NCBI GenBank assembly: GCA_017501465.1 | Contig: JAFVWY010000018.1 | Coordinates: forward strand, 146,748-210,747 | Direction: 5' to 3' | Source of the DNA: Bacilli bacterium | GTDB lineage: Bacteria > Bacillota_I > Bacilli_A > ML615J-28 > CAG-313 | DNA: 64,000 nucleotides | In this document: piece by piece, positions 1-64,000 of the stretch | Layout of the letters: the number at the start of each line of letters is the position of its first letter | How positions within the stretch are numbered: the first letter of the stretch is position 1 | Notes under the pieces: generated by a model | What the model was told of the DNA's origin: nothing | Database searches by the model: none | Seen by the model: only the letters and a program-made list of their open reading frames with translations | Made by a program: the position numbers and the translations under genes

Positions 1-73
1 TTTACGATGTTAGTTCCTTTATTAACATGTCAGGTCACACAGGATGTGGCACTTATTAATGGAGGAAAGAAAA

Positions 74-751
74 ATGAAAACAAAAGAAGAATTACTTAAG
101 AAGTACGAAGGAACAGAATTTTACGATTGCATTAATGTTCACTATGGAAGTAAAGAATCGTTCCAAGATTATGATGGTGGTCTTTTAAATTTTGATGAGA
201 ATGCTATGAAGGATATTGTGGGTGCTGAAAAGCTAACGTATCCAGATTTCATTGATATTCAAATACAAACTGGGAAGAATTACCGTGGCGGTTTTATGCT
301 TTGCTATTATTATTGTCCTATGGGATTTAAAGGTGAAGTTGAGAAGTTCGGTAAAGGAAGAATATGTTTTAGTAGAATTTTCATTGATGGAATGTATCCT
401 GATGGGGTTTGGTTTGTAGATAAAGAAGAACATGTATGGATGTCAATTAAAGGGTTTGAAGATTTGAAAGTTGGAGACTGCGTTTCATTCTTTGCTGAAC
501 CATACCGTTATATCAAAACTGGTGATGGGAAGAAGCATGATTTTGGTTTAAGAAAGCCAACTCAAATTAAGAAGATAGAAAAATATGATCTACCAACAGA
601 CGATGATTTATTAATGCAAAATATAAATCAAATAATTTGTGAAAGTTGTTATTTGAATGAACAATGTAGCAGAATGAATTGTATAAGAAATCAAAGAGAA
701 CTGAAAGAACTTCGCAAGAGTATGATGAAGTTTTTAAAAGATAAAAAATAG
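74..751 (+). CDS. Hypothetical protein with C-terminal Cys cluster
   Basis: ORF 44..751; GGAGG RBS at 61 favours ATG at 74; C-terminal CESC-x5-C-x4-C; family not recognised. Confidence 0.7.
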   Translation: MKTKEELLKKYEGTEFYDCINVHYGSKESFQDYDGGLLNFDENAMKDIVGAEKLTYPDFIDIQIQTGKNYRGGFMLCYYYCPMGFKGEVEKFGKGRICFSRIFIDGMYPDGVWFVDKEEHVWMSIKGFEDLKVGDCVSFFAEPYRYIKTGDGKKHDFGLRKPTQIKKIEKYDLPTDDDLLMQNINQIICESCYLNEQCSRMNCIRNQRELKELRKSMMKFLKDKK

Positions 752-987
752 GGGTATGCAAAACGCAACAATTTAACGATTACCCCAATAATTTAAGATT
801 ACAAGGTTTAGGGTATGCAATTGTATTAAAATTGTGTAACGTTGCCATTTTTTGAAATTTATAGGTCTTCTTAAAAGAGGATCTTTTTTATTTTTATAGG
901 ATATTTTAGCTAGTTTTAGTTAGAATTCCTTATTGTTTTATAAATTTATGAAACGTTTAGATTTAAAGACTCGGCGAGACTGACCAC

Positions 988-1042
988 GGACTCGAACCTA
1001 CAAGAGATAATGGTGAAAATTAAATTAGTTTTAGTATATAAT
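988..1042 (+). repeat. Dispersed ~55 bp element, copy 1 (reverse tRNA T-loop-like motif plus -10 box)
   Basis: ggactcgaacctacaagagataatggtgaaaat...tataat aligns ungapped with 62760..62814 (27 of the first 33 nt identical). Confidence 0.65.
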
Positions 1043-1066
1043 CTACGTGTGAAAGGAGTGGTATTG

Positions 1067-1393
1067 ATGAATTTTAATAATATTAAATTTATAGGTACTG
1101 TTAGAAGTTATCAACAAAGAATATTAGATTGAGCTGATTTATACTTGTCTATGGTAACATTAATATTGTTGCTGCTCCTGGTAGTGGTAAAACTATATTA
1201 GGTTTTGAACTTATTAGAAGATTAGGAAATCCATATATTATTTTATCTCCTACAACTACTATAAGAGAACAATGGGGTGAAAGATTTAATGAATCCTTTT
1301 TATCCAATGGTATTAATATAGATGAGTATGTTAATGATGATAATTGGAACTATTATTGTTGTTATAGATACTCTAAAACCAAATGAAAACTAA
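1067..1393 (+). pseudogene. SF2 (ResIII/DEAD-like) helicase N-terminal fragment
   Basis: RBS GAAAGGAG; reads MNFNNIKFIGTVRSYQQRILD*, then after a frameshift INIVAAPGSGKTILGFELIRRLG..ILSPTTTIREQW (Q motif, Walker A, motif Ia); truncated. Confidence 0.8.
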
Positions 1394-1463
1394 AAAAATT
1401 CAAAAAAACTTAAGTTAAATATCACTTATTAATTTTAATTTTTAAATAAATTTTAACTAAATT

Positions 1464-1655
1464 GAAAAAAAGTGTCAAAATTTGGCACTTTTTTTTATTT
1501 TTTTCGTATATATGTGTGAGGTGAGTAAAAGTATTCAACCTCCTCATTTTTTATAATTGTATACTGTAGCTAATAATCCCCTTGTTACAGTATACGCAAT
1601 GTAAAGTTTTTAATAAGGGATGTAGGGTATATTTTTTAGTATACCCTTTTTTTGC
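1464..1655 (+). promoter_or_regulatory. Palindromic operator-like site followed by three hairpins ending in a terminator
   Basis: aaaaagtgtcaaaatttggcacttttt; then gaggtgagta/tattcaacctc, gtatactgtagc/gttacagtatac and agggtata/tataccct followed by a T tract. Confidence 0.45.
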
Positions 1656-1957
1656 TTTTTTTTAGGAGAGATATGGATTATTTAAAATTATGTAAAAAAA
1701 GAAGAAACAAAAAAGAAATGAAGTTTTTTATTAAAGATGTAAAAAAACTAAGATATTTATATAAAAAAGGTTCATGTGATAATATGTTAAAACATATATC
1801 AAACATTAAAACAAAATATCAAATTGAATCAAACTTTTGGAAGGATTTAAGTATTTCTAATCCTATTACTATAAAAGATTTCTATATTAATGCAGAACAA
1901 CACTTAGAAAGAAAGAGTGTAGAGCTTTTATTGAAATATGGATTATTTAAAAAGTAG
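1652..1957 (+). CDS. Small basic hypothetical protein, possibly a remnant of a decayed gene
   Basis: ORF with AGGAG RBS before MDYLKL; downstream DNA to ~2443 looks like degraded coding sequence. Confidence 0.4.
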   Translation: MLFFRRDMDYLKLCKKRRNKKEMKFFIKDVKKLRYLYKKGSCDNMLKHISNIKTKYQIESNFWKDLSISNPITIKDFYINAEQHLERKSVELLLKYGLFKK

Positions 1958-2770
1958 GAATCATTTATTATTTTGTTTCCCTAAGACTATTTTTATTTAA
2001 ATGCTAATAATTATATTTTAAGTTATATTATAAGAAATAAAGTGATTTTATTTTTTTAAAAAATTACTTAAATAAAATAATATATAAAAGTGTCTTATTA
2101 AATGTAAGATATCTTAATTGAACGAATTATTTATGAACTTAGAAGAAAAATTAAAGCGCACATTAAGTAAAAATAAAATAGATTTGGGATCTATTATTAA
2201 TGATAAACCAAAAAACAAAAAAGATTCAATTTTAAATACTCTATTGTTTTTAGTTTGGTAATAACCTTTTTAGTAGTAGGTGTTTTGATTTTTAATAAAC
2301 ATGTAACTGTTAATTTTTCTAGACCAATATATAAAACTGAAATCGAAATTATGGATATGTATGAATATGTATTAGTCGTTAAAGGTAATGATAAAAAGTA
2401 CAGTAAGACAAGGAATAATTTTCTTTATATGATATGGAAATAGTAGATTATATAAAAAAAGTGAAACTCTAGATACTAATCTTTTATCATTTTGTGGATA
2501 TAATGTATATAATCATAATTATTTTAATAAATGGTTTAAAAATTGGATCTTAAAAACTAATCTTACATAAATGGTGTATTTTTTTGGTATGCCCTTTTCG
2601 GTTATTTGTTTCACGGGAGTTTACACTTTTGTCTCTATGAGAAAAAGAGCAAAAGATGATGAAAATTCTGTGATGAGACAACTTTAAATATTTGAACAAA
2701 TAATCAAAAATCACTGCTAAAAATTTGCAGTAAATTAGACATTTTTAAAAAGTAATTAAGGAGGAAATAT

Positions 2771-3799
2771 ATGCCATATATAATTTCAGCATCAGAAAAG
2801 ACTAGAAAATCTGCATCAGAAACTGAAACAAAAGCATTATTGTATTTAATGAATTTTGACGAACATAGTAGTCAAATACACTACTATATTATTGATGTAA
2901 TAAATGACCTCTCTGGACATTCTGTAGATATGATTAATTCTTGGGATGTTCAATCGAAAGGAAATAAATCTCCTTCCCCCAAAACTATTGGAAAGGAAAT
3001 AGTTACGCTTTTTAAAAATTTTATGTCTGAATTCAATTTTATGAAATCAATATTATTTCTAGGTGGTGTATCATCTACTTTTAGAATTGACGAGAGCATT
3101 AATATATTTGGAATTGAAAATGTTAAGTCATCATCAAAGACCAAAATGATTGAAGGATTAAAAGAAGAAGCTGCAGAAAAGGAATATATTGAAGGAGAGT
3201 GGATCACTGATGAAAATATTGATATTTTTTTAGACCAATTAACTTTTGTTATTGATGATAAAGGTAAAACTGAATATGTCAGAGGAATTATTAGCCTTAA
3301 AACTTCCGTTATAGTTAATGATGAAATTTTAATAAGCATTTTCGATTCCATCAGGGATGTGCAGTCAGCTAAAAAGAATAATATGAATGTTGAAGGTAAA
3401 AGTTTGAATTCACTAACTGATATCTTAAGATTTAAAAGACACATGACATCAGATGAAATTCGAATTATGGCATTAAATCGTATAGTAAACACAAATATAA
3501 TGGATAAAGGAATGCCGATTTGCCTTAATGAAGTAATTGGACATTTGAGTAAAAATGATTTGAAAGATGTTGTTGAAGACTGTAAATTGAATATTTCTAA
3601 AGCACTGTTCGACAAAAATAATAGCGATAATTTTTGGGATTTGTTTGGTGAAATATATACACTTATTACTGATAATCCACAGGGAACAATAGAGAAAATA
3701 TTTATTTTGATTAATAAAAACAAAATAAATTGTGTTCATCATTTAGATGAAATGGCTATAAAATATTTAGTTGCGCTAATAATGGAGGTTATTATATGA
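2771..3799 (+). CDS. lmuA: Lamassu-like effector, PD-(D/E)xK (Cap4/DUF4297-like) nuclease
   Basis: AAGGAGG RBS; D..ND...WDVQSK nuclease-like motif; ATGA overlap with an SMC-like ATPase. Confidence 0.7.
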   Translation: MPYIISASEKTRKSASETETKALLYLMNFDEHSSQIHYYIIDVINDLSGHSVDMINSWDVQSKGNKSPSPKTIGKEIVTLFKNFMSEFNFMKSILFLGGVSSTFRIDESINIFGIENVKSSSKTKMIEGLKEEAAEKEYIEGEWITDENIDIFLDQLTFVIDDKGKTEYVRGIISLKTSVIVNDEILISIFDSIRDVQSAKKNNMNVEGKSLNSLTDILRFKRHMTSDEIRIMALNRIVNTNIMDKGMPICLNEVIGHLSKNDLKDVVEDCKLNISKALFDKNNSDNFWDLFGEIYTLITDNPQGTIEKIFILINKNKINCVHHLDEMAIKYLVALIMEVII

Positions 3800-5403
3800 T
3801 TATAAATAAGATTGCTATTGGTAATTCCCAAGAAGCATTTATTGAGGATAGATTTACAAGTGGACTAAACATAATTTCAAGTGATGATAATAACAAAGGT
3901 AAAACAATTGTTATGCAAGCAATATTTTATGCTATTGGTAATGAACCTGTATTTCCTTCATCATTTGATTATAAAGAATATTACTATATACTAGATTTCA
4001 CTTTGGATAATGGAAATAACATTTTGTGTTGTAGAAAAAATGATTCATATGTTGTAAAAGTAAATGAAAGTTTAAATTTATTTGATTCAACAGCAGAATT
4101 GAAAAGATTTTTTTCTAGAAATGGATTTGAATTTCCATATATTATAAAAGATAATATTAAAAAAATGGTAGATCCAGTTTTGTTATATGAGTTGTTCTTT
4201 GTTGGTCAAGACAAGAAAAACACTTCTGATATTATTCATAAAGGTTATTATAAAAAAGAAGATTTCATAAATATGATTTATTCAATTGCAGGAATAGAAT
4301 TAGTCCAAACATTAAACGTTGACGAAGAACTTACTAAAAAAAGAATAGATGAACTTGAAGAAGAAAAAAAACAATTAAAAAAACAAAATAAAATTTTATC
4401 TTCTAAAAGTACAACAATGAATACAGTTTCAACCTATAGTGATATAACATCTTTGGAATCTAAATTTTCTGAAATAAAAAAAATAAAAGATACTATTGTA
4501 GAATGTTCTAAAGAAAGAAATAGATTAATTAATAGACTACTTAAAAATGAAAATGCATTAAAAGAGTTAAGATCGTTAAATCAATTTATAGAATCAGGAA
4601 CTTTGCGATGTTCGGATTGTGGCAGTGATAAGATTTTTTATTACACAGAGGATAAGTCATATAATTTTGATATAACAACAACAGACATGAGAACTCAAAT
4701 TCTTAATTCAATTGAAGAAAAAATAGAAGCATATAAAGATGAAATAGATAAGTTAAATAATGTAATTGAGCAGTCTCAAACTTTGTTAAAGGAATTATTA
4801 AAAGATCGTGATATATCAATTGAATCAATATTACTATATAAACCAGATTTTATTAATTATGTTGATGCAGATAATAGGCTTGTAGAAATAAAAAAAGAAA
4901 TAAAAACATTAAAAGATTCATTAATAGTAGGAAAAACAAAGTCTAAGTATGTTCAAGAACAGAGAAATAAACTTATTGAAGATATAGAGCAAGCAATGGA
5001 CTCTATTTACCATATAATTGAATCTAATGGCCCTAATACATTTAGTATATTTACAAAAAAAGAAGAAACATATTCGGGATGCGAAGGGACAGAGTTTTAT
5101 TTATCCAAACTATATGCGTTGCAAAAGATATTAAATCATACATATCCAATTGTAATGGATTATTTTAGAGATGGAGAGTTGTCAACACAAAAGGAAAGTG
5201 TAGTGATTGAAGAGTTCAAAAAACTATCAAATCAGGTTATTTTTTCTGCCACTTTAAAAGAACAAGAACTAGGAAAATATGATAATATTGAAGATGTAAA
5301 TCATATAGACTATATATCTAATATTCCGTTTCATTTATTACAAGAATCTTTTGTACAATTATTTGATGAATTGTTGAAAGAATTAAATATAAAGATAAAA
5401 TAA
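3796..5403 (+). CDS. lmuB: Short SMC/Rad50-like ABC ATPase (Lamassu LmuB-like)
   Basis: Walker A SDDNNKGKT, coiled coils, central CSDC zinc hook, YSGCE signature, Walker B IVMDYFRD. Confidence 0.8.
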   Translation: MIINKIAIGNSQEAFIEDRFTSGLNIISSDDNNKGKTIVMQAIFYAIGNEPVFPSSFDYKEYYYILDFTLDNGNNILCCRKNDSYVVKVNESLNLFDSTAELKRFFSRNGFEFPYIIKDNIKKMVDPVLLYELFFVGQDKKNTSDIIHKGYYKKEDFINMIYSIAGIELVQTLNVDEELTKKRIDELEEEKKQLKKQNKILSSKSTTMNTVSTYSDITSLESKFSEIKKIKDTIVECSKERNRLINRLLKNENALKELRSLNQFIESGTLRCSDCGSDKIFYYTEDKSYNFDITTTDMRTQILNSIEEKIEAYKDEIDKLNNVIEQSQTLLKELLKDRDISIESILLYKPDFINYVDADNRLVEIKKEIKTLKDSLIVGKTKSKYVQEQRNKLIEDIEQAMDSIYHIIESNGPNTFSIFTKKEETYSGCEGTEFYLSKLYALQKILNHTYPIVMDYFRDGELSTQKESVVIEEFKKLSNQVIFSATLKEQELGKYDNIEDVNHIDYISNIPFHLLQESFVQLFDELLKELNIKIK

Positions 5404-5434
5404 AATGATAGGAAATAAAAAAAGGAGCATTTAA

Positions 5435-5857
5435 ATGAACGAAGACAAAAAACAGTATTTGCAGATGATACAAGAACCAATAAGTAGGATGTCGTCAATT
5501 TCGGTAACTATTAAAGGCTTTACGGCAACAATTATAACAGGATTAACAGTAATATCATTTTCTGAAATTAAAACAATTATACTAATACTGGCTTTTATGC
5601 CAATATTAGCTTTCACAATTATGGATATGTATTATTTGAGCATGGAAAGAAAATTTAGATACTTATATAATTGTGTATTAGATGAAAAACATGACATTAA
5701 TTTCTCATTAAAATTAATGAATGAACCATCAGATATAATAAGCGCACGAGCTAGATTTTTAGATTGCCTGAAGTCTCCGAGTATATATTTATTCTATCCA
5801 TTGGTTTATGTAGTTTATATTATAACAATTATATTAAAAATAGGAGGAGTTTTATAA
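5435..5857 (+). CDS. Small 2-3 TM membrane protein, putative TIR-associated effector
   Basis: YLQMIQEPISRMSS..IKGF, two hydrophobic helices, DMYYLSMERKFR and a C-terminal helix; abuts the TIR gene. Confidence 0.7.
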   Translation: MNEDKKQYLQMIQEPISRMSSISVTIKGFTATIITGLTVISFSEIKTIILILAFMPILAFTIMDMYYLSMERKFRYLYNCVLDEKHDINFSLKLMNEPSDIISARARFLDCLKSPSIYLFYPLVYVVYIITIILKIGGVL

Positions 5858-6469
5858 ATGGCACATAAGACTTTTATTTCATATAAATATAGCGAATCAC
5901 AAACTTTAAGAGATAATATAATTAATAAATTAGGGGATGATGCTACTTATTATAGAGGTGAAACTTCTGATTCGCCTGATTTAAGTGATTTTAAAACCGA
6001 AACAATAAAGAAAAAATTAACTGATATGATGTATGATACAAGTGTAACAATTGTAATATTGTCTCCCAATATGAGAGAGAGTAAATGGATTGATTGGGAA
6101 ATAGAGTATTCCTTAAAAGATATTACAAGAAAAGATAGAACATCGCATAATAATGGAGTTGTTGCAGTAATTATGAAAGTTGATGGTTCATACTCTTGGT
6201 TTAAAAAATCGGGGGTTAATTGCCATAGAACCGGCATTGTAAAATATGAAATGGATAAAATTTGTAAAATTATTTCAGCAAATCACTTTAATTCTAATCC
6301 TCCAAAATGGCATTGCAATACATGTAAGACATACGATTGGTTGAATGGATCTTATATTACTTTTGTAGAAGAAGATGATTTTTTAGAAGAACCATTAAAA
6401 TATATTGACAATGCATATGATAAAAGTGAAAATGATGGAAAAGGATATAAATTGAATAAAGAAAGATAA
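5858..6469 (+). CDS. thsB: ThsB-like TIR domain protein (DUF1863/MTH538 type)
   Basis: KTFISY, TSVTIVILSP and SKWIDWEIEYSL with the catalytic Glu. Confidence 0.85.
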   Translation: MAHKTFISYKYSESQTLRDNIINKLGDDATYYRGETSDSPDLSDFKTETIKKKLTDMMYDTSVTIVILSPNMRESKWIDWEIEYSLKDITRKDRTSHNNGVVAVIMKVDGSYSWFKKSGVNCHRTGIVKYEMDKICKIISANHFNSNPPKWHCNTCKTYDWLNGSYITFVEEDDFLEEPLKYIDNAYDKSENDGKGYKLNKER

Positions 6470-6471
6470 TT

Positions 6472-6720
6472 ATGAACAAACTATTTAAATATATATTAGA
6501 AAACTATAATGATGGAATTGAAAAAGTAGATTCATCTACTGAACTATATAAAGTATTAACAAAAACACTTCCTAATAAAATAGGATATACACTAGGAATA
6601 AGTGATCTTATAGTTAAAGGATCTATGGGATAAGGTAATAAAACACAGTATCCTTGGATTGCTATAATGGATAAGAACATTACACAATCAACTCAATATG
6701 GATTAAAAAAACAATTATAT
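6472..6720 (+). pseudogene. McrB N-terminal-like (DUF3578) domain fragment
   Basis: VKGSMG*GNKTQYPWIAIMDKNITQSTQYG matches the family pattern KGS.GQGN...PWIA..D..IT.S.Q.G; in-frame TAA at 6631; truncated. Confidence 0.75.
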
Positions 6721-6835
6721 GAGCTATATTATTAAAACAATTAATTATAAAATTTACGTATTCTAAATTATTAAGATGAAATCTTTGTTTAAATATGTTA
6801 TAATACTTGTATATTCATTAAAAAAGGTAATAATT

Positions 6836-8113
6836 ATGAAATCATATACAATAAAAGAATTATCAAAACTAAGTGGCTTAAATAGAAAAGAAATAAGAAA
6901 GCATTTAATTGCGCAAACATTAAAGAATGAAGTGCGTTCAGGAAAATACTTTGTAGAAGAAGAAGATTTAAATGTGTGGTTAAAGAACCCGACTGTTCTA
7001 GATGAAAATAATTTAGACTCTATTTTCAATGAAGAACAAGAAGAGGTACTAGAAGAAAAGGGTATTTATGAAAAAGATATTAGTAAAAGTAAAAAAAATA
7101 TTGATTGGAAAAATGTTCCTTTAAACACTATTAAATTTGCTGACTTTTTCTGTGGAGCTGGAGGAATTTCTTTAGGTTTATTGATGGCTGGATATGAGCC
7201 TGTTTTAGGAGTTGATATTAATGAGTCAGCTATTGAAACATATAGAAAAAATTTAGGTTCAAGATTCGAAAAATTAACTAATCTTTCTGCAAAAGATATT
7301 ACAAAAAAAGAAGTTAAAAGCGAAATCATTCAAAAGTTAAAAACTGAAAATGTTAAACTTATTTGTGGAGGATTCCCGTGTCAAGGGTTTAGCTTATCAG
7401 GTAGTAGAGTAATATCTGACCCTAGAAATACTTTATATAAAGATATGCTAGAGATTGTTGATGAAGTTAGACCAGAATTTATTGTAATGGAAAATGTTGT
7501 AGGAATTACAACTATATATAAAGGTAAAGTACTAAACAAAATAATTCGAGATTATAGGAGAATAGGATATGAAATCTCGTGGCAAGAAATAAATGCTGCA
7601 GATTTTGAAGTTGGACAATCAAGAAAAAGAATTATTTTTATAGGTAATTGTGTAGATAAAAGAAACATATTCCCTAAAAAATTAATAGATGATCCTGCAA
7701 ATTATATTACTTGTGGTGACGTAATTGAAAAATATAAAACTATGAATGAAGATAAATCTATTAATCATATTTTTTCAAGACATTCTGATACTATGAAACA
7801 AAGACTTTTAGCAGTTCCTGTTGGTAAAAGTTTATATTCTAACTATGGAGATTCTTGGAAAAAGTGTTCTAAGGATAAACCTTCATGTACAATAAAAGGT
7901 AATCATGGGGCAACTAATATTCACTATGAACTTCCTAGAGTAATTACACCTAGGGAAATGGCAGCTTTGCAATCTTTCCCAGATGATTATATTTTTTATG
8001 GATCTAAACATGATATTCTTGTTCAAATAGGAAATGCTGTAGCACCATACGTAGCAAGATCAATAGGACTTGCTCTAAAAGAAGAAATATTAAAAGAAAT
8101 AAATGAGGATTAA
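6836..8113 (+). CDS. C5-cytosine DNA methyltransferase with N-terminal excisionase-like HTH
   Basis: FFCGAGG, GGFPCQGFS, ENV, QSRKR, IGNAV; N-terminus YTIKELSK..LNRKEIRK..GKYFV; start 6836 follows TGTTATAAT and an AAGGT RBS. Confidence 0.92.
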   Translation: MKSYTIKELSKLSGLNRKEIRKHLIAQTLKNEVRSGKYFVEEEDLNVWLKNPTVLDENNLDSIFNEEQEEVLEEKGIYEKDISKSKKNIDWKNVPLNTIKFADFFCGAGGISLGLLMAGYEPVLGVDINESAIETYRKNLGSRFEKLTNLSAKDITKKEVKSEIIQKLKTENVKLICGGFPCQGFSLSGSRVISDPRNTLYKDMLEIVDEVRPEFIVMENVVGITTIYKGKVLNKIIRDYRRIGYEISWQEINAADFEVGQSRKRIIFIGNCVDKRNIFPKKLIDDPANYITCGDVIEKYKTMNEDKSINHIFSRHSDTMKQRLLAVPVGKSLYSNYGDSWKKCSKDKPSCTIKGNHGATNIHYELPRVITPREMAALQSFPDDYIFYGSKHDILVQIGNAVAPYVARSIGLALKEEILKEINED

Positions 8114-10019
8114 TATGTCTAAGTGGAAATGGAATTTTAGTGTAAAAAATGAGCCTGATTATAAATTAGTAGATTCATTTAGTGATTCAAAGTTCAATAT
8201 TAATTGTGTTGCCTCTTTTACTAGGGAAATTATTCAAAATTCATTGGATGCTAAGAATAAAGAAATTAATTCTCCCGTAGAAGTTAAGTTTGAAATTAAA
8301 AAAATAAAATCTAGTAAAATTCCAGGAATAGCTGATTTATTATTTGTGCTTGAGAAATCATTATTGAATTTAACTCATCCTGAAACAATAAACAAATTTA
8401 AAAGAGCAATAGAAAACTTAAAGAAAGATGAAATAGAAGTTTTAAAAATTTCTGACTATAATACTCTTGGAATGACTTTGAAAAGTTGGGAAGCTTTATT
8501 ATTTAAAGAAGGCGTTTCTGACAAACAAAATGATTCATCAGCTGGAAGACATGGTGTAGGGAAAAAAGCGTCATTTCTAATGAGTTTATGTAATACTGTA
8601 TATTATGCTACTAAAAATATTAATGATGAAATTTTTTTTAGTGGGAAATCTGTATTAGTCGATTGGAAAAAAGATAATAATGATAGTGAGTGGTATTCAA
8701 GAACAGGATGGTTTGGTGATAAAACTGACAATAGTATTAGATTTTTAAAAAATGAAGAAATAAATGATATTGATAATTTCTTTATTAGAAAAGATTCATA
8801 TGGTTCAGATGTAATGGTTTTATCTCCAAGAGTTATTGATGAAGAATATGATCTTGAAAGATTGATAATTAATTCGGTTTTAGAAAATTTCTATGTTGGT
8901 TTATGCGAAAATAAATTGGTTGTGAAAGTTAATAAAATAGAAATCAATTCAAAAAATGTGAATAATGTTTTAGAAAATTATTATATTGACAAATTTACAA
9001 GACAAGGAATTATTGGTTCTAATATTACTTATGGTTTGCTGAGAGATTTTAAGAATGCGTATATAGAAAATTATAAAACTCCTGTAGTTATCGATATACC
9101 AAAATTAAATTCTCATTTAGATTTATACATAACATTAAATACAGAAAAAGCTAAGAAATACTATTCTTTCTATCGTGATCATGGTATGAAAATAAAAGAT
9201 GAAAGATTTAGTGATGCAGATAAGACATTTGCAGCAATAGTTGTGGCAAGAGGAGATGGCATTAATGAATTTTTACTTAATTTAGAAAATGCTGCTCATG
9301 ATGATTTTATAGTTGATGAAAATTTAGATAAAGATAAAAAGAAAGAATTTAATGATATGCTATCATATATTAAAGATATGATTGGCTATAATATTAAAAA
9401 AATAACAAAATTGGATTTAAGTGATGAAATTGAGTTAAATGAACTTAACGATATAATTGACAACCCTGGTGAAATAAGTAGAAAAGTTTCTAAAAAAACA
9501 ACAGCTAAGAAAAGTATAAAACCAGAAAGTAAAATTGTAATTCAAACAAAATCAAATAAACAAGTTGAAGAAGAATGGAATGAAAGAATTAAACCACTAG
9601 ATCCTATTCCTGCAACACCAATAAAACCGATAGGGCCTGACACTCCTCCTCGTCCATTACCTTATTCTAAAGAATTAGAAGAAGAAAACAAAGAAGAAAA
9701 GAAGTTGCTTAAAGAGGTCGCTTTCGAAAAAATGTTAGTAACATTACATGATTGTTATTATATGCAATTTTCATGTTCATATAATTTGAAACGAGTATCA
9801 ATTCAAGTTACTGCTAAAAATGTTGATGATGCAGAAAATGATGTTGGTTATATGTTAAGCGAAATTCTATGGAACAATGAAATTTATCCTAATAAGGGTA
9901 ATAATTATATTGAACTAGGTGATTTAGCTGCATATGAAGATATGAAATTATTTATTAAATTAAAAGAATCTTCTAGATATAAATTATTCGCAAGAATTGT
10001 AGGTAAAACATATGATTAA
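8103..10019 (+). CDS. GHKL (MORC/paraMORC-like) ATPase
   Basis: N box REIIQNSLDA, G1 KISDYNTLG, G2 SAGRHGVGK; Pro-rich linker near the C-terminus; probable start 8115. Confidence 0.75.
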   Translation: MRINMSKWKWNFSVKNEPDYKLVDSFSDSKFNINCVASFTREIIQNSLDAKNKEINSPVEVKFEIKKIKSSKIPGIADLLFVLEKSLLNLTHPETINKFKRAIENLKKDEIEVLKISDYNTLGMTLKSWEALLFKEGVSDKQNDSSAGRHGVGKKASFLMSLCNTVYYATKNINDEIFFSGKSVLVDWKKDNNDSEWYSRTGWFGDKTDNSIRFLKNEEINDIDNFFIRKDSYGSDVMVLSPRVIDEEYDLERLIINSVLENFYVGLCENKLVVKVNKIEINSKNVNNVLENYYIDKFTRQGIIGSNITYGLLRDFKNAYIENYKTPVVIDIPKLNSHLDLYITLNTEKAKKYYSFYRDHGMKIKDERFSDADKTFAAIVVARGDGINEFLLNLENAAHDDFIVDENLDKDKKKEFNDMLSYIKDMIGYNIKKITKLDLSDEIELNELNDIIDNPGEISRKVSKKTTAKKSIKPESKIVIQTKSNKQVEEEWNERIKPLDPIPATPIKPIGPDTPPRPLPYSKELEEENKEEKKLLKEVAFEKMLVTLHDCYYMQFSCSYNLKRVSIQVTAKNVDDAENDVGYMLSEILWNNEIYPNKGNNYIELGDLAAYEDMKLFIKLKESSRYKLFARIVGKTYD

Positions 10020-10899
10020 GACAAGTGATTTTCCGTACCCGGTTTTAAGAAGTGATAAAAGTGTTTTAACAAGTTATAAGAGAGAATATTATTTGAATAT
10101 AAACTGTGATGATCCAATAAATAATGAAAATGAATATATTTTTAAAACTCAACTTTTAACAAATTCTGAAACTATCAATAATATGCTTTCAGAAGGTAAG
10201 GCGTCATCTTATATTATTTATCAAACCAAAATTTTAAAAAGAATTTATAAAATCGATAATTCAGATTTGACTTATGAATTGAAGATACCATATTCATATT
10301 TTCAATCAATGGATGAAGTTAAAATTTCTGCTATTATTACAGCAAATGAAGATTTTGAGTTGTTATATAATGATGAAATTGATGATGGTTATAATTTAGA
10401 TGTCCCATATTTTATTACTAAAAAAGATATTGTAGCTATTTCAAATGAGATAATTTTTGATTTTAATAAAACTGGTAAAACAATTATTAAATTGATTAAG
10501 CGTAATGATTTAACATCTGGATTTCAAGTGAACATTAATCAGGATGAATACATTTTAATTGAAGTGAACCCTGAATTTAAAAAAGCTTATGATGTTGTTG
10601 CTGTTAAACAGTCTGAATTAAAAATTCCAGCACTAACCATGATACATTCAAGTTTAATTCATATGGCAATGATTAATGTTTTTATTAGATTAATTAAAGA
10701 AGATTATAAACAACACATAAACAAAAGATGGTTTAAAGTGATAAGAAGTACTTTAAATACAAAAGATGTAATTTTAGAAGATAGTTTATCTGATTTAAAT
10801 GAAGATTTCGATATTAATAAAGTATACGAATTAGTTGATAAATTTTTAAATCATTTCTTTGACAAAGCAATATCTAAGTGTAGTGAGGCGTTAAAATGA
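10012..10899 (+). CDS. Hypothetical protein with N-terminal FPYPVL motif
   Basis: Overlaps both neighbours; beta-rich N-half and helical C-half. Confidence 0.7.
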   Translation: MIKTSDFPYPVLRSDKSVLTSYKREYYLNINCDDPINNENEYIFKTQLLTNSETINNMLSEGKASSYIIYQTKILKRIYKIDNSDLTYELKIPYSYFQSMDEVKISAIITANEDFELLYNDEIDDGYNLDVPYFITKKDIVAISNEIIFDFNKTGKTIIKLIKRNDLTSGFQVNINQDEYILIEVNPEFKKAYDVVAVKQSELKIPALTMIHSSLIHMAMINVFIRLIKEDYKQHINKRWFKVIRSTLNTKDVILEDSLSDLNEDFDINKVYELVDKFLNHFFDKAISKCSEALK

Positions 10900-11720
10900 A
10901 AATAGAATTAAGAAAAATAAATACATCTGAATATAATAATTTATTAAATAACATTAATGATAATTTAGAATTTTATATGAATTATGAAAACAATGATATT
11001 CATATTTATGATGATGTTCGTACACTTGAAGAAATTAGCGAACCAATTGTTAATGGTGAAAAAATAGAAATAGAAATTTCAGAGGCAGATCTAAAATTTT
11101 TATCAACAATTTTAAAATGGAAAGAAAATTATTTGGTTGGCAAATTACTTCATAAAAAATTACAGCAATATGAATATAAATTCTATGGTGTTTTTTATGA
11201 ACGTGGTTTTTGGGCATATATTTGTCATCATCCTATGTTTAGAAAGTATATAAAAAATAGATATTTTTCAGGTGTGGTTGAAGAGTCAGAAGAAGATGAT
11301 GATAAAAATGAAGATGTTGTGAAAAAAATTGAAAGATTTTTCTTATGTAAAGGAACTGCAAGTAGAACAGGTGTAATGTTTAATTGGATGCTTACTGAAA
11401 GTTTATATGATAAATATAAAATGTATGATTTATCAGAAGTAGGATTTTCATTTATTGATAGTGTAAAAGCAATTTATGAAAGAAGTTTTCATATGAATAA
11501 AAGAATAGTGAAAGCATTTGTTCAAGGTATTATTAATAACAACAGATCTGCTGCATTCAAAGATACTAAAACTAATTATCGTTCTATTATTCCAACTCAT
11601 ATTAGCAATATTGCAGCATTAAATTCATTAGATAGTTATGATAGTTATAATGACTTAGTCCAAAAAATAACATTAGAGCAAAAACATATCATTGCTTTGT
11701 ATGAAAAGGAAAGAAGGTAA
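10896..11720 (+). CDS. Hypothetical protein, DUF6339-like
   Basis: ERGFWAYICH...YIKNRY resembles the (D/E)R.WAYL.H...Y...R(W/Y) motif as I recall it; ATGA coupling. Confidence 0.55.
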   Translation: MKIELRKINTSEYNNLLNNINDNLEFYMNYENNDIHIYDDVRTLEEISEPIVNGEKIEIEISEADLKFLSTILKWKENYLVGKLLHKKLQQYEYKFYGVFYERGFWAYICHHPMFRKYIKNRYFSGVVEESEEDDDKNEDVVKKIERFFLCKGTASRTGVMFNWMLTESLYDKYKMYDLSEVGFSFIDSVKAIYERSFHMNKRIVKAFVQGIINNNRSAAFKDTKTNYRSIIPTHISNIAALNSLDSYDSYNDLVQKITLEQKHIIALYEKERR

Positions 11721-11723
11721 AAT

Positions 11724-12461
11724 ATGACCTTTGAACAATGGTTAAAAGAAATATATTTGAAATCAAATGGTAAACCTCTTTCAACTTCATCTGTAGAAAA
11801 ATATAAACGTGGTCTATCAACGACTTCAATGGAAATGTTAAAAAAAGGAATAATAAGAAAACCATTAGAAGAAATGGAATTGATGGAATTAGACTTGGCC
11901 ATATCAATTATAATGAATACTAAATCTTTTATAGATAAAGATATAAAAGGTGATAGAATGTATAGCAATTCTTTAAAAAGATATCGCTGTTATGTTTATC
12001 ATAATGCTGATTTTGGTAAGAAAGAAGTAGAAGAAATTGAAAACCTACAAAAAGATATAAAATTAACTGAAACTGAAAAAGAAACACTAATTAAAGCAAG
12101 AAAGGGACAAGGTTTATTTAGAGATAAGCTAAAAGAAAAATATAACAATAGATGTATCATTACTGATATTAATATTTCGCAGGTATTAATAGCGAGTCAC
12201 ATTAAACCATGGGCTGTTTCAAATAATGAAGAAAGATTATCAGTTGATAATGGATTACTTCTTTCTGCGACTTTTGATAGATTATTTGATAGTGGATTAA
12301 TTACGTTTAAGAAAGATGGTACCATATTAATATCTAATTTAATTAGTAAAGATAATATAGAAAAACTACATTTAAAAGAAGGTCAAGTATATGATATTAA
12401 ATATAATCCTGATATGGATGAATATTTAACTTATCATAACGATGTTATTTTTGTAAGATAG
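11724..12461 (+). CDS. HNH endonuclease (HNH_2 type) with helical N-terminal domain
   Basis: RKGQGLFR, CIIT, LIASHIKPW, DNGLLL, FDRLFDSGLITF. Confidence 0.9.
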   Translation: MTFEQWLKEIYLKSNGKPLSTSSVEKYKRGLSTTSMEMLKKGIIRKPLEEMELMELDLAISIIMNTKSFIDKDIKGDRMYSNSLKRYRCYVYHNADFGKKEVEEIENLQKDIKLTETEKETLIKARKGQGLFRDKLKEKYNNRCIITDINISQVLIASHIKPWAVSNNEERLSVDNGLLLSATFDRLFDSGLITFKKDGTILISNLISKDNIEKLHLKEGQVYDIKYNPDMDEYLTYHNDVIFVR

Positions 12462-12488
12462 TATAAATAATATAAAAAGGAGAAAAAA

Positions 12489-12914
12489 ATGGCAAAATTA
12501 GTATATGGAAAGAGAAATAAATTAAATTTTCGAGATTATGGGGAATTTTATAAAGCATATGGCTTTTTATGTAATTCTTCAAAACATAGTTTAAAAGTAA
12601 TGCTGGAGTATAATGCAAGAAGCGGTGCTTGGGGAAATGAAGGGCGAATATTATTATATAAACATAGTACTACACATTACACACCTCTTCCTCAAGCCTT
12701 TTATAATAAGCTAACAGCAGGAAGAGGAAGAATAATTAATAGAATTAATTGTAATGAATATGTTTTAGAATTGTATCAACATTATGGCTTTTCTGTTTCT
12801 AATACAATTAATGGAATAACTCCATCGAATTTGACACCTCCATCATTACAAGATGCATTAACTTATGTTCCAGTGGCATATCAAAATGATTTTTTGCAAG
12901 GATATAATATGTAG
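12489..12914 (+). CDS. Hypothetical protein, last gene of the operon
   Basis: AAAGGAG RBS; SGAWGNEGRI and RINCNEY motifs; followed by a terminator. Confidence 0.7.
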   Translation: MAKLVYGKRNKLNFRDYGEFYKAYGFLCNSSKHSLKVMLEYNARSGAWGNEGRILLYKHSTTHYTPLPQAFYNKLTAGRGRIINRINCNEYVLELYQHYGFSVSNTINGITPSNLTPPSLQDALTYVPVAYQNDFLQGYNM

Positions 12915-12939
12915 CTATTATAAAACCTAGATGGGTCAA

Positions 12940-12978
12940 TAAAATCTATTAGTGAATCAGACTAATAGATTTTTTTTA
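12940..12978 (+). terminator. Intrinsic terminator
   Basis: aaaatctattagt-gaatcag-actaatagatttt followed by a T tract. Confidence 0.75.
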
Positions 12979-13077
12979 ATTCTTTTTATTAATGTTGAGT
13001 AATTTTGTATAATTCTTTATTTTTTTATCGAAATATGTTATAATTATGTAAAGTTTTTATGAAAGGAGAATATCACT

Positions 13078-15582
13078 ATGAATACATATATAAGTTTATT
13101 TAGTAGTGCTGGGGTTGGTTGCTATGGTTTTAAAATGGAAAATTTTGAATGTATTGCAACAAATGAATTAATAGAGCGTAGATTAAATGTTCAAAAACAT
13201 AATAAGAAATGCAAATATGAATCAGGTTATATATGCGGTGATATTACTCAAGACGAAATAAAAGAATCACTTTACAAAGAAATTAAATTTTGGAAAACAA
13301 ATGAAAATTTAAAAAGAGTAGATGTTGTTATTGCTACTCCTCCTTGTCAAGGAATGTCAGTAGCAAATCATAAAAAGAATGATAAAGAGATTATAAGAAA
13401 TTCATTAGTTGTTGAGTCAATAAAAATAATTAAAGAAATTAATCCTAAATTTTTTATATTTGAAAATGTTCCTGCCTTTATGAAAACAATATGTACCGAT
13501 ATAGATGGGCAAGATAAATTAATTTCTGAAGCAATTGAAAATAATTTGGGAGAACTATATTCATATAGTGCTAAAGTAATAAATTTTAAGAACTTTGGAG
13601 CATGTTCTAGTAGATCAAGAACTGTTGTGATAGGTGTGTCAAAAGAATTGGTAGATGACATTGGGCCTGCCGAATTATATCCTATTTATAGAGAAGAAAC
13701 AACATTACGCGAAACAATAGGGCATTTAAAAAGTTTAACAATAATGGGTGAAATTGATGAAAATGATATATACCATGCTTTTAGAGAATACCCAGAACGT
13801 ATGAGAGCGTGGATAACAGATTTAAACGAGGGTGAATCTGCTTTTGATAATGTCGATGATAGTAAAAAACCACATCAAATTGTTGGTGGTAAAATGGTAA
13901 TTAATCAAAGGAAAAATGCTGATAAGTATACTAGAACTTATTGGGATAAAGTTGGACCATGTGTTCATACAAGAAACGATCAATTAGCAAGTCAAAATAC
14001 AATTCATCCATCAGATGATCGCGTGTTTAGTATAAGAGAATTAATGTTGATGATGACTGTTCCATATGAATTTAAATGGAGCGAGTATGATTTAGAATAT
14101 TTGAATAATCTTTCATTGAGTAAAAAGAAACAATACTTAAAAAAAGAAGAAATCAAAATTAGACAATCATTAGGTGAAGCCGTTCCAACGATTATATTTA
14201 AGGAGATTGCAGCAAACATTAAAATCAAATTAAATAAACCTAAAGTAAAAAAAAACACAATTAATCAATTGATAGAAAAATATCAGGATTTAAATACTGA
14301 AGATTTAATAGATTTTATAAAGAATAATCCACTAGACCTATCAATATCGACTCTAAGCAAAATAGCAGAAATGGCTAATACAAAAAGAACTGATAATGGT
14401 GCATTTTATACTAACAAAGAGTTAATCACGAAGATGATGGAAACACTTAAACTATCAGATAAAGAAGAGATTAATGTTTTAGAACCATCTGTTGGAGTTG
14501 GGAACTTTATACCATTTATTATTGATAAGTTTAATGATAAAAAATTAAATATAGATGTTATTGATGTAGATGAAAATAGTGTGAAAATTGCCAAGGTCTT
14601 AATGGATAAATATAACATTCCTAAAAATGTAGAGATTAATTATATTGTTGATGATTTCTTAACACACAAATTTGATAAACATTATGATTATATAATTGGA
14701 AATCCACCGTTTGTTAAAATAAAAGATGCAAAATTGTTAAAGCAATATAGAAAACATTGTAAAAATTCAGATGCTACAAATATATGCTCATACTTTTTAG
14801 ACAAAACTGTAGAATTAGCTGATTCAATTGCTATAGTATTTCCAAAGTTTATTTTAAATACACCAGAGTATATTAGAACTAGAGACTATTTAAAAAAATT
14901 GAATGTAGAATGTATTATTGATTTTGGTGAAAAGGGTTTTCCTGGGGTATTAATTGAAACAATTGCTCTTTTTATTAATCTAAATACTAAACCTAATAAT
15001 ACAAGAATAATTTCATTAACTAATAATATAGATATAATACAAAAGCAAAATTATATAATGGATTTTAAATTACCATACTGGATAATTTATAGAAACGAAT
15101 ATTTTGATATGGTATGGAAAAAATTAGAATTCAATGTATTTGATGTTTTTAGAGATAGACAAATCACAAATTCATTAATGAATGATAAAAAAGGTTATAG
15201 AGTAATAAAATCAAGAAATATTCAAAAAGATGGATCAATCGTTGATATACCTAACTATGACTCATATGTTGAGAAAGATATTGCAATAAATTTAGCGATA
15301 TATGATTATTTAGAACGAGATGATGTTTACTTGACACCGAATATGACTTATTATCCTAGAGTTATCAAAAAGCCAAGAGGTGTATTAGTTAATGGGTCAG
15401 TTGCAATATTAATTCCAAAAACTAACATTGAATTAACTAAAGAACAATGTGATTATTTCTCATCAGAAGAGTATTGGAACTTTTATGGAATAGCTCGTAA
15501 TTATCAAACTAGATCCCTTAATGTCGATTCATGTTCAGTATATTTCTATGGATTATTAAAACAAGGAGAAGAAAATGATTAA
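13078..15582 (+). CDS. Fused m5C + m6A DNA methyltransferase (M.HpyAV-like, Type IIS)
   Basis: N-half LFSSAGVG, TPPCQGMS, ENV, SSRSR, SLGEAVP; C-half GAFYT, EPSVGVGNF, IGNPPF. Confidence 0.9.
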   Translation: MNTYISLFSSAGVGCYGFKMENFECIATNELIERRLNVQKHNKKCKYESGYICGDITQDEIKESLYKEIKFWKTNENLKRVDVVIATPPCQGMSVANHKKNDKEIIRNSLVVESIKIIKEINPKFFIFENVPAFMKTICTDIDGQDKLISEAIENNLGELYSYSAKVINFKNFGACSSRSRTVVIGVSKELVDDIGPAELYPIYREETTLRETIGHLKSLTIMGEIDENDIYHAFREYPERMRAWITDLNEGESAFDNVDDSKKPHQIVGGKMVINQRKNADKYTRTYWDKVGPCVHTRNDQLASQNTIHPSDDRVFSIRELMLMMTVPYEFKWSEYDLEYLNNLSLSKKKQYLKKEEIKIRQSLGEAVPTIIFKEIAANIKIKLNKPKVKKNTINQLIEKYQDLNTEDLIDFIKNNPLDLSISTLSKIAEMANTKRTDNGAFYTNKELITKMMETLKLSDKEEINVLEPSVGVGNFIPFIIDKFNDKKLNIDVIDVDENSVKIAKVLMDKYNIPKNVEINYIVDDFLTHKFDKHYDYIIGNPPFVKIKDAKLLKQYRKHCKNSDATNICSYFLDKTVELADSIAIVFPKFILNTPEYIRTRDYLKKLNVECIIDFGEKGFPGVLIETIALFINLNTKPNNTRIISLTNNIDIIQKQNYIMDFKLPYWIIYRNEYFDMVWKKLEFNVFDVFRDRQITNSLMNDKKGYRVIKSRNIQKDGSIVDIPNYDSYVEKDIAINLAIYDYLERDDVYLTPNMTYYPRVIKKPRGVLVNGSVAILIPKTNIELTKEQCDYFSSEEYWNFYGIARNYQTRSLNVDSCSVYFYGLLKQGEEND

Positions 15583-16801
15583 TCAATCTCAAGTCGAACA
15601 ATTTATAAACTCGAAAAATTATGATATTAGAATAAGTGGAAATGCAAGATGGATCGATCAAAAATGTACTCCTGATGTTTTATGGTCAATTTCAGATTTT
15701 ATTTTAAATTATGTTGATAATGTAAATGAACAATTTACTGTTGCGGATATATGGACAAGTGATTATGCAAAATTAACAATTGCTGAGACTTATTCTAAAC
15801 CTGGAATTGATGAAAAAACTGCTGAGAATGAATATGATAAAGTTTTTTCTCAACCAATAAACTTATTATGCTATGCTGGGATATTAGAAGATATTAGCCT
15901 TACATCACGCCATCTATACAAAGTTATAAATAGAGAAATTTTAGAATATATTGCAAGAAATGATATTTTTTCCCTTAGGTTTTTACAATTGTACATTGAA
16001 AAAGTATTAAAAGACAGTGGTATTTACCATTATTTTCAAAGTTTTTTTGATAATCAAGATAATACACATTATAATCAGTTAAAAAACGTATTTATAGAAT
16101 TTTACCATATGTATACTCCTGTAAAAAAAGATCTTGAGCCCAAACGAATTTTTACAAAAGTAGTAAATCCATTGGCATTTAAATATTTAAAAAAAGGTTC
16201 TGAAAGAGGCAGGATGTCAAAAGACTTAATTAATAGGTCTGATATGATGTATAATAGAGATAATTTTAGAGATGTATATTTAGGTAAGCCTAAAGGCGTA
16301 ACTAGACAAGAATGGTTACAAAGTCATCCAGATATTGATATGAGAACAGGTTATTTTGAACAAATGATGAATAAAGCTAAAAAAGTTATTAAAGATAGCA
16401 CGATTAATTTTAGAAATAATGTTTCAGAATTAACTCAATTTAGTATAAATCATGATGATTATAATCCTGCAACACAGTTACATCATATTTTTCCTAAAAA
16501 TGAGTTTCCCGAAATTATGCACTATTTGGAAAATATGATTGCAATTACTCCAAACCAACATTATGGATTTGCACATCCAAACAATAATACAAATATAATT
16601 GATGTTGGAGCACAGAAAGAATTATTATTGGTGAAAGTTGAAAGTATACAATTAAATCTATCTAATAATGCAGAAGAAGAAATTTATGAATTTGATAATT
16701 TGCTATATGTTCTTTGTGTTGGATTAGAAGATTCGAATATAATGAAGATTAAAAACGGTGATTATATCGACGTTATACAAGCCATAAATGCTCATTATTA
16801 A
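15575..16801 (+). CDS. Type IIS restriction endonuclease with C-terminal HNH (HpyAV/Hin4II-like)
   Basis: ARWIDQKCTPDVL near the N-terminus; HHIFP..ENMIAITPNQH..AH HNH site; coupled to the dual methyltransferase. Confidence 0.75.
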   Translation: MINQSQVEQFINSKNYDIRISGNARWIDQKCTPDVLWSISDFILNYVDNVNEQFTVADIWTSDYAKLTIAETYSKPGIDEKTAENEYDKVFSQPINLLCYAGILEDISLTSRHLYKVINREILEYIARNDIFSLRFLQLYIEKVLKDSGIYHYFQSFFDNQDNTHYNQLKNVFIEFYHMYTPVKKDLEPKRIFTKVVNPLAFKYLKKGSERGRMSKDLINRSDMMYNRDNFRDVYLGKPKGVTRQEWLQSHPDIDMRTGYFEQMMNKAKKVIKDSTINFRNNVSELTQFSINHDDYNPATQLHHIFPKNEFPEIMHYLENMIAITPNQHYGFAHPNNNTNIIDVGAQKELLLVKVESIQLNLSNNAEEEIYEFDNLLYVLCVGLEDSNIMKIKNGDYIDVIQAINAHY

Positions 16802-17059
16802 ATTAATTAATTTAACTAAATTAACAAAGAACAATATTGAATTTTATTTTTTATAAAATAATTTATAGTGATATAAAAATTATACTTATCTCGTATTCAA
16901 ATATTGTTCTTTTTTATTGATCTAAAGAAGTATTAACGATGTTAATACATACATTTATAGAAATAAGTTAATCAAAGTATATGTAAATATTTTAATTTAT
17001 GGAGAAATAATATGATAATATATGAAAGTTCGCTCAACAATTTTATTTATAATTGTAAT

Positions 17060-17326
17060 ATGACGCAAATTGTAGAGGACATTCAAAAGGGATTACTTTT
17101 ATCTGGTTTTAACATTGGTAATCAAAGAGAAATAGATTCATAGAAAGAATCATTGTCACTCGTTGCAAGCGCATTAGACAAAGATGATATATCGAAAGAC
17201 ATTAATGTAGCTATCGAATATAAATTAGATGTTACAAGCAATAGAATAGATCTATTAATATATGGAAAAAATTTCAATGATGAGGATAATTTAGTTGTTG
17301 TTGAACTTAAACAATGGAGCGTATGA
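17060..17326 (+). pseudogene. DUF2075-type nuclease/helicase N-terminal fragment
   Basis: REIDS*KESL...VAIEYKL...RIDLLIYG...VVVELKQWS*; TAG at 17141 replaces a conserved Trp. Confidence 0.7.
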
Positions 17327-17349
17327 TAATCAAACAATTAAAAATCATT

Positions 17350-17630
17350 GGGGGAAAAATAGAACCAGGAGAAACAAAATAAGAAGCATTATTAAGAGAA
17401 ATAAAAGAAGAATTAAATTGTAATATAAATATTGAAAAATTTATTACAACTATTAATCATGAATATAATACATTTTCATTAACAATGCATATATATTTAT
17501 GTAGCTTAAGAGATGATGAACCAATTCTTTTAGAACATAAATCTGCTATATAGTGTGATAGAGATAAATTAAAGGAATTGGATTTTGTAGAAGCATATTA
17601 TAATTTTTTAGATAAAATTAAAAAAATTAT
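17350..17630 (+). pseudogene. MutT/NUDIX hydrolase fragment
   Basis: Nudix box GGKIEPGETK*EALLREIKEEL; in-frame stops at 17380 and 17551; runs in frame into ORF 17578. Confidence 0.85.
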
Positions 17631-17980
17631 TGACGCACAAAGAGATATTGATGAAATAAATAATGTATTAAATGATATTGATTATTTTCACATTAAATCA
17701 GATGAAATATATGAAAGAATTAATAGCAATAAAGAATATACAATTTATATTAAAATAATGAAAAATAAATTTAACATGAATGGGAATAATCAGTTTAAAG
17801 TACTAGATTATAGATTTAAAAGAGAAGTGTTTAAAATGTTTATTGCAAGCATAAATTTATATATTACAAAAGAAATAATTGATACAAAATAAAATCTATT
17901 CTATGTTAAAAATGAATTAAAAGTACTAAAAGAATATAAGAAGAATTACTTCATATATAGAGTATATGGTGCAAAATAGT
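17631..17980 (+). pseudogene. Remnant ending in a DUF3883 (NOV C-terminal)-like tail
   Basis: After the stop at 17892 the frame reads NLFYVKNELKVLKEYKKNYFIYRVYG, like the F...NE......Y.IYRV end of DUF3883 nucleases. Confidence 0.4.
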
Positions 17981-18332
17981 TATATTTTAAATTCGATAGA
18001 GCAGTAAGATGTATATAAGATAATTTTAATAGTAGATCCTGTTACTTATATGGCTAGGTATAAGTATAGTTAAGAGCTGGAATATATTGTCCGGCTTTTT
18101 CAATTTATTGTAAAATAATGCATTCTTCAAAACCAATTTAGAATGTAGTATTAGACTTTAACTTCAAAATAGAGTAAATGCTAGGGATTTATAGAACAAA
18201 TAAATGGAAAAATTTTGGAATATAGTATTTTAAATTTGATAAAATATGACATAATTCTATTAGTTATTTGTTTAATGCTTTCAAATTTTCTAAAATTATG
18301 TTATAATAAATTATGAATAATTATTAAGATGA

Positions 18333-20780
18333 ATGGGTGTTATTATGAATTCATTAGAAAAAAATAATGTTAAATTACTTAATTTGGTCGAAAAGGGTCA
18401 TTCTTTTAGACAAATAAATAGGTTTTTAGAATCTAAGATTAATAATGATATTACTGAAGTGGATTTTTTTGAGATATTGGGAGATACCCCAATGATTCAT
18501 AAAATTGTCATTGACTTTAAAGACTTGGATTATTCTTATTATTCTATTTATTGTTTGTTATTTTTTGATATTAATATGATAACAGTTGAAAAATTAAAAC
18601 TTGATTATAACAATTTAAAAGATTTATCAATGCACATTGAATTATTAGAAGAAATGGGATATCAACAACGAACTATCGAAAAAATAGTTAATGCATTAAA
18701 TGAACTAGGTTTGAATTATTGTGGTGATGTTAAGAACACAGTATTAAGGATTATTACTGAGAAACAACCGATTCAAAATAATCAATTAAAGAATATAGTT
18801 TTAAATAGTTTCAACAACTTAAATGCAAAAATATATGATGAAGTTATTAATGATTTGATAACTGATGGGTTAATTATATTAACGATAAATGGATATAAAA
18901 TTCCCTTTGTTTCTATACATTCTTTTTTTGAAAAAAATAAAGATCAAAAAAATTTAATTGTTTATGAAAAGTTGCAGGGGAAAACTCTTCAAGAGATTGC
19001 TGATGAAAGAAATGTTTCTCGTGAGAGAATTAGACAAATTATTGAGAATACAATAATTAAATATCCTAAGTTTAAAGATGAAGATAAATATTTTTCAATT
19101 TTGTCAGAGTATTCTTTTTGCAAAGAAGATATGGAAATACTTGATTTTGATCTTTCATTGATGAATTATGTTTGTTTAAAACATAAATTCAAAGCAAATA
19201 AAAATGTGATAGATTATTTAATTGAAAATAATTTATATCAGTATGATTACTCAAAAAAATTGTTTTCAAAATATAATGTTGTCGTGATTGATAAAGAAAT
19301 AATTCAACTAAATTTTCTTTCACTGTTTAAAAAATATTTGTATGCAAAAAAAATACATAATTTTGATTTATTGCTAATTAAAGAAGATTTTAATCAGTAT
19401 GTTCTAGATAAAGGTATTGATTCTAAAGAATGTTTAATTGGAGACGATATTGAAGAAAAGTCTAGAAAATTAATAAATTCTGAAAACTTTGTAAACATAA
19501 AGAAATTTAATTTTATAGTTTTTGACATAAATGATTTATCTTATGAGTTCTTATCATTAACTAATGATTTTCTAGATTCATTCAGAGGTTATGGCTCTGT
19601 TGAGATTTTCTATAAAAATAATAAAAAATTATGTCAAAGCAATCATATTTTTAATGAAAATGATTTGTTTGGAATACTTAAACGTTTATATTTTGATGAG
19701 AAAAAAGATAAGATAATTTTTATACGCACTCCAATTATAATAGAAAAAGGTGTGGATAAAAATGCTTATATAGAAAATATGATATTAGATATGGATTTAC
19801 CATGTACAGTCGATGCTTATGTTAAATATGTCTGTGGTGTAACTTGTTTAAAATATAATACGTTTATGAGTTCATTTAGTCACATTATAAATAAATATAA
19901 AAATGTTGATGGTTTGATCACGTTAGATGATGATTATAGTTCTGAAGAAGAAGTTTGTTTAAGAAAATTATTAAATGATCAAATATGTATAGGCTATGAT
20001 TATTATAGTCTTGCAACAAAAAGATTATTTAAAGAGAGAAGTTATGTTTTTAATAATGCAAACATTCTTCGTAAATTTGGTTATATTTTAACTAATACAA
20101 CTATATATAAAGATATATATACGTCAAGAAAGTTAGCTGTTAAAGAAGCTTTAAAAAGAATGGGACATTTATTGAGTGAAGGAGAAGTAAATAAAATTTG
20201 TAACTCAGAATACTTGGTGTACAAATTATATGATGCTATTGATGAATGTTTTGTTATAAAGCTTTCAGATAATAAATATCTAAATAATGTTGCAAGAGGA
20301 CAACAACATATTTTCCAAAGTATGAAGCAAACTTTTGATTCTTTTTTTGAAAAAGATAAAATATATACGCTAGATAAAGTAATTAAATCATTATCATTTA
20401 GACAAATTATTGATAAAAATGAAGATTATAAGTGCATTTTGAATGTATTTAATGAAAGAGATGTAATCCGCTTTTTATTAAAAACAAATAGAAATTTTTC
20501 TTGTGTAGAATCATTTGGAAGTTTTGTTTTTTCTAAAGGCGAGTTATCATTAAAAAAGATTTTAGAAAAAATAATATCACAATATAAGGTTTTAGATAAG
20601 AATGAGTTTTATGAAATCTTATATGATGAATATGGAATAGATAAAAAATTTTCAAATAATGAACTTTCTGACTTTGGTTTTTATTGCCCATTCATGTCGG
20701 AAAAGATATATTTAAATGCGGAAATTTATGAAATAGATATGAAGGAGTATTTTAATGAGAGTATTGGATTTAACGATTAA
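18333..20780 (+). CDS. Large protein with internal sigma70 region-4-like HTH
   Basis: GKTLQEIADERNVSRERIRQI at ~aa 215-235; the rest is unrecognised; extended -10 TGTTATAAT at ~18299. Confidence 0.75.
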   Translation: MGVIMNSLEKNNVKLLNLVEKGHSFRQINRFLESKINNDITEVDFFEILGDTPMIHKIVIDFKDLDYSYYSIYCLLFFDINMITVEKLKLDYNNLKDLSMHIELLEEMGYQQRTIEKIVNALNELGLNYCGDVKNTVLRIITEKQPIQNNQLKNIVLNSFNNLNAKIYDEVINDLITDGLIILTINGYKIPFVSIHSFFEKNKDQKNLIVYEKLQGKTLQEIADERNVSRERIRQIIENTIIKYPKFKDEDKYFSILSEYSFCKEDMEILDFDLSLMNYVCLKHKFKANKNVIDYLIENNLYQYDYSKKLFSKYNVVVIDKEIIQLNFLSLFKKYLYAKKIHNFDLLLIKEDFNQYVLDKGIDSKECLIGDDIEEKSRKLINSENFVNIKKFNFIVFDINDLSYEFLSLTNDFLDSFRGYGSVEIFYKNNKKLCQSNHIFNENDLFGILKRLYFDEKKDKIIFIRTPIIIEKGVDKNAYIENMILDMDLPCTVDAYVKYVCGVTCLKYNTFMSSFSHIINKYKNVDGLITLDDDYSSEEEVCLRKLLNDQICIGYDYYSLATKRLFKERSYVFNNANILRKFGYILTNTTIYKDIYTSRKLAVKEALKRMGHLLSEGEVNKICNSEYLVYKLYDAIDECFVIKLSDNKYLNNVARGQQHIFQSMKQTFDSFFEKDKIYTLDKVIKSLSFRQIIDKNEDYKCILNVFNERDVIRFLLKTNRNFSCVESFGSFVFSKGELSLKKILEKIISQYKVLDKNEFYEILYDEYGIDKKFSNNELSDFGFYCPFMSEKIYLNAEIYEIDMKEYFNESIGFND

Positions 20781-22044
20781 TGAAAATTTAACAGATTGGG
20801 GAATTGAAAGAACTTCTAAGCAAAAAACAATTGTAATGAAAAACAGATCCATTGATTTTGATGTTTATAAAATCCCAATTGATTTATTATTATATAATTT
20901 AAATAATGGACGAATGTTCATGGAAGTTAGAAAAAAAGAAAATGAGGATAATATCGATTTATCAGAAATGAAAAAAATTGATCCTGCTAATTATAATAAC
21001 GAAATCGAGTCATTAATTTGGGAAACTTCAGAAGAAAGAAATGAATATACAAAAAAAGATATTCAAAAGTTCGGACAAATTGAACCAGGAGTAATTCTTG
21101 ATGATGGTACAGTTATCGATGGTAATAGACGTTTTACATGTTTAAGAAAATTACATAGAGAGTATCCAAATGATGAAAAGTTTTCTTATTTTCAGGCTGC
21201 TATAATAAGAGTTGATGGACAACAAATTACTAATAAGTTATTAAAGGAATATGAATTAAGAGTACAATTTGGTAATGATGAAAAAGTAGACTATAAACCA
21301 ATAAATAAGTTCATGAGCATATATGAGTTAATTGAAAAGAATAATGAAGATTTTGATTACACAACAGTAGGTGAGCTAATTAATAAGAAACCTGGTGAAA
21401 TTAATAAAATTTGTAAAACATGTAAGTTAGTTGATGAGTTTTTAGATTATATTGAAAAGCCTAGAGAATATCAAATCGCGGAAGAATATAACATTTATTG
21501 GCCTTTAGAACCACTAGTAACTTATTTTGATAATGATGGAAAGAATTTAACCCCAGTAGAACAACAAAAAAGAAAGTGTTTATATTTTGATTATTTACTA
21601 ACTTTAGATGTTGCTTTAATGACTCAAAATTTACGTGATAGTTTAATTAAGAAGGTATTTAAAAATAAAGTTGAAACTGAAAAACTTATAGATAAACATA
21701 ACCAAATTATTGGAGGTTTGATTTCAAATATAATAAATACTTCAACTAGTTCTGATGAATTCAATGAACAAATTAATTCATTACGTCATTCTGATGAAGC
21801 TGAAGAAGATAAAAAGGTTTATCAAGATACAGTTGGTAAATTAAATGATATTTCTCAACTAGATATGCCTATTAAAATTTGCAATAAAATTAATGATTTA
21901 ATTGATGACTTAAATATTCAACCTTTGATTTCTGCTAATAACGCTATAGCAGATAGTAAGCTTAAAGATATTCAACAACAATTAAAAGAAGCTTTAAATA
22001 AAATTGAAGTAAAATTAGTGGATATAGAAAAACATGAAAAATAA
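20755..22044 (+). CDS. ParB/Srx-like domain protein
   Basis: YKIPIDLLLYNLNNGR and GQIEPGVILDDGTVIDGNRRFTCL; C-terminal coiled coil; AAGGAG RBS. Confidence 0.75.
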   Translation: MRVLDLTINENLTDWGIERTSKQKTIVMKNRSIDFDVYKIPIDLLLYNLNNGRMFMEVRKKENEDNIDLSEMKKIDPANYNNEIESLIWETSEERNEYTKKDIQKFGQIEPGVILDDGTVIDGNRRFTCLRKLHREYPNDEKFSYFQAAIIRVDGQQITNKLLKEYELRVQFGNDEKVDYKPINKFMSIYELIEKNNEDFDYTTVGELINKKPGEINKICKTCKLVDEFLDYIEKPREYQIAEEYNIYWPLEPLVTYFDNDGKNLTPVEQQKRKCLYFDYLLTLDVALMTQNLRDSLIKKVFKNKVETEKLIDKHNQIIGGLISNIINTSTSSDEFNEQINSLRHSDEAEEDKKVYQDTVGKLNDISQLDMPIKICNKINDLIDDLNIQPLISANNAIADSKLKDIQQQLKEALNKIEVKLVDIEKHEK

Positions 22045-24550
22045 TTTATCAAAATATTTATTTGATACGTCATATTCAGATAAGAGTAAAGTACAACAAT
22101 TTTATAGTAATATATTAAAAGTTGCAAAAGTATATAAAAGAGTTTCTGCCTATTTTTCAACAGGAGTTTTCAATTATCTATCTAAAGGAATTGATGAGTT
22201 TATTAACAATGATGGATATATGCAATTAATTTTGTCCCCTGAGATAGATAGTGAAGTAGTTGATGAAATCAATAAAGGATATAACCTTAAAAGATTTAAT
22301 TTTATGCAATTTAATAAATTGTCAGGTACTGTCGAAAGCATATGTAAGCAAGAAAATATTTCTTTATTTGCGTACCTTATTGCAGTAGGTAAACTAGATA
22401 TTAAAATTGTCTTAAAAAAACAAGGTATTTTACATCATAAATTTGGTTGTGTTACAGATGGTGTTAATAATTTACTTTTTGTTGGTTCCAATAACACTAC
22501 TGTAAATGCAATGAAAAATAATGATGAGTCTTTTCAAGTTACGATAGATTGGGATTCACCTAGCAAAAGAGAATTGAAATCAATTGATGAGTTTAATAGA
22601 CTTTTTGATGATTATTGGAATAATAGTTTTGATGATTCCATAACTTTTGATTTACCTGATGAATATATTACACAGCTTATAAATGAAATTAATTATGATG
22701 AGGTTAAGAAAAAATTAAAAAAGAATACTGATTTTATAAGATTTGACTTAAATGAGAATTATAATATTGAGATAACTTCAAATATTAACTTAAAGGAAAT
22801 ATATTCGAATAGTAATTTATCTTTTTATAAAACTTTTGTAAGTTGTATTGATGAAAATAAAATACAATTTAGTGGTTTAAATAATTCTCAAGATATTTTT
22901 GAATTGTCAGAATATCTAAAAAGTATTGCTAATAAAATGGATATTAGTTTTTATTATACTCATAAGGCAAAAATATTTTTTGAATCAAGAATAAGAGACT
23001 ATGAATTAATGGCTGAAAAGGGAAATGAGATAAAATCATCTGATTATTTAAGTTCGGATTCATTCAAGTTTATAAAAAATCAAATCAACAGTATAGTTAA
23101 GCGTCCATTAGTTGATCAACAGATTGTCACTTGTACACATATTATTGAATTGGAGCGTTCTTTAAATTTTTCAGTTCCGGGGAGTGGCAAAACTGCAACA
23201 ATTTTAGGTGCTTTTGAATACTTGAATGGTTTACCTTATGTAGATAAAAGATATGTAAATAAGTTAATTGTTTTTGGGCCTATTAATTGTATAAAGTCTT
23301 GGAAAGATGAATATAGTTTTGTCTCATATAAATCTGATGAACATGCTCCACTAGATATTACTAGTTGTGATAGTAGAAATGATAAATTGGATGTTTTACG
23401 TCATGATTTTAAAACATCTAGAATAATTTTGATTAATTATGAAATGATACCTTTTTTAGAACCAATTTTAAAAGAATTGATTAATAATAAATCTTTTGTT
23501 GTATTTGATGAGATACATAGAATTAAAAATATTAAAAGCCCTAAATATGCAAGTTTAAATAATATAATTAAGGATGTGAGATATAGAGTTGCTTTAACAG
23601 GAACACCACTTCCTAATGGCTATATTGATTTATATAATATCATTTCTTTACTTCATGATGATTATACTGAAAAATATTTTGGGATGTACAAAAGTAGTTT
23701 GTCAAAGTATGATAGTGATTTTAAGAAGGTAGGAATTCAAAATAGTGATTTAAATAAAATGTTATATCCATTTTACATAAGAGTCACAAAGAAAGATTTA
23801 AATGTGCCTAATCCTGAACCTGATCATTTGGTATATATTTATGGTAATAAGAATGAGATTGAATTATTTGACAAGATTAAAAAGACTAATTCAAGCTCAT
23901 TTGACAGAATTATAAAACAAGTGCAAATTGGATGTATCCCTCATAAAATAGATGATAGTTTAAGCCCTAATCTTGATATTAATCAGGATAACTATCATGA
24001 ATATATGACTAGTAAATTATATGCTTTTATAAGAAACATATTAAACAATAAAAGAAAAAGTGTTGTGTGGTGTATATATGTTGAAACTATTAAAATTGTA
24101 TCAAAAATTTTGGAATATAATGGCTTTAAAGTTAAAGTGATATATGGTGAAACCCCACAAATAGAAAGAGATAAGATTATAAATCAATTTAATTATAGTG
24201 ATAATGTTGATATAATAGTGACAAATCCAGCAACACTAGCGGAGTCTGTTTCATTACATAAGAGTTGCCATGATGCTCATTATTTGGAACTAGATTATAA
24301 TCTATATCAATATTTGCAATCTAGAGATAGAATACATAGACTTGGTTTGAAGCCAGAGGATAAAACAAATTATTATATTTATGTTAATATTTATGGAGAA
24401 CGTAATACAAATTCTATTGATTTAAAAATATATGAAGCATTAAATAAGAAAAGAGATAGGATGATATCGTCTATTGAAAAAGGTGAATTTGTATTTGATA
24501 TTGATAAAGAGTTAGATTACAAGTTATTAGATTATGAGGTGAATGACTAA
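22034..24550 (+). CDS. PLD-family nuclease fused to SNF2-like SF2 helicase
   Basis: SAYFS, HHKFGCVTD and GSNN (HKD-type PLD); NFSVPGSGKT, DEIH, LTGTP and QSRDRIHRLG helicase motifs. Confidence 0.85.
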   Translation: MKNNLSKYLFDTSYSDKSKVQQFYSNILKVAKVYKRVSAYFSTGVFNYLSKGIDEFINNDGYMQLILSPEIDSEVVDEINKGYNLKRFNFMQFNKLSGTVESICKQENISLFAYLIAVGKLDIKIVLKKQGILHHKFGCVTDGVNNLLFVGSNNTTVNAMKNNDESFQVTIDWDSPSKRELKSIDEFNRLFDDYWNNSFDDSITFDLPDEYITQLINEINYDEVKKKLKKNTDFIRFDLNENYNIEITSNINLKEIYSNSNLSFYKTFVSCIDENKIQFSGLNNSQDIFELSEYLKSIANKMDISFYYTHKAKIFFESRIRDYELMAEKGNEIKSSDYLSSDSFKFIKNQINSIVKRPLVDQQIVTCTHIIELERSLNFSVPGSGKTATILGAFEYLNGLPYVDKRYVNKLIVFGPINCIKSWKDEYSFVSYKSDEHAPLDITSCDSRNDKLDVLRHDFKTSRIILINYEMIPFLEPILKELINNKSFVVFDEIHRIKNIKSPKYASLNNIIKDVRYRVALTGTPLPNGYIDLYNIISLLHDDYTEKYFGMYKSSLSKYDSDFKKVGIQNSDLNKMLYPFYIRVTKKDLNVPNPEPDHLVYIYGNKNEIELFDKIKKTNSSSFDRIIKQVQIGCIPHKIDDSLSPNLDINQDNYHEYMTSKLYAFIRNILNNKRKSVVWCIYVETIKIVSKILEYNGFKVKVIYGETPQIERDKIINQFNYSDNVDIIVTNPATLAESVSLHKSCHDAHYLELDYNLYQYLQSRDRIHRLGLKPEDKTNYYIYVNIYGERNTNSIDLKIYEALNKKRDRMISSIEKGEFVFDIDKELDYKLLDYEVND

Positions 24551-25428
24551 TGAAACCTTTCTTAAAATGGGCTGGTGGTAAAAGACAATTAATACCATAT
24601 ATTAAAAAGTATATAAATAAGAAAAAGATTGGTAAACACAAATACTATGAACCTTTTTTAGGTGGAGGGTCTATTTTCTTTGATTTGGCTCATGAAAACA
24701 GTAGCATAAATGATTTAAATGAAGAAATTATAAACTGTTATAATGTTATTAAAGAAAATCCAGATGAGTTGATAGATCTACTAAAACTACATGCCGAAGC
24801 ACATTGTAAAGAGTATTATTATAAAATAAGAAGTTTAGATAGACAAGAAGATTATAAATTCATGGATAATATTACTAAAGCGGCAAGGACTATATATTTA
24901 AACAGAACTTGCTTCAATGGCTTATACAGAGTGAATAAAAATGGTTTTTTTAATACACCTATTGGTAGATATGTTAATCCTTTAATTTGTGACGAAGAAA
25001 ATATAAATGAAATTTCTTATTTTTTAAATAATAATGATGTAACTATTATGTCTAAAAGTTTCGAATTTGCAGTTGAAAAATGTGAAAAAGGTGATTGGAT
25101 ATATTTTGATCCACCATACGATTATGAAAATAGCGGTTTTGTCGGATATGTTAAAGAAGGTTTTTCTCATGAAGATTTAGTTAAACTTAAAGAAGTGTGT
25201 GATGAACTAGTAAAAAAGGGTTGTTATGTTCTTGTATCAAATAACGATACTGAATTTGTTCGACAAACATTTAATAGTAGTGATTATGAAATTATTTATT
25301 CTACTAAAACTATAAAAGCAAACAGAAATATTAATAGTAAAGCTAGTAAAAGAAAAAAAGTTGATGAGGTGTTAATATATGGACATAAGCGAAAAAAACA
25401 AAAAAATTCCATTTCCTCAAGCAAATGA
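24550..25428 (+). CDS. dam: Dam/DpnM-family m6A methyltransferase (probably GATC)
   Basis: KPFLKWAGGK, YYEPFLGGG, CFNGLYRVN, DPPY. Confidence 0.92.
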   Translation: MKPFLKWAGGKRQLIPYIKKYINKKKIGKHKYYEPFLGGGSIFFDLAHENSSINDLNEEIINCYNVIKENPDELIDLLKLHAEAHCKEYYYKIRSLDRQEDYKFMDNITKAARTIYLNRTCFNGLYRVNKNGFFNTPIGRYVNPLICDEENINEISYFLNNNDVTIMSKSFEFAVEKCEKGDWIYFDPPYDYENSGFVGYVKEGFSHEDLVKLKEVCDELVKKGCYVLVSNNDTEFVRQTFNSSDYEIIYSTKTIKANRNINSKASKRKKVDEVLIYGHKRKKQKNSISSSK

Positions 25429-25849
25429 TTTTGATAAGATAATTAAAATTGTTTTAATAGACAACCCAGATAATTTATCTAATAAATCAATATTAATGAA
25501 ATTGTTAGATCTAGGAACAGAAAGACAAGTATCATATTATATGAGCGCATGTGAGTTTTTAGATATTATAGATTCAAATGGTAATTTAAGTGATTTTGCC
25601 AAATTGATAAGAGAAAAATGTTTTGAAACACAAATATTAATGTTAGCTAACAAGATTATTTCAAAGCCTGTGTTTGGGGAAGTCTTTTTAATGAGATATT
25701 ATAATTGCATAGATTTCCAAACTGAGGAAATTTCGCAATTGATTAGTGATATCTATAATATTAAAAATTCTGATGTCTGTAATAGAAGAGCTAGCACTGT
25801 GAAAAGCTGGATTAAATGGATTGAAGAGCAAAAAGAAATATTTATTTAA
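25379..25849 (+). CDS. Small helical (putative winged-helix) protein of the FPQA(D/N) family
   Basis: IPFPQANDFDKI, RQVSYYMSACEFL, RRASTVKSWIKW; I recall this as the C-terminal domain of Dam-associated putative restriction enzymes; GAGGTG RBS lies inside dam. Confidence 0.6.
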   Translation: MDISEKNKKIPFPQANDFDKIIKIVLIDNPDNLSNKSILMKLLDLGTERQVSYYMSACEFLDIIDSNGNLSDFAKLIREKCFETQILMLANKIISKPVFGEVFLMRYYNCIDFQTEEISQLISDIYNIKNSDVCNRRASTVKSWIKWIEEQKEIFI

Positions 25850-25865
25850 TATAAAAATTACTATT

Positions 25866-25892
25866 AGGGTAGTCTACATGACTACCTTTTTA
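25866..25892 (+). terminator. Intrinsic terminator
   Basis: ggtagtc-tacat-gactacc followed by a T tract. Confidence 0.7.
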
Positions 25893-25916
25893 TAATTCAA
25901 AGAAAGAAATATAAAT

Positions 25917-26495
25917 ATGCTAACACATAAAGACATAGAAAAGATAAGAAAAATGTATTATGAACAACATTATACTGTAACTGAAATAACTAGAATATTG
26001 AAGGTATCTAGAAATGTTTGTTACAAGTATTTAAGGTTTGTTAACTTTAATGCTTATATTAAAGAGAATAAAAGAGCATATTACTTAGATCAATATAAAG
26101 AAGTATTGTTATCATTAATAAAAAAAAGATAGTTTACAACATCATAAACAAAGATATACTGGTATATGTGCATATGAATATTTAGTAGATAACTATCCCG
26201 ATTTTAAATATGCTAAAATTTCAACAATTAAATACTTTACAAAACTTAAAAAAAGAATTCTATTATGAACATAATGTATTTTACCATTAGATCATAAAGT
26301 AGGAGAAGCACAAGTAGATTTAGGAGAATGTTCTTTCATAGAAAAAGGTGAAAAAGTATATGGTAAATATTTAGTTATGACATTCACTCATTCTATTGTT
26401 TCTTATATATAGTTATTAAAGAATAAAAATGCTGAAAGTATTGTGTTAGCTATAAGACGTATTTTTGAATATTTAAATGGTATTCCACAAGAACT
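25917..26495 (+). mobile_element. istA: IS21-family transposase pseudogene (IstA relic)
   Basis: N-terminal HTH IRKMYYEQ..ITRILKVSRNVCYKYL; frameshifted LPLDHKVGEAQVDFG..YLVMTFTHS and IFEYLNGIPQE. Confidence 0.8.
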
Positions 26496-26770
26496 AATGG
26501 ATTGTTTTTCTATTGTTGCGTCTATGAAACGATATTCTCAACTCGAATTATTCAATTTAGTTATGAAGTTTGCTGACGCTATAAATGTTGAAATAACAAA
26601 GGATGCCACTTTGTGTTTGGTGAAATATGCTGATGGTTCATATCGTAATATGGAAAATATTATCAAAAGGGCAACAGACTTTGCATTAATAAGATATAAT
26701 AGTATCATAGATTCTAATATTGCTAATACTGTTATTAAAACACTTGATTTGTTTAGAATAGCAAGCATAA
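26490..26770 (+). pseudogene. RuvB-like AAA+ lid fragment
   Basis: LMDCFSIVASMKRYSQLEL..VEITKDA..ADGSYRNMENIIKRATDFA resembles RuvB LRDRFGI..LEFY..EL..I...A..RGTPR.A..LL.RVRDFA. Confidence 0.55.
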
Positions 26771-26802
26771 AAGATAATTTATACGATAGAAAGGATAATT
26801 TT

Positions 26803-27375
26803 ATGAAACAAAGAATTTTATTTTGTAATATTGCATATATGAGACATTATGATACAAATTACCCTGAGATACCAGAGAATGGTGGAAAATATGTACAGGA
26901 TGAAAAGGATGCTTTAGAAAAACATAATTTTGAAAAATGTTCTGATGGATATTATAGAGGTTTTGTCGAAACTAAACATTCTAAAGGATATAAATTAGGC
27001 ATTAAATTAAATGAGTATAAATCTCTAAGAATTGAAAATATTGATAATTCTTATGTTAAACAAATGTCCATTCCCAATGTATTGGTTGTATTTTGTGCAA
27101 AAAAGAAAGATGTGGGCACAGTGATAGTGGGTTGGTATAAAGGTGCTACTGTTTATAGAAGACGACCTGAGTATAATGGTAGAGCTTTTAATATAATGAC
27201 CAGAATAGAAGATGGTGTTTTATTAGAAGAAGAAGAGAGAACATTTCTCGTACCAAGAGTTACAAAAGAGGTTAAAATTGGATTTGGTCAATCTAATGTA
27301 TGGTATGCAAAAAAGCCAGAACATCAATTTTTAATTACTAAGGTAGTTGAATACGTTAATAATTATAAAAAATAA
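26803..27375 (+). CDS. Stand-alone domain usually found N-terminal to HNH nucleases
   Basis: AGAAAGGA RBS before MKQRILFCNIAYM; GGKYV, EKHNF, VIVGWYKGATVYR, GFGQSNVWY; no nuclease domain follows. Confidence 0.65.
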   Translation: MKQRILFCNIAYMRHYDTNYPEIPENGGKYVQDEKDALEKHNFEKCSDGYYRGFVETKHSKGYKLGIKLNEYKSLRIENIDNSYVKQMSIPNVLVVFCAKKKDVGTVIVGWYKGATVYRRRPEYNGRAFNIMTRIEDGVLLEEEERTFLVPRVTKEVKIGFGQSNVWYAKKPEHQFLITKVVEYVNNYKK

Positions 27376-27483
27376 AAAATGCTGATTTCCAGCATTTTTT
27401 ATTTTAAAATTTTATAATTGTAATGATACTTTAAGTGATAAGTATGATATAATACAATAAATAATGCTTTTATAGGAGAAAAA

Positions 27484-28512
27484 TTGAATATGAATACAGC
27501 ATACAATAATAAAATATTAAACATAATGATAAATCAAGCTAAAACTATAAAACATAAAAATATTTTAATGAACTGCAACTTAGAAATTAAATGGTATAGA
27601 ATGAATGGTAATTTTAATGAATGTATTGCGGTTTTATCTTGCATTGAAGATGATTATTATAAAGTAATTAATAATGATGAAAAAAAGAAATTAGAAGATT
27701 TACTTTGTAAGTCTATTCCAGAATCTGATTCAATTTGTATTATTGAATTTCTACTTAATATTATTGACGATAGTGTTGCCTTTGAAGTAAACCTAGATAC
27801 TGTGGAATTTGATATCTATAAAATAGAGAGATATATTAAATTTAAAAAGTTTCTAGAACTTGTAGAGTTATTCCCTTTATTAACATTGCGTTATAATGGT
27901 ATTATAAAGAAATGGAAAAATATTTTACCAGATTTTTTAAAGAATGTTAAAGGGGAATGGGATTACGAAAAAATACAACACCATTCATTAGAATTAATCA
28001 AAATATTAAAGGAGCATTGTTTATCATTTCAAACTCGTGAGCAAAATTTTACAGAAAGTAAACAGAAGAATAAACAAAATGATAAAGAAAAAGAGTATGA
28101 TGTTTTTATTTCTCATGCAAATCTAGATAAAGTTGATTATGTTAGCGATTTGAAAAAAAGCATCAGTAAATTAAATGTTAATGTTTTTTATGATGCAGAT
28201 GAAATTGAATGGGGAGATGAATGGGAAAAAAGAATATTAGACGGAATAGAAAAATCAAGATTTGCAATTTTAGTCTTATCAAAAAACTTTTTTGGCAGAA
28301 CTTGGACAGAAATAGAACTTTCTTCATTTTTAAGTAAACAAAACTCAAACAAACAAAAAATTATTCTACCACTTTTATATGGTGTAACACTAGATGAAGT
28401 ATTAATGAAATACCCATTTTTATCAAAAATTCACTTCATCGACAGCGAAAAGTACTCAATAGATGAAGTGACAATTCTATTTGCTCGCCAACTAATTAAA
28501 GATTTAAAATAG
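27484..28512 (+). CDS. TIR domain protein (TIR_2, TirS/TcpC-like C-terminal TIR)
   Basis: YDVFISHA, VFYD..EIEWGD, SRFAILVLSKNFF, WTEIEL with the catalytic Glu. Confidence 0.9.
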   Translation: MNMNTAYNNKILNIMINQAKTIKHKNILMNCNLEIKWYRMNGNFNECIAVLSCIEDDYYKVINNDEKKKLEDLLCKSIPESDSICIIEFLLNIIDDSVAFEVNLDTVEFDIYKIERYIKFKKFLELVELFPLLTLRYNGIIKKWKNILPDFLKNVKGEWDYEKIQHHSLELIKILKEHCLSFQTREQNFTESKQKNKQNDKEKEYDVFISHANLDKVDYVSDLKKSISKLNVNVFYDADEIEWGDEWEKRILDGIEKSRFAILVLSKNFFGRTWTEIELSSFLSKQNSNKQKIILPLLYGVTLDEVLMKYPFLSKIHFIDSEKYSIDEVTILFARQLIKDLK

Positions 28513-28610
28513 ATTCAACATTCCATTTCAATCTCCTTTATTTTTATTCCATATTATGTTATACTTATTATATCAAAGAAGTAAATAAAAGTTAACAAAC
28601 ATACAAACCA

Positions 28611-28740
28611 AGTGTCCAATTATCAAGGGGTAATTTGACACTTTTTTAATTTGAAGTTGACACTTGCGCAGGTGGAATTAGACAAATTTCAACTCTAGAA
28701 TTGGACACTTTTGCTACTTTTATAAAAATAGTGTCAAAAA
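28611..28740. repeat. Iteron-like TT(G/A)GACACT motif array with ~22 bp period
   Basis: GACA cores at 28637, 28659, 28681 and 28704; inverted copies at 28611 and 28730; further copies at 28889, 28970, 29034 (inverted) and 29060. Confidence 0.75.
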
Positions 28741-28982
28741 AACATTTAGAGACCATAGATGTAAAATAGCTTATAAGTAACCTATTTCTGGTTGCCTATA
28801 AGCTGTTTTTGTACAATAATTGCATAAAAGCTGCTATAAAAACACATTGAGATAATTGTTCGTTAGCATAGGGAGGTACTTAAAATTGGACAAATAACTA
28901 CGTAGCAGCGGGACGTCAGTGCTATTATAGTTTTGGGATATTAAAAGGGTAGATGAGGTCATAAATTTGGACACTATACCTA

Positions 28983-29058
28983 AAGAGCGGGGCGCCAGTC
29001 TCGTTTCCATGATAATCAAAACAATCAAAAATCAGTGTCCAAAAATTCAAGGTGAATT
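28983..29058 (+). repeat. ~75 bp imperfect direct repeat, copy 1
   Basis: aagagcggggc...aatcaaaacaatcaaaaatcagtgtccaaaaattcaaggtgaatt matches 44603..44677. Confidence 0.85.
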
Positions 29059-29174
29059 AGACACTTTTCCTTATAATAAATTGTAAAAAACAATAAGATA
29101 TGTTATAATTGCTGTATCTAATATTAAGAAAGGATAATTAGTTCTATAACATATAGTACTAATATTTTATTATT

Positions 29175-32036
29175 ATGAAAGAAGTTATTAAAAATTATCA
29201 ATTAAATAATTTATGTGATGAATTAATTAATATTATTAAAAATAGAAATGATATTTTTAAACCATTAAATATCATTGTTCCAAATATTAAAACTGAAAAA
29301 TGGATTAAATCATATTGGTTAAAACATCAAAATGATGTTTTAATGAATGTTAAATTTACATTAATTGATAATGCATTATTAAGTTTTATAGATTCTAAAA
29401 AAACATATAAACTTCTAAACAAAGAAGAGTTAAAATCATTAATTATAAAATTTTTAGTAAATGACAATAATATCAATTTTCCTAAAGAAATAACTGAATA
29501 TTTATATAATGATAATAAAATAAACCAAATAAAAATATATGATCTAGCAAATCAACTTGCAAATTTATACACTGAATATGATAACGATCAAATTGATATT
29601 ACTGGTTGGCAAAAGGAATTATATGATGTTATATTGAATGATGCTACAAATTATAATTTAACAACTTTAAGTTATTTATTTAATAATGAAAAGTATGTAA
29701 AAAAATCAAATGACATTACATATTTCTTTGGATTTATAGAATTTACTTCTTTACAAGAAAAAATCATCGATAAATATTCAAAATATTCAGATATCAAATT
29801 ATTCTTACTCGAAGAAGATATTAATTATAATAAAATATTTAAACTAACATCTGCACCTTCAAAACTTAGAGAAGTAGAATCAGTTCATACAAAAATATGT
29901 GAATTACTTAAAGATCCTTCTAATAAATATGATGATTTCTTAGTTCTTGCGACAAATATTAGTGAATATGAAAATGTAATACCTAGAGTATTTAACCAAG
30001 ATAATGTTAATTTCCCAAACATTCCTTATAAAATAAATAATAAAAAAAGAATAGAAACAAATCTATCCCTTGGTTTAAAGAAACTATTTGAAATATTAAA
30101 TAAAAAATTTTATACAAGAGCAGATTTTATATCTATTATAAATAATAAAGATGTTCAAAAATGTAAAGGAATATCAGAAGATGATGTAATTAATTTTGCA
30201 AATTCAATAGTGAAAATGAATGCATATAGAAATGGCACTAATAGAGATGACTGGGAATACGCTAAAAAAAGAGTACTACTTTCAAAATTATCAAGTATAA
30301 ATGATATTAATAATAATATAATAGAACTTTCAAATAAAAGTTATCTCCCATATACAAGTATAGAATTTACTGATGAATCAATTGTTAAATTTATCAATAT
30401 CATTGATGATTTAGACAGTTGGTTGAAAATTTCTAATAATATTCAATTTCTAAACAATGAAAACTTACTATTAATAAAAAACGAACTAATAAAATGGTTT
30501 TCAATTAAAGATGATAATGATTTTGAGACAAATAGTTATTTTAAAAACATCCTAAGTGATATTGATTTTTGGATACGTATTAATATATCAAATAATGATA
30601 TTCCATTAAATACATTATTTTATATGTTAATCGATTCAAGTACAGAAACAAAATTAAAAGGAACAGATTATTTTACAAAAGGAATAACATTTACGGATTT
30701 TGATGAAAATACAATACTTTCAACAAAACATATATTTTTCTTAAATGCAAGTTCAACAGAACTTCCTAAACAAAAAATTAAAAGTGAACTTGATTTAAGA
30801 AAAGAACCATTTGATGATAAAAAAACAAAAAGAGCATTCTCAATTCAATATCAAAATGCAGTATCATGTTTTAATATAAGCTATATTGATAAAGATTTAA
30901 AAACTGATGAAGATTTCTATCCGTCAACTTATATATTAAATTTAAAAAATAAATCAAAATTTGAAGAGGAAAAAATTACTCTAGATGAAATAAGAACGTG
31001 GTCAAAACTTTATACAAAAAAAGAATACAAAGATAAAAACTATTATACTAGTTTATTAGATATTGATGATGAAACATCTACTATAAGTGAAATATTTAAT
31101 TTATCAGAAAAAACAAAAAAAATAAAAATAAAAGAAATGGCTGAATACTTAGAAGAACCACTTATGAGTAAATCAAAACGTTTATTTGGAAAAGACTTTT
31201 CACTAGAAGAAGACTTTAAAGAAGAATTTGAACCTTTTACAATTGACAACATTTCAAAAAGTGTTTTAGTTAAAAAAATATGTATTGATATACTTTCAAA
31301 CAAAAAAGAGATAACTAGTATCGAAGAATACGATGAATTAAGAGAAAGATTCAATTTAGAACACAAACTACCTAATATAAATGAGACATTCAATGAAGAA
31401 TCTTTCAAAAAAGTTTTCTTAGAAAGTATAGAAATAATAAATTATATTAAAGAAAAAACAAATGAAAACTACGATGTAGTAAAACTACCTGATATATCAT
31501 TATATAATAATGAAACAGAATGGACATTAACATGTGATCAAGAATTATGTATATCTATAAATGAAAGAACAAGAAGATATTTCCAATTTAAGAAAAATTT
31601 AATAAAAGCAAATGAAATTGATTTTTTATATTTATATGTTTTCTCATTAATGGATGTATCAAACTTAAGTGATAATACATATGAAATTATATTAGATAGA
31701 GGTGTAGAAACAAGTTTTAATATAACCCCTTATAAAGCAAAAGAATTGTTAAATAATATTTATGATAAAATGAATGATTACAGTGATAATGTATATTTAC
31801 CTTTAAGAATTTTTGACAATGAAAAAATCACAAGTTTACAAGGTTTAATAGAAAACTTAAAAAAACTTCAAGGAAGCCCTTGGACATATTTTGATGATAA
31901 AAATCTATTTGACTATGAAACACAACTGGGTTATACTAATGAAAACTTCAACGAAAAATACAAACAAAAAAGAAAAGAACATATTGATCTAATAGAATAT
32001 ATGGAACAAATAGAAGAAAGTGAGGATGAAAAATAA
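29175..32036 (+). CDS. recC: Exodeoxyribonuclease V gamma subunit-like
   Basis: PLNIIVPN, LANQLANLYTEYD, WQKELY, SKLREVESVH, DDFLVLA, IPY; first gene of a recC-recB-recD run. Confidence 0.8.
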   Translation: MKEVIKNYQLNNLCDELINIIKNRNDIFKPLNIIVPNIKTEKWIKSYWLKHQNDVLMNVKFTLIDNALLSFIDSKKTYKLLNKEELKSLIIKFLVNDNNINFPKEITEYLYNDNKINQIKIYDLANQLANLYTEYDNDQIDITGWQKELYDVILNDATNYNLTTLSYLFNNEKYVKKSNDITYFFGFIEFTSLQEKIIDKYSKYSDIKLFLLEEDINYNKIFKLTSAPSKLREVESVHTKICELLKDPSNKYDDFLVLATNISEYENVIPRVFNQDNVNFPNIPYKINNKKRIETNLSLGLKKLFEILNKKFYTRADFISIINNKDVQKCKGISEDDVINFANSIVKMNAYRNGTNRDDWEYAKKRVLLSKLSSINDINNNIIELSNKSYLPYTSIEFTDESIVKFINIIDDLDSWLKISNNIQFLNNENLLLIKNELIKWFSIKDDNDFETNSYFKNILSDIDFWIRINISNNDIPLNTLFYMLIDSSTETKLKGTDYFTKGITFTDFDENTILSTKHIFFLNASSTELPKQKIKSELDLRKEPFDDKKTKRAFSIQYQNAVSCFNISYIDKDLKTDEDFYPSTYILNLKNKSKFEEEKITLDEIRTWSKLYTKKEYKDKNYYTSLLDIDDETSTISEIFNLSEKTKKIKIKEMAEYLEEPLMSKSKRLFGKDFSLEEDFKEEFEPFTIDNISKSVLVKKICIDILSNKKEITSIEEYDELRERFNLEHKLPNINETFNEESFKKVFLESIEIINYIKEKTNENYDVVKLPDISLYNNETEWTLTCDQELCISINERTRRYFQFKKNLIKANEIDFLYLYVFSLMDVSNLSDNTYEIILDRGVETSFNITPYKAKELLNNIYDKMNDYSDNVYLPLRIFDNEKITSLQGLIENLKKLQGSPWTYFDDKNLFDYETQLGYTNENFNEKYKQKRKEHIDLIEYMEQIEESEDEK

Positions 32037-35000
32037 TGAATAAATTTGATTTAAATAATTTTAATCCAAACTTAAACTATGTAATTGAAGCATCAGCAGG
32101 AACTGGAAAAACATACAATATCGTTGAAATAGTAGATAAATATGTAAATGTATATAACTTCGAATTAAATGAAATATTAATTGTAACATATACAGAAAAA
32201 GCAGCTGGTGAATTAAAAGATAGAATTAGAGATAAACTAAAAAATAAAAACGTTGATAATGCGTCAATATATACAATTCACTCATTTTGTCAAAATGCAA
32301 TTAAAGAATTTGGCCTTTCAGCAAACCTACCTTTCAACTTAAATGTTGTTGATGAAAGCGAAATGTATAAATTTGTAGAAAGATACGTAAGAGATAGTGA
32401 TATTATAAAAGATATCACCATGTTTGTAGAAACCCAAGAAAGTTTTGATATTGATAGTCTTAAAGAAATTCTTGTTAAAGGATGTCAAATGTATTATTTA
32501 GATATTAACAATAATGAAGATAAATCAATTATTACTTTAAACGAAAGTACAACTTATGAAGATATTTATAATTATAAAAAATCACTAGCAACATCAAAAA
32601 CATTTGAAGATATTTTATCAAAAAATGATAGAATTGCATATAACTATAATATATTAAAAAATGGAATTTTCGATAAATCAAAAGATTTAGCAAGTATTTT
32701 AAGTACGGTAGAGCATTTTAATTTTAATGGCAATAGTTTTAGAAAGAAAAAATTTGAAGAAGCTTCTATTGATGAATATAATGCGTATCTTTATTTTTAT
32801 AATTTAAAAGACAATATCAAAAAAATAAAAAATGAAAAACTAATTGCATCAATCTACTTAAAAGATTTTTATATCAAATGGCAATATGAAAAAGAACTTA
32901 ACAAAAACCAAACATTTGATGACATGATTAGATATGTAAGAGAATCTATCATTCATGATGATAAATTAAAAAACAAACTGAAAAATAAATATAAAAGAGC
33001 TATAATTGATGAATTTCAAGATACCAATCAAAGACAATTCGATATTTTTAAAAACATCTTCATGGAAGATGATGAACATAAAATAATTGTTGTTGGAGAT
33101 CCTAAACAATCAATTTATTCTTTCCAAGGTGCAGACATTAACGTTTATTATAATGCAAAAGAAGCAATTAAAAATAATAATGGTGAAATTTGCATGTTAA
33201 ATAAGAATTATAGATCAACTGAAGATATGGTTGATTCTTGTAATAAATTATTTAATTACTATGATTTTAGTGGTACAACATTTGAAGATTGTGGTTCATT
33301 AAGTAAAAATAATGATAATGAATATCATGAAGTAAAATATTGTGGGAAAGATACAAATGCATTTTGGATTGCAACAGATGAATTTGATAATTCGATAGAT
33401 GAAAATGATTTTTCGAAGATTGCAGTCGAACAAATAATAGATTGTTGTACATTTGATAGTGATGGTAAAACAAAACTTCAAGTTAAAGATAAGAGTGGAG
33501 AATTTAGAAACGTATCATTCAAAGACTTTGCGGTACTTGCAAGAACAAAAAGTGAAATGTTCGCGATTGAAAAAGCCTTAAAAAATGCGGGAGTACCATA
33601 TTTAAGATATAAAGATAAACAACTTTTTTTAGGTAAAGAATGCGCTCATTGGATATGCTTATTAAAGGCAATTAACGTAGAAGATTTTACTGGAAGAAAT
33701 AGAAAACTATTAAAGAAAGCATTATTTACAAATTTTTTCTCGCTTTCTTTAGAACAAATAAATAGTGATTATGTAAATAAAGATGATATAAAAGAAATTG
33801 AAATAATCAATAACTGGAAATATCTTGCATATACAAATAAATGGGAAGATTTATTTGATGATATAATAATCAGTTCAAAAATATCAGATAAATTAAAATC
33901 TTTAAAGGATATTCAATCACTTTCGATTTATAAACAAATAGCAAATTATTGTATTGACTATTTATCAAAAGCAAAAACACTTAAAGAATTAATTAATAAC
34001 CTAACAAACCTATCAAAAAATGGTGATTTTGAAGGTGATGACCAAAATGGAAATATAATCGAAAAAAGTACAAATTTTGATTGTGTACAAATAATGACAA
34101 TACATGCATCAAAAGGATTACAATTCCCAGTTGTAATTGCTGTAGGTGGGTTTAAAGAATCATTTAAAAACGCAAAAGCATATAAGTGTCATAAAAAAGA
34201 CGAAAATAATAATGATCAACAAATACTTGTATTTGATAGATCAAATGATGTTGCAGAGGAAGAAACAGCAGAATGGAAAAGATTGTTCTATGTAGCTTAT
34301 ACTAGACCTCAGTTTTTATTAATATTACCACTATATAAAATTTATGGTGATAGATTTTTGGAAACATCAATTAAAGATTATATGAATAACCATAAAGACT
34401 CATATAAAATTGTTCATTCTAATAAAGAAAGTTATACAAAACTAAGAAGTAAAACAAGTGAAATCCTTTCAAAATATAATAAAGTATCGAATGATCAATA
34501 TGAAAAAATAGCACAAGATCAAATATTAAAAGATCTGATAAAAGAAAACTATCATAAAAAAATACAAAAACATTCATATTCATCATTATCACATGAGAAC
34601 AAACAACAAGATGATTATGAAATAAACAAAGAGGGCTTAATTGAGGAAGGCCTATCAATGTTTGATAAGCTTGCAAAACCAGTTAATCTAAACTATGATA
34701 AAGAAAAAGAACCTATAGAACTATCTATAGATTATCCTAAAGGCGCAAAAATTGGTACAGCTCTACATGAAATATTAGCGGAAACTGATTTTGAACAATA
34801 TGATAGAAACATTGAAAATAGAATAAAAAATTGTTTTATTAAACAAGGAATAAAGACTATTGAAGAATGGATCAATGATACTAAACAAATTGTTGAAAAT
34901 GTAGTAAATGCAAATTTACCTGTGATAAATGGATCACAAATTAAAAATGAAACATTAAATTTAAAATCTATAACACTAGATAGTAAATTAGATGAAGTAG

Positions 35001-35422
35001 AATTTAATTTTAATATTTTAACAGAAGATTTTAGAAATTACTGTAATGGATTTGTTGACTTAATTTTTAAAAACAATGAATACTATGCAATTGTAGACTG
35101 GAAATCAGATAGATTATATGATACATTTGATTCATATTCTTCACTAGATAGTATCAAACGCCATGTTGATGATGCTTATTCAATACAAAGAGTACTTTAT
35201 TCTTATTGTTTAATTAAATGGTTAAAACTTCATAATAAAGACTTATCAGAACAAGAAATATTTGAAAAACACTTTGGTGGAGTATATTATATTTTTATTA
35301 GAGGATGTAATTATAATACATTCAATGGTGTATATGCGCAAACATGGGAATCTTGGAATGATTTAGAACAATCATTTAAACAAATAATACAAGTTAAAAT
35401 AGGAGGAATGATTAATGAATAA
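32036..35422 (+). CDS. recB: Exodeoxyribonuclease V beta subunit (UvrD helicase plus PD-(D/E)xK nuclease)
   Basis: IEASAGTGKT, TYTEKAAGEL, IDEFQDT, VGDPKQSIYSF, NYRS, TIHASKGLQF, GFVDLIF..VDWKS. Confidence 0.9.
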   Translation: MNKFDLNNFNPNLNYVIEASAGTGKTYNIVEIVDKYVNVYNFELNEILIVTYTEKAAGELKDRIRDKLKNKNVDNASIYTIHSFCQNAIKEFGLSANLPFNLNVVDESEMYKFVERYVRDSDIIKDITMFVETQESFDIDSLKEILVKGCQMYYLDINNNEDKSIITLNESTTYEDIYNYKKSLATSKTFEDILSKNDRIAYNYNILKNGIFDKSKDLASILSTVEHFNFNGNSFRKKKFEEASIDEYNAYLYFYNLKDNIKKIKNEKLIASIYLKDFYIKWQYEKELNKNQTFDDMIRYVRESIIHDDKLKNKLKNKYKRAIIDEFQDTNQRQFDIFKNIFMEDDEHKIIVVGDPKQSIYSFQGADINVYYNAKEAIKNNNGEICMLNKNYRSTEDMVDSCNKLFNYYDFSGTTFEDCGSLSKNNDNEYHEVKYCGKDTNAFWIATDEFDNSIDENDFSKIAVEQIIDCCTFDSDGKTKLQVKDKSGEFRNVSFKDFAVLARTKSEMFAIEKALKNAGVPYLRYKDKQLFLGKECAHWICLLKAINVEDFTGRNRKLLKKALFTNFFSLSLEQINSDYVNKDDIKEIEIINNWKYLAYTNKWEDLFDDIIISSKISDKLKSLKDIQSLSIYKQIANYCIDYLSKAKTLKELINNLTNLSKNGDFEGDDQNGNIIEKSTNFDCVQIMTIHASKGLQFPVVIAVGGFKESFKNAKAYKCHKKDENNNDQQILVFDRSNDVAEEETAEWKRLFYVAYTRPQFLLILPLYKIYGDRFLETSIKDYMNNHKDSYKIVHSNKESYTKLRSKTSEILSKYNKVSNDQYEKIAQDQILKDLIKENYHKKIQKHSYSSLSHENKQQDDYEINKEGLIEEGLSMFDKLAKPVNLNYDKEKEPIELSIDYPKGAKIGTALHEILAETDFEQYDRNIENRIKNCFIKQGIKTIEEWINDTKQIVENVVNANLPVINGSQIKNETLNLKSITLDSKLDEVEFNFNILTEDFRNYCNGFVDLIFKNNEYYAIVDWKSDRLYDTFDSYSSLDSIKRHVDDAYSIQRVLYSYCLIKWLKLHNKDLSEQEIFEKHFGGVYYIFIRGCNYNTFNGVYAQTWESWNDLEQSFKQIIQVKIGGMINE

Positions 35423-37343
35423 TTATAAAGCATTTTACAACTTTTTATTAAATAGTAAAATGATAACTCCTATTTGGGAATACATCTTAGAATTAATCGA
35501 AATAGAAATTAAAGATAATAAAAACAAAAATTATTATTTAATAATTTTTTCAGTATATTTTAGTTTAATTGGAGATGGTAACATTTGTATATCATTAAAT
35601 AAAGAAATCTTAAAGAACAAATGGAATGTAAAAGTAAACGCTACAAAAATTCTTCTTAGCGAAAACGAAGACTATAACGAAGAAGAATTTAATGATTATT
35701 ATAATTTCTCTATAAATGTAATTGATAATTATTTAGAACAAATTAACAATGTGGAATTGCCACAAATTATTGGTGACAATAAAGTATTTCAAATAGATAA
35801 CAACTATTTATATGTGAAGAAATATGACGTCGCAAGAAAAGGAATCATATCATCAATAGACAGAATATTCTCTAAAAAAAGAAATATACAAAATTCAACA
35901 TCTTATAAAGAATTTGTAAATGATGGATTTAATCTTTCTGAAGGCCAAGAAAAATCTGTAATTGAAGGCTTAAATAAAAACCTAATAATTACAGGGGGAC
36001 CTGGAACTGGTAAAACAACATCAATTTTATTTTTATTAATAAACTTACTTAAAAATTATAATAATGAAATAACAGTATACTTGGTTGCACCAAGTGGCAA
36101 AGCCTCAAGCAGAATGAAAGAAAGTATTATAAATGGTTTAGTAAATATTAAAGAAGAATATAAAAAACAAAACCAAGATATTATTGATAAAATTAATAAT
36201 CTAGAAGAATCAACAATACATAGATTACTAAGTGTTGATATGGAAACTTGTGGATTTGCATACAATAAAAATCATCAATTCAATAGTGATTCGCTATTTG
36301 TTATTGATGAATCAAGTATGATAGATGTTTGCTTATTTAATTCTTTATTGGAATCTATTCCAGACGATTCATTAGTTTATATAATGGGAGATAAAAACCA
36401 ATTACCATCAGTTGAATGTGGAGCAGTATTCGGAGATTTACTAAAGAAACAATCCTTAAAAGAAAATATTATCGAACTAGATGAATCAATTAGATTTAGA
36501 AAAGGAACGAAAATATATGAACTAGCTTATTGTATAAACAATGGATTAGATATACCAGTAAATGAAAATGACTGGAAAGATTTTGATACATTTGAAATAA
36601 AAAAAGAAGATCCAACAAAACCAATATTCTATTATAATATCAATAAAGAAGGATATTCGATTAAAGATATAATTGATTTTGTTTCAAATAAATGGGCTAA
36701 TGAATACTTTAAATCTTTACAAAAGATGGCAACCAATCTTGATCATAACGATATACAATATTTAAAAGAGTTATTTAAATATACTGAAAGTAGTAAAATA
36801 CTATGTGCAGAAAATAAAGGGCCAAGAGGAATACAAGAAATAAATAAATTCATAAAGAAAACAGTTATTGATTATTCAATGCCAACAACAATCAATGGAT
36901 ACTATCCAGGAATGTTGATGATGATTAACAAAAATAACAAAATGTTAGATTTGTACAATGGGGACTCAGGTATACTTGTAACATTTGAAAAAGATCCAAC
37001 ATTATATTTTATGGTTAAAAAAGCAACCAATCTTGTTAAAGAAGAAGGAAAATTTGAAGACAAAATTTTCAAAATTGATGACTTCACATTTTATCCTTTA
37101 CGACTTATTACAAGAAGTGAAATTGACTTATCATATGCAATAACTATTCATAAGTCACAAGGATCAGATTATAAAAATATTCTAGTAATCCTTCCAACTG
37201 CAAAAGGGCACCCTTTATTAAATAGACAAATAATTTATACTGCAATAACAAGAACAAAAGGAAATACTTATATACTTTCTAATCAAGAACGTTTAATAGA
37301 ATCAAAAGATTGTGTAATAGTTAGAGATACAAATATAGAATAA
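35415..37343 (+). CDS. recD: Exodeoxyribonuclease V alpha subunit
   Basis: ITGGPGTGKTT, APSGKA, TIHRLL, IDESSMID, GDKNQLPSV, NGDSG, TIHKSQGS, YTAITR. Confidence 0.92.
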   Translation: MNNYKAFYNFLLNSKMITPIWEYILELIEIEIKDNKNKNYYLIIFSVYFSLIGDGNICISLNKEILKNKWNVKVNATKILLSENEDYNEEEFNDYYNFSINVIDNYLEQINNVELPQIIGDNKVFQIDNNYLYVKKYDVARKGIISSIDRIFSKKRNIQNSTSYKEFVNDGFNLSEGQEKSVIEGLNKNLIITGGPGTGKTTSILFLLINLLKNYNNEITVYLVAPSGKASSRMKESIINGLVNIKEEYKKQNQDIIDKINNLEESTIHRLLSVDMETCGFAYNKNHQFNSDSLFVIDESSMIDVCLFNSLLESIPDDSLVYIMGDKNQLPSVECGAVFGDLLKKQSLKENIIELDESIRFRKGTKIYELAYCINNGLDIPVNENDWKDFDTFEIKKEDPTKPIFYYNINKEGYSIKDIIDFVSNKWANEYFKSLQKMATNLDHNDIQYLKELFKYTESSKILCAENKGPRGIQEINKFIKKTVIDYSMPTTINGYYPGMLMMINKNNKMLDLYNGDSGILVTFEKDPTLYFMVKKATNLVKEEGKFEDKIFKIDDFTFYPLRLITRSEIDLSYAITIHKSQGSDYKNILVILPTAKGHPLLNRQIIYTAITRTKGNTYILSNQERLIESKDCVIVRDTNIE

Positions 37344-37369
37344 ATATATAAAAAAATATTAAAGAAATT

Positions 37370-37510
37370 AAAATGTCAGTAAAAACTACTGACATTTTTA
37401 TATTTTTTATATGATATAATGCTAGTGTAAGCTTAAGTGTACCTCTTATTTACAATCCCTTTAATTAATTTGTTGTTTTATTCTTTCATTTTTTTATTAC
37501 TTAAGCTTAC
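37370..37510 (+). promoter_or_regulatory. Palindrome, extended -10 promoter and long-stem leader
   Basis: aaaatgtcagta-aaaac-tactgacatttt; TGATATAAT at ~37412; gtaagcttaagt...acttaagcttac stem. Confidence 0.5.
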
Positions 37511-37569
37511 TTAATTGGGTTTAAACTTTTATACAAAAGTAAATATATATAATAATAAGGAGAACAATT

Positions 37570-38292
37570 ATGTCAAGATGTGGAACTAAAAAAAGTATAA
37601 GTTTTTTTGATCAAAAAGAATGGTATTATCATGAAAAGGATTATGGAAAATTAATCATTAAACCTGGAGCACCAAGAAGTGTTAATGAAGGTTTTAAAGA
37701 CTTCTTATTTGATTTTAACTTAGATGAAGAATTTGATTTTGAGCTATATCATACATTATTATATGAAATAAGTGAACAAAACATTGATTTTGTAAAGATA
37801 ATGATTTACAAAATATTTAATGGAAATGATAATTATGATACTAAAATTAATGATGATACAAAAATGATATGGTATGAATGTGGTGATAGAGTTGATGAGC
37901 ATTGTAATGAATATTCAAAATGGATTTGGTTTAATGATATTGATAGTTTTAAAAAAATAAGTGAAGTTATTATAAAAGATGTATTTGATAATTATGAAGA
38001 ATATAACAGAGAAATATTAACAAAATTTAATGATATTAATAAAGAAGAAGACTTTAAAAAATACAAAATTAAATTACTACAATTAATTGATGAATTAAAT
38101 TCAACAACACCTTATGCATATCTTAAGTTTTATATATTTGATGATCCATATCAAGCTAAATACTTACTGGATAAGCGATTATGTTATATTGGAATACCAT
38201 TTGATTTCTTTAAAGAATATAAAAGAGAATTATTTATATTAGATAATGAATTAAAAAAATATTTAAAAGATAAAAAAAGTTTTATTGGTTAA
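37570..38292 (+). CDS. Hypothetical protein
   Basis: 240 aa ORF with AAGGAG RBS. Confidence 0.7.
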   Translation: MSRCGTKKSISFFDQKEWYYHEKDYGKLIIKPGAPRSVNEGFKDFLFDFNLDEEFDFELYHTLLYEISEQNIDFVKIMIYKIFNGNDNYDTKINDDTKMIWYECGDRVDEHCNEYSKWIWFNDIDSFKKISEVIIKDVFDNYEEYNREILTKFNDINKEEDFKKYKIKLLQLIDELNSTTPYAYLKFYIFDDPYQAKYLLDKRLCYIGIPFDFFKEYKRELFILDNELKKYLKDKKSFIG

Positions 38293-38307
38293 TAATGAGG
38301 AATAGTT

Positions 38308-39333
38308 ATGTTAGAAATGTTAATTTATAGTAAAGAAAACAATAAAGATTTAGAAAGAAATATATTTGCAGGAATGGAAATAATCGGCCATAATCTTTTA
38401 TATAAAAATGAAGAACTAAAACAAACACTAGAAAAATGGAATGTTGCAAATGAAAATTATAAAAACGGAATTGTGTTTTTATTACTATGTCCATGGTATG
38501 CAAGAAATATCAAAGAAGTTGAAAGTGAAATAGATAAATTTTCAAAATTATTTAATTATAAATATAATGAAGATTATATTATATATGCAAAAAAAATATA
38601 TCACTTACTTCATAATGATGAAGCAGTTGAAATGGATATTCATATGAATAAAAATAAAGAATTATCTTTTGAAGAAGAATTAATAAATATTAATATATAT
38701 GATGCAATCAAAAAAAATATAGATATGAATAAATTGAAGAAAACATTAAGCCAAATAAATAAAAAACATAATGAATATGAATTAACAATTAGAGCTATAG
38801 AACACAGATTATATTTATTTAACCAATCAACAAAAATAAATGATATGACAAAATTTATTGCAAATGAATTTATTTGCCAAAGACAATGTCCGTCAACTAA
38901 AAAATATTATGATACTAAATTTATTGATTGGTATTTTAATGATAACATTGAAATACTTAAAAAAAACCTAATATATAACTTATTAGGCGATCTAATTGAT
39001 AATTTTGATTTTTATGAAATGAAAGATAATTTATTTTTAGAAGACTATGATGAATTTATAAAAGATGTAGGATTTTTCTGTATGGTAGATAGTGATTATC
39101 ATAAAGTTATTGTAGAAATAAAAAATGATTTACCATTAATTTTTAGTAAAAATGAAAATGACTTTATTAAAGGTTTAGACTCAATCAATGAAAAATTAAA
39201 AAAATATAATTTCAAAGAAAAATTCATATTTTTTAATTCTGTAGATGATGCTCTAAAATATTTAAATAAAGAATATCAAGATGATTCAATCAACTATAAT
39301 GAAATATTTGAAAGAAGATATTTTATTAATTAA
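38308..39333 (+). CDS. Hypothetical protein
   Basis: 341 aa ORF with GAGG RBS. Confidence 0.7.
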   Translation: MLEMLIYSKENNKDLERNIFAGMEIIGHNLLYKNEELKQTLEKWNVANENYKNGIVFLLLCPWYARNIKEVESEIDKFSKLFNYKYNEDYIIYAKKIYHLLHNDEAVEMDIHMNKNKELSFEEELININIYDAIKKNIDMNKLKKTLSQINKKHNEYELTIRAIEHRLYLFNQSTKINDMTKFIANEFICQRQCPSTKKYYDTKFIDWYFNDNIEILKKNLIYNLLGDLIDNFDFYEMKDNLFLEDYDEFIKDVGFFCMVDSDYHKVIVEIKNDLPLIFSKNENDFIKGLDSINEKLKKYNFKEKFIFFNSVDDALKYLNKEYQDDSINYNEIFERRYFIN

Positions 39334-39399
39334 ACTTAATAATAAAATATGATATAAATTATAGTTATGGTATAATTAATATGAAAGCAAGGTGTTATT

Positions 39400-40326
39400 A
39401 TGAATAAAAACGAAATACTAATTCAATATCGTATGGAACAAAAATTTGGTAAAATTTTTGAAACAACTATGAAAGATTTATATAATTTCATCGAAGATGA
39501 AATAGATAATGGGGCAACCGAAATAGAAATAATAAATTTAATGTATAAACTATATCGAGATGATGTTATAGATATAAAAAGTTTAAAAAATATCGTTGAA
39601 TACCTTGGAAAAGAATTACCACTTCAAATGGAATATTATGGAGAAAAAGCAAAAACAATCATTAGAGATTTCGCACAATACTGTCCAAATGAATCAGAAC
39701 TTTTAAAACGTATTTTTCATGAATATCAAATAGGTAGTATGAATATTAATATTTGTAGAATTTGTATAACACTAATGGGATATAGATTTAGTAGCGAATT
39801 TGAAAAAATGTCTGCTCAAGAAAGAAGAAATTCAACATGGATATATGATTTAAATGGAGATATGGTTAAAATAGATTCAAATTATAAAAAATTTGTAGAT
39901 GTTTATACTGGTATATTAAACTTAGAGAATACAGGACTATTAGCCCCCTCATATCCTTATATTAATAATTATGATTTTATTGATGATTATATGTTGCAAA
40001 AAGGTATAAAAAACCAAGACTTAAAAAAAGCAGGACTTTTTAGAAAATATAAAGCAGAATTAAAACAAAAAGGTTTCAAAAGAAAAATAGATGTATTTAG
40101 AATGATAATAACGCTTAATTTACCATCATCTATTGCAAAACAATTTCTAAATATATGCGGATTTAATTTTGATCCATTTGATGAAAAAGATATGTTTATA
40201 CTAGATTATTTAAATGGAAAATATGAAAAGAAAAAAACATTCCAAGAATTTGCGGATATGTTTAATGAAAAATTTGAATTATCAGAAAAAAAACCTATCT
40301 ATTTTGAATGGCCAAACTGGGAATAA
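39400..40326 (+). CDS. Hypothetical protein with two copies of a ~50 aa helical module
   Basis: GATEIEII..YKLYRDDVI..LGKEL and NESELL..FHEYQIGSM..MGYRFSSEF; TGGTATAAT promoter upstream. Confidence 0.65.
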   Translation: MNKNEILIQYRMEQKFGKIFETTMKDLYNFIEDEIDNGATEIEIINLMYKLYRDDVIDIKSLKNIVEYLGKELPLQMEYYGEKAKTIIRDFAQYCPNESELLKRIFHEYQIGSMNINICRICITLMGYRFSSEFEKMSAQERRNSTWIYDLNGDMVKIDSNYKKFVDVYTGILNLENTGLLAPSYPYINNYDFIDDYMLQKGIKNQDLKKAGLFRKYKAELKQKGFKRKIDVFRMIITLNLPSSIAKQFLNICGFNFDPFDEKDMFILDYLNGKYEKKKTFQEFADMFNEKFELSEKKPIYFEWPNWE

Positions 40327-40350
40327 AAGATAAATAAAGTATGTAGTATA

Positions 40351-40566
40351 ATGACTTTAGAAGAAGTAAAAAAAGCAATAGAATACTTTAAATCAGAAGG
40401 AAGAACAGATGATGCAATTGTTGTAACATTTTATTTGATGTTTCAAGACAATAAAATTAGTGCAAATGAATTATCTGATTTACTTGGCTTAATTGGATAT
40501 GAGTTAAAAGATGAGTTTTTAAATTTATAACCTGAATAACAAAAACACATTTTTGATGAGAATTAG
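40351..40566 (+). pseudogene. Stand-alone copy of the same helical module, with in-frame stops
   Basis: MTLEEVKKAIEYFKSEGRTDDAIVVTFYLMFQDNKIS..LIGYELKDEFLNL*PE*QK. Confidence 0.55.
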
Positions 40567-40738
40567 GATCCATTAGATAATTTAATTGAAGAACTATATC
40601 ATTTGTGTTCATACAATATAATTGAAAAAAAATAATTAGAGAAAATTTTTAGAAATTTTAAATAAAAAATTTAATGAAAATTATTTAGAAAGATTTAAGA
40701 TAAAAAAAGAAAGAAAAAAATAAAGTGAGAAAATAGTT

Positions 40739-41305
40739 ATGAATAAAGAAGAAAATATTTTTGAAATATTTAAAATTAGAAAAAATGAAAAAACAGCATT
40801 TACTTTAAAATGTTTAAATTGTAAAAGAATTAAACTTGGTAAAGATTTAGAAGATAATCAATTTGATGATGATTTATTTGATGAAGATGATGACTTGATT
40901 GTAACAGGAATTGGGTATAGATTTGCACCACAATTATTTGAAAATCCTCCGTCTGTTGAACCAAATAATTGGGATTTAGTTGAATCTGAAGTAATCAGAA
41001 ATGAAGTAGATGATTTATTGGTAAATAAAAAAGGTAAATTTATTACAGATCTTGATGATGATTACGCTTATGGAATGAGAGTTTATTACTCAAAAAAAGA
41101 AATGAAAATATACAATTTACTAGATTTTAGAATTGAATATATTGAGGACAATAAAAAAGTAGTATATAGGCCTCCATACAAAGATAGTTTTGGAGAAAAT
41201 TTAATATTATTAGATAATGATGAAGTAGAAAATGTACCAGTTAAATGCCCAAAATGTGGTAAAATAATTTACCCATATGAAGAAATTGGAATTTGCTGGG
41301 ATTAG
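40739..41305 (+). CDS. Hypothetical zinc-ribbon protein
   Basis: CLNC near the N-terminus and CPKCG..GICWD at the C-terminus. Confidence 0.65.
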   Translation: MNKEENIFEIFKIRKNEKTAFTLKCLNCKRIKLGKDLEDNQFDDDLFDEDDDLIVTGIGYRFAPQLFENPPSVEPNNWDLVESEVIRNEVDDLLVNKKGKFITDLDDDYAYGMRVYYSKKEMKIYNLLDFRIEYIEDNKKVVYRPPYKDSFGENLILLDNDEVENVPVKCPKCGKIIYPYEEIGICWD

Positions 41306-41880
41306 TTGTTAAATAAAGCAGTTCGTAGAATAATAGATAATATTAATAAAGATTTAAGAGCAATAGATAATTTTGAAGGTAATCAAAGAAAAAGAGAGTT
41401 TTATGCAATGACTTCTGAAGCTGCTTATAATATTTTGGAAGGCATTGCTGAAATAAATGGATTAACTGAAAACTTGGTTTTAAAACAAAAAACAAAAGAA
41501 GATATTGTTGCTGAACAAATGGCTGAAGAAATTAGTGAATATTCTGAAGAAAAATTTGTTAATTCTAATCTAAATGTTAAAGAACTATATTACAAAATAA
41601 AAAATGAAATTTTATCTTTAGGACATATTATAGTCGAACCTAAAAAATTATATGTTGCTTTTAAACGCAATACTAATGTTTGTGATATTTTATTGCAAAA
41701 AAATAAAATTATTGTTTTTATTAATTTGAAAAAAGGAATGTTAAAAGGTCTAGAAGATCTTTGTCAAGATGTTTCAGATAAAGGACATTAGGGAATGGTG
41801 ATTATACTTATACAATAAGATCTCAAGAGGATATTACTTATTGTATTTATCTAATTAAACAATCGTTAAATGAAAATTAG
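41306..41880 (+). pseudogene. Chimeric remnant: T5orf172/GIY-YIG-like tail plus DUF5655-like domain
   Basis: RKREFYAMTSEAAYNILEGIAEI, then EPKKLYVAFK..DVSDKGH*GNGDY..LIKQS; TAG at 41789 replaces the Trp of GHWGNGD. Confidence 0.7.
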
Positions 41881-42120
41881 TGGTTTAGGCAGTCTGTATG
41901 ATTGCCTTTTTTTATATAAATTTTAAGAAATTATAGAAAAAATAACAAAACTTAATTCAGTTATGTTAAGAGAGTTTTTATTGAAGTTTGCGGATATGAT
42001 TGATAAAGAAGGTTTGAAGAAGGCAATACATAAAATTATTGAGTTGTTATAAATGTGACTTTAATGTCGTATAACTATTGAAAATAAACACATACTATTA
42101 TATGAATAAAACGAATAACA

Positions 42121-42189
42121 TAAAATCGTAACAAAATGTTACGATTTTAGGAATAAATTCTTGACTTTAATAATATAATTTGGTATAAT
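42121..42189 (+). promoter_or_regulatory. Palindromic operator plus sigmaA promoter
   Basis: taaaatcgtaaca-aaa-tgttacgatttta; TTGACT(42161)-17 bp-TATAAT(42184) with TG extension. Confidence 0.75.
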
Positions 42190-42206
42190 AGGAGTGTATA
42201 ATTTAT

Positions 42207-43592
42207 ATGAAGAGGAATCAAAAAATGAAAAATTTAATAGTTAAGCTAGATAGCATTAAAATGAATAATTTTAAAAATGTTTTGAAGAGTGAGATATCAT
42301 TTTCTGATAAGGGAAAAGTATTAAATACTGTTGGAATATATGGTCAGAATGGAAGTGGGAAGACTGCTGTCGTAGAAGCTATAAATATTTTGAAATCGTT
42401 ATTGATGGATATCCCTTTTCAAAAAGACTTATATTATTATATAAATATTTTAAATGATGAATTGTTATTAGAGTATAAATTTAATTTTAATAAGGATAAG
42501 GAAAAATACATTATTAAGTATTTAATTAAATTTGAGAGAGATTTTAGATTTAATGTTGAAAAGAATTTAGAAGAAAAAATTGCTATATTAACTAGAGAAA
42601 AAATAGAAATATTGGATTTGAATGAAAAAACATTAGGATATATTGACTTTAAAAAGGACAATAAAAAGTTTAGTATAAATTATGAAGATCTTAGTTTTGA
42701 AAATAGTGATGAAATCATAGCAAAGGATATTGCGATGGCAACTGCACACGTGTCTAATCAATTATCAAAAACAATGATATTTCAACAGATATTTAGAGAA
42801 AATATTAAAAAAAGTACCTTGTTTAAAACAGTGTTAAGAGGGATGAATTTTTATGCTATTACTAATTTATTTGTAATAGGAATGAAAGAAACTAGTCTGA
42901 TTTCTGCTGTTGATAATTTGCCTTTAAATATACGTACTTCTAATAATTGTAATACTATTGCATCTGGTACAGTACCATTAAATTTATTTGCTCCAACAAT
43001 TATTCCTAGTGTTGTATTAGAGACAATCACACCTGAACTTGATCAAATCAATATTGTTATGGGGCAACTTATTCCAGGAATAAAGATTGGATATAAAAAA
43101 ATAAGTGATGGTTTGGATAAAAATGGTAATTCAATTGTAACTATTCAATTGGTCTCTATTATAGGTGAATCAACAATACCTTTGAAATACGAATCAGAAG
43201 GTGTGAAAAAACTAATTGCATTATGTAGTGTTTTAATTGGAATGTATAATAATGAGGCTGTATGTTTGGTAATAGATGAGCTTGATTCGGGAATTTTTGA
43301 ATATTTATTAGGAGAATTAGTTAAAATTCTGCATAATGGTGCTAAGGGACAATTAATTTTCACATCTCATAATTTAAGATTATTAGAAGTATTACCAAAA
43401 CAATGTATAGTTTTTTCTACTACTAATCCAAAAAAATGTTTTATTAAAATGGCTAATGTAAAACCAAACCATAATTTGAGAGATTTTTATTATAGAACAA
43501 TTCTTTTGGGTGGCCAAAAAGAAGAGTTGTATGATGAGACTGAGGAATATGAAATAGAAAGGGCTTTTAGAAGATGCCAATCTCAAGTATGA
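42207..43592 (+). CDS. ABC-type ATPase (AAA_21/AAA_15, RloA/AbiLi-like)
   Basis: NFKN, IYGQNGSGKT, ESEG signature, VIDELDSG, QLIFTSH. Confidence 0.85.
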   Translation: MKRNQKMKNLIVKLDSIKMNNFKNVLKSEISFSDKGKVLNTVGIYGQNGSGKTAVVEAINILKSLLMDIPFQKDLYYYINILNDELLLEYKFNFNKDKEKYIIKYLIKFERDFRFNVEKNLEEKIAILTREKIEILDLNEKTLGYIDFKKDNKKFSINYEDLSFENSDEIIAKDIAMATAHVSNQLSKTMIFQQIFRENIKKSTLFKTVLRGMNFYAITNLFVIGMKETSLISAVDNLPLNIRTSNNCNTIASGTVPLNLFAPTIIPSVVLETITPELDQINIVMGQLIPGIKIGYKKISDGLDKNGNSIVTIQLVSIIGESTIPLKYESEGVKKLIALCSVLIGMYNNEAVCLVIDELDSGIFEYLLGELVKILHNGAKGQLIFTSHNLRLLEVLPKQCIVFSTTNPKKCFIKMANVKPNHNLRDFYYRTILLGGQKEELYDETEEYEIERAFRRCQSQV

Positions 43593-44302
43593 AAAAGTTA
43601 ATACTAATTATTGTTGAGGGAAGAAGCGATAGGGCTTACTTATACCCAATTAAAAAAATGGTAAAAGCTCGATCTAATAGCAGAATTGAATTTAAAGTAA
43701 CAAAAGGTGATATATTAGTACAAAAAGATACTGATAATACTAACATTGAAATCAAAGTTGGTGTTGCTGTTCAAGAATATTTAGATTTGTATGGCCTTCA
43801 ATATGATGACGTTAAACATGTTATACATATAGTTGATTTAGACGGTGTATTTATTGATACAAAGAAAATTAAAACAGATAGTTCTCTACCTAAAGGACAA
43901 ACTATATATTATAGAGATAAAATAACAAATGTAAATAGAAATAATATTATAAGAAGAAACAAGAAAAAGATTGATTGTTTAGATGTATTATATAATTTAG
44001 ACAAAATTAATTATGGTAATCAAGGAACAATTCCATACAGGGTTTATTATTTTTCTACAAATATTGATGATTATTTTTTTGGAGAACAGAATCTAACTGA
44101 CGAGCAAAAGGAAGCAAAATCAAATTTAATTTATGATAGGTATATTGATGATACTGAAGGATATAGAAATATGATTGAAGAAGATTTTTGCGCTCCTGGG
44201 AATTATATAGAAACATGGGATTATGCCAAAAAAGATAATAATTCTCTGAGTCGCTGTTCAAATTTTAATAAGTTTTTCACAGAAATTATTGATAAACTTT
44301 AA
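43589..44302 (+). CDS. TOPRIM-fold putative nuclease partner (RloB/AriB-like)
   Basis: LIIVEGRSD and HIVDLDG TOPRIM motifs; ATGA overlap with the ATPase. Confidence 0.7.
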   Translation: MKKLILIIVEGRSDRAYLYPIKKMVKARSNSRIEFKVTKGDILVQKDTDNTNIEIKVGVAVQEYLDLYGLQYDDVKHVIHIVDLDGVFIDTKKIKTDSSLPKGQTIYYRDKITNVNRNNIIRRNKKKIDCLDVLYNLDKINYGNQGTIPYRVYYFSTNIDDYFFGEQNLTDEQKEAKSNLIYDRYIDDTEGYRNMIEEDFCAPGNYIETWDYAKKDNNSLSRCSNFNKFFTEIIDKL

Positions 44303-44602
44303 TACTATATTAATGATGCTCAAATCTTATATGGGGTTTGAGCATTTTATACTACTAGAATTGAATACTATTGAGCTAAAGGTTTACACAAAATTGATTT
44401 TTATTTTTGAACAAAATTGCCTTTTGTGCCCACAAGTCAACCAAAACCTTCTAGAATAACTTGGAAGGTATTTTTTTATTACAAATTGATAAATAATCTT
44501 ATCATATAACTTAAATAAAGGCATAAATGCAGTAATTATATCATTTTCACTAATATTAACTTATAGGAAGGGAGTATCGAATCTTCAGAATTTTTGAAAA
44601 TG

Positions 44603-44677
44603 AAGAGCGGGGCCGCAATCTTCTTCATATGAAAATCAAACAATCAAAAATCAGTATCCAAAAATTCAGGGTGAATT
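44603..44677 (+). repeat. ~75 bp imperfect direct repeat, copy 2; right edge of the island
   Basis: aagagcggggc...aatcaaacaatcaaaaatcagtatccaaaaattcagggtgaatt matches 28983..29058. Confidence 0.85.
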
Positions 44678-44783
44678 GTATTTAGTTACAATAAAAATTC
44701 ATAAATTAGTTGCGTAAATATAATTAAAATAATATAATATATTTGAGTTATGAACTCGAGTATATAATGACATTGGAGGATTT

Positions 44784-45461
44784 ATGTCTAGACCATTTAA
44801 TCGAGAAAAAAATAAAACAAGAACTCTAGTTTTACATTCAGCAACTAAGTTATTTATTGAAAATGGATACACAAATACAAGAATTAAAGATATCGCAAAT
44901 GATTCTGGTGTTGGGTATAATGAAATATTTAGAATGTTTACTGATAAAGATAATTTACTAAGTAATTTAGTTGATTTGGTTATTGAACATCAATTTGAAA
45001 TGAGTAAGAATTATCTTAAGAGTTTAAGTGATGATAAGTTATTATTATATGTTTTTGAAAATGTCTTACAATTATATATTTGTGAGTTAAATGAAAACAT
45101 AAGAGAAATGTATGCGGTAAGTTATACAATGCCTAGTACATCACATAAAATATATGAATATGTTACAAAAAAGATTGAAAGTGTCTTTAAAAAATACTTA
45201 CCAGAATATGAGACTAAAGATTTTTATGAATTAGAAATTGCAACAGCTGGTATTATGAGAGGATTTATTATTAATCCATCTAATATGTATTTTACAATTG
45301 ATCGCAAGGTAAATAGATTTATTAAAACGATTCTTAAAATATATGAAGTACCAAAGGATAAGATTGATGAAATAATTAAAACAATTGAACAATATAAAAT
45401 GAAGGATTACGCAAAAGAGGTAATTTCTACTTTATATGAATATATTAGTACTAGAACATAG
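44784..45461 (+). CDS. TetR/AcrR family transcriptional regulator
   Basis: ATKLFIENGYTNTRIKDIANDSGV..FRMFTDKDNL. Confidence 0.9.
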   Translation: MSRPFNREKNKTRTLVLHSATKLFIENGYTNTRIKDIANDSGVGYNEIFRMFTDKDNLLSNLVDLVIEHQFEMSKNYLKSLSDDKLLLYVFENVLQLYICELNENIREMYAVSYTMPSTSHKIYEYVTKKIESVFKKYLPEYETKDFYELEIATAGIMRGFIINPSNMYFTIDRKVNRFIKTILKIYEVPKDKIDEIIKTIEQYKMKDYAKEVISTLYEYISTRT

Positions 45462-45469
45462 GAGGCTTT

Positions 45470-48400
45470 ATGAAAAAAATTTTTAAACAAGTTTTTACAT
45501 TTATATTATTTTTAGGAGTTCTATTATTATTCCAAAACAAATTATTTGTTTTAGCAGATACAGAACATGTTCATACTTATGATAATGGTTTTTGTGAATG
45601 TGGTGAATTAGAAAAACCTGAATATCTTCAACATTTAGGTACTGGTTGGATTGTTGATAATGCTGGTGAGTTAATATGGTATGTTAATCAGTATAATAGT
45701 GGTGAATCAAAACTTAATTTATATATTAAAAATGATATTACTCTACCTAGTGGATATAAGTGGGTTCCGCTTGGCACTACTGAACATCCTTTTGTTAAAA
45801 ACATCTATACAGTAAATGATGTAGAATATAAAATTGATTTAGGGGAACAAGTTATAAATACTTCTAATTATGGTTTAGTTGGTATTTTAGGTGATGGTGA
45901 AACCTCTTCATCTATAATAGAAAATATAAAAGTTTATGGTAATTTTACAATCTCTAGGTCAGTTGAATCTGTTGGTGCTTTTGTTGGTAGTGCAATTAAT
46001 CGATTAGATATTTTAAATTCATCATCATATGTTACTATGACTTTACAAGAAACTGGTATTGGTTCAATTAATATAGGTGGAGTTGTTGGTAAAAGTACAA
46101 AAGAACTAAATTTAAATAAGGTTGCAAACTATGCTAACTTAAATCTAAATGGTGCATATGAATCAGTTGGTGGCATTGTTGGATGTATGAGTGCTGGCGT
46201 TTTAACTGATGTTATAAATTATGGAAAAATAGAATCAAATACTGCAAAATATTTAGGTGGATTAATTGGTTCTATAAACTCAACAAATTTTAATTCGTTA
46301 GCTAATTGTGTAAACTTAGGAATAGTAAATGGAAAAACATTTAACATTTCATTTGATAATAATGACTATATCATGAATCCTGGAGATTTAGTTGGCTATT
46401 TAAATTCTAGTCTTATTAATTTTAATAATAACTATTATGTAAATGAATATCCATATGGTGTAGTTATTAATAACATTGTAATGAGTGATTCTAAAAAGAC
46501 AAATGATGAAGAAATCACTTCAGGTAAACTTACCTATTTATTACAAGGTGCTTATGGACAAAAACTAGATAATTTAAATGAAAACGAAGTTAAAGAAATA
46601 TATCCTGTTCTTGGTAGTGATATAGTATATCAAGTATATCATTGTGATGGAACAACAGTATTTTATAGTAACACTAATCAAAATTTAGATCATCATCATA
46701 AATATGAATCAAGTGAAAATGCTATTATCGTAACTTGTGAAAATTGTGATTACAAAAAATCAATTGAACTTGTTGTTTTAAATCCTCTTTATTATGACAA
46801 AACTGTTAAAGAAGTAACACTTCAAACAGATATTGAAGATTTTGACTTAAGTCAAATTGAAATAGACTATGATAAAGAAGTAATATTCCCTGGAACATAT
46901 CTTGCATCATTTACTTATCAGGGTTTAACAGCAAGCTTAGAGTTTGAAGTATTAAAAGGAATCCCTGATAAATCAATGTTAGAATTTCACCCATTAGAAG
47001 AAGATTTAATCTATGATGGAAATATTAAAGAAGTTAATTTATATACATCTTTAGAACCTGGTCTTGGTGAAATAATAGTTAGTTTTACTAAAAATGGAAA
47101 TGATGCCTTTTTATGTGAAGGTGGTATGTATGGTGTTATTGTTTCTTTAAAAGAAGGAAAATATTACCAAGCCCATCAGTTTAGTGTTTTAGATATATTT
47201 AATCTAATTACTATTAAGCCAAAAGAAATAACTTTGGAATGGACAAATAATATCTTGTTCTATGAAGAAGGTAAGAATATTTATACACCAAGTTATGTGC
47301 TTAAAGGCTTATGTTATCAAGATAAACCTATTATTAGTTTTTCTAATATAGGTGATGGTATTGGTACTTTTACAACAACTGTATCTTTAGTAAGTGATAA
47401 CTATATACTTGTTGGTGATAACTTAACAACTGAATTTACTGTTAAAAAAATACTTGTAGAAACACCCGTTATTGAACCTGTTCTTTACAAAGAAGGTGTA
47501 AAACAAATTGCTAATATTAGTGATACTGATTATTATATAGTTAAAGAAAACAACGGTGGAACTGGTCCTAATCCATATCCTATTGTTTTAGAATTAAAAG
47601 ATCCATCTAAATATACTTGGGAAACAACAGATAACCCAACCCTTACTATATTTTTCTATATTTATGCACTAGACTCAAATTGGAAAACATATCCTGTGAT
47701 TAGTGATTGGACTTATGGTGATGCACCAATTCTTCCAAGTTATGAAGTGAGTAATAGCTATTTAGATATTAAAGTAATGTATAGAGTTATGGGAGGCGTT
47801 TTTGCTAACACAATTCCAACTGAAGTTGGTGAATATGAAGTAATCTTTATAAGTGAAAAAAACGATGTAAGAGCATTCCCACTTGAAGATGTTATTTTAA
47901 AATTTAATATTAATAAAGCCGACCCTATTTGTGGAATTGATTCTTCCTTTACAATTGACTATGGCACAAAGTTATCAGATATTGAACTATTAGGTTTTGG
48001 TGATGGTAAATGGTCATTTACTACTGATATTAATAAAGTCTACCCATCAGGAGAACACCAAATTGGAGTAATATTCACACCTAAGAATAATAAAAACTAT
48101 AATGAGGTTACAAAAACAATTGCCCTTATTGTTAATGAAATTGAAGTAATGTTTGAAGAACCTACTAAAAAGGAAGGTTTAGTATATAATAATACTAATC
48201 AATTGTTAGTAACTCCTGGTAATGTTATTGGTGGGGATTTATACTATAAAGTAAATGATGGTAATTGGAGTATGGAATTACCTTCTAAAGTAGATGCAGG
48301 AATATATGAAGTCTCATATAAAGTAATAGGAAAAGATAACTATAAAGATATTGAAGAAAAAAGTTTTCTTGTTGAAATTAAAAAAGCAAATATTACTGTC

Positions 48401-48964
48401 GAAGCAATCAATCAAGAAATAGAACAATATCTACCACTTCCAAATCTTGAATACAAAATTACAGGGTTAATTAATAATGATATCTTAGATGTTAATATAA
48501 TCCTTAAAGTAACAATTAGTAATACTTTAACACCAGGAGAATTTGATATTACATTTTTTGAAGTGGTAAGTAATAACTATAATATTACTTATCAAAAAGC
48601 AACATTAACAGTATTGGAACATACTGTTTGCCTAGGTGGCATTGCAACTTGTACAAAAAAAGCAGAATGCGAAGTGTGTCATTAAGAATATGGTAATTTA
48701 TTAGATCATGTTTTTACAAACTATCAATATAATAATGATGCTACTAAAGAACATGATGGGACAATTACATCTAAATGTAGTCATTGTGATGAAACTAATA
48801 CACTAATACTTGCTAATACTAAGCTACCAAATACTGAGCTACCAAATACTTCTTCAAATACTGGATTAATTGTATCTATTAGTTTATTAGGAGGTATAAT
48901 TTTAAGTGTTGGTGTTTGTTTGGTATTGTATTTTAAAGTGATAAAAAAGAAAATTACTAAATAA
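45470..48964 (+). pseudogene. Large surface protein (signal peptide, GLUG-like repeats, MBG/Ig-like domains, C-terminal TM anchor) interrupted by a TAA at 48683
   Basis: Signal peptide and repeated GGxVG motifs; the frame stays open after the stop through EYGNLLDH..GLIVSISLLGGIILSVGVCLVLYFKVIKKKITK* and a terminator at ~48967. Confidence 0.8.
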
Positions 48965-49122
48965 GAAAAGAATCCATTTTAAATGGATTCTTTTTTATAT
49001 AAAATAATAATTTTTTAAGTGAATAAAATTGTAAACTTTTGTAAAAATTATAGTTTCTTTTTAATGAAATAATAATTCTTATATGTTATTATATATAGTA
49101 ATTATTTTATAAGAGGAAGAAT

Positions 49123-50862
49123 ATGAAAAACGCATTTAAACATATTTCTTGGTTTTTTAAACAAGAATGGAAATCTTATGTACTATGTCTAATATTGTTA
49201 ATCTTCGTTTCTGTTGTTCCCTTAATACCTGCCAAAGTATTAGGGATTGCGATTGATTCATTTTCTACTGGTACACTAACTTTAAAATCTTTAATAACTT
49301 TTGTTGTATTACTATTTTTATGTCCAATATTAACCTATGTTATTAATATCTTTTATCATTATACAATGATTAAATTAGGACATAAATTATCATTTCAATT
49401 AAGAGAAAAATATATATCCCATCTATTTGATATGGATGCTGAAATGTATGAAAAATATACTAAAGGTGATTTAATTAGTAGAGCAACTAATGATTTAAAT
49501 AGTCTTACTAATCTTGCCACTACTTTTTTAGAAAATGTCATTTTTTATACTATCACTATTATTACAGCTATTGTTATGATGATTTCTATTAGTCCAATTC
49601 TAACTTTAGCATCAGTTTCATTTATGCCGATTGTTATTTTCTTTTTAAATAAAGCAAGATTAGAAAAAAGAAAATATTATAAAAAGCATCATGAAATATA
49701 TGGAGAAATGACCGAAAGTGTTTTAGAATCAATTGAAGGGGTAAAAACTGTTAGAGCATATTGTTATGAAGATGAAGACTTTAAAAAGACCGAAAAGGCC
49801 ATTATTAATGATGTCAACTCTTGGTGGAAGATTCAAAAATTTGAATCTATCTTTACTCCTTTATTTGAATTAGTTTATGCTGTATCTTATTTTATAGCAA
49901 TCGGTTTTGGTACTTATTTAGTAATCCATGGCGATGTTTCAGCTGGTAGCTTAGTATCATACTTAGTTTATGTAGGTACATTGTATGGACCACTTATTGG
50001 ATTAAGTAATGTATTAAACATTACTAATAATATTGTGATTGCTGATCAACGTTACAATGAAGTAATGAACTTAGAACCTAATGTTAAAAACGATTTACAT
50101 CCTAAAAACATTATTAAATTTAATGAAATAACTTTTAACAATGCTAGTTTTAAATATCCATTTGATGATTTTGAAGTAATCAAAAATATTACTTTTTCAA
50201 TTAGAAGTGGAGAAACGATTGGAATTGTAGGACCAACAGGTAGTGGTAAATCAACTTTAATTCGCCAACTATTAAGAGAGTTTAATTTAACAAGTGGTGA
50301 AATTAAAATTGATGGAAACGACATTAAAGACTACAAAATTGAAGATATAAGAAATTTAGTTGGATATGTTCCTCAAAACCATATTTTATTTAGAAGAAGT
50401 GTTGATGATAATATTTTAATTGGTAATCCTGATGCCAGTAGCCAAGTTGTTCAAAAAGCAATGATTATGGCTGATTTTAAAAAAGACTTAGAAAATTTAA
50501 CTGAAGGGTCTCATACTATGGTGGCTGAACTTGGCGAATCACTAAGTGGAGGACAAAAACAAAGATTATCAATTGCAAGAGCATTAGTTAAAGATCCTGA
50601 AATTCTAATTCTAGATGATAGTTTAAGTGCAGTTGATGCCTTAACTGAGGCAAACATTATCAATCAATTAAAAGAATACAGAAAAGATAAAACTAATATA
50701 ATCGTTGCTCATCGTTTTAGTGCAGTAAAGAATGCTGATAAAATTATTGTCTTACAAAATGGAGTAATCACTGATATTGGAAGTTCTAAAGAACTTCTAA
50801 AATATGATAACTGGTATAAATTCCAATACTTAAAACAATTAAAAGGTGATATATATGAATAA
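49123..50862 (+). CDS. ABC exporter, fused permease/ATPase (YheI/BmrC-like)
   Basis: TM domain; GPTGSGKS, LSGGQKQR, LILDDSLSAVD, AHR. Confidence 0.93.
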   Translation: MKNAFKHISWFFKQEWKSYVLCLILLIFVSVVPLIPAKVLGIAIDSFSTGTLTLKSLITFVVLLFLCPILTYVINIFYHYTMIKLGHKLSFQLREKYISHLFDMDAEMYEKYTKGDLISRATNDLNSLTNLATTFLENVIFYTITIITAIVMMISISPILTLASVSFMPIVIFFLNKARLEKRKYYKKHHEIYGEMTESVLESIEGVKTVRAYCYEDEDFKKTEKAIINDVNSWWKIQKFESIFTPLFELVYAVSYFIAIGFGTYLVIHGDVSAGSLVSYLVYVGTLYGPLIGLSNVLNITNNIVIADQRYNEVMNLEPNVKNDLHPKNIIKFNEITFNNASFKYPFDDFEVIKNITFSIRSGETIGIVGPTGSGKSTLIRQLLREFNLTSGEIKIDGNDIKDYKIEDIRNLVGYVPQNHILFRRSVDDNILIGNPDASSQVVQKAMIMADFKKDLENLTEGSHTMVAELGESLSGGQKQRLSIARALVKDPEILILDDSLSAVDALTEANIINQLKEYRKDKTNIIVAHRFSAVKNADKIIVLQNGVITDIGSSKELLKYDNWYKFQYLKQLKGDIYE

Positions 50863-52876
50863 CTATAAAAGATTGTTTCACTTTTTAAAAGGTCGTTTTA
50901 GATATTTAATTGTTAGTTTAATAATGATTTTTATTATTCAACTATTAAACTTTATATCACCACTTATTGTAAAGACATTACTAGATGACTATATTATGGG
51001 GATTGAATATGATTGGGTAGAGGTTACAAGTGAAGATAAACACACTGTTAATTACTTAAACCGCATATTTAAGCAAGTTAGATATGTTGATAGTGATGAT
51101 GTAGTTATTAAAGATGTAAGTATTTTTATGTATGAGGGTAAAGTATATTTTGTTGATGAATTAATAGAGGTTGGTCAAAAAGAAGTTTTAAATAATCAGT
51201 TAACTATCACAAATGGTGAAAGTTCTTATACATATGATGCTTTATGTTTAACATCCGATGAAATTTATAGTTTTTATAATCCTATGTTATATTCGATTAT
51301 AATTATTATTTTAATACTATTTGTTAAATCAGTTTTAACTATTGTTTGTAACTTTGTTCAACAAATGTGTACCAATAGAAGTATTAACCGTATGGTAATG
51401 GATGAAAGAATTAATGGTATGAAAGCTATTGAAAGTTTACCAATATGTGAGTTTGAAAATGAACCAGCAGGTAAAATGGCAAGCCGAATTACTCATGATG
51501 TTGATGGTTTATTAATAATGTATCGTCAAATTCTTAATTTATTCTTTAGTGCTATTTTATCATTTGTTTTAGCTTATGTTGGTATGTTCCATCTAGATAC
51601 AAAACTTGCCTTACTTACACTTATTTTTTATCCATTTGTTTTCTTATGGATTAGACTATTTTTAAGACTATTAAAGAAAATATCCGAAAGAGTTAATGAA
51701 TCTCGTAGTATGTTAACTGCTAAAATTAATGAAATCATTAATGGTATTAATATCTTACAAATATTCAATTTTAAACATAAAACAATTAACGAATTTAATG
51801 AAATTAGTGAAGAATATAGAACTCAACAACTAAAAGGTGCTAAACTTAGTTTAACTAGTGGCTGGAATATGTTAAATGTTTTAAGAGGACTTATTACAAC
51901 TTTTGTTATAGCTTATTTTGGATGGCAATATACAAATGTTAAAGGAATCGTAGTCACTGCTGGTTTGGTGTATGCGTATAATGAATATATCCTAAAGTTA
52001 GTTGATCCTATTAATATTATATTTACGCAAATTAGTGCATTCCAAGATTCACATGTTCAAGTAAGAAGATATCATAAGTTAATAGAATCCAAAAAAGAAT
52101 CTTATGAAAAACATAGTATTAAAAGATATGATGGAAAAATTAAATTTGATAATATTTGGTTTAGTTATATTGAAGATAATTATGTTTTAAAGGGAGTATC
52201 ATTTGATGTAGAACCTGGACAAATGATTGGGTTAGTTGGTCATACAGGAAGTGGAAAAAGTTCACTAATTAATTTATTATTACGTTTTTACGACATTAAT
52301 AATGAATTAAGTGGTAAAATATATGTTGACGATATGGATATTACTCAAATTGAAAAAAGAACATATCGCGAGCATATTGGCATAGTTTTACAAGAGCCTG
52401 TTTTATTTAAAGGTACTATTGCGTCTAACATTAAATTTGGCAAAGAAGTATCTGATGAGGAAGTCGAAAAAGTCTTGACGATGATTGGTGGTAAAAAGAT
52501 TATTGATAAATTTCCTCAAGGCATTCATCAAAAGATTACTAGATCTGGTCTTAATATGAGTGCAGGCGAAAAGCAATTAATATCTCTTGCAAGAGTTTTA
52601 ATTCATGATCCTAGTATTTTAATAATGGATGAGGCAACATCACACATTGACTTAGAAACAGAAGAAATGGTTAAAAATGCATTACAAGTTGTATCTAAAG
52701 ATAGAACAGTGATTGTCATTGCTCACCGTTTATCGACAATATTTGATGCGGATAAAATCATTGTATTAGATCATGGTTTAAAAGTAGAAGAAGGTAGACA
52801 CGAAGAACTTGTTAAAGCTAATGGTGTTTATGCTAATATCTACAGGGCGCAAACTGCTAATATTAATTTAAAATAA
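50855..52876 (+). CDS. ABC exporter, fused permease/ATPase (YheH/BmrD-like)
   Basis: GHTGSGKS, MSAGEKQL, IMDEATSHID, AHRLST; large first extracellular loop. Confidence 0.93.
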   Translation: MNNYKRLFHFLKGRFRYLIVSLIMIFIIQLLNFISPLIVKTLLDDYIMGIEYDWVEVTSEDKHTVNYLNRIFKQVRYVDSDDVVIKDVSIFMYEGKVYFVDELIEVGQKEVLNNQLTITNGESSYTYDALCLTSDEIYSFYNPMLYSIIIIILILFVKSVLTIVCNFVQQMCTNRSINRMVMDERINGMKAIESLPICEFENEPAGKMASRITHDVDGLLIMYRQILNLFFSAILSFVLAYVGMFHLDTKLALLTLIFYPFVFLWIRLFLRLLKKISERVNESRSMLTAKINEIINGINILQIFNFKHKTINEFNEISEEYRTQQLKGAKLSLTSGWNMLNVLRGLITTFVIAYFGWQYTNVKGIVVTAGLVYAYNEYILKLVDPINIIFTQISAFQDSHVQVRRYHKLIESKKESYEKHSIKRYDGKIKFDNIWFSYIEDNYVLKGVSFDVEPGQMIGLVGHTGSGKSSLINLLLRFYDINNELSGKIYVDDMDITQIEKRTYREHIGIVLQEPVLFKGTIASNIKFGKEVSDEEVEKVLTMIGGKKIIDKFPQGIHQKITRSGLNMSAGEKQLISLARVLIHDPSILIMDEATSHIDLETEEMVKNALQVVSKDRTVIVIAHRLSTIFDADKIIVLDHGLKVEEGRHEELVKANGVYANIYRAQTANINLK

Positions 52877-52893
52877 GAAGGAAGGTAATTATA

Positions 52894-53691
52894 ATGAAAA
52901 AATATATTATAACTTTAATTATTCCTATTTTATTACTTACAACTACTGGATGTAATATAAATGGTGGTAAAAATGATTTAGTATTACCTAAAACATATGA
53001 AGAAGTAGAAGCTTTAATGCTTGCTTTACCATATTGTGAATATGATATAGATGATGCCATTAATGAAGAATTTGAAGAAGAAATTCCAGAAGGTACCCAT
53101 TTAGCTTTAGTTGCTGCTATGAATAAAGAATTTTTTATTGGTGTAAGTTTTATTGATGAAGAGTCTTTAGAAGATGGACGTGAATCAATGATCGCTTTAA
53201 TTGAAGAAGTAATAATTTATGAATTTGAACAAGATGTGGAAGATTTTACTATTTATGAAAATGATTGTTGGATTTATACTGGAACAAGTGACTTTGTTTC
53301 ATATTTTGAAGGTAAGAATAATGATTTTGTAAATCCTGAAGAAGTTTTCATTCCACTAGTTGTTATTAAATCTCGTTTACAAGCAGGAGCATTTGAAATA
53401 AATATTGAAGATGTTGAAGAAGATTCTATTGAATATATTACTTATGGAGCAAGAAAAATTATAACTGCCAAAAACTCTGCAGATAAAGAATTGATCGTTC
53501 TTTATCAAGTAGAATCGACTACTTCTGCCAATAAATATCGTTCTCAATTAATCGAAACTTTAGAAGATGATTATTTTAGTGTATTAATAGATAGACTAGG
53601 TTTTGAGATTAATCATTATAGCTATGGTACTTATGAAAATTATGTTTATGTAGGAACTGATCTTGCTATTTCATTTCTTAAAAATGAATAG
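52894..53691 (+). CDS. Acidic lipoprotein with internal duplication
   Basis: MKK-hydrophobic-TTGC lipobox; the two halves end in WIYTGT..VSYFE and YVYVGT..ISFLK. Confidence 0.75.
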   Translation: MKKYIITLIIPILLLTTTGCNINGGKNDLVLPKTYEEVEALMLALPYCEYDIDDAINEEFEEEIPEGTHLALVAAMNKEFFIGVSFIDEESLEDGRESMIALIEEVIIYEFEQDVEDFTIYENDCWIYTGTSDFVSYFEGKNNDFVNPEEVFIPLVVIKSRLQAGAFEINIEDVEEDSIEYITYGARKIITAKNSADKELIVLYQVESTTSANKYRSQLIETLEDDYFSVLIDRLGFEINHYSYGTYENYVYVGTDLAISFLKNE

Positions 53692-54009
53692 GATAAAAAT
53701 AAGAACTGATATTTCTTTTAGAAATATCAGTTTTTTAATTTTATAAAATATTTTATTATGATCTAATAAAAGATTACAAAAAAATAATAATAATGAATTA
53801 TATAAAGATATGATCAATTTTTGTATAGGAAATTTTTGTGTAAATTAATTTGAAAATAACACAAATTTAAAATATAGTAAAATCAAAATAACACGTATAC
53901 TTTAACGTAATGAAGATTAATTAAATACTCATATATTTGGTAAAATTTATTTATAAATGTTATAATGTTATAGATAAATACAGTTAAATGTACTTAAAGG
54001 AGAATTTTT

Positions 54010-55908
54010 ATGGAAAAAATAAGAATACAAGATGATTTATATACATTTGTAAATCAAGAAAAATTAGAAGAATTAGTAATTCCAGATGATCAACCATGTA
54101 CTGGTGGTTTCAATACTTTAGCAAATGGTGTTGAACAAATTATGATGAAAGAATTTAAAGATATGTCAACTAGTAAACAATATCCTAATGAATTCTTAAA
54201 AAATGCATGTACATTATTTGAAATGGCAAGAAATGTGGAAAAGAAAGAAAAGGATGGTATTAGTCCTGCATTAAATAATCTAGCTATATTAGATGAAATT
54301 GAAAGTATTGAAGAATTTTCTAAAGCATATAAAGAATTAATGTTAAGAGGTATTCCACTTCCTATTAAAGTAATGGTTGAAACTGATATGAAAAATACAG
54401 CTAATCATTTAGTTTATATTCAAGGTCCTGGAACAATTTTACCAGATGCATCTTATTATAAAGAAGAGATGGCACAACAAAAAGAAATGATTCTTGGTAT
54501 GTGGTCAAATATTGCAAGAATGATTCTAGCTAAATCAAATCTTTCAGAAGAAAATCAAAACCAATATTTAATGGATACTTTAGCATTTGATGCAGTTCTT
54601 GGAAGTTTAGTTAAAACTAGTGAAGAATGGTCTGAATATGTTGCTATGTATAACCCAATGAAAACTAGTAAAGTAGCAAATCTATTAAAAACTTTAAAAT
54701 TCAAAAACGTATTAAAAGATTTATTTAATGAAGTTCCAGAAATTATTATTGTGTCAGAACCTCGTTATGTTAAAAATTTTGTTAATGTATTTAATGAAGA
54801 AACATTTATTCAATATAAACACTGGGCATATGTTACTAATTTAATTAATTCTTGTACTTTATTATCAGAAGAATTAAGAGACTTAGGTAGTATGTATTAT
54901 AGAGCCTTAGCAGGCATTCCATCTGGAACACCAGTTGATAAATTTGCATATCAATTAGCTTCAAATGTATATTCAGAACCAGTTGGTTTATACTATGGAG
55001 AAAAATACTTTGGTGAAGAAGCTAAAAAAGATATTACAGAAATTGTTTATCAAATTATTGATACTTATAAATCTAGAATTAAAAATAATGATATTTTAGA
55101 AGAACAAACAAAAGAAAAAGCTATTTTAAAACTTTCTAAAATGGGTGTTAAAATGGGATACCCTGATAAAGTTGAAGAAATCTATACTAAATTAGTATTT
55201 GATGAAGAATCCTCTTTATTTGATGTTATGCGTTCACTTGATAGAGTTAGAACATTAGATAATTTAGAAAAATTACATAGACCAACTGATCCAACACATT
55301 GGGCAATGCCTGGTCATATGGTTAATGCATGTTATGATCCATTTGTAAATGACATTACATTCCCTGCTGCTATTCTTCAAGCTCCTTTTTATTCAATTAA
55401 ACAAACAAGAAGTGAAAATTTAGGTGGTATTGGTGCAGTTATCGGTCATGAAATTTCTCATGCATTTGACTCAAATGGTGCTAAATGTGATGAAAATGGT
55501 AACATTAATAATTGGTGGACAAAAGAAGATAACAAACGTTTTAATACTAAAGTAAAACAAATGGTTAAACAATTTGATGGTATTGAACTTCCATGGGGTA
55601 AAGTAAATGGTAAATTTATTGTTAGTGAAAACATGGCAGATAATGGTGGAATGGCAGTAACTTTAGAAATTATGTCAAAAACACCTAACGCTAAATACGA
55701 AGAATATTTTACTAACTGGGCTAAAGTTTGGTGCTTAAAAGCAAAACCTGAATACTTACAATTACTTCTAAATCTTGATGTACATGGACCTAGCATTTTA
55801 CGTGCTAATATGCCGCCTAGAAACTTTACAGAATGGTATGAAACATACAATGTTAAAAAAACTGACAAAATGTATATTTCACCTAGCAAGCGAGTAGTTA
55901 TTTGGTAA
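54010..55908 (+). CDS. pepO: M13 family endopeptidase
   Basis: RIQDDLY..VN, VNACY, GAVIGHEISHAFD, ENMAD, DVHGP..RAN. Confidence 0.95.
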   Translation: MEKIRIQDDLYTFVNQEKLEELVIPDDQPCTGGFNTLANGVEQIMMKEFKDMSTSKQYPNEFLKNACTLFEMARNVEKKEKDGISPALNNLAILDEIESIEEFSKAYKELMLRGIPLPIKVMVETDMKNTANHLVYIQGPGTILPDASYYKEEMAQQKEMILGMWSNIARMILAKSNLSEENQNQYLMDTLAFDAVLGSLVKTSEEWSEYVAMYNPMKTSKVANLLKTLKFKNVLKDLFNEVPEIIIVSEPRYVKNFVNVFNEETFIQYKHWAYVTNLINSCTLLSEELRDLGSMYYRALAGIPSGTPVDKFAYQLASNVYSEPVGLYYGEKYFGEEAKKDITEIVYQIIDTYKSRIKNNDILEEQTKEKAILKLSKMGVKMGYPDKVEEIYTKLVFDEESSLFDVMRSLDRVRTLDNLEKLHRPTDPTHWAMPGHMVNACYDPFVNDITFPAAILQAPFYSIKQTRSENLGGIGAVIGHEISHAFDSNGAKCDENGNINNWWTKEDNKRFNTKVKQMVKQFDGIELPWGKVNGKFIVSENMADNGGMAVTLEIMSKTPNAKYEEYFTNWAKVWCLKAKPEYLQLLLNLDVHGPSILRANMPPRNFTEWYETYNVKKTDKMYISPSKRVVIW

Positions 55909-56495
55909 GTTTAAAAAGCGAGAAGACATTAAAAGTTTTATCTATAATCATATTTATCATATATATTATATTACTTCTTTGGGTAGTGGTTTTTAAATGT
56001 AATTTATTAAATTCCATTAAAATGACTTATGAATACTTAAGTAGTAAAACTTTAAAAGAACGTTTCAATTGTTTTATTGTTCCATTTAATGATTATTTTA
56101 TGGAACCATTTAACAAACAAAGAATGAATACTTTTAAAGATGATATGTTAAATATAACAATCTTTATGCCATTAGGATTATATCTATCATATTTCATAAA
56201 AAGTAAAAAGTTTCTTAATGTTTTAATATGTTCAATTAGTTTGAGTATCTTATTTGAAATATTTCAATTATTTAGTTTGATTGGTTCATTCGCAACAAAA
56301 GATTTTATGACTAATTGTTTAGGTGGTATATTTGGATATTTAATTTATAAATTGGTTTATAAAGAAAATAAGAATAATAGATTGATACTTAATATTTGTT
56401 CTTTTTTAGTGATTTTAATATTTTTACCAATAGCTTGTTATGCTGTAGTTAATACGATTAAAAATTTAGACTTTTATGTAAGTTTATTTAATTAA
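55902..56495 (+). CDS. VanZ-like membrane protein
   Basis: LNITIFMPLG, SILFEIFQL, DFMTNCLGG; several TM helices. Confidence 0.8.
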   Translation: MVSLKSEKTLKVLSIIIFIIYIILLLWVVVFKCNLLNSIKMTYEYLSSKTLKERFNCFIVPFNDYFMEPFNKQRMNTFKDDMLNITIFMPLGLYLSYFIKSKKFLNVLICSISLSILFEIFQLFSLIGSFATKDFMTNCLGGIFGYLIYKLVYKENKNNRLILNICSFLVILIFLPIACYAVVNTIKNLDFYVSLFN

Positions 56496-56505
56496 GGAGA
56501 GTAAT

Positions 56506-57420
56506 ATGAAAAGTTTTAAAAAAGTTCCAATTTTAGATAATTTTTATCAATCTTCATCTTTCTTTCCTATGCCTTTAACTTTAATAGGTACATTAGATGA
56601 AAAAGGAAATACTAGTTTTGGAGCGTATAGTTTAGTATTCCCATATTATATTGCGGGGAAAGACTTTTATGCAATGGTATTAGAGGTCAGAAACTCATCT
56701 AATACTTGTAAACATTTATTAAGAAATGGTAAATGTACAATTAACTTTTTACCATATTCTAGAAAGATTTTTAAAGAACATGTAAGACTTGGTTTTCCTG
56801 GTGATACACCAGAAGAAAAAATGAAAGATTTCAAATTCCATTTAGAAGACGGTTTATCTTGTGAAAAAAATAAAGATGAAGCATATCCTAAAATTATTAC
56901 AGAAGCCTTACAAGTATTTGAATGTAGTTGGGTAAAAGAGTTAGATAATGCTGAAAACGACCAAGTTCAAGATGAATATAATGGTCCTTATCATAATTTT
57001 AATGGTATTACTTCTAAATATGGTGCACACTTTATTTTAAAAATTGATAATATTTTATTAAAAGAAAAATATGCATTATCAATTGAAAAAGGTGTAACAA
57101 AGAAAAACTTCTGTCCAGTACCTACTAATTTTGGTTACCGTGATAGTAAGAATTTTTGGTGTTCTGATTATAAAAAAGCTGATTATGAAGAAATTATGGA
57201 TAAAGAAGTGGATATTACTTCAGTAAAATATGCAGCTGAACGAGCTGATGATGTTGTAAAATTCTCAGAAGAAGCTTTGAAAATGATGGTAAAAATTCCT
57301 CGCCCTTTCTTAAAATTAGTTCTTGCTGGTTGTGTAAAATGGGCAAAAGAAAATAATTGTACATTAATTACTGAAAAAGAAATGGCAATTATAAATGAAA
57401 ATCGTAAAAAGAAAAAATAA
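56506..57420 (+). CDS. Flavin reductase-like protein with C-terminal PCP_red-like domain
   Basis: FPMPLTLIGT..G.TSFGAYS, SNTCKHLLRNGKCTINF; tail FSEEALKMMVKIPRPF..WAKENNCTLIT. Confidence 0.6.
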   Translation: MKSFKKVPILDNFYQSSSFFPMPLTLIGTLDEKGNTSFGAYSLVFPYYIAGKDFYAMVLEVRNSSNTCKHLLRNGKCTINFLPYSRKIFKEHVRLGFPGDTPEEKMKDFKFHLEDGLSCEKNKDEAYPKIITEALQVFECSWVKELDNAENDQVQDEYNGPYHNFNGITSKYGAHFILKIDNILLKEKYALSIEKGVTKKNFCPVPTNFGYRDSKNFWCSDYKKADYEEIMDKEVDITSVKYAAERADDVVKFSEEALKMMVKIPRPFLKLVLAGCVKWAKENNCTLITEKEMAIINENRKKKK

Positions 57421-57531
57421 TAAAAATTAAACACGAACTTAAAAAGTTCGTGTTTTTTATTTTAGATAAATGACAATCAATTACTTTTGTGATATAATAT
57501 TACTATCAAAATATATAGGAACTAATAAAAT

Positions 57532-58017
57532 ATGAGAACATTTAAAATTTATTTAAGTTTAATTCTATTAGGACTAATACCTTTAGTGCTTTTATCAATA
57601 ATGAGTTTTGCAAGCGTTGATGAACAACATACTTTTTGCATAAGTCCTAGATATTGTAGATATTATAATTGTAGTGATGAAGAATGTTTTGAGACAAAAA
57701 CAGTTATTAGAAGAAGAAGTTTATCTTTATTTGAAGCAATAGAAATGCATCCTCTATTAGTAGTATTTATTTTAGTCGCTATCGTTTCTTATACTTTATT
57801 TATTATCGCATTAAAAAAGAATGCTTATTCTTATATTGGATATGAGGACTTAGGACTCCTAGGTATAATTAGTATGGGTCTTTATATTTTAAATGGTGTC
57901 TTATTATGTATAGTTCCAATGTTTTTATTTAAACAAGTAGGTCATGGACCTTTATTTGTTATGTTAGTAATGGGAATTGTTCCCTTTATTGTAAGACCAA
58001 TTGTGGTTGATTGGTAG
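57532..58017 (+). CDS. Hypothetical membrane protein
   Basis: About four hydrophobic segments and a Cys-rich loop. Confidence 0.65.
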   Translation: MRTFKIYLSLILLGLIPLVLLSIMSFASVDEQHTFCISPRYCRYYNCSDEECFETKTVIRRRSLSLFEAIEMHPLLVVFILVAIVSYTLFIIALKKNAYSYIGYEDLGLLGIISMGLYILNGVLLCIVPMFLFKQVGHGPLFVMLVMGIVPFIVRPIVVDW

Positions 58018-58029
58018 AAAGGACTAAAT

Positions 58030-58770
58030 ATGTATAAATTTGATGTTGAAGATGCTACAAAAAAATGTGTAGAATGGATCAGAAAGTTTTTTGAAGAAAA
58101 TGGTAAAGGATGTAATGCAGTTCTTGGCATTAGTGGGGGAAAAGATTCAAGTGTTGCTGCCGCGTTATGTGTTGAGGCATTAGGAAAAGATCGTGTTATT
58201 GGGGTATTATTACCAGAAGGTGAACAAAAAGATATTCAAGATGCTTATGATTTATGTCATCATTTAGGTATTAAATATTATGAATGTAATATTTTAGGAA
58301 TGGTAGAAGAAGCTTTTAAATCTTTAGGTGTTATTGATATTTCAGAACAAACTAAGATTAATATAAAACCACGTATTAGAATGACTATGATTTATGCAGT
58401 ATCACAATCAATGAATGGCCGAGTGGTTAATACTTGTAATTTAAGTGAAGACTATGTAGGATACTCAACAAGATACGGTGATTCTGTTGGTGATTTTTCA
58501 CCAATCTCTGGATTTACTGTAACTGAGGTAAAACAAATAGGCGCTTATTTAGGACTCCCTTCATTTTTAGTTGATAAAGTTCCTAGTGATGGATTATGTG
58601 GGTATACTGATGAAGATAGATTAGGTTTTAAATATAGTGACTTAGATAAATATATAAGAGAAGGAATAGAACCTGAAATTACTATTAAAAATAGAATAGA
58701 TCACTTACATAAAATAAATCAATTTAAACTAGAATTGATGCCATCATATAAATACTTTGATGAGGAATAA
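58030..58770 (+). CDS. nadE: NH3-dependent NAD+ synthetase
   Basis: VLGISGGKDS, NIKPRIRM, NLSE..GYSTRYGD, KVPSDGL, TDED. Confidence 0.95.
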   Translation: MYKFDVEDATKKCVEWIRKFFEENGKGCNAVLGISGGKDSSVAAALCVEALGKDRVIGVLLPEGEQKDIQDAYDLCHHLGIKYYECNILGMVEEAFKSLGVIDISEQTKINIKPRIRMTMIYAVSQSMNGRVVNTCNLSEDYVGYSTRYGDSVGDFSPISGFTVTEVKQIGAYLGLPSFLVDKVPSDGLCGYTDEDRLGFKYSDLDKYIREGIEPEITIKNRIDHLHKINQFKLELMPSYKYFDEE

Positions 58771-58771
58771 T

Positions 58772-61060
58772 ATGCAAAAAGTAGAAGAATTAAAAAGAAT
58801 TAGTAAAAATGCTAAAATATTCATAAAACCTAATAAAAATGAAGATGCATCCACTAGATGGCAAAATAAGGCTGTAAAACGCTCCAAAAATGTATTTTCT
58901 AACCTTTCTTTAGATAAATTATCATATAATGAAAATCAAACATTAAAAATCGAAAATAATAATGTCATTATGGAAGGTTCTACTACTGTTATTAAATCGG
59001 GACCACGACCAACATTGAGTTTTATTTTAAAATTTGATGGAGAAAATTTTGAAGAATACAATAGACTTTCTTTTGATGTTTTAATTGAATCTGTTGGCTA
59101 TACTAATTTTTATTTTCATTTTGGTCTTCTAAATAATGATAAATGGGTTCATGATGCACCTAGTTTAAATCCTAATGAAGTAAACCATATCGTATGGGAA
59201 ATTGGAAAACATCAAAGAGATAATGTAAAAGGTATTCAAGTGGCATGTTTTATGATGGGAACACCACCTGAGGCGTTACCTAATATTAAAGTAGTCGTCA
59301 GTAAAATTAGTTTTGATGAGGTTGAGTTAGAATACGATTATGGGTGGGATTTAGAAGATAGAATAGCTTTTTCCCATGTTGGATACTTCCCAAATCAAAA
59401 CAAGATTGCAATTACATCTAGTAATATAGAAAAGTTTAATTTATTAAATGAAAGAAAAGAAGTTGTTTTAAGCAAACCAACAACTAAAGTTGATAATGAA
59501 TTGGGAAGTTTTAGTTTACTAGATTTTTCTGAAATTAGTACTCCTGGCATATATATGTTGGAGGTAAATAACACTATTTCTAAACCATTTGAAATATCAA
59601 AGTCTTGTTATGATTCATCTGTTTGGAAAAGCTTAAACTTTTTGAGATTATTAAGATGTGGAACAGATGTTCCTCATGTTCATTCTGAATGTCACCTAAA
59701 TTGCAGAACTGTAACTGAAGATGGTAGAAGTCTTCCTAACTTTGGTGGTTGGCATGATGCGGGTGATGTATCTCAATTTGAAATATGTACTGCTGAAATG
59801 GCCCATGCTTTACTAGATTTTGCTGATAGTATTACAGATAAAGATTTGGATTTATATGAAAGAGTATTGGAAGAAGCAAAAGTTGGTGTAACATGGATAT
59901 TAAGAACGCGTTTTGGAGATGGTCAAAGAGCGTTAGCGGTTTTATATAATGTATGGCGAGATTTTGTTCATCTACCAGTTGATGATACTATTGCTAAGAA
60001 TGTGGCTGAAAATGGTCCTTTTGAAAACTTTACAGCTTCCGCATGTGAGGCAAAAGCAGCAGTTAGTTTTAAAGAAATAGATCCAATTTATGCAGATTGG
60101 TGTAGAAGAAGTGCTATTGAAGATTTCGATTTTGCAAGAGTTGGTTACTTACAAGGAATTCATACTAAACGTTGGGGAAGTAATGTTGACTCACAAGTGG
60201 CGGGTCATGGAATGATTGCTGCATGTGAATTATATAAACTTACAAATGACAATATGTATTTAGATGTTGCTAATGAATATGCTAAAATCGTTATGTCATG
60301 TCAAGAAACCAAAGGTATTGGGGATGAAGAAATAAAAGGTTTCTTCTATGAAGATCCAAATCATAAGTATATGTTGACATATGAACATAGAGGTCATGAA
60401 CAATCTCCAATTCATGGTCTTGTTATGTATTTAGAATTATGTCAAGATCAAGAAATGTATAATTCAATTAAACAAAGCATAATGTTATATAGAGAGTACA
60501 TTTTAAAAACAATCAAAGATGCATATCCATATCAAATGATGCCTGGTCATATATATATTTTAGATAAATTCAATATGGAAAGATTTACTGTCCCTGCTTC
60601 ATACGGAACAATTGAATGGGCTTTATCTAATTTACAAGAACAAGCTAAATGTGGTAGAAAAATATCAGAAAATGCTTATATTAGAAAATTTCCAGTGTCT
60701 ATTCAAAGAAGAGGTTTCCATGCAACATTATTAAGTAAAACTAAAGCAGTATCAATGATTGCTAAAGTTTTAAATGATCTAGAACTTAAACAAATTGTTA
60801 TTGACCAATTTGAATGGATTTTTGGCAAAAATCCATTTGCATCTAGTACAATGTATGGAGAAGGTTATAATTACCATCCGTTGTATGTAGCGTTCTCTCC
60901 ACAAATGGTTGGTGCACTTCCAGTTGGTATTGAAACTTTAGGATTATTAGATAAGCCATATTGGCCGATGGCAACACAAGCTGTTTATAAAGAAATTTGG
61001 GGTCATACAACCGGCAAATATTTATGGGCTTTAGCTGATATTATTTCAATGGAGAATTAA
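58772..61060 (+). CDS. Glycoside hydrolase family 9-like protein
   Basis: Ig-like SHVGYFPNQNKIA..DFSEISTPG, GGWHDAGD, WIFGKNPF..MYGEG; no signal peptide. Confidence 0.8.
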   Translation: MQKVEELKRISKNAKIFIKPNKNEDASTRWQNKAVKRSKNVFSNLSLDKLSYNENQTLKIENNNVIMEGSTTVIKSGPRPTLSFILKFDGENFEEYNRLSFDVLIESVGYTNFYFHFGLLNNDKWVHDAPSLNPNEVNHIVWEIGKHQRDNVKGIQVACFMMGTPPEALPNIKVVVSKISFDEVELEYDYGWDLEDRIAFSHVGYFPNQNKIAITSSNIEKFNLLNERKEVVLSKPTTKVDNELGSFSLLDFSEISTPGIYMLEVNNTISKPFEISKSCYDSSVWKSLNFLRLLRCGTDVPHVHSECHLNCRTVTEDGRSLPNFGGWHDAGDVSQFEICTAEMAHALLDFADSITDKDLDLYERVLEEAKVGVTWILRTRFGDGQRALAVLYNVWRDFVHLPVDDTIAKNVAENGPFENFTASACEAKAAVSFKEIDPIYADWCRRSAIEDFDFARVGYLQGIHTKRWGSNVDSQVAGHGMIAACELYKLTNDNMYLDVANEYAKIVMSCQETKGIGDEEIKGFFYEDPNHKYMLTYEHRGHEQSPIHGLVMYLELCQDQEMYNSIKQSIMLYREYILKTIKDAYPYQMMPGHIYILDKFNMERFTVPASYGTIEWALSNLQEQAKCGRKISENAYIRKFPVSIQRRGFHATLLSKTKAVSMIAKVLNDLELKQIVIDQFEWIFGKNPFASSTMYGEGYNYHPLYVAFSPQMVGALPVGIETLGLLDKPYWPMATQAVYKEIWGHTTGKYLWALADIISMEN

Positions 61061-61061
61061 T

Positions 61062-61829
61062 ATGAAAGATAAAATTGTTGTATTTGATTCCGGTCTTGGT
61101 GGATTAAATATTTATAAGACATTAACTAATAAATACCCTAATGAAAATTATATATATTTTGCAGATGAATTGTATTTGCCATATGGAACTAAAAGTGTTG
61201 AATTTTTAAAACAAAGAATAAGATCTATTATCGAATATTTTAAAGATGCGAAAGCCATTGTTATAGCGTGTAATACAGCTTCTTCTATTTATCGATTACT
61301 AGATTTAAACTATCCAAATGTTTATGAAATAATAGATGTTACAAGTCAGTATGCCTATAATACTTCTAGAAATAAAAGAATTGGAGTTATTGCAACTGAT
61401 CTTACTATTGAACTTGGGATGTACCAAGATGCATTAAATAAATTAAATGCTAAAGTATTTCCATTAAAATATAGTGAACTTGTAGATTTTATTGAAGGTA
61501 AAGATCAGTATTCAGAAGAAGAATACTTAAGAATAGTAAATGAATCTTTAAAAGATAAATTTTCTTTTTTTAAGGATAGTGATATTGATTCACTAATTTG
61601 CGGTTGCACACATTTTGGTTATTTAATTGATGAGTATAAAAAACATTTAACTGTTTCTAATTATGTAATATCAGATGATGCAGTTTGTGAATTTTTAGAA
61701 AATAAAATTAAATTTGCTAATAATTTAAATCCTAGTCGAGAAATCTATACAAGTGGTGATGCTTTCGAATTTAGTTCAAAAATCAAAAAAATTGGTTTTT
61801 CAGAAACAGTTAGTTCCCTAGTAGTTTAA
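61062..61829 (+). CDS. murI: Glutamate racemase
   Basis: FDSGLGG, PYGTKS, IACNTAS, GCTHF. Confidence 0.95.
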   Translation: MKDKIVVFDSGLGGLNIYKTLTNKYPNENYIYFADELYLPYGTKSVEFLKQRIRSIIEYFKDAKAIVIACNTASSIYRLLDLNYPNVYEIIDVTSQYAYNTSRNKRIGVIATDLTIELGMYQDALNKLNAKVFPLKYSELVDFIEGKDQYSEEEYLRIVNESLKDKFSFFKDSDIDSLICGCTHFGYLIDEYKKHLTVSNYVISDDAVCEFLENKIKFANNLNPSREIYTSGDAFEFSSKIKKIGFSETVSSLVV

Positions 61830-61838
61830 TCTTAATAT

Positions 61839-61867
61839 TTGACAAATTGACTTTAAAATGTTATAAT
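61839..61867 (+). promoter_or_regulatory. Consensus sigmaA promoter
   Basis: TTGACA-17 bp-TATAAT with TG extension. Confidence 0.85.
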
Positions 61868-61899
61868 ATTGTGTATTTTTAAGAAAGGAATAAAAGAAT

Positions 61900-62310
61900 A
61901 TGAAAAAGTTATTAAAATATTATGGTAATATCTTCAATACTTACGGAATTTTAACTCCAATCGTAGTTGTTGCTTTAGCATTTGTAGTTTTACTAGCTAT
62001 GGAAAAAAATGATGTATTCACTTCATTAATCAACAATCATAAAGGTTGGTTCATCGTTTTAGTTATCGTAGGTGCTTTAGTTTTAGTTGCTGCTGCTGCA
62101 TTAACAGTTTTAAAACTAAAAGAAGAAGAAATTAACATTGTTGACTTAGGATTATTAGTTGTATCAGCTATTGCTTTAGTATTAGTTGTTGTTTTCTGTT
62201 TTAATCCAGGTAATGGTTCTGCATTATCAGTATTTAAATGGATTATGGCAGTTGTTATTTTAATTGCTGGTCTTGCTGGTTCTTGCTTAAGAAGTAAATA
62301 TTCTAAATAG
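61900..62310 (+). CDS. Four-TM membrane protein
   Basis: Four hydrophobic helices, AGAAAGGA RBS, terminator downstream. Confidence 0.75.
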   Translation: MKKLLKYYGNIFNTYGILTPIVVVALAFVVLLAMEKNDVFTSLINNHKGWFIVLVIVGALVLVAAAALTVLKLKEEEINIVDLGLLVVSAIALVLVVVFCFNPGNGSALSVFKWIMAVVILIAGLAGSCLRSKYSK

Positions 62311-62370
62311 TAAAAAAATAAGAAGCGTTTTAAATAAACGCTTTTTGTTTTTATTATAATTGTATTTTAC

Positions 62371-62399
62371 TTGCTTTTACAAAAAAAATTTGTTATAAT
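62371..62399 (+). promoter_or_regulatory. Promoter of the tRNA pair
   Basis: TTGCTT-17 bp-TATAAT with TG extension. Confidence 0.75.
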
Positions 62400-62421
62400 T
62401 ATAAAGCCATAAAGATTAGAT

Positions 62422-62495
62422 AGGGGATTCGTACAACGGTAGTACACCGGTCTCCAAAACCGTTAATGCGAGTTCGATTCTTGCATCCCCTGCCA
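62422..62495 (+). tRNA. tRNA-Trp(CCA)
   Basis: Acceptor stem aggggat/atcccct, anticodon loop ct-CCA-aa, TTCGATT T loop, encoded CCA end. Confidence 0.95.
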
Positions 62496-62496
62496 T

Positions 62497-62573
62497 GGCG
62501 AATATGGTGAAGTGGTTAACACAGCGGATTGTGGCTCCGTCATCCGAGGGTTCGAATCCCTTTATTCGCCCCA
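62497..62573 (+). tRNA. tRNA-His(GTG)
   Basis: 8 bp acceptor stem with G-1 (ggcgaata/tattcgcc), anticodon loop tt-GTG-gc, TTCGAAT T loop, CCA end. Confidence 0.95.
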
Positions 62574-62759
62574 TTTAGAATGTGTCTATAAGTCATTAGA
62601 TTTATAGTAGAAATATAACGATTTTAACATCAAAATCAAGGAATTATGCATCTATTTAGGTGCATTTTTTTATTTTTCAGTGAGGTTATTAGATTTTTGC
62701 AATTCAAGGGATTTGAATATAGGGTATTTTATAGGGATTGTAAAAATAGTCGGTTGATG

Positions 62760-62814
62760 GGATTTGAACCTATAAGAGAGAATGCTGGAAATAATTTTTA
62801 ATTAGGTGTATAAT
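62760..62814 (+). repeat. Dispersed ~55 bp element, copy 2
   Basis: ggatttgaacctataagagagaatgctggaaat...tataat; same 43 bp GAACC-to-TATAAT spacing as 988..1042. Confidence 0.65.
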
Positions 62815-62834
62815 ATTGATGTGAGGTATTGTTT

Positions 62835-63785
62835 ATGAATAATATAAATTTAGAAAAACAAATTATTGAATTAATTCCATCTCAAACAATGAAAAATGCG
62901 ATAAAAGAATATAATCATAGATTTACTGATTTAGAGTATGTTCAACTGGTAGAGCAGTTTGCTAAATCATGGCATAGTAAACTTAATTTACTAAACGAAA
63001 TAAAAGAAAATATAAATAGTAAGGATATTATTTCTTACATAGAAGCATATGTTAAATCGGAACATAATGCATATGATAAATTCATTAAAAAAGAAGAAAA
63101 TTATGTCTATGATATCATTATGGATTGTATATCAAATCATGATGAAGAAAGATACTTATGTATTTCATTTGATTCAATAATGAAAATAATAGATAGCTAT
63201 AGAGAAAATTTTAAAGAAGTTATTAATGAAGATGATTTTAAACATATTAAAATAACAAAAAGAAAAATTTCAACTTGGGATACTCCGCAAGAACTAGATG
63301 AAGTCGGCAATATAGATGTTTATCTTAATGAAAATATGGAAATGCATTATATTTATGATGATAATTATATTGATCCAGAAGACTATAATTTGAATATGAA
63401 TGCTATTAAATATCCAACAATATTTAAGGCAGGAGACTTAGTATATATAGATAAAAACAAACATGAATTGCAAGTAGGAAATTATACTGATTATTATTAT
63501 TCAATTTCAAAAGATAAAATTTTTGGTATTGTAGTAATTAATCAGAATGAAGTTGATGAAGATGGTGATATTGATGTTTGTTTTTTTCTAAATTTATCAA
63601 ATCAATATGTACATTTTAGATCAATAGGATTAAATGAATTACAATATGTAAATTATTTAGATTGCCATAGTCATATAGATTTTGGATATATAGAAAAAGT
63701 TGATTTAAATGAAGTTCATCCTAAAATCAAAGATGATTATGAATATGCAAAAGCTAAATTAATTGAACTTGAAATCATAAAATAA
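62835..63785 (+). CDS. Hypothetical protein
   Basis: ~316 aa ORF with GAGGT RBS and TATAAT upstream. Confidence 0.75.
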   Translation: MNNINLEKQIIELIPSQTMKNAIKEYNHRFTDLEYVQLVEQFAKSWHSKLNLLNEIKENINSKDIISYIEAYVKSEHNAYDKFIKKEENYVYDIIMDCISNHDEERYLCISFDSIMKIIDSYRENFKEVINEDDFKHIKITKRKISTWDTPQELDEVGNIDVYLNENMEMHYIYDDNYIDPEDYNLNMNAIKYPTIFKAGDLVYIDKNKHELQVGNYTDYYYSISKDKIFGIVVINQNEVDEDGDIDVCFFLNLSNQYVHFRSIGLNELQYVNYLDCHSHIDFGYIEKVDLNEVHPKIKDDYEYAKAKLIELEIIK

Positions 63786-63828
63786 AATGAAAAGTATAAA
63801 CAAATAGCAGAATAATTAAATATAGCAA

Positions 63829-63872
63829 AAAAACACCATTAGTCCTTAGTTATAGGATTAGTGGTGTTTTCG
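63829..63872. terminator. Bidirectional intrinsic terminator
   Basis: aaaacaccattagtcct-tagttat-aggattagtggtgtttt between convergent genes. Confidence 0.8.
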
Positions 63873-63879
63873 TTTTTTC

Positions 63880-64000
63880 TTATTTTAATAATTCAATTGT
63901 ATCTTTGATAATTTTTACAATTTTATTTTTATCTTTTTCACTTAATTCTTCAAGTAACTTAATAACTTCATTAATTACATCATCATTAATATCTTGTCTA
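63880..64000 (-). CDS. 3' end of a minus-strand gene (partial; possibly an XRE-type regulator tail)
   Basis: Reads ...RQDINDDVINEVIKLLEELSEKDKNKIVKIIKDTIELLK* into the terminator. Confidence 0.55.
   Translation of the reverse strand, partial: RQDINDDVINEVIKLLEELSEKDKNKIVKIIKDTIELLK

Follow-up and report, generated by a model that had tools for sequence, protein, structure and literature searches.

ATPases of the paraMORC type linked to DNA methylases were described in 2008 by Iyer, Abhiman and Aravind (PMC2292703). In the excerpts of that account drawn upon here, paraMORC2 is marked by a strongly conserved ExxxH downstream of the ATPase domain and is portrayed as sporadic and laterally mobile, occurring among others in Gram-positives, with cytosine methylases and Vsr among its neighbors; the partners stressed are SF2 helicases and RE-fold nucleases. 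A related candidate, PDC-M33, is catalogued in PADLOC-DB v2.0.0 (models PDLC04582-04586), whose PDCs are, in the part of the source consulted, 'guilt-by-embedding' candidates that are mostly unvalidated. PDC-M33 is not named in the main texts of the papers searched, and no experimental work on it was found in the main-text literature covered.

Several other systems invite comparison. In defence islands, the restriction-modification (R-M) systems combining a MORC protein with a Z1-helicase likewise have a GHKL ATPase that is linked to a methylase. Tiamat (bioRxiv 10.64898/2026.09.30.754977), in the available portion of its description, is also a GHKL-type ATPase from an anti-phage context that often lies near methyltransferases, but it comprises just one protein, whose C-terminal part is a PD-(D/E)xK nuclease, and its adjoining methylases mostly target adenine. 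BREX, DISARM, MADS and Hma couple a methyltransferase, as the presumed writer of a self mark, to a multi-protein ATP-using machine, and here too the mechanism by which the target is inactivated is obscure or nuclease-poor. For HNH nucleases, the relevant precedents are VcaM4I (EVE-HNH) and the wH-HNH (224-283 aa) and PUA-wH-HNH (375-496 aa) proteins, all modification-dependent restriction endonucleases that are reported in association with Eco57I-type methylases in the case of the latter two (PMC7897488, PMC11037411).

Here we analyze six genes from the window, i.e. the whole stretch of 64,000 nucleotides from a Bacilli bacterium: M (an m5C methyltransferase), A (a 638-aa ATPase), B (a 295-aa protein), C (a DUF6339 protein), an HNH endonuclease gene and an ORF of 141 aa. 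Judged by their sequences, they are two units, an M-A-B-C module and a separate HNH nuclease, plus the rare 141-aa ORF, and M-A-B-C is a divergent member of the widespread and horizontally mobile candidate PDC-M33, which as modelled covers only A, B and C without the methyltransferase. A in turn fits the 2008 description of paraMORC2. The locus had originally been predicted to be undescribed, which does not hold, as A, B and C correspond to PDC-M33 and methylase-linked paraMORC ATPases have been known since 2008.

There are nonetheless clear differences from each precedent. The B and C proteins are absent from the excerpted 2008 description, while the helicases and nucleases stressed there lie outside the conserved block found here. 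Unlike the MORC and Z1-helicase systems, the six genes of the window lack a Z1 or any other helicase, and A neither reaches the HATPase_c_3 cut-off nor aligns to MORC-like proteins. Unlike Tiamat, A has no PD-(D/E)xK domain and would need B and C; the PADLOC Tiamat models gave no match. With BREX, DISARM, MADS and Hma the module has only the methylase class in common, and it is much smaller, with three proteins and the methylase.

Gene organization of the locus

Table 1. Genes and signal-like elements of the locus, with positions counted from the first letter of the window
Feature	Position	Strand	Remarks
Promoter-like site	6776..6804	+	ATGAAA, 17 nt, TG-extended TATAAT at 6799-6804; upstream of M start 6836
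M	6836..8113 (first ATG of open frame 6776)	+	PF00145, TIGR00675
A	8103..10019	+	PADLOC PDC-M33A; paraMORC2-like; GHKL motifs
B	10012..10899	+	divergent PDC-M33B
C	10896..11720	+	PF19866 (DUF6339); PDC-M33C
HNH endonuclease gene	11724..12461	+	HNH_2; VcaM4I-type HNH domain
141-aa ORF	12489..12914	+	ORF with its own strong ribosome-binding site
Terminator-like element	12941..12981	+	13-bp A/U-rich hairpin (12941-12973), then U run

The ORF check recovered all six predicted, tightly coupled genes on a single strand (Table 1), successive ORFs being separated by overlaps of 11, 8 and 4 nt and then by gaps of 3 and 27 nt. As had been noted at the outset, a domain search of the six found neither a helicase nor a Z1 domain. 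An alternative start for A at 8115 has a better ribosome-binding site (GAGG) than that at 8103; the Atlas record of A begins at residue 5. The promoter predicted near 6795 has a counterpart in a site that matches 10 of 12 consensus positions, with a TG preceding the -10 element; since such sites are not enriched across the region (47 against 57.1 +/- 7.3 in shuffles), it is to be read as a consensus match only. For the predicted terminator near 12940, folding yields a hairpin of -15.2 kcal/mol (z -2.54, with equally good folds in 3 of 200 shuffles), whereas a G+C-based terminator scan returned 0 sites in the region and did not list it.

The M-A-B-C module across genomes

The A profile retrieved 110 relatives, the best 80 of which correspond to the 78 distinct loci considered throughout. 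These are distributed across Bacillota, Bacteroidota, Chloroflexota, Pseudomonadota, archaea of the Nitrososphaeria type and others. Within this set, a B-family gene (detected with an HMM grown from the window's B) directly follows A in 63 loci, a C-family gene follows B in 66, and intact A, B and C occur in this order on one strand in 55, with median gaps of -14 and -4 nt. An m5C methylase is present in 58 of the 78; in 44 its distance from the block is at most 500 bp, and in 34 it is the directly upstream gene on the same strand. In two of the loci that lack an m5C methylase, the gene directly behind C encodes a D12 N6-adenine methylase. The GHKL, B, DUF6339 and methyltransferase genes recur as a group, while neither the HNH gene nor the 141-aa ORF occurs in any of the 78 loci from these best 80 of 110 relatives.

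The match to PDC-M33 extends to the gene order A-B-C, to the whole length of A (PDLC04582, 1e-77 over 8-628) and to C (PDLC04586, 2.3e-06). The B model (PDLC04583, 289 positions) matches the gene after A in all five related genomes tested; the window's own B is too divergent for it, going undetected even at E 10. The catalogued candidate accordingly covers three of the six genes, with two of the six failing to co-occur elsewhere. One of these, the 141-aa ORF, belongs to no family in the libraries searched, PADLOC included; of the 399 other genomes in the phylum sample, 2 contain a relative, each time beside different genes, and it is a further rare passenger. The small upstream gene of ~72 aa, the methyltransferase link and the fusions of the module were worked out in the present analysis.

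The ATPase, its partners and the methyltransferase

The A protein shows a GHKL-type ATPase domain, a middle domain with an invariant ExxxH, a linker of low complexity and, at the C-terminus, another small domain. The N-box, DxxxxG and G-rich motifs are invariant in all 36 aligned relatives, as are, residue by residue, E42, N46, D49, D118, G123, G148, G151, G153, K154, R358, E395 and H399, with D400 near-invariant. It is from these motifs, from sub-threshold HATPase_c_3 matches in 9 of the 36 family members (best 4e-4; window's A 0.025, with 15 bits where the cut-off is 25) and from an hhalign comparison in which an HtpG-like alignment reached a probability of 71% (E 3.7e-5, 169 columns, motifs in register) that we assign A to the GHKL-type ATPases, an assignment that lies below every curated threshold. 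A weak match to the sacsin-type ATP-binding domain was also recovered (E 0.0034), while a PDB profile search with A gave no match. The GHKL part of the original GHKL(MORC) assignment is upheld but not the MORC part, for which the hhalign probabilities were 0.65% and 0.25%. The resemblance to paraMORC2, consisting of a GHKL ATPase with an invariant ExxxH, a patchy and mobile distribution and neighboring cytosine methylase and Vsr genes, is set out by comparison with the excerpted description, and an S5-like domain in A would likewise follow from the literature description only.

Like A and the 141-aa ORF, B has no Pfam, NCBIfam or PHROG family, and for B none was found in four libraries searched. 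Its near-invariant N-terminal P-x-P-x-L motif is joined by two domains, one a beta-sandwich and the other helical. In a natural fusion (P0290, 749 aa), A occupies 1-444 and B 476-742. C belongs to PF19866 as predicted (DUF6339; 2e-08, scoring 34.7 bits with the cut-off at 23.2). Structure prediction gave confident models of both: that of B (pLDDT 90.2) found generic Ig/FN3-like matches only (Z <=9.5), and the mostly helical model of C (pLDDT 92.8, pTM 0.89) found no match (Foldseek PDB E >=0.66, VIA Z <=6.4, BFVD E >=0.77). No recognizable nuclease fold, domain or motif was found in A, B or C, leaving a restriction-like outcome without an identified effector.

M is an m5C methyltransferase (PF00145 2.6e-66; TIGR00675 1.3e-57) whose translation shows the FxGxGG, PCQ, ENV, QxRxR and GNAV motifs; the DruM and DrmMII models match it as generic m5C methylases only. 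PF00145 is matched just twice in the window's own 1.56-Mb genome, each time inside this island. The originally predicted HTH fusion takes the form of an N-terminal extension of ~100 aa, a possible HTH with a match to HTH_17 under the cut-off (E 0.0095). As this extension also matches the methylases of the 12 nearest related loci, and as the methylase in a phage copy of the module bears a fused Cro/C1 HTH, the proposed autoregulation via the extension is plausible.

Defence setting

The predicted link between the methyltransferase, the GHKL-type ATPase and the two unassigned proteins is upheld, and its setting is a defence island. PADLOC models identify an LmuB-like protein, PDC-M50A, a ThsB TIR protein and a type II R-M system as neighbors in the window. 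Elsewhere, A-B-C adjoins AbiGI/AbiGII on a conjugative plasmid of Lactococcus lactis, is flanked on a Ligilactobacillus megaplasmid by type I HsdS/HsdM on one side and an MmeI-like methylase on the other, and in a temperate phage the module adjoins the integrase. In Paenibacillus loci a system of an m5C methylase, a HATPase_c_3 protein and a Z1 protein is found right next to A-B-C, and this coexistence indicates that the two are distinct.

Among the 78 loci (best 80 of 110), there is a cluster of 15 Vsr genes and one of 7 HhH-GPD/NUDIX_4 (MutY-like) genes, as is expected in the vicinity of active m5C writers. MutL has the architecture GHKL plus S5. These points, along with the lack of a nuclease found in A-B-C, would suit a non-immune role in which A-B-C is a MutL-like, methylation-coupled repair or maintenance system that acts in concert with the m5C methylase as well as Vsr and T:G glycosylases on deamination damage or hemimethylated sites; recruitment for repair is raised for some versions in the excerpts from Iyer et al. 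(PMC2292703). We regard such a role as quite unlikely. The module is sporadic: in the phylum sample, A occurs in 13 of the 398 other genomes, and it occurs in none of the seven genomes of the window's own family. The module is found on conjugative plasmids near Abi genes, beside a prophage integrase and within R-M clusters. N6-adenine methylases, for which deamination repair is irrelevant, are likewise among its partners. Moreover, Vsr and glycosylases are general companions of m5C methylases, and here they occur in a minority of loci.

The HNH endonuclease

The predicted HNH nuclease gene is confirmed (HNH_2 8.9e-12): following an N-terminal domain of ~105 aa, residues 108-243 align to 174-306 of VcaM4I (PDB 6YEX, 1.1e-30), with H159 as the catalytic His. 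Relatives fall into size classes of ~244 and ~376-385 aa, comparable to those of wH-HNH as well as PUA-wH-HNH, one of the long ones shows a weak EVE match (E 0.013), and an Eco57I-type methylase lies just downstream in the window. In contrast to the VcaM4I and wH-HNH enzymes, no fold could be assigned to the N-terminal domain, its sole match being Phage_int_SAM_5 (E 0.041).

All six genes had been proposed to specify one ATP-dependent restriction complex, in which a dimer of the GHKL protein would clamp DNA that is not methylated and license the HNH nuclease. Several features are compatible with this: the HNH gene begins 3 nt past C on the same strand with no terminator between them, the sole hairpin and U run comes after the last gene, and a DNA contig of a ~94% relative (X13 record 6) bridges the junction of C and HNH. 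One of the three closest loci (L084, 82% identical in B) has the same M-A-B-C-HNH order, with an HNH protein 73% identical. With no recognizable nuclease in A-B-C, a swappable effector slot is conceivable, as the position behind C is elsewhere taken by nuclease-type genes, namely GIY-YIG (four archaeal loci), an HD-domain protein, AIPR, GmrSD_N or EcoRII-C. The wider distribution nevertheless makes a licensed HNH effector unlikely. The gene is missing from all 78 A loci (best 80 of 110) and from the other two closest loci, L083 (B 96% identical) and L085 (92-94%). In the phylum sample, HNH occurs in 19 of the 398 other genomes, none of which has A as well. Homologs with 84% (G229) and 81% (G390) identity lie beside unrelated genes in genomes of the same family that lack A-B-C. 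The family, matched over the whole 245-aa protein including the N-terminal domain, comprises 2693 clusters, against 223 for A and only 37 for the window's B in the word-indexed search, and its HNH domain is of the type found in self-contained modification-dependent enzymes.

Alternatively, the HNH enzyme might be a classical type II partner of M, with A-B-C an unrelated cassette inserted between them, given that PADLOC labels related HNH models type II restriction enzymes and that HNH homologs lie near m5C methylases in the window, L084 and G229. This we consider very improbable: M accompanies A-B-C without HNH in 58 of the 78 loci (best 80 of 110) and in L083 (91-96% identity), and the nearest match of the HNH domain is to a modification-dependent enzyme. 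The G229 methylase, one gene from HNH, is just 34% identical to M, with an EcoRI-like adenine methylase intervening, and in G390 no methylase was found among the neighbors examined. By sequence and distribution the HNH gene is instead best described as an independent, separately mobile VcaM4I-type endonuclease, co-transcribed from a variable slot behind C.

Proposed mechanism

The original observation is thus confirmed, and its interpretation is supported in part. We favor, as a fairly probable explanation, a composite of an R-M-like M-A-B-C module and an independent HNH endonuclease. M would write an m5C self mark and probably also tune its own or the operon's transcription via the DNA-binding extension. 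A would probably dimerize upon ATP, as other GHKL clamps do, and join B and C in a complex able to engage and inactivate DNA lacking the mark, possibly by cleavage. A is taken to be the catalytic engine, as it alone among the subunits has invariant polar residues beyond the ATP site (R358, E395, H399, along with the near-invariant D400), with B and C as potential adaptor or DNA-reading subunits. The HNH enzyme would probably read a base modification through its N-terminal domain in a type IV-like manner, by analogy, as that domain has no assigned fold. Given the junction with C, the same placement in L084 and the bridging contig, it may nevertheless be functionally tied to A-B-C in this sub-lineage.

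Gene content and organization of the region

The region encodes, in order, an m5C methyltransferase (M), a 638-aa ATPase (A), a 295-aa protein (B), a 274-aa DUF6339 protein (C), an HNH endonuclease and a 141-aa protein, with successive overlaps of 11, 8 and 4 nt followed by gaps of 3 and 27 nt. As a description of the sequence the original prediction was right: ORF calling and domain searches recover its m5C methyltransferase, DUF6339-like protein and HNH nuclease, and no Z1 or helicase domain is detected by domain search in the six proteins, although Z1 is easily found in Paenibacillus neighbours (4.6e-78). The region thereby differs from the R-M systems combining MORC with a Z1 helicase, since the Z1-domain SF2 helicase of the latter has no counterpart among these genes. 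Pfam, NCBIfam and the other domain libraries searched assign no family to the 638-aa, 295-aa and 141-aa proteins.

The supposed six-gene operon is, however, a stack: behind the M-A-B-C module come an HNH restriction gene unrelated to it and an ORF that is rare. M-A-B-C is a real, well-conserved system, already catalogued as the PADLOC candidate PDC-M33 and foreshadowed in the literature as paraMORC2.

Features of the six-gene region and its flanks
Feature	Position	Strand	Basis
Three defence-type genes	3796-6469	+	LmuB-like ATPase, PDC-M22B 2.8e-193; PDC-M50A 5.4e-28; ThsB-type TIR, PADLOC 5.3e-82, Pfam ThsB_TIR 9.9e-13
Broken MrcB_N-type stub	6472-6732	+	PF12102 1.8e-14; in-frame TAA at codon 54, early end
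TG-extended TATAAT	6799-6804		
M, m5C methyltransferase	6776/6836-8113	+	ORF calling
A, ATPase	8103-10019	+	ORF calling
B	10012-10899	+	ORF calling
C, DUF6339 protein	10896-11720	+	ORF calling
HNH endonuclease	11724-12461	+	ORF calling
141-aa ORF	12489-12914	+	ORF calling
Type II R-M pair, overlapping genes	13078-16801	+	PADLOC matches: fused m5C + Eco57I/N6-adenine methyltransferase, 834 aa, MTase_II 5.7e-275; restriction enzyme 1.1e-121

A promoter and a terminator were placed earlier near 6795 and 12940. The extended TATAAT is present, but promoter-like sites show no enrichment in the region. Behind the last gene, a U run follows an A/U-rich hairpin of 13 bp (-15.2 kcal/mol, z -2.5 on folding), which a G+C-based terminator scan missed. 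G+C is about 25% across the six genes, and no compositional break was found across the region. Contigs of one metatranscriptome-labelled run (X19) contain pieces, 90-99% similar, that cover M through C as far as 11642, although contigs cannot show transcription; no piece covers 11836-13100, an absence of cover that proves nothing.

M matches PF00145 (2.6e-66 over residues 119-435) and TIGR00675 (1.3e-57), and its translation contains the motifs FCGAGG, PCQ, ENV, QSRKR and GNAV. Across the 1.56-Mb genome PF00145 matches twice, each time within this island. As to the proposed HTH fusion, the N-terminal extension is conserved and matches 12 related methylases; its HTH_17 match is weak (E 0.0095). 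HTH-bearing methylases are known for autoregulation and, by analogy, the extension of M probably has this role.

A predicted GHKL ATPase with an ExxxH motif

A displays the GHKL motifs in canonical order: an N-box (ExxxNxxD), a DxGxG-like motif and a glycine-rich ATP-lid. Among 36 relatives, the N-box residues E42, N46 and D49, along with D118, G123, G148, G151, G153 and K154, are all invariant. In profile-profile comparisons against reference alignments built from PF13589 loci, the first 260 residues align with an HtpG-like set at an hhalign probability of 71% (E 3.7e-5 over 169 columns) with the ATP-binding motifs in register; a mixed reference set gives 84% over the N-box only, and a MutL set 10%. 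HATPase_c_3 is the sole Pfam family that recurs in the relatives, always below cut-off (9/36, best 4e-4), and window A itself reaches E 0.025, i.e. 15 bits against a cut-off of 25. NCBIfam yields a weak sacsin-type ATP-binding match (0.0034), a PDB profile search returned chance rows only (E >= 0.55), and an Atlas look-up of A and B gave only clusters of hypothetical proteins.

A is likely a GHKL ATPase, as predicted, but its accompanying designation as a MORC is unproven. Here hhalign gives 0.65% against four Paenibacillus HATPase_c_3 proteins and 0.25% against two others; both references have very low diversity, such that these low probabilities are not evidence against a MORC link.

Outside the ATP site, R358, E395 and H399 are likewise invariant in 36/36 relatives, with N396, A398 and D400 conserved in at least 90%. 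Iyer, Abhiman and Aravind (2008, PMC2292703) give as the hallmark of paraMORC2 a strongly conserved ExxxH on the C-terminal side of the ATPase domain; they found the family chiefly in Gram-positives and cyanobacteria, in the company of Vsr and cytosine methylases. Compared by this published description, A shares the hallmark, E395 and H399 forming its ExxxH.

The claim that the system is undescribed is not supported. In addition to the 2008 description of paraMORC2, a PADLOC run assigns A and C to PDC-M33, with B following indirectly: the M33A model PDLC04582 matches A at E 1e-77 (residues 8-628 on profile positions 3-619 of 627; 8.6e-80 in the genome search). PADLOC candidates of this kind are proposed by 'guilt-by-embedding' and mostly lack validation. 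We found no paper naming PDC-M33, DUF6339 or PF19866 in its text, and supplementary tables may name the system.

Conservation and variants of the module

An A-profile scan with one genome per species, from which the best 80 of 110 relatives were taken, yielded 78 distinct loci spanning many bacterial phyla and the ammonia-oxidising archaea. By our own ORF calls, B-family genes are present in 63 and C-family genes in 66 of these; intact A, B and C follow one another in this order on one strand in 55, with median gaps of -14 and -4 nt (the start-codon rule may overstate overlaps). An m5C methylase accompanies 58 of the loci, in 44 lying within 500 bp of the block and in 34 directly upstream on the same strand. 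In these 78 loci the expected co-occurrence was found for A-B-C and the methylase, but not for the HNH gene and the 141-aa ORF. The composition of the module, the linkage of its genes and the conservation of its motifs are in this sense directly observed.

An m5C methylase is missing from 20 loci, of which five lie on contigs that are short or cut and two have a truncated A. In two others the gene immediately behind C encodes a D12 adenine methylase, three have large neighbours of no assigned family, and eight carry a variant C of 448-551 aa, followed in 7/8 by a DndB-like gene and in four also by a GIY-YIG gene. In the archaeal and Chloroflexota loci L026, L029, L035, L039, L043, L063 and L078, C is about 541 aa long and comprises DUF6339 and an extension of about 290 aa, for which a PDB phmmer search gave no match; a DndB-like protein of 411-448 aa comes next, preceded in four loci by a GIY-YIG gene of 122-129 aa, and no m5C methylase is found nearby.

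Two kinds of gene that are expected next to active m5C writers recur in the A loci: Vsr, forming a cluster of 15, and the MutY/HhH-GPD type, forming a cluster of 7. A conserved gene of about 72 aa lies directly upstream of A in 36/78 loci, at position -1 in 33 (e.g. L003:7789-8004; alignment A5), and is missing from the window and from its nearest relative, L002. Pfam assigns it no family; the idea that it represents the N-terminal HTH of the methylase was rejected, because Pfam detects no HTH in it and the two do not align. Separately, a 0.7-Mb genome of the same class (G053) encodes a homologue over the full length of A (1.4e-88) whose reading frame contains a single TGA, which suggests that the module also occurs in a lineage reading TGA as a residue.

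The B and C proteins

Window B is not matched by the M33B model (PDLC04583, 289 positions) at E 0.01, nor at E 10. The same model matches the gene after A in all five related genomes tested, at E-values from 1.6e-105 to 7.9e-17. An HMM started from window B in turn finds this same gene in the 63 loci with B. By this indirect link, window B is probably a divergent M33B. C matches one M33C model, PDLC04586 (E 2.3e-06 over 5-262), and not PDLC04584 or PDLC04585; it also matches PF19866 (DUF6339) above its cut-off (2e-08).

In the predicted model of B (pLDDT 90.2, pTM 0.64) a beta-sandwich domain leads into a helical one, and the model of C (pLDDT 92.8, pTM 0.89) is mostly helical. Foldseek against the PDB returned no row at E <= 0.001 for B, and a VIA wide search only generic beta-sandwich (Ig/FN3-like) rows, the best having Z 9.5 over 81 residues, with the helical domain barely covered. 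For C there was no structural match (best values E 0.66 from Foldseek against the PDB, Z 6.4 from the VIA wide search and E 0.77 in BFVD). The B family has no entry in Pfam or NCBIfam, and the structure libraries searched gave nothing informative for it, yet its profile collects 3578 clusters at 50% identity (E <= 0.001) among 1.84 billion representative proteins.

Conservation in B centres on an N-terminal P8-x-P10-x-L12 motif and W240, and in C on W106 and W164; no invariant acidic or histidine residues were found in either alignment. Hence, we take A as the enzyme, with B and C as putative adaptor or DNA-reading subunits. Among the B clusters is a 749-aa protein of the representative library (P0290) in which the two are naturally fused: residues 1-444, with the ATPase and middle domains of A, run into a full B at 476-742 that replaces the linker and C-terminal domain of A. 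This architecture is an argument for a physical partnership between A and B.

The HNH gene and the 141-aa ORF

The 245-aa HNH protein contains an HNH_2 domain (8.9e-12) related to that of VcaM4I (PDB 6YEX; 1.1e-30, and 1.3e-39 by profile search), a 5mC/5hmC-dependent EVE-HNH enzyme that is inactive when H224 is replaced by alanine (PMC7897488). H159 of the window protein, invariant in 29/29, aligns with this catalytic H224. Residues 1-105 match only Phage_int_SAM_5 (E 0.041), and the PDB profile match covered the HNH part only. The full protein has 2693 relatives in size classes of about 244 aa and about 376-385 aa, which fit the published ranges of the wH-HNH (224-283 aa) and PUA-wH-HNH (375-496 aa) classes (PMC11037411); one long relative shows a weak EVE match. 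We rejected the longer class as fusions of HNH with the 141-aa ORF, there being no similarity and the extra part being N-terminal. By analogy with VcaM4I, the HNH enzyme is probably modification-dependent.

The original prediction had the HNH nuclease licensed by the GHKL dimer within one multi-subunit complex. This is not supported: neither the HNH gene nor the 141-aa ORF was found in any of the 78 A loci, drawn from the best 80 of 110 relatives. The three closest loci recovered from metagenomes differ in the genes behind C. In L083 (B 96% identical) M-A-B-C is succeeded by genes for a type I methylase and its S subunit, in L085 (92-94%) B-C is succeeded by an HTH gene and another m5C methylase, and L084 (82%) has M-A-B-C-HNH. 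Conversely, HNH homologues of 84% and 81% identity occur in two genomes of the same family that lack A-B-C, one beside EcoRI-like and m5C methylases and the other beside an AAA_15/AAA_21 ATPase. HNH is present in 19/398 other genomes of the phylum sample, none of which has A, and relatives of the 141-aa ORF in 2/399 genomes, adjoining other genes. We conclude that HNH is a separately mobile restriction gene that landed in a variable slot behind C. That it is instead an effector recruited by A-B-C in the sub-lineage of the window would suit its start 3 nt after C, the same C-HNH arrangement in L084 and in the contig of an approximately 94% relative, and the want of a nuclease in A-B-C itself; we consider this quite unlikely.

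Genomic setting and mobility

The module is sporadically distributed, with 13/398 other genomes in the sample of the window's phylum and 0/7 in the same family. It adjoins AbiGI/AbiGII on a conjugative Lactococcus lactis plasmid, is bracketed on a megaplasmid of Ligilactobacillus salivarius by type I HsdS/HsdM on one side and an MmeI-like methylase on the other, and sits beside the integrase of a temperate Clostridium innocuum phage, where its m5C methylase carries a Cro/C1 HTH. Its mobility is directly seen; elsewhere its neighbours include Cas9, GmrSD, AIPR and MORC-Z1 systems.

In Paenibacillus (L018-L021, L015) a 572-600-aa m5C methylase, a HATPase_c_3 protein and a Z1 protein stand immediately downstream of M-A-B-C. 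As this is a complete classical MORC-type system, the two GHKL systems coexist there. Just upstream of M-A-B-C-HNH in the 82% relative, a HATPase_c_3 protein of 661 aa (L084:1840-3825), which matches TIR weakly at its C terminus, resembles the paraMORC4 (GHKL-TIR) architecture of Iyer et al. 2008 (PMC2292703).

Within the window, the six genes are flanked on both sides by further defence-type genes, and wH-HNH-type enzymes have been reported near Eco57I-like methylases (PMC11037411). The broken stub lies directly upstream of M. MrcB_N is the domain with which McrB-like restriction enzymes directed at 5mC bind DNA at their N terminus, and the remains of a 5mC-dependent enzyme next to a gene that writes 5mC look like a trace of genetic conflict.

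Mechanistic interpretation and significance

We propose that M would mark self DNA with m5C, while an A-B-C complex would engage unmarked DNA through ATP-driven GHKL clamping and inactivate it, with the ExxxH(D) site of A as the best candidate for the chemistry. Formation of the complex, its sensing of methylation and the fate of its target are those parts of the scheme that we infer.

This scheme admits two bolder readings, which even taken together we regard as unlikely. A-B-C might be a nuclease-free, methylation-gated clamp that entraps, compacts or topologically disables m5C-less DNA while leaving it uncut, which would make it a prokaryotic counterpart of eukaryotic MORC silencing. Alternatively, ExxxH(D), which lies in the middle domain of A, might be a new nuclease centre, with B and C as two new folds reading methylation. 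If either were true, a fourth-style restriction-modification logic would exist across thousands of lineages, archaea, plasmids and phages among them.

The practical lesson from the window is that, in a defence island, a tightly packed operon can be several independent systems stacked together. The module itself couples a DNA methyltransferase to a predicted GHKL ATPase whose lineage has been proposed to have given rise to the MORCs of eukaryotes, and neither a nuclease nor a helicase can be recognised in it. The fate of unmethylated DNA in its presence would test the 2008 paraMORC prediction and, with copies on plasmids of Lactococcus lactis and Ligilactobacillus salivarius, the question is testable directly in hosts that are culturable and harmless. 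The module could thereby reveal a new way of disabling foreign DNA.

Follow-up and report, generated by a model that had tools for sequence, protein, structure and literature searches.

The operon at positions 18,333 to 25,849 of the window (the whole stretch of 64,000 nucleotides analysed here) probably encodes an anti-phage system of the AbiR type that is fused to its own modification module. The three-gene core (A-B-C) has the architecture of the known AbiR type, and the variant described here carries its own Dam (m6A) methyltransferase and a DUF7226 protein in the same operon. In the original prediction, the five genes were interpreted as an undescribed defence system; the conserved defence-type unit, the Dam enzyme, the ParB fold and the PLD and SNF2 domains were all upheld, but the term "undescribed" had to be given up, since the A-B-C core matches AbiR in architecture and gene order, as far as AbiR is characterized in the available text of PMC13064643. 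The features of the region are listed below.

18072-18099, + strand: terminator-like hairpin, left boundary, closing the unit upstream of the operon
18280-18307, + strand: promoter-like site (TTCAAA, 16 nt, TATAAT) with a TG-extended -10, 26 nt before gene A
18333-20780, + strand: gene A, ORF of 815 aa, AbiRa-like
20755-22044, + strand: gene B, ORF of 429 aa, AbiRb-like
22034-24550, + strand: gene C, ORF of 838 aa, AbiRc-like
24550-25428, + strand: gene D, ORF of 292 aa, Dam-family (DpnM-like) N6-adenine methyltransferase
25379-25849, + strand: gene E, ORF of 156 aa, stand-alone DUF7226 protein
25866-25888, + strand: terminator-like hairpin, right boundary, 17 nt past gene E

The five genes lie on the same strand and overlap by 26 (A/B), 11 (B/C), 1 (C/D) and 50 nt (D/E), exactly as had been predicted, and all of the catalytic motifs that had been named (DGNRR, HxK..D, GSxN, Walker A, DEIH, QxxxRxxR and DPPY) were located in B, C and D. 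Translation table 11 is the right code for the window, because table 4 lengthens almost nothing. The terminator expected downstream of the operon was found as the hairpin past gene E, and the window holds 5 terminator-like sites where 1.0 +/- 1.0 were expected. The extended -10 promoter expected upstream also exists as a site, but such sites are no commoner than in shuffles (91 in the window, 99.8 +/- 10.3 in shuffles), so it is consistent with an operon and is not evidence for one. The proposal of decayed genes on both sides was borne out in part: short frames in differing phases are present, but the Pfam matches there are sub-threshold or partial, including a NUDIX piece (E 5.8e-4), PD-(D/E)XK (E 0.061), an HTH of transposase/resolvase type (E 1.3e-4) and a RuvB lid domain that lacks the ATPase (E 2.8e-7). 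The neighbourhood of the operon is a defence island with R-M, HNH and TIR genes. A weak expression signal comes from short contigs in two metatranscriptome runs, which possibly contain DNA.

The protection of lactococci by AbiR was shown more than twenty years ago. In the available text of a 2026 review, AbiR is an anti-phage system of Lactococcus lactis pKR223 with an experimental defence phenotype, consisting of abiRa-abiRb-abiRc and M.LlaKR2I; the proteins are described as sigma70-like, as ParB-like (5K5D) and as an N-terminal ATP-dependent endonuclease-like domain (7CLG) joined to Snf2, phage DNA replication is lowered in Lactococcus, the system was originally classed as abortive infection, and the mode of action of the three proteins is still unclear (PMC13064643). 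AbiR depends on M.LlaKR2I, a GATC methylase in whose absence it is toxic, according to the accessible parts of two sources (PMC13064643; PMC2661086), and LlaKR2I, Sau3AI and MutH are described in the available text of another as related enzymes that cleave GATC (PMC4471560). The three-gene order of sigma70-like HTH protein, ParB-like protein and nuclease-Snf2 helicase is found in A-B-C. Beside the operon, the window does not have the m5C enzyme of a Sau3AI-family (LlaKR2I) R-M system, and no MutH/Sau3AI-like gene was found in it by Pfam or profile searches. As a genomic proxy of the methylase need of AbiR, Dam is encoded in the operon, and a methylase accompanies 23 of 24 well-flanked PLD-bearing relatives. 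We infer the AbiR membership of A-B-C from architecture and context, not from AbiR sequences: among the best 120 of 3098 hits, none bears an AbiR name, PLSDB yielded no Lactococcus record of AbiR type, and neither A nor B, whether from the window or from the Bacillus, Enterococcus and Lactococcus loci, was assigned to a family by PADLOC-DB 2.0.0.

Protein A is predicted to be a long array of DNA-binding modules, comprising an HhH-like domain, a winged helix, a sigma-70 region 4 HTH (aa 205-240; Pfam Sigma70_r4, E 7.8e-7) and more winged helices, and no enzymatic domain was found in it. In its AF2 model (pLDDT 90.7), VIA-align matched residues 68-127 to the Rad51 HhH (Z 8.1), 127-192 to a winged helix (Z about 10) and 193-246 to SigF region 4 (Z 8.1); Foldseek gave weak tandem winged-helix matches only. 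Among 12 A proteins scanned with Pfam, Sigma70_r4 was detected in 10 and RNA_pol_A_CTD repeats (2-4 copies) in 8, and the A of the window has no Pfam-detectable alpha-CTD. Relatives of A are 14-40% identical to the A of the window, which indicates fast evolution, and the A of locus L010 is fused to a MutH domain.

Protein B consists of a ParB/Noc/KorB-type N-domain, an HTH domain and long C-terminal helices; an N-domain fold with a GxxR box followed by an HTH DNA-binding domain, the mark of the ParB-Noc-KorB branch, is thereby present. The GNRR box at 123 (DGNRR, 122-126) occupies the place of GERR in ParB, and in the alignment of relatives DGNRRFTC is invariant, as are the columns G123, N124, R125 and R126. 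The ParB-like nature proposed for B gained support from its AF2 model (pLDDT 91.2), which was matched to Noc (7nfu, E 1.5e-4) by Foldseek and to ParB-CDP (6sdk, Z 10.9, rmsd 1.6 over 95 residues), KorB (8qa9, Z 10.6 over 196 residues) and Noc (7nfu, Z 10.5 over 203 residues) by VIA-align. In predicted structure, B is folded like ParB, Noc and KorB, which are NTP-switched DNA clamps. Pfam ddrB-ParB matched 6 of 15 B relatives weakly (best E 7.7e-4).

Protein C joins an N-terminal PLD (HKD) nuclease domain to an SNF2 helicase (Pfam PLDc_2, SNF2-rel_dom and Helicase_C), with the motifs HHKFGCVTD at 134, GSNN at 151, GSGKT at 383, DEIH at 492 and QSRDRIHRLG at 762. The PLD and SNF2 motifs claimed for it are conserved and the catalytic residues are present: H134 and K136 are kept in 35 of 35 long relatives and D142 in 33 of 35. 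In PADLOC, its N-terminal part resembles PbeA (E 5.4e-51 over about 230 positions) and its helicase part ZorD, and DrmD models matched the C-terminal part of the helicase weakly (E 8.8e-7).

Protein D, the sole Dam homologue in the genome, matches TIGR00571 (E 4.1e-76) and E. coli Dam (E 2e-37) and has FLGGG at 36 and DPPY at 187; homology to DpnM (PDB 2dpm, E 3.8e-76) agrees with its designation as a GATC Dam-family enzyme, and its specificity is presumably GATC, with m6A as the mark. Of the 16 four-base palindromes, GATC shows the strongest depletion in the genome (O/E 0.58). Protein E belongs to Pfam PF23871 (DUF7226; E 2.7e-18), carries the invariant motifs PFPQA, RQxxYY and RRASTV, and resembles positions 272-425 of the 426 of PADLOC REase_II PDLC03513. 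A family of type II restriction enzymes with a full length of about 420 aa (DUF6996-DUF6997-DUF7226) carries DUF7226 at its C-terminus. E is as long as the stand-alone DUF7226 families and keeps every invariant motif; therefore, it is not a decayed fragment. Dam adjoins or is fused to DUF7226 in 72 of 80 metagenome loci, 7 of the other 8 being cut by a contig end (fusion proteins: P0121 and P0127), and the genes of DUF6996-DUF6997-DUF7226 enzymes have Dam upstream in 30 of 36 loci, 5 of the other 6 being contig-cut. Site reading by the small FPQA protein, as originally suggested, receives indirect support, as E is a DUF7226 protein and this domain is elsewhere fused to Dam or to a type II enzyme. 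In at least 26 of 80 loci, Dam and DUF7226 occur without A-B-C, beside other genes including other nucleases. The five-gene set is a composite, and Dam with DUF7226 is a module also found apart from A-B-C.

All five genes in the same order were found in 7 of 80 kept genome loci and 10 of 80 metagenome loci. This co-occurrence is far beyond chance, and the view of the five genes as one conserved unit of defence type was supported by it. The loci were found in MAGs with the labels Bacilli, Mollicutes, Acholeplasmataceae, Eubacteriales, Bacteroidales and Onthovivens, and in every locus of the clade with enough sequence (7 genome, 10 metagenome), D and E lie downstream of C, either overlapping or at a short distance. 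The A-B-C triad extends across Bacillota and beyond; of the 60 genome loci whose B is 395-445 aa long, 51 have an ORF of 780 aa or more that ends where B starts, and 54 have one of 600 aa or more that starts where B ends. B alone forms 489 clusters at 50% identity (E <= 1e-30) and was found in 3 of 31 related genomes, its own genome included, a patchiness typical for defence genes.

A methylase lies within 4.5 kb of a PLD-bearing C in 28 of 34 loci (23 of 24 with at least 3 kb of flank on each side), and of a C without PLD in 2 of 21 (1 of 10 with such flanks). The usual methylase of the PLD-bearing relatives is an m5C enzyme, accompanied by a Sau3AI/LlaKR2I-like enzyme: of 80 loci, 25 have a C5 methylase next to A-B-C and 22 have a Sau3AI-like gene, identified by a PDB match to Sau3AI (E 1.4e-16) and the RefSeq name "MutH/Sau3AI family endonuclease". 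Relatives with a short C lack both PLD and a nearby methylase in 19 of 21 loci, and in some relatives a HEPN domain is carried by B instead; therefore, the A-B core itself does not need methylation. In a quick tree, the PLD-less, methylase-less forms fall mostly in one derived clade of 32 rows, so that few independent events underlie the link between PLD and methylase. Because the marks differ by clade (m5C or m6A), no single conserved reader in A-B-C explains both.

The operon is best read as a methylation-gated, AbiR-type restriction-like system, for which we infer the following mechanism. D would methylate host GATC sites, A and B would load on DNA, with B as a nucleotide-gated clamp or platform, and C would translocate and cut DNA without the mark; unmodified incoming or replicating phage DNA would be destroyed and the host spared. 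E may supply recognition of GATC or of its methylation state, or may couple the methylase to the nuclease machine, filling the place of the Sau3AI/LlaKR2I-like protein in the m5C-type relatives. The methylation-based self/non-self logic originally proposed fits both the AbiR literature and the link between methylase and PLD.

Alternatively, the operon may consist of two independent neighbours, a methylation-unrelated AbiR-like A-B-C and a separate Dam-DUF7226 pair, the latter being a remnant or reduced form of type II R-M or an orphan methylase with a regulator. Such a pair could act alone, as it occurs without A-B-C (at least 26 of 80 loci), DUF7226 ends type II enzymes preceded by a Dam gene (30 of 36 loci), and A-B-C relatives without any methylase exist. 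This arrangement nevertheless appears improbable, given that D and E follow C in all sufficiently sequenced loci of the clade (7 genome, 10 metagenome), that A-E have one promoter-like site and one terminator in common, that E is full-length with all invariant motifs, that a methylase is near-universal beside PLD-bearing relatives, and that AbiR is reported, in the text available, to need its methylase. A role outside defence, in plasmid or chromosome maintenance or in transcription, with B as a ParB partition protein, A as a sigma-like regulator and C as a remodelling helicase, is suggested by the source databases, in which B relatives are often named "ParB/RepB/Spo0J family partition protein", and by their frequency on plasmids (67 PLSDB records). 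It is very improbable: the operon has no ParA partner, its helicase is fused to a PLD nuclease that is conserved, A-B-C relatives are linked to R-M, Vsr and McrBC-like genes, the distribution among relatives is patchy, and for the lactococcal AbiR, whose architecture is the same, a defence phenotype was found by experiment, according to the source text available.

It is also conceivable, though quite unlikely, that A is a mimicry sensor for abortive infection, imitating those parts of RNA polymerase that bind DNA (alpha C-terminal domains and sigma region 4). Transcription-hijacking phage proteins would engage A and release the ParB-like protein and the nuclease-helicase, and methylation would merely limit collateral damage. 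The repeats of RNA_pol_A_CTD (8 of 12) and the Sigma70_r4 domains (10 of 12) of A proteins, their fast evolution, a variety of effectors like that of sensor-effector systems (PLD-SNF2, SNF2 by itself, HEPN fused to B), and the first classification of AbiR as abortive infection (PMC13064643, in its available text) are compatible with such a sensor. However, alpha-CTD and sigma region 4 are ordinary DNA-binding modules, the former is not detectable by Pfam in the A of the window, no phage trigger is known, and the reported toxicity of AbiR without its methylase, as far as the sources describe it, points to DNA marks rather than phage proteins as the discriminator. A joint reading, speculative and doubtful as a whole, is that AbiR-type systems follow a restriction principle of their own, with a polymerase look-alike A, a clamp-borne PLD-SNF2 protein and a portable DUF7226 reader. 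The fast-evolving A would mimic RNA polymerase through alpha-CTD repeats and sigma region 4, set on its winged-helix array, would sense unmarked DNA or phage proteins seizing the transcription machinery, and would then load a ParB-type, nucleotide-switched clamp carrying the PLD-SNF2 nuclease along DNA. DUF7226 would be a portable reader of GATC methylation licensing at least four unrelated nuclease machines, namely the type II enzyme, an Hjc/DndB-like protein, AbiR and a DUF6339-containing set with a PLD-SNF2 helicase.

Under the preferred reading of a methylation-gated AbiR-type system, the operon gives clues to how such systems discriminate self from foreign DNA. The results suggest that the AbiR-type family is widespread yet unnamed by PADLOC-DB 2.0.0, its B being commonly labelled a partition protein, and that the forms with a nuclease are accompanied by a GATC methylase of one or the other chemistry (m5C or m6A). 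The Dam-DUF7226 variant is compact, self-contained and transferable to a laboratory host, and makes testable against what the methylase protects, which role a ParB-type switch has in immunity and whether DUF7226 is a methylation reader. For annotators, genes called "ParB/Spo0J partition protein" or "sigma factor-like protein" in operons of this kind probably serve in defence.

Several known systems share parts with the operon. DISARM class 1 likewise combines an SNF2 helicase, a PLD nuclease and a methylase in one locus, but PLD and SNF2 are fused in the window, and no match to DrmA or DrmB (DUF1998) was found in the five proteins or the scanned flanking ORFs. BREX and BREX-related type 2 systems are marked by PglZ/BrxC, or by a DUF499 ATPase with DUF3780, in the available text of PMC12839542; Pfam and PADLOC detected none of these, and the predicted absence of DrmA/DrmB, PglZ/BrxC and Dnd genes held in the same searches. 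PbeABCD and CxC-ABC-DndE are described, in the accessible parts of two sources, as having an HKD nuclease-SF2/SNF2 helicase effector, often with a modification gene attached (PMC10853773, PMC12839542), and this effector, also that of BREX-related type 2, is of the same kind as C. The searches revealed no CxC ABC ATPase, DndE, DUF499 ATPase or DUF3780 in the operon, and PADLOC found no Pbe or Dnd family in A, B, D or E; the partners of C are instead a ParB-like protein and a winged-helix array protein. From the CTP-dependent DNA clamps ParB, Noc and KorB, with which it has the N-domain and the following HTH domain in common, B differs in its long-helical C-terminal region, in having neither a ParA partner nor a known loading site, and in being encoded with a nuclease-helicase. 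Type II R-M systems of the PDLC03513 family likewise place Dam before a DUF7226-bearing gene with the same PFPQA, RQxxYY and RRASTV motifs, but by Pfam E consists of DUF7226 only, without the catalytic DUF6996-DUF6997 part, and the nuclease role would pass to the PLD-SNF2 protein and its two partners. AbiR, compared here by its description in the available text, has the architecture and gene order of A-B-C and is likewise tied to a GATC methylase. Its pKR223 neighbourhood of m5C methylase and Sau3AI/LlaKR2I-like enzyme is repeated in related loci and not in the window; the B proteins of the Dam-type clade form a separate long branch, with 23-29% identity to those of m5C-linked loci, and the window differs from AbiR in encoding a DpnM-like Dam (m6A) inside the operon and in adding a DUF7226 protein.

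The window has a G+C content of about 25%, and an ORF scan placed every long ORF on the plus strand. Translation table 4 (TGA as Trp) was considered at this G+C content and dropped; reading TGA as Trp alters almost nothing, so table 11 stands. The operon consists of five ORFs, here named A to E, and the ORF calls and the signals found by sequence scan are as follows:

18072-18099, terminator-like hairpin
18280-18307, promoter-like site with a TG-extended -10
18333-20780, plus strand, A, sigma-r4/winged-helix array protein
20755-22044, plus strand, B, ParB/Noc-like protein
22034-24550, plus strand, C, PLD-SNF2 helicase
24550-25428, plus strand, D, Dam methylase
25379-25849, plus strand, E, DUF7226 protein
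25866-25888, terminator-like hairpin

The five ORFs of the original prediction and their overlaps of 26, 11, 1 and 50 nt were confirmed, and every motif that it had named for the five proteins was found in the sequences. The promoter and the downstream terminator that it proposed both correspond to sites in the list; terminator-like sites are in excess in the window (5 vs 1.0 +/- 1.0 in shuffles), but promoter-like sites are not above shuffles (91 vs 99.8 +/- 10.3). The operon was also said to be flanked by decayed genes. Short frames in several phases do occur there, with a NUDIX piece, a PD-(D/E)XK match, an HTH of transposase type and a RuvB lid that lacks its ATPase, but these matches are partial or sub-threshold, and gene decay is therefore plausible, though weakly shown. 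The stretch 25896-27375 opens with frames in three different phases and an HTH of transposase/resolvase type (E 1.3e-4); next comes a frame of 310-320 aa that begins with the RuvB AAA-lid, has no ATPase domain and leaves its C-terminal half without assignment. This stretch looks like what is left of an insertion element and another gene.

Other defence genes lie nearby. At 13078-16801, a C5 cytosine methylase (PF00145, E 3.7e-35) is joined to an Eco57I/N6-type adenine methylase domain in one 834-aa protein, whose gene is overlapped by a 408-aa ORF that matched no family and in which an HNH-like H..N..H stretch was seen by eye near the C-terminus; the two are probably another R-M system of the same island. 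The 342-aa product of 27484-28512 is a TIR-domain protein; it matches the PADLOC candidate PDC-S66 at E 4.5e-41 and models of the ThsB type at E 2.6e-21, and nothing ThsA-like was seen beside it. RecC-, RecB- and RecD-like genes follow at 29175-37343.

Protein A has a single Pfam match, Sigma70_r4 at residues 205-240. Its AlphaFold2 model (pLDDT 90.7, pTM 0.55) is a string of small helical and winged-helix units, in which VIA-align recognized a Rad51-type HhH domain (68-127, Z 8.1), a winged helix (127-192, Z about 10) and a likeness to SigF region 4 (193-246, Z 8.1). In Foldseek, A resembled tandem winged-helix proteins (UFL1, SelB and Pol III subunits among them) only weakly, with nothing in the PDB at E <= 0.001, and no enzymatic domain was seen in A by Pfam, the model, VIA-align or Foldseek. 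By sequence, B matched nothing in Pfam, NCBIfam, PADLOC or PDB, PDB searches with B and its profile gave no useful match, and its ESM Atlas clusters bear only the names 'hypothetical protein' or 'ParB'. The model of B (pLDDT 91.2) resembles Noc, ParB, KorB and Spo0J: Foldseek matched Noc 7nfu (E 1.5e-4), and VIA-align matched ParB-CDP 6sdk (Z 10.9, rmsd 1.6, 95 residues), KorB (Z 10.6, 196 residues) and Noc (Z 10.5, 203 residues), with sulfiredoxins weaker (Z 6-8). The DGNRRFTC stretch does not vary among 68 aligned relatives, and N48/N51/R53, GNRR and E167/Q171 are invariant; we take these to be the positions of the three CTP-binding motifs of ParB, which offers a lead.

Protein C combines a PLD domain with an SNF2 helicase (Pfam). 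In PADLOC, its first ~230 residues match PbeA models (E 5.4e-51) and its helicase part resembles ZorD, DpdE and DrmD models. Among 35 long relatives, H134, K136 and the GSxN residues G151, S152 and N154 are conserved without exception, and D142 in 33. D belongs to the Dam family and is nearest to DpnM, which makes the GATC m6A mark in the DpnII system (PDB 2dpm, E 3.8e-76; the match to E. coli Dam has E 2e-37). It is the sole Dam homologue in the 1.56 Mb genome. E is a DUF7226 protein (Pfam, E 2.7e-18) that corresponds to the final ~150 positions of a PADLOC model for type II restriction enzymes, and its ESM Atlas clusters are named DUF7226 or AAA_assoc_C; PDB searches with the DUF7226 profile and with a DUF7226 restriction enzyme gave no useful match.

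The relatives of B are numerous and of near-constant length: 653 of the 8000 scored reach E <= 0.001, and those at E <= 1e-30 fall into 489 clusters at 50% identity. Scanning species-representative genomes with B yielded 208 relatives, the best 80 of which form the working set of loci. The neighbourhood check for conserved co-occurrence bore out the association: in the 60 loci where B is 395-445 aa long, the start of B coincides with the end of an ORF of at least 780 aa in 51, and its end with the start of one of at least 600 aa in 54. By tblastn, the window C matches 61 of the best 80 loci and the fast-evolving window A matches 42, every time in the HTH region. Three forms were distinguished: C carries PLD in the first (about 850 aa) and lacks it in the second (about 620 aa), and in the third B bears a Swt1-like HEPN domain at its N-terminus and A comes after it. 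At locus L061 (7443-12082), where the gene order is reversed and no helicase was seen, such a HEPN-B (E 3.3e-22) precedes an A-like protein in which sigma region 4 is combined with alpha-CTD repeats. Other B-like proteins of 550-600 aa with an N-terminal HEPN occur at L032, L043, L047, L049, L058, L063 and L065, and the fusion is found in an Atlas cluster of 165 members. Distribution is patchy, since only 3 of 31 genomes of the window's kin, its own included, carry the system. Plasmids of Enterococcus and other Bacillota often bear relatives (67 PLSDB records), those of A being named 'sigma factor-like helix-turn-helix DNA-binding protein' in RefSeq. B relatives were found in only 4 of 50,697 phage records, which gives little reason to consider a phage origin.

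In metagenome contigs, a scan for DUF7226 gave 509 relatives; the 80 best loci were sorted. Restriction-enzyme fusions account for 36, with a Dam gene immediately upstream in 30, a contig end in 5 and no Dam in 1. In 14 (L113 3893-7438 and 13 alike), a protein of 750-800 aa with Hjc-like nuclease and DndB (ParB-superfamily) regions precedes Dam and DUF7226, a three-gene set for which the literature search found no description. The full A-B-C-Dam-DUF7226 form was found in 10, and in 9 (L121 2490-14035 and 8 alike) three other genes precede a Dam-DUF7226 fusion; one is DUF6339, and the other two encode proteins of 650-664 aa and 304 aa, without family in those scanned (L121 and L130). Downstream at L121 lie a 1064-aa PLD-SNF2 helicase and a 1098-aa ORF. 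Dam and DUF7226 alone make up 9, 6 of them at a contig end, and 2 loci were too short for sorting. The longer DUF7226 proteins are of three kinds, namely fusions to Dam of about 437 aa, 'type II restriction enzymes' of the build DUF6996-DUF6997-DUF7226 (about 420 aa) and proteins of 581 aa. Because PFPQA, RQxxYY and RRASTV are invariant motifs common to all forms, and Dam adjoins or is fused to DUF7226 in 72 of these best 80 loci, E is a Dam-linked domain, neither a stray fragment nor exclusive to the window operon. It is joined with different nucleases, twice alongside ParB-superfamily proteins and twice alongside PLD-SNF2 helicases.

What the data show directly is which parts make up the system, that they are conserved and that a methylase is linked to them. 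In the mechanism proposed here, D would mark host GATC, the DNA-binding array A and the ParB-type switch B may assemble on DNA, and C would translocate and cut DNA without the mark. E may recognize GATC or its methylation state, or tether the methylase to the machine; it would hold the place of the Sau3AI-like protein of m5C-type relatives, which at L010 is fused to A, the one A protein among 12 scanned with an N-terminal MutH domain. Two metatranscriptome runs, from two studies, contain short contigs that match parts of B, C, D and E, and the parts listed show 0-3 mismatches; the shares are small (0.07 and 0.05), and operon parts without contig cover carry no meaning. As such libraries can contain DNA, these matches are only a hint of expression.

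Against such a methylation-gated reading stand the A-B-C forms without methylase and the ability of the Dam+DUF7226 pair to stand apart; moreover, with two marks, m5C and m6A, one conserved site cannot read both. That A-B-C and Dam+DUF7226 are two independent units is considered unlikely. A methylase lies within 4.5 kb of a PLD-bearing C in 28 of 34 loci (21 C5, 7 Dam), and in 23 of 24 with at least 3 kb on both sides; for PLD-less C the counts are 2 of 21 and, with such flanks, 1 of 10. One of these 21 loci, L008, actually has a long C ended by the contig. A quick IQ-TREE tree of B sets the window's Dam clade apart as a well-supported long branch (9 rows, SH-aLRT 100), m5C-linked forms are scattered over the base of the remainder, and PLD-less and HEPN forms fall mostly into one derived clade of 32 rows, so that the link between PLD and methylase reflects few events and is not to be taken as a statistic.

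A mimicry-based abortive sensor is slightly less probable still. Sigma70_r4 was found in 10 of 12 A proteins scanned and RNA polymerase alpha-CTD repeats (2-4 copies) in 8 of them. A role other than defence seems very improbable.

Among the 16 four-base palindromes, GATC shows the strongest depletion in the window's own genome (G000; 2485 observed vs 4256 expected, O/E 0.58), followed by CATG (O/E 0.61). The GATC depletion agrees with long exposure to GATC-directed restriction and is no proof of it.

The methylation-gated reading has a precedent in AbiR. As described in a 2026 review, this system of Lactococcus lactis pKR223 has three genes: AbiRa is likened to a sigma70 factor, AbiRb to ParB (5K5D), and AbiRc combines an N-terminal domain similar to an ATP-dependent restriction endonuclease (7CLG) with a Snf2-like helicase; it hampers the replication of phage DNA and depends on the LlaKR2I R-M methylase, in whose absence it is toxic (PMC13064643). 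LlaKR2I, Sau3AI and MutH are described as related GATC cutters (PMC4471560), and a 2026 paper mentions AbiRa, AbiRb and AbiRc as present in the DefenseFinder wiki (PMC13712998). This neighbourhood recurs here: among the best 80 of the 208 relatives, 25 loci have a C5 methylase family within 4.5 kb of A-B-C and 22 have a Sau3AI-like family, the latter assigned by a PDB Sau3AI match (E 1.4e-16), a PADLOC REase_II match and the RefSeq name 'MutH/Sau3AI family endonuclease'. In Bacillaceae (L026 12011-16727 and related loci), the m5C-linked A-B-C has a Vsr endonuclease and McrBC-like genes as neighbours (AspBHI N-terminal domain + AAA_5, then DUF2357-PDDEXK_7), which agrees with a cytosine-methylation context in defence islands.

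Searches for AbiR itself returned little. In PLSDB, tblastn with B of the window and of L012 found one Lactococcus record, the Lactococcus lactis plasmid NZ_CP087603.1, which carries a different variant. There (L081, 2092-10106) a DNA methyltransferase (type III Mod) and a gene named 'type III restriction-modification system endonuclease', whose Res-like product occupies the usual A position, lie directly before a B-like gene named 'ParB N-terminal domain-containing protein'; the helicase gene after it encodes 620 aa and no PLD. The pairing is also seen on Enterococcus faecium plasmids. No AbiR-named protein was among the best 120 of 3098 matches to a profile of the m5C-linked B clade, and cluster look-up of Enterococcus A, B and C gave no accession linking to the AFDB model named in the review. 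The literature search, which covered the main text of freely available papers, found no Dam/DUF7226-linked AbiR variant, no family-wide analysis and no papers on DUF7226; descriptions of the Dam+DUF7226 form, the family breadth and the PLD-methylase link did not turn up, the core itself being already known.

Two points weigh against the AbiR-type reading: the comparison was made with the published description of AbiR and not by alignment, and PADLOC names no family for A or B. From the architecture and the repeated pKR223 neighbourhood, it is concluded that A-B-C is an AbiR-type triad, so the system can no longer be called undescribed in its core. The defence phenotype and the dependence on a methylase are known from the literature on AbiR, and the Dam+DUF7226 form provides a compact, self-contained model for this old unsolved system.

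What the first reader, a model, noticed from the sequence alone, without database searches (positions are those of the whole stretch)
29175..37343. Intact RecC-RecB-RecD operon inside a defence island of a low-GC Gram-positive-type genome
Seen: three coupled ORFs with complete RecB helicase and nuclease motifs and RecD motifs, their own promoter (~29100), and visibly more A-rich codon usage than the core genes at 49-62 kb. They lie inside the block bracketed by the 75 bp repeats. Known: Firmicutes and relatives normally use AddAB, whereas RecBCD is typical of Proteobacteria and some other phyla and destroys linear phage DNA lacking Chi. Inference: a horizontally acquired RecBCD kept as mobile anti-phage or anti-plasmid cargo rather than as the housekeeping repair enzyme.
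Basis: partly seen in the sequence, partly recalled or inferred. Interest (0 to 1): 0.72.

Follow-up and report, generated by a model that had tools for sequence, protein, structure and literature searches.

The report
Horizontally exchanged RecBCD operon in gut Bacilli
An intact but very divergent RecBCD DNA-end-processing enzyme sits among phage-defence genes in an uncultured gut bacterium whose relatives mostly use AddAB or nothing, and it behaves like a traded accessory module, not an inherited core gene.

Summary
recC (29175-32036), recB (32036-35422) and recD (35415-37343) are intact, overlapping genes with complete helicase and nuclease motifs, a promoter-like site and a terminator hairpin. 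The modelled RecC matches E. coli RecC over its whole length.

- **Only end-processing enzyme found.** The 1.56-Mb genome has no AddAB and no RecJ.
- **Patchy.** In its order, RecC occurs in 12 of 106 species genomes, AddA in about 50, and neither in about 47. In a phylum-wide sample of 399 genomes, RecC turns up in only 3 outside the order.
- **Not inherited vertically.** The RecBCD tree contradicts the genus labels. Two congeners share 89% of PcrA but only 44% of RecC.
- **Likely donor.** The clade nests inside Fibrobacterota RecB.
- **Compositionally foreign.** In this genome the three genes lie at the 97th-99.7th percentile for A content.
- **Defence context is local.** At least seven defence or candidate systems flank the operon here, but only 3 of 12 related loci have clear defence neighbours, and no mobility genes were found.

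"Defence cargo rather than repair enzyme" is not shown. A dual-use accessory module fits best. This is a new member of a known kind, of moderate interest.

The parts
29175..32036 (+). recC: 953-aa RecC-type subunit, very divergent. It is shorter than the 1122-aa E. coli RecC chain.
   Evidence: Pfam PF04257 covers residues 5-212 at 2.1e-11. TIGR01450 scores 46.9 bits against a cut-off of 582.9. A profile of 8 homologues hits only E. coli RecC in the PDB (3.7e-15). The AlphaFold2 model has mean pLDDT 85.5. Foldseek's top hits are E. coli RecC chains (E 5e-31, TM by query 0.68-0.70), ahead of AddB (0.52-0.55).
32036..35422 (+). recB: 1128-aa SF1A helicase with a C-terminal RecB-family nuclease. 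It overlaps recC by 1 nt.
   Evidence: TIGR00609 recB scores 418 bits (8.4e-125), covering residues 71-1103. The PDB best hit is E. coli RecB at 7e-50. Helicase motifs I-VI and the nuclease motifs are invariant in alignment A2.
35415..37343 (+). recD: 642-aa SF1B helicase of the RecD1 type. It overlaps recB by 8 nt.
   Evidence: TIGR01447 recD scores 298.4 bits; the RecD2 model scores 250.3. The PDB best hit is E. coli RecD at 1.1e-36; RecD2 gives 1.9e-18. The motifs are invariant in A4.
29081..29109 (+). Promoter-like site, TTGTAA-17-TATAAT with an upstream TG, 66 nt before the recC start.
   Evidence: It matches 10 of 12 consensus positions. Promoter-like sites are not enriched over shuffles in this AT-rich DNA, so this is weak evidence.
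37370..37398 (+). Terminator-like hairpin (12 pairs) followed by a T-run, 27 nt after the recD stop.
   Evidence: 7 terminator-like sites were found in the region against 1.0 expected.
28540..29174 (.). 635-bp non-coding leader with a cluster of TTGGACAC-like motifs in both orientations. Function unknown.
   Evidence: It holds 4 exact sites, against 0.67 expected in the whole window. These are 4 of the 26 sites in the whole genome. There is no Rfam match.
28983..29058 (+). 76-nt direct repeat, copy B, just upstream of the recC promoter-like site.
   Evidence: It is 84% identical to 44603-44677. The 40-nt core is 95% identical. Alignment.
44603..44677 (+). 76-nt direct repeat, copy C, just upstream of the TetR gene.
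2698..2746 (+). Partial third copy of the repeat (about 50 nt, 80% identical), just upstream of the first defence gene.
2771..28512 (+). Upstream defence island.
- PDC-M22A/B (Lamassu LmuB-like)
- PDC-M50A plus a ThsB-type TIR protein
- Dcm methylase plus PDC-M33A/C plus HNH
- fused C5/N6 methylase plus a type II restriction enzyme
- PLD-SNF2 helicase (PbeA/ZorD-like) plus Dam methylase plus a DUF7226 protein
- TIR protein PDC-S66
   Evidence: Pfam and PADLOC. Examples: PDC-M22B 2.8e-193, ThsB 5.3e-82, MTase_II 5.7e-275, REase_II 1.1e-121, PDC-S66 4.5e-41.
37570..44302 (+). Downstream variable block, absent between recD and TetR in G001. It holds four ORFs with no significant family match (240, 341, 308 and 188 aa), a DUF5655 protein, and an AbiLi-like ATPase with a 242-aa partner.
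   Evidence: In G001, recD is followed directly by TetR. ORFs 38308-39333 and 39400-40326 share the extreme A content of recCBD.
44784..45461 (+). TetR-family regulator. It is the syntenic anchor shared with G001 and marks where the ordinary genes (transporters, peptidase, NAD synthase) resume.
   Evidence: Pfam TetR_N. It is 83% identical to the gene directly after recD in G001.

Best explanation
This is a genuine, intact RecBCD-type helicase-nuclease (RecC, RecB, RecD1) of a very divergent clade. Its host is an uncultured, reduced-genome animal-gut bacterium of a Bacilli-type lineage.

**Origin (inferred from trees and distributions).** The clade entered this lineage from a Fibrobacterota-like donor. 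It now circulates as an accessory module. It is present in about a tenth of species. It is exchanged between genera and replaced between close species. It was imported into this genome recently enough to keep a foreign base composition.

**Mechanism (inferred from conserved motifs and fold, not assayed).**
1. The complex loads on blunt double-strand DNA ends.
2. RecB (3'-5') and RecD (5'-3') motors unwind the duplex.
3. The RecB nuclease degrades it.
4. RecC scans the 3' strand, possibly for a Chi-like signal, after which RecA (present in the genome) would be loaded.

**Role.** The genome has no AddAB and no RecJ, so the same enzyme would serve two purposes. It would be the cell's only end-processing route for break repair. 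It would also destroy linear phage or plasmid DNA, including fragments made by the adjacent restriction systems. It is best read as a dual-use accessory module that sits at a variable, defence-rich locus. It is not a dedicated defence system carried on a mobile element.
For: **Identity.**

**Sole end-processing enzyme.**
- The AddA and AddB models hit only PcrA and the RecB/RecC genes themselves in the 96.6%-complete genome.
- RecJ was not found. RecA (559 bits) and RecR are present.

**Accessory status in the order.**
- RecC: 12 of 106 genomes, 10 of 67 high-quality ones, 8 of 31 genera.
- AddA at E<=1e-30: 51 of 106. One of these, in G066, is the RecB next to its RecC.
- Three genomes have both (G032, G037, G054).
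- By my arithmetic about 47 of 106 have neither.
- RecJ: 4 of 106.

**Rarity outside the order.** The same 3 genomes (G267, G331, G441) in a 399-genome class sample and in a 399-genome phylum sample.

**Horizontal exchange.**
- The PcrA tree follows taxonomy: genus g1 100, G001+G002 100, g14 99.
- The concatenated RecCBD tree pairs G000 with G049 (genus g8; 100/99), G001 with G020 (g5; 99/99), and G037 (g19) with G032 (g14; 100/100).
- AU tests reject g1 monophyly: p 0.009 on RecB, and a log-likelihood difference of 154 on the concatenate. They also reject g14 monophyly (p 0.0004).
- G001 against G002: PcrA 89%, RecC 44%, RecB 55%, RecD 58%. G020 against G054: PcrA 56%, RecB 75%.

**Donor.**
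- Fibrobacter loci carry recC-recB-recD in the same order, with RecB 34-36% identical. The next phyla are at 21-24%.
- With 10 Fibrobacterota rows, the Bacilli-type clade (support 100) is nested inside Fibrobacterota and is sister to a Fibrobacterales group.
- RecC was found in 56 of 81 Fibrobacterota genomes.

**Recent import.** A and third-position A are at the 97th-99.7th percentile in G000. In 8 relatives, third-position A of recCBD is like that of the neighbouring genes.

**Stable locus, variable surroundings.** G001 has recD followed directly by TetR (83% identical). The defence genes flanking the operon in G000 have no counterparts in the relatives' loci.
Against: - No activity, Chi site or phage phenotype was tested, so the split between repair and defence is inference.
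Closer relatives in other phyla could have been missed. Three Fibrobacterota rows have long branches.
- The AU tests were run after the trees had been seen, although the groups are the tool's own genus labels.
- Very fast or uneven evolution of a vertically inherited operon could mimic part of the identity discordance. It would not explain RecB at 75% between two genera whose PcrA is 56% identical.
- Genus-level conservation (3 of 3 genomes at least 81% complete) and shared downstream synteny look core-like.
- The direct repeats bracketing 29.06-44.6 kb, and the shared odd composition of recCBD with ORFs at 38.3-40.3 kb, could mean that the block came in as one cassette. That would fit the cargo idea better than mine.
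Confidence: 0.65

Rival explanations
1. recCBD is dedicated anti-phage or anti-plasmid cargo of a mobile defence island, kept for immunity and not for chromosome repair.
For: - It is embedded among at least 7 defence or candidate systems.
- It is bracketed by 76-nt direct repeats.
- It has extreme A and third-position A content, shared with ORFs at 38.3-40.3 kb.
- It is patchy and horizontally exchanged.
- About 47 of 106 genomes of the order have no AddA and no RecC, and only 4 of the 106 have RecJ. End-processing enzymes are therefore dispensable here, and their presence needs another selective reason.
- Clear defence neighbours occur in 3 of 12 related loci: RM in G037, AbiE in G029, PDC-S34 in G093.
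Against: - No integrase, transposase or conjugation gene lies in the window or in the 19 kb upstream.
- 8 of 12 related loci have only metabolic or transport neighbours.
- In G001 the operon abuts the same TetR gene without the downstream cassette.
- The genome lacks any other end-processing enzyme.
- RecC has no PADLOC match, and RecB and RecD match only generic helicase models.
- No contig in 4 laid runs joins across the block with a reliable flank.
Confidence: 0.22
2. An ancestral, vertically inherited housekeeping RecBCD of this order. It was lost many times and evolves unusually fast, and the defence island merely grew next to it.
For: - Family f1 sequences form one clade (support 99-100).
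- The operon is conserved in the genus with partial synteny.
- It is the sole end-processing enzyme.
- Neighbours in most relatives are housekeeping genes.
Against: - Genus monophyly is rejected.
- G001 and G002 have PcrA 89% identical but RecC 44%. G020 and G054 have RecB 75% but PcrA 56%.
- Presence is 1 of 11 species in two genera.
- Chromosomal positions differ between genera.
- Third-position composition in G000 is foreign.
- The clade nests inside Fibrobacterota.
Confidence: 0.08
3. A decaying or inactive relic with no current function.
For: All three proteins score below the NCBIfam equivalog cut-offs. Many relatives do without any such enzyme.
Against: - All three frames are open and translationally coupled.
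- All catalytic motifs are invariant across 8-12 homologues that are 40-70% identical.
- The RecC model is confident and RecC-like over its whole length.
- Near-identical copies occur in contigs of several gut metagenome runs.
Confidence: 0.02

Closest known systems
E. coli RecBCD (exodeoxyribonuclease V; structures 1W36, 5LD2, 8B1T)
   Same: - Three subunits.
- RecB is an SF1A helicase plus a C-terminal nuclease.
- RecD is a RecD1-type SF1B helicase.
- The RecC fold matches over its whole length (TM by query 0.68-0.70).
- These are the best PDB sequence hits for all three subunits.
   Different: - RecC is only 12-13% identical in the structural alignment, and at 953 aa is shorter than the 1122-aa RecC chain.
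- All three proteins score below the NCBIfam equivalog cut-offs.
- Gene order is recC-recB-recD with overlapping stop and start codons.
- The host lineage otherwise uses AddAB or nothing.
- Chi specificity is unknown.
Fibrobacterota RecBCD (loci L032 and L033, and genomes G460-G525)
   Same: - Same recC-recB-recD order.
- It is the closest outside relative found: RecB 34-36%, RecD 31-38%, RecC 25-27% identical.
- It forms one clade with the Bacilli-type sequences (support 100).
   Different: - The Fibrobacterota proteins are longer: RecC 1133-1251 aa, RecB 1129-1271 aa.
- There the enzyme is widespread, in 56 of 81 genomes. In the Bacilli-type order it is sporadic.
AddAB (B. subtilis; structures 3U4Q, 4CEI)
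   Same: It is the functional analogue, a helicase-nuclease that processes double-strand breaks. It is the type found in about 50 of 106 genomes of this order. The RecC model also resembles AddB, but less well (TM 0.52-0.55).
   Different: - AddAB has no RecD subunit.
- The AddA and AddB models score far lower than the recB and recC models.
- No Asp, Glu, Lys or Cys is invariant in the C-terminal part of RecC (after residue 686) in 8 homologues. This fits RecC's inactive nuclease-like domain. That AddB there carries an active nuclease with an Fe-S cluster is recalled, not tested here.
RecBCD reported in a Firmicute (Bacillus halodurans) and earlier surveys of RecBCD/AddAB distribution
   Same: There is precedent for a Firmicute having RecBCD in place of AddAB (Rocha et al. 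2005, PMC1193525, passages seen). The two complexes have complementary distributions.
   Different: - Bernheim et al. 2019 (PMC6452273, passages seen) state that RecBCD is lacking in Firmicutes in their set of complete genomes.
- Here a whole uncultured order carries it sporadically, with exchange between genera.
- Of Cromie 2009 I saw only the title in a reference list. The text is not held, so I could not check what it reports about this lineage.

Membership tests
RecBCD (exodeoxyribonuclease V) | Three separate subunits of RecC, RecB and RecD1 type, encoded together | tested here: met
   For each ORF the best family and the best PDB hit are recC, recB and recD. The recD (RecD1) model scores 298 bits against 250 for RecD2.
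RecBCD (exodeoxyribonuclease V) | RecB: SF1A helicase motifs plus a C-terminal RecB-family nuclease motif | tested here: met
   ASAGTGKT, IIDEFQDTN, VVGDPKQSIY, NYRS, TIHASKGLQFP, YVAYTR, GTALHE, GFVDLIF, DWKSD and YSIQRVLYSY are invariant or nearly so in 8 sequences. Which E. coli residues these correspond to is recalled, not aligned here.
RecBCD (exodeoxyribonuclease V) | RecC: whole-length RecC fold (helicase-like domains without ATPase motifs, nuclease-like C-terminal domain) | tested here: met
   The AlphaFold2 model has pLDDT 85.5. Foldseek's top 6 hits are E. coli RecC chains (E down to 5e-31, TM 0.65-0.70), ahead of AddB.
RecBCD (exodeoxyribonuclease V) | Scores above NCBIfam's curated equivalog cut-offs | tested here: not met
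   recC 46.9/582.9, recB 418.3/696.05, recD 298.4/310.15 bits. This reflects sequence divergence and not a different architecture.
RecBCD (exodeoxyribonuclease V) | ATP-dependent double-strand exonuclease and helicase activity, Chi recognition, RecA loading | not testable with these tools
   This needs biochemistry or genetics. A search for a skewed Chi-like oligomer was not attempted.
AddAB | Two-subunit enzyme: AddA plus an AddB that carries its own active nuclease, and no RecD | tested here: not met
   - The AddA_Gpos and AddB_Gpos models give only weak partial hits to recB and recC.
- A RecD1-type subunit is present.
- No Asp, Glu, Lys or Cys is invariant in the C-terminal part of RecC, after residue 686.
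Known or candidate anti-phage defence systems (PADLOC-DB 2.0) | The proteins match models of a described defence system | tested here: not met
   RecC has no match. RecB matches only generic UvrD-like models (GajB, 7e-43 over part of the protein). RecD matches generic RecD-like helicase models (PDC-S68, typeIV_RecD).
Cargo of a mobile genetic element | Flanking integrase, transposase or conjugation genes, or a demonstrated insertion/excision polymorphism | tested here: not met
   - No such domain was found in the window ORFs of at least 100 aa or in the 19 kb upstream.
- No reliable joint across the block was seen in 4 laid runs. These were contigs only, so this is weak.
Cargo of a mobile genetic element | Direct repeats at both ends of the block | tested here: inconclusive
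   76-nt repeats, 84% identical, lie at 28983 and 44603, with a partial copy at 2698. In G001, recD abuts TetR and no copy of the repeat was found anywhere in its locus.

The most novel reading that the evidence does not exclude
In this order of reduced-genome gut bacteria, end-resection enzymes are dispensable. RecBCD there has become, in evolutionary terms, an immune module. Whole recCBD alleles are swapped between species and genera at a defence-rich chromosomal hotspot. Allele turnover, strongest in RecC, is driven by phage anti-RecBCD inhibitors and not by repair needs. The enzyme acts mainly as the executioner for the neighbouring restriction systems.
Probability: 0.3. Interest if true: 0.7.

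Novelty: new member of a known kind. Interest (0 to 1): 0.45.

Why it matters
RecBCD is the textbook case of a housekeeping repair enzyme that also acts as innate immunity. A large survey of complete genomes reported it as lacking in Firmicutes (PMC6452273).

Here an uncultured gut lineage shows the opposite evolutionary behaviour:
- AddAB, RecBCD and RecJ are all dispensable.
- RecBCD of Fibrobacterota-like origin is sporadic.
- It is exchanged between genera and replaced between sister species.

That pattern is expected of defence genes, not of repair genes.

If the defence-driven reading is confirmed, it offers a natural system for separating the immune and repair roles of RecBCD. It would also let one ask how Chi recognition copes with allele replacement. 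It is also a warning for annotation: all three proteins score below the NCBIfam cut-offs used for automatic naming.

Tried and rejected
- **RNA families.** Rfam found only two tRNAs in the window and nothing in the recC leader at E<=1.
- **PHROGs** gave nothing for the ORFs downstream of recD.
- **Genetic code 4.** The 'TGA inside' flags for the RecC matches in G331 and G267 are just the recC stop codons. ORFs are the same under codes 11 and 4.
- **Sequencing runs.** No RNA holder was listed.
- **Laid contigs.**
  - No joint across 29.0-44.6 kb has a flank of 30 nt or more. The listed joints have 20-25-nt flanks and are probably spurious.
  - Run X13 has next to no cover over about 42.0-44.6 kb, and runs X12 and X13 have low cover left of about 28.3-28.8 kb. 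This may mean the flanking cassettes vary between strains.
  - Loose ends at 29100 and 44714 could not be interpreted.
- **Cromie 2009** is not held.
- **Chi.** A search for a Chi-like skewed oligomer was considered and not run. The genome is in 22 unoriented contigs with strong gene-strand bias, and the result would have been ambiguous.
- **Order name.** I did not name the order. A source labels a 54%-identical partial RecC '[Bacilli bacterium]'. At the threshold used, the AddA model rings only in B. subtilis and L. lactis among the 14 control genomes.

Full report
**Observation**

The window is about 25% G+C, and nearly all its long ORFs are on the + strand. Three ORFs lie at the stated coordinates:

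| ORF | Coordinates | Length |
|---|---|---|
| recC | 29175-32036 | 953 aa |
| recB | 32036-35422 | 1128 aa |
| recD | 35415-37343 | 642 aa |

They overlap by 1 and 8 nt.

- Pfam and NCBIfam assign them to RecC, RecB and RecD. All three score below NCBIfam's equivalog cut-offs: 46.9/582.9, 418.3/696 and 298.4/310 bits.
- Against solved structures, each is closest by sequence to the E. coli RecBCD subunit. RecC gives 3.7e-15 and is the only hit. RecB gives 7e-50, against 6.8e-20 for AddA. RecD gives 1.1e-36, against 1.9e-18 for RecD2.
- The RecB helicase motifs and its nuclease motifs are invariant in eight homologues. The RecD motifs are invariant in twelve.
- RecC matches its family models only in part, so I modelled it from a 48-row alignment. 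The model has mean pLDDT 85.5. Its best Foldseek matches are E. coli RecC chains over the whole length (E down to 5e-31, TM by query 0.65-0.70). AddB comes next (0.52-0.55).
- A promoter-like site lies at 29081-29109. A strong terminator-like hairpin lies at 37370-37398. Only the terminator class exceeds shuffles.

**Surroundings**

- From 2.7 to 28.5 kb the window is a defence island. It holds:
  - PDC-M22A/B (LmuB-like);
  - PDC-M50A with a ThsB-type TIR protein;
  - a Dcm methylase with PDC-M33A/C and an HNH protein;
  - a fused C5/N6 methylase with a type II restriction enzyme;
  - a PLD-SNF2 helicase with a Dam methylase;
  - a TIR protein (PDC-S66).
- After recD come four ORFs with no significant family match, a DUF5655 protein and an AbiLi-like ATPase with a partner. 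A TetR gene at 44784 follows, and then ordinary transport, peptidase and NAD-synthase genes.
- The 19 kb upstream of the window runs from housekeeping genes (UvrA, Lgt, WhiA) into unknown ORFs and a large DEAD-box helicase. It has no integrase.
28983-29058 and 44603-44677 are 84% identical over 76 nt, and a partial copy lies at 2698-2746. Each copy sits just 5' of a block.
- The 635-bp recC leader holds 4 of the genome's 26 exact TTGGACAC sites. It has no Rfam match.

**The genome and its relatives**

The window lies in a 211-kb contig of a 1.56-Mb assembly with 22 contigs, 96.6% complete.

- The AddA and AddB models find only PcrA and the recB/recC genes themselves.
- RecJ was not found.
- RecA and RecR are present.

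RecBCD is therefore the only recognisable double-strand-end processing enzyme in this genome.

Counts across the order, which holds 106 species genomes in two families:

| Gene | Found in |
|---|---|
| RecC | 12 of 106 (10 of 67 high-quality; 8 of 31 genera) |
| Gram-positive-type AddA (E<=1e-30) | 51 of 106, one of which (G066) is the RecB beside its RecC |
| RecJ | 4 of 106 |

- RecC presence within genera is also sporadic: 1 of 11 species in each of two genera.
- Three genomes have both RecC and AddA (G032, G037, G054).
- By my arithmetic from these tallies, about 47 of 106 genomes have neither. Among high-quality genomes the figure is about 30 of 67.
- Outside the order, RecC of this type turned up in the same 3 genomes in a 399-genome class sample and in a 399-genome phylum sample.
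- In the large protein collection there are 57 clusters of this RecC. The nearest is 90% identical and the next 57%. One is labelled '[Bacilli bacterium]' by its source.

**Vertical or horizontal?**

PcrA, used as a housekeeping yardstick, follows the genus labels:
- genus g1 is monophyletic (support 100), with G001 and G002 as close sisters;
- g14 is monophyletic (99).

RecBCD does not.

- In the RecB tree (25 rows) and the concatenated RecC+RecB+RecD tree (14 rows, 2692 columns), family f1 is one clade.
- Inside it, G000 pairs with G049 of another genus (100/99), and G001 pairs with G020 of another genus (99/99). G002 stands apart.
- In family f2, G037 (g19) pairs with G032 (g14) (100/100), away from G035 (g14).
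- G054, G066 and G441 were left out of the concatenate because their genes are cut by contig ends.
- AU tests reject monophyly of g1 (p 0.009 on RecB; log-likelihood difference 154 on the concatenate). They also reject monophyly of g14 (p 0.0004).
- The groups are the tool's own labels, but I ran the tests after seeing the trees.

Pairwise identities make the same point:

| Pair | PcrA | RecC | RecB | RecD |
|---|---|---|---|---|
| G001 vs G002 (same genus) | 89% | 44% | 55% | 58% |
| G020 vs G054 (different genera) | 56% | n/a | 75% | n/a |

- Chromosomal positions differ between genera.
- Within the genus, G001 has recD directly followed by the TetR gene (83% identical). G002 has the M13 peptidase (77%) about 2 kb downstream.
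- The operon therefore sits at a stable locus in the genus while its alleles are as different as those of other genera.

**Composition**

- recC, recB and recD lie at the 99.7th, 98.8th and 99.0th percentile of A content among the 762 ORFs of at least 250 aa in this genome. They lie at the 99.0th, 97.1st and 98.7th for third-position A.
- The ORFs at 38308-39333 and 39400-40326 share this composition.
- In eight relatives, third-position A of recCBD is like that of its neighbours.
- The anomaly is therefore specific to this genome and suggests a recent import.

**Origin**

They are 34-36% identical in RecB, 34-36% in RecD and 25% in RecC. Other phyla were at 21-24% in RecB.
- RecC was found in 56 of 81 Fibrobacterota genomes, 31 of them strongly (E<=6e-80).
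- I added eight more Fibrobacterota RecB sequences and dropped two long-branched outgroups. The Bacilli-type clade (support 100) then nests inside Fibrobacterota and is sister to a Fibrobacterales group (98). Three deeper Fibrobacterota rows lie outside.
- This points to a Fibrobacterota-like donor. The caveat is that other phyla were only sampled.
- Near-identical copies of the operon are held in contigs of animal-gut metagenome runs. 12 runs hold at least half of the sampled words, and most of these are flagged as possible sources.

**Defence context elsewhere**

- I scanned the 61 nearest flanking ORFs of 11 related loci with PADLOC. The outermost ORFs of each locus were left out. Most of them were also scanned with Pfam, apart from the flanks of G049, G066, G093, G331 and G267.
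- The twelfth locus, G001, has only TetR on a short contig.
- Clear defence neighbours occur in 3 of the 12: a type II methylase with an R.Pab1-like nuclease in G037, AbiEi/AbiEii in G029, and PDC-S34 in G093.
- One is marginal (PDC-S07 at 9.6e-10 in G049).
- Eight have only metabolic, transport or unknown neighbours.
- G035 has a serine recombinase and a Rep protein nearby.

The dense island is thus a feature of this genome and not of the operon.

**Interpretation**

- The enzyme is a real RecBCD.
- Its evolutionary behaviour is that of an accessory, horizontally exchanged module. It is patchy, phylogenetically incongruent, subject to allele replacement, foreign in composition here, and dispensable across the order.
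- The stronger claim, that it is kept as mobile defence cargo and not as the repair enzyme, is not supported:
  - this genome has no other end-processing enzyme;
  - the genus keeps the operon at one locus;
  - no mobility genes were found;
  - most related loci are not defence islands.
- The claim is not refuted either:
  - nearly half the order lives without any such enzyme;
  - the repeat-bracketed block and the shared composition of recCBD with two downstream ORFs would fit a cassette.
- I consider a dual-use accessory module most likely (0.65). It would be the sole route for RecA-dependent break repair. It would also degrade linear foreign DNA and restriction fragments.
- The dedicated-cargo model stands at 0.22.

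**Literature**

- Passages of Bernheim et al. 2019 (PMC6452273) state that RecBCD is lacking in Firmicutes in their set. [quoted passage not shown]
- Passages of Rocha et al. 2005 (PMC1193525) note Bacillus halodurans as a Firmicute with RecBCD instead of AddAB. They also separate RecD1 from RecD2.
- Of Cromie 2009 I saw only the title in a reference list. The text is not held.
- My two other searches listed no paper describing RecBCD in this lineage or as defence-island cargo. I read only the listings.

**Verdict**

This is a new, divergent member of a known enzyme family in an unusual host lineage, with accessory-gene dynamics. It is of moderate interest.

Noticed in passing
window 28540-29174: The 635-bp non-coding leader of recC carries 4 of the genome's 26 exact TTGGACAC sites, in both orientations, plus degenerate copies. 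There is no Rfam match. It could be an operator array or a remnant of an element end.
   Followed up: partly
window 2698-2746, 28983-29058, 44603-44677: Three copies of one repeat (76 nt at 84% between B and C; about 50 nt for A). Each lies just 5' of a gene block. This is reminiscent of repeated insertions at one site, but no recombinase was found.
   Followed up: partly
window 37570-40326: Three ORFs (240, 341 and 308 aa) have no significant Pfam, PADLOC or PHROG match. The latter two share the extreme A and third-position A content of recCBD. They may have arrived with it.
   Followed up: partly
window 18333-25849: A five-gene cluster of unassigned system type:
- an 815-aa protein with a sigma-70 region-4-like HTH;
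- a 429-aa protein with a weak ParB-like match;
- an 838-aa PLD plus SNF2 helicase (PbeA/ZorD-like);
- a Dam-type methylase;
- a DUF7226 protein with a restriction-enzyme-like C-terminus.
   Followed up: no
order-wide: By my arithmetic about 47 of 106 species genomes of this order have neither AddA nor RecC (about 30 of 67 high-quality ones). Only 4 of the 106 have RecJ. RecA was checked in G000 only. How these genomes process double-strand ends is open.
   Followed up: partly
window 54010-55908 versus G049:C35:6069-7967: The M13 peptidase is 76% identical in G049 (another genus), as high as in the congeners (77%). PcrA is 56-57% identical. This is possibly another horizontally exchanged gene.
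   Followed up: no
G000:C15:131046-131507 (L140:3046-3507): A SpoIIR-like gene (Pfam 5.7e-17) lies upstream of the window. A SpoIIE-domain protein sits beside recC in G029. Both are unexpected in 1-2-Mb reduced genomes.
   Followed up: no
L025:3333-5898 (G035): A serine recombinase and a Rep-like protein lie about 1 kb downstream of recD in G035. This is the only mobility genes seen beside any copy of the operon.
   Followed up: no
L024:9066-12200 (G037) and L026:8966-12055 (G032): RecB of G037 and G032 lacks about 70-100 residues of the variable region between helicase motifs I and II (alignment columns about 210-310). Both frames are otherwise intact. These two genomes also carry AddA.
   Followed up: no
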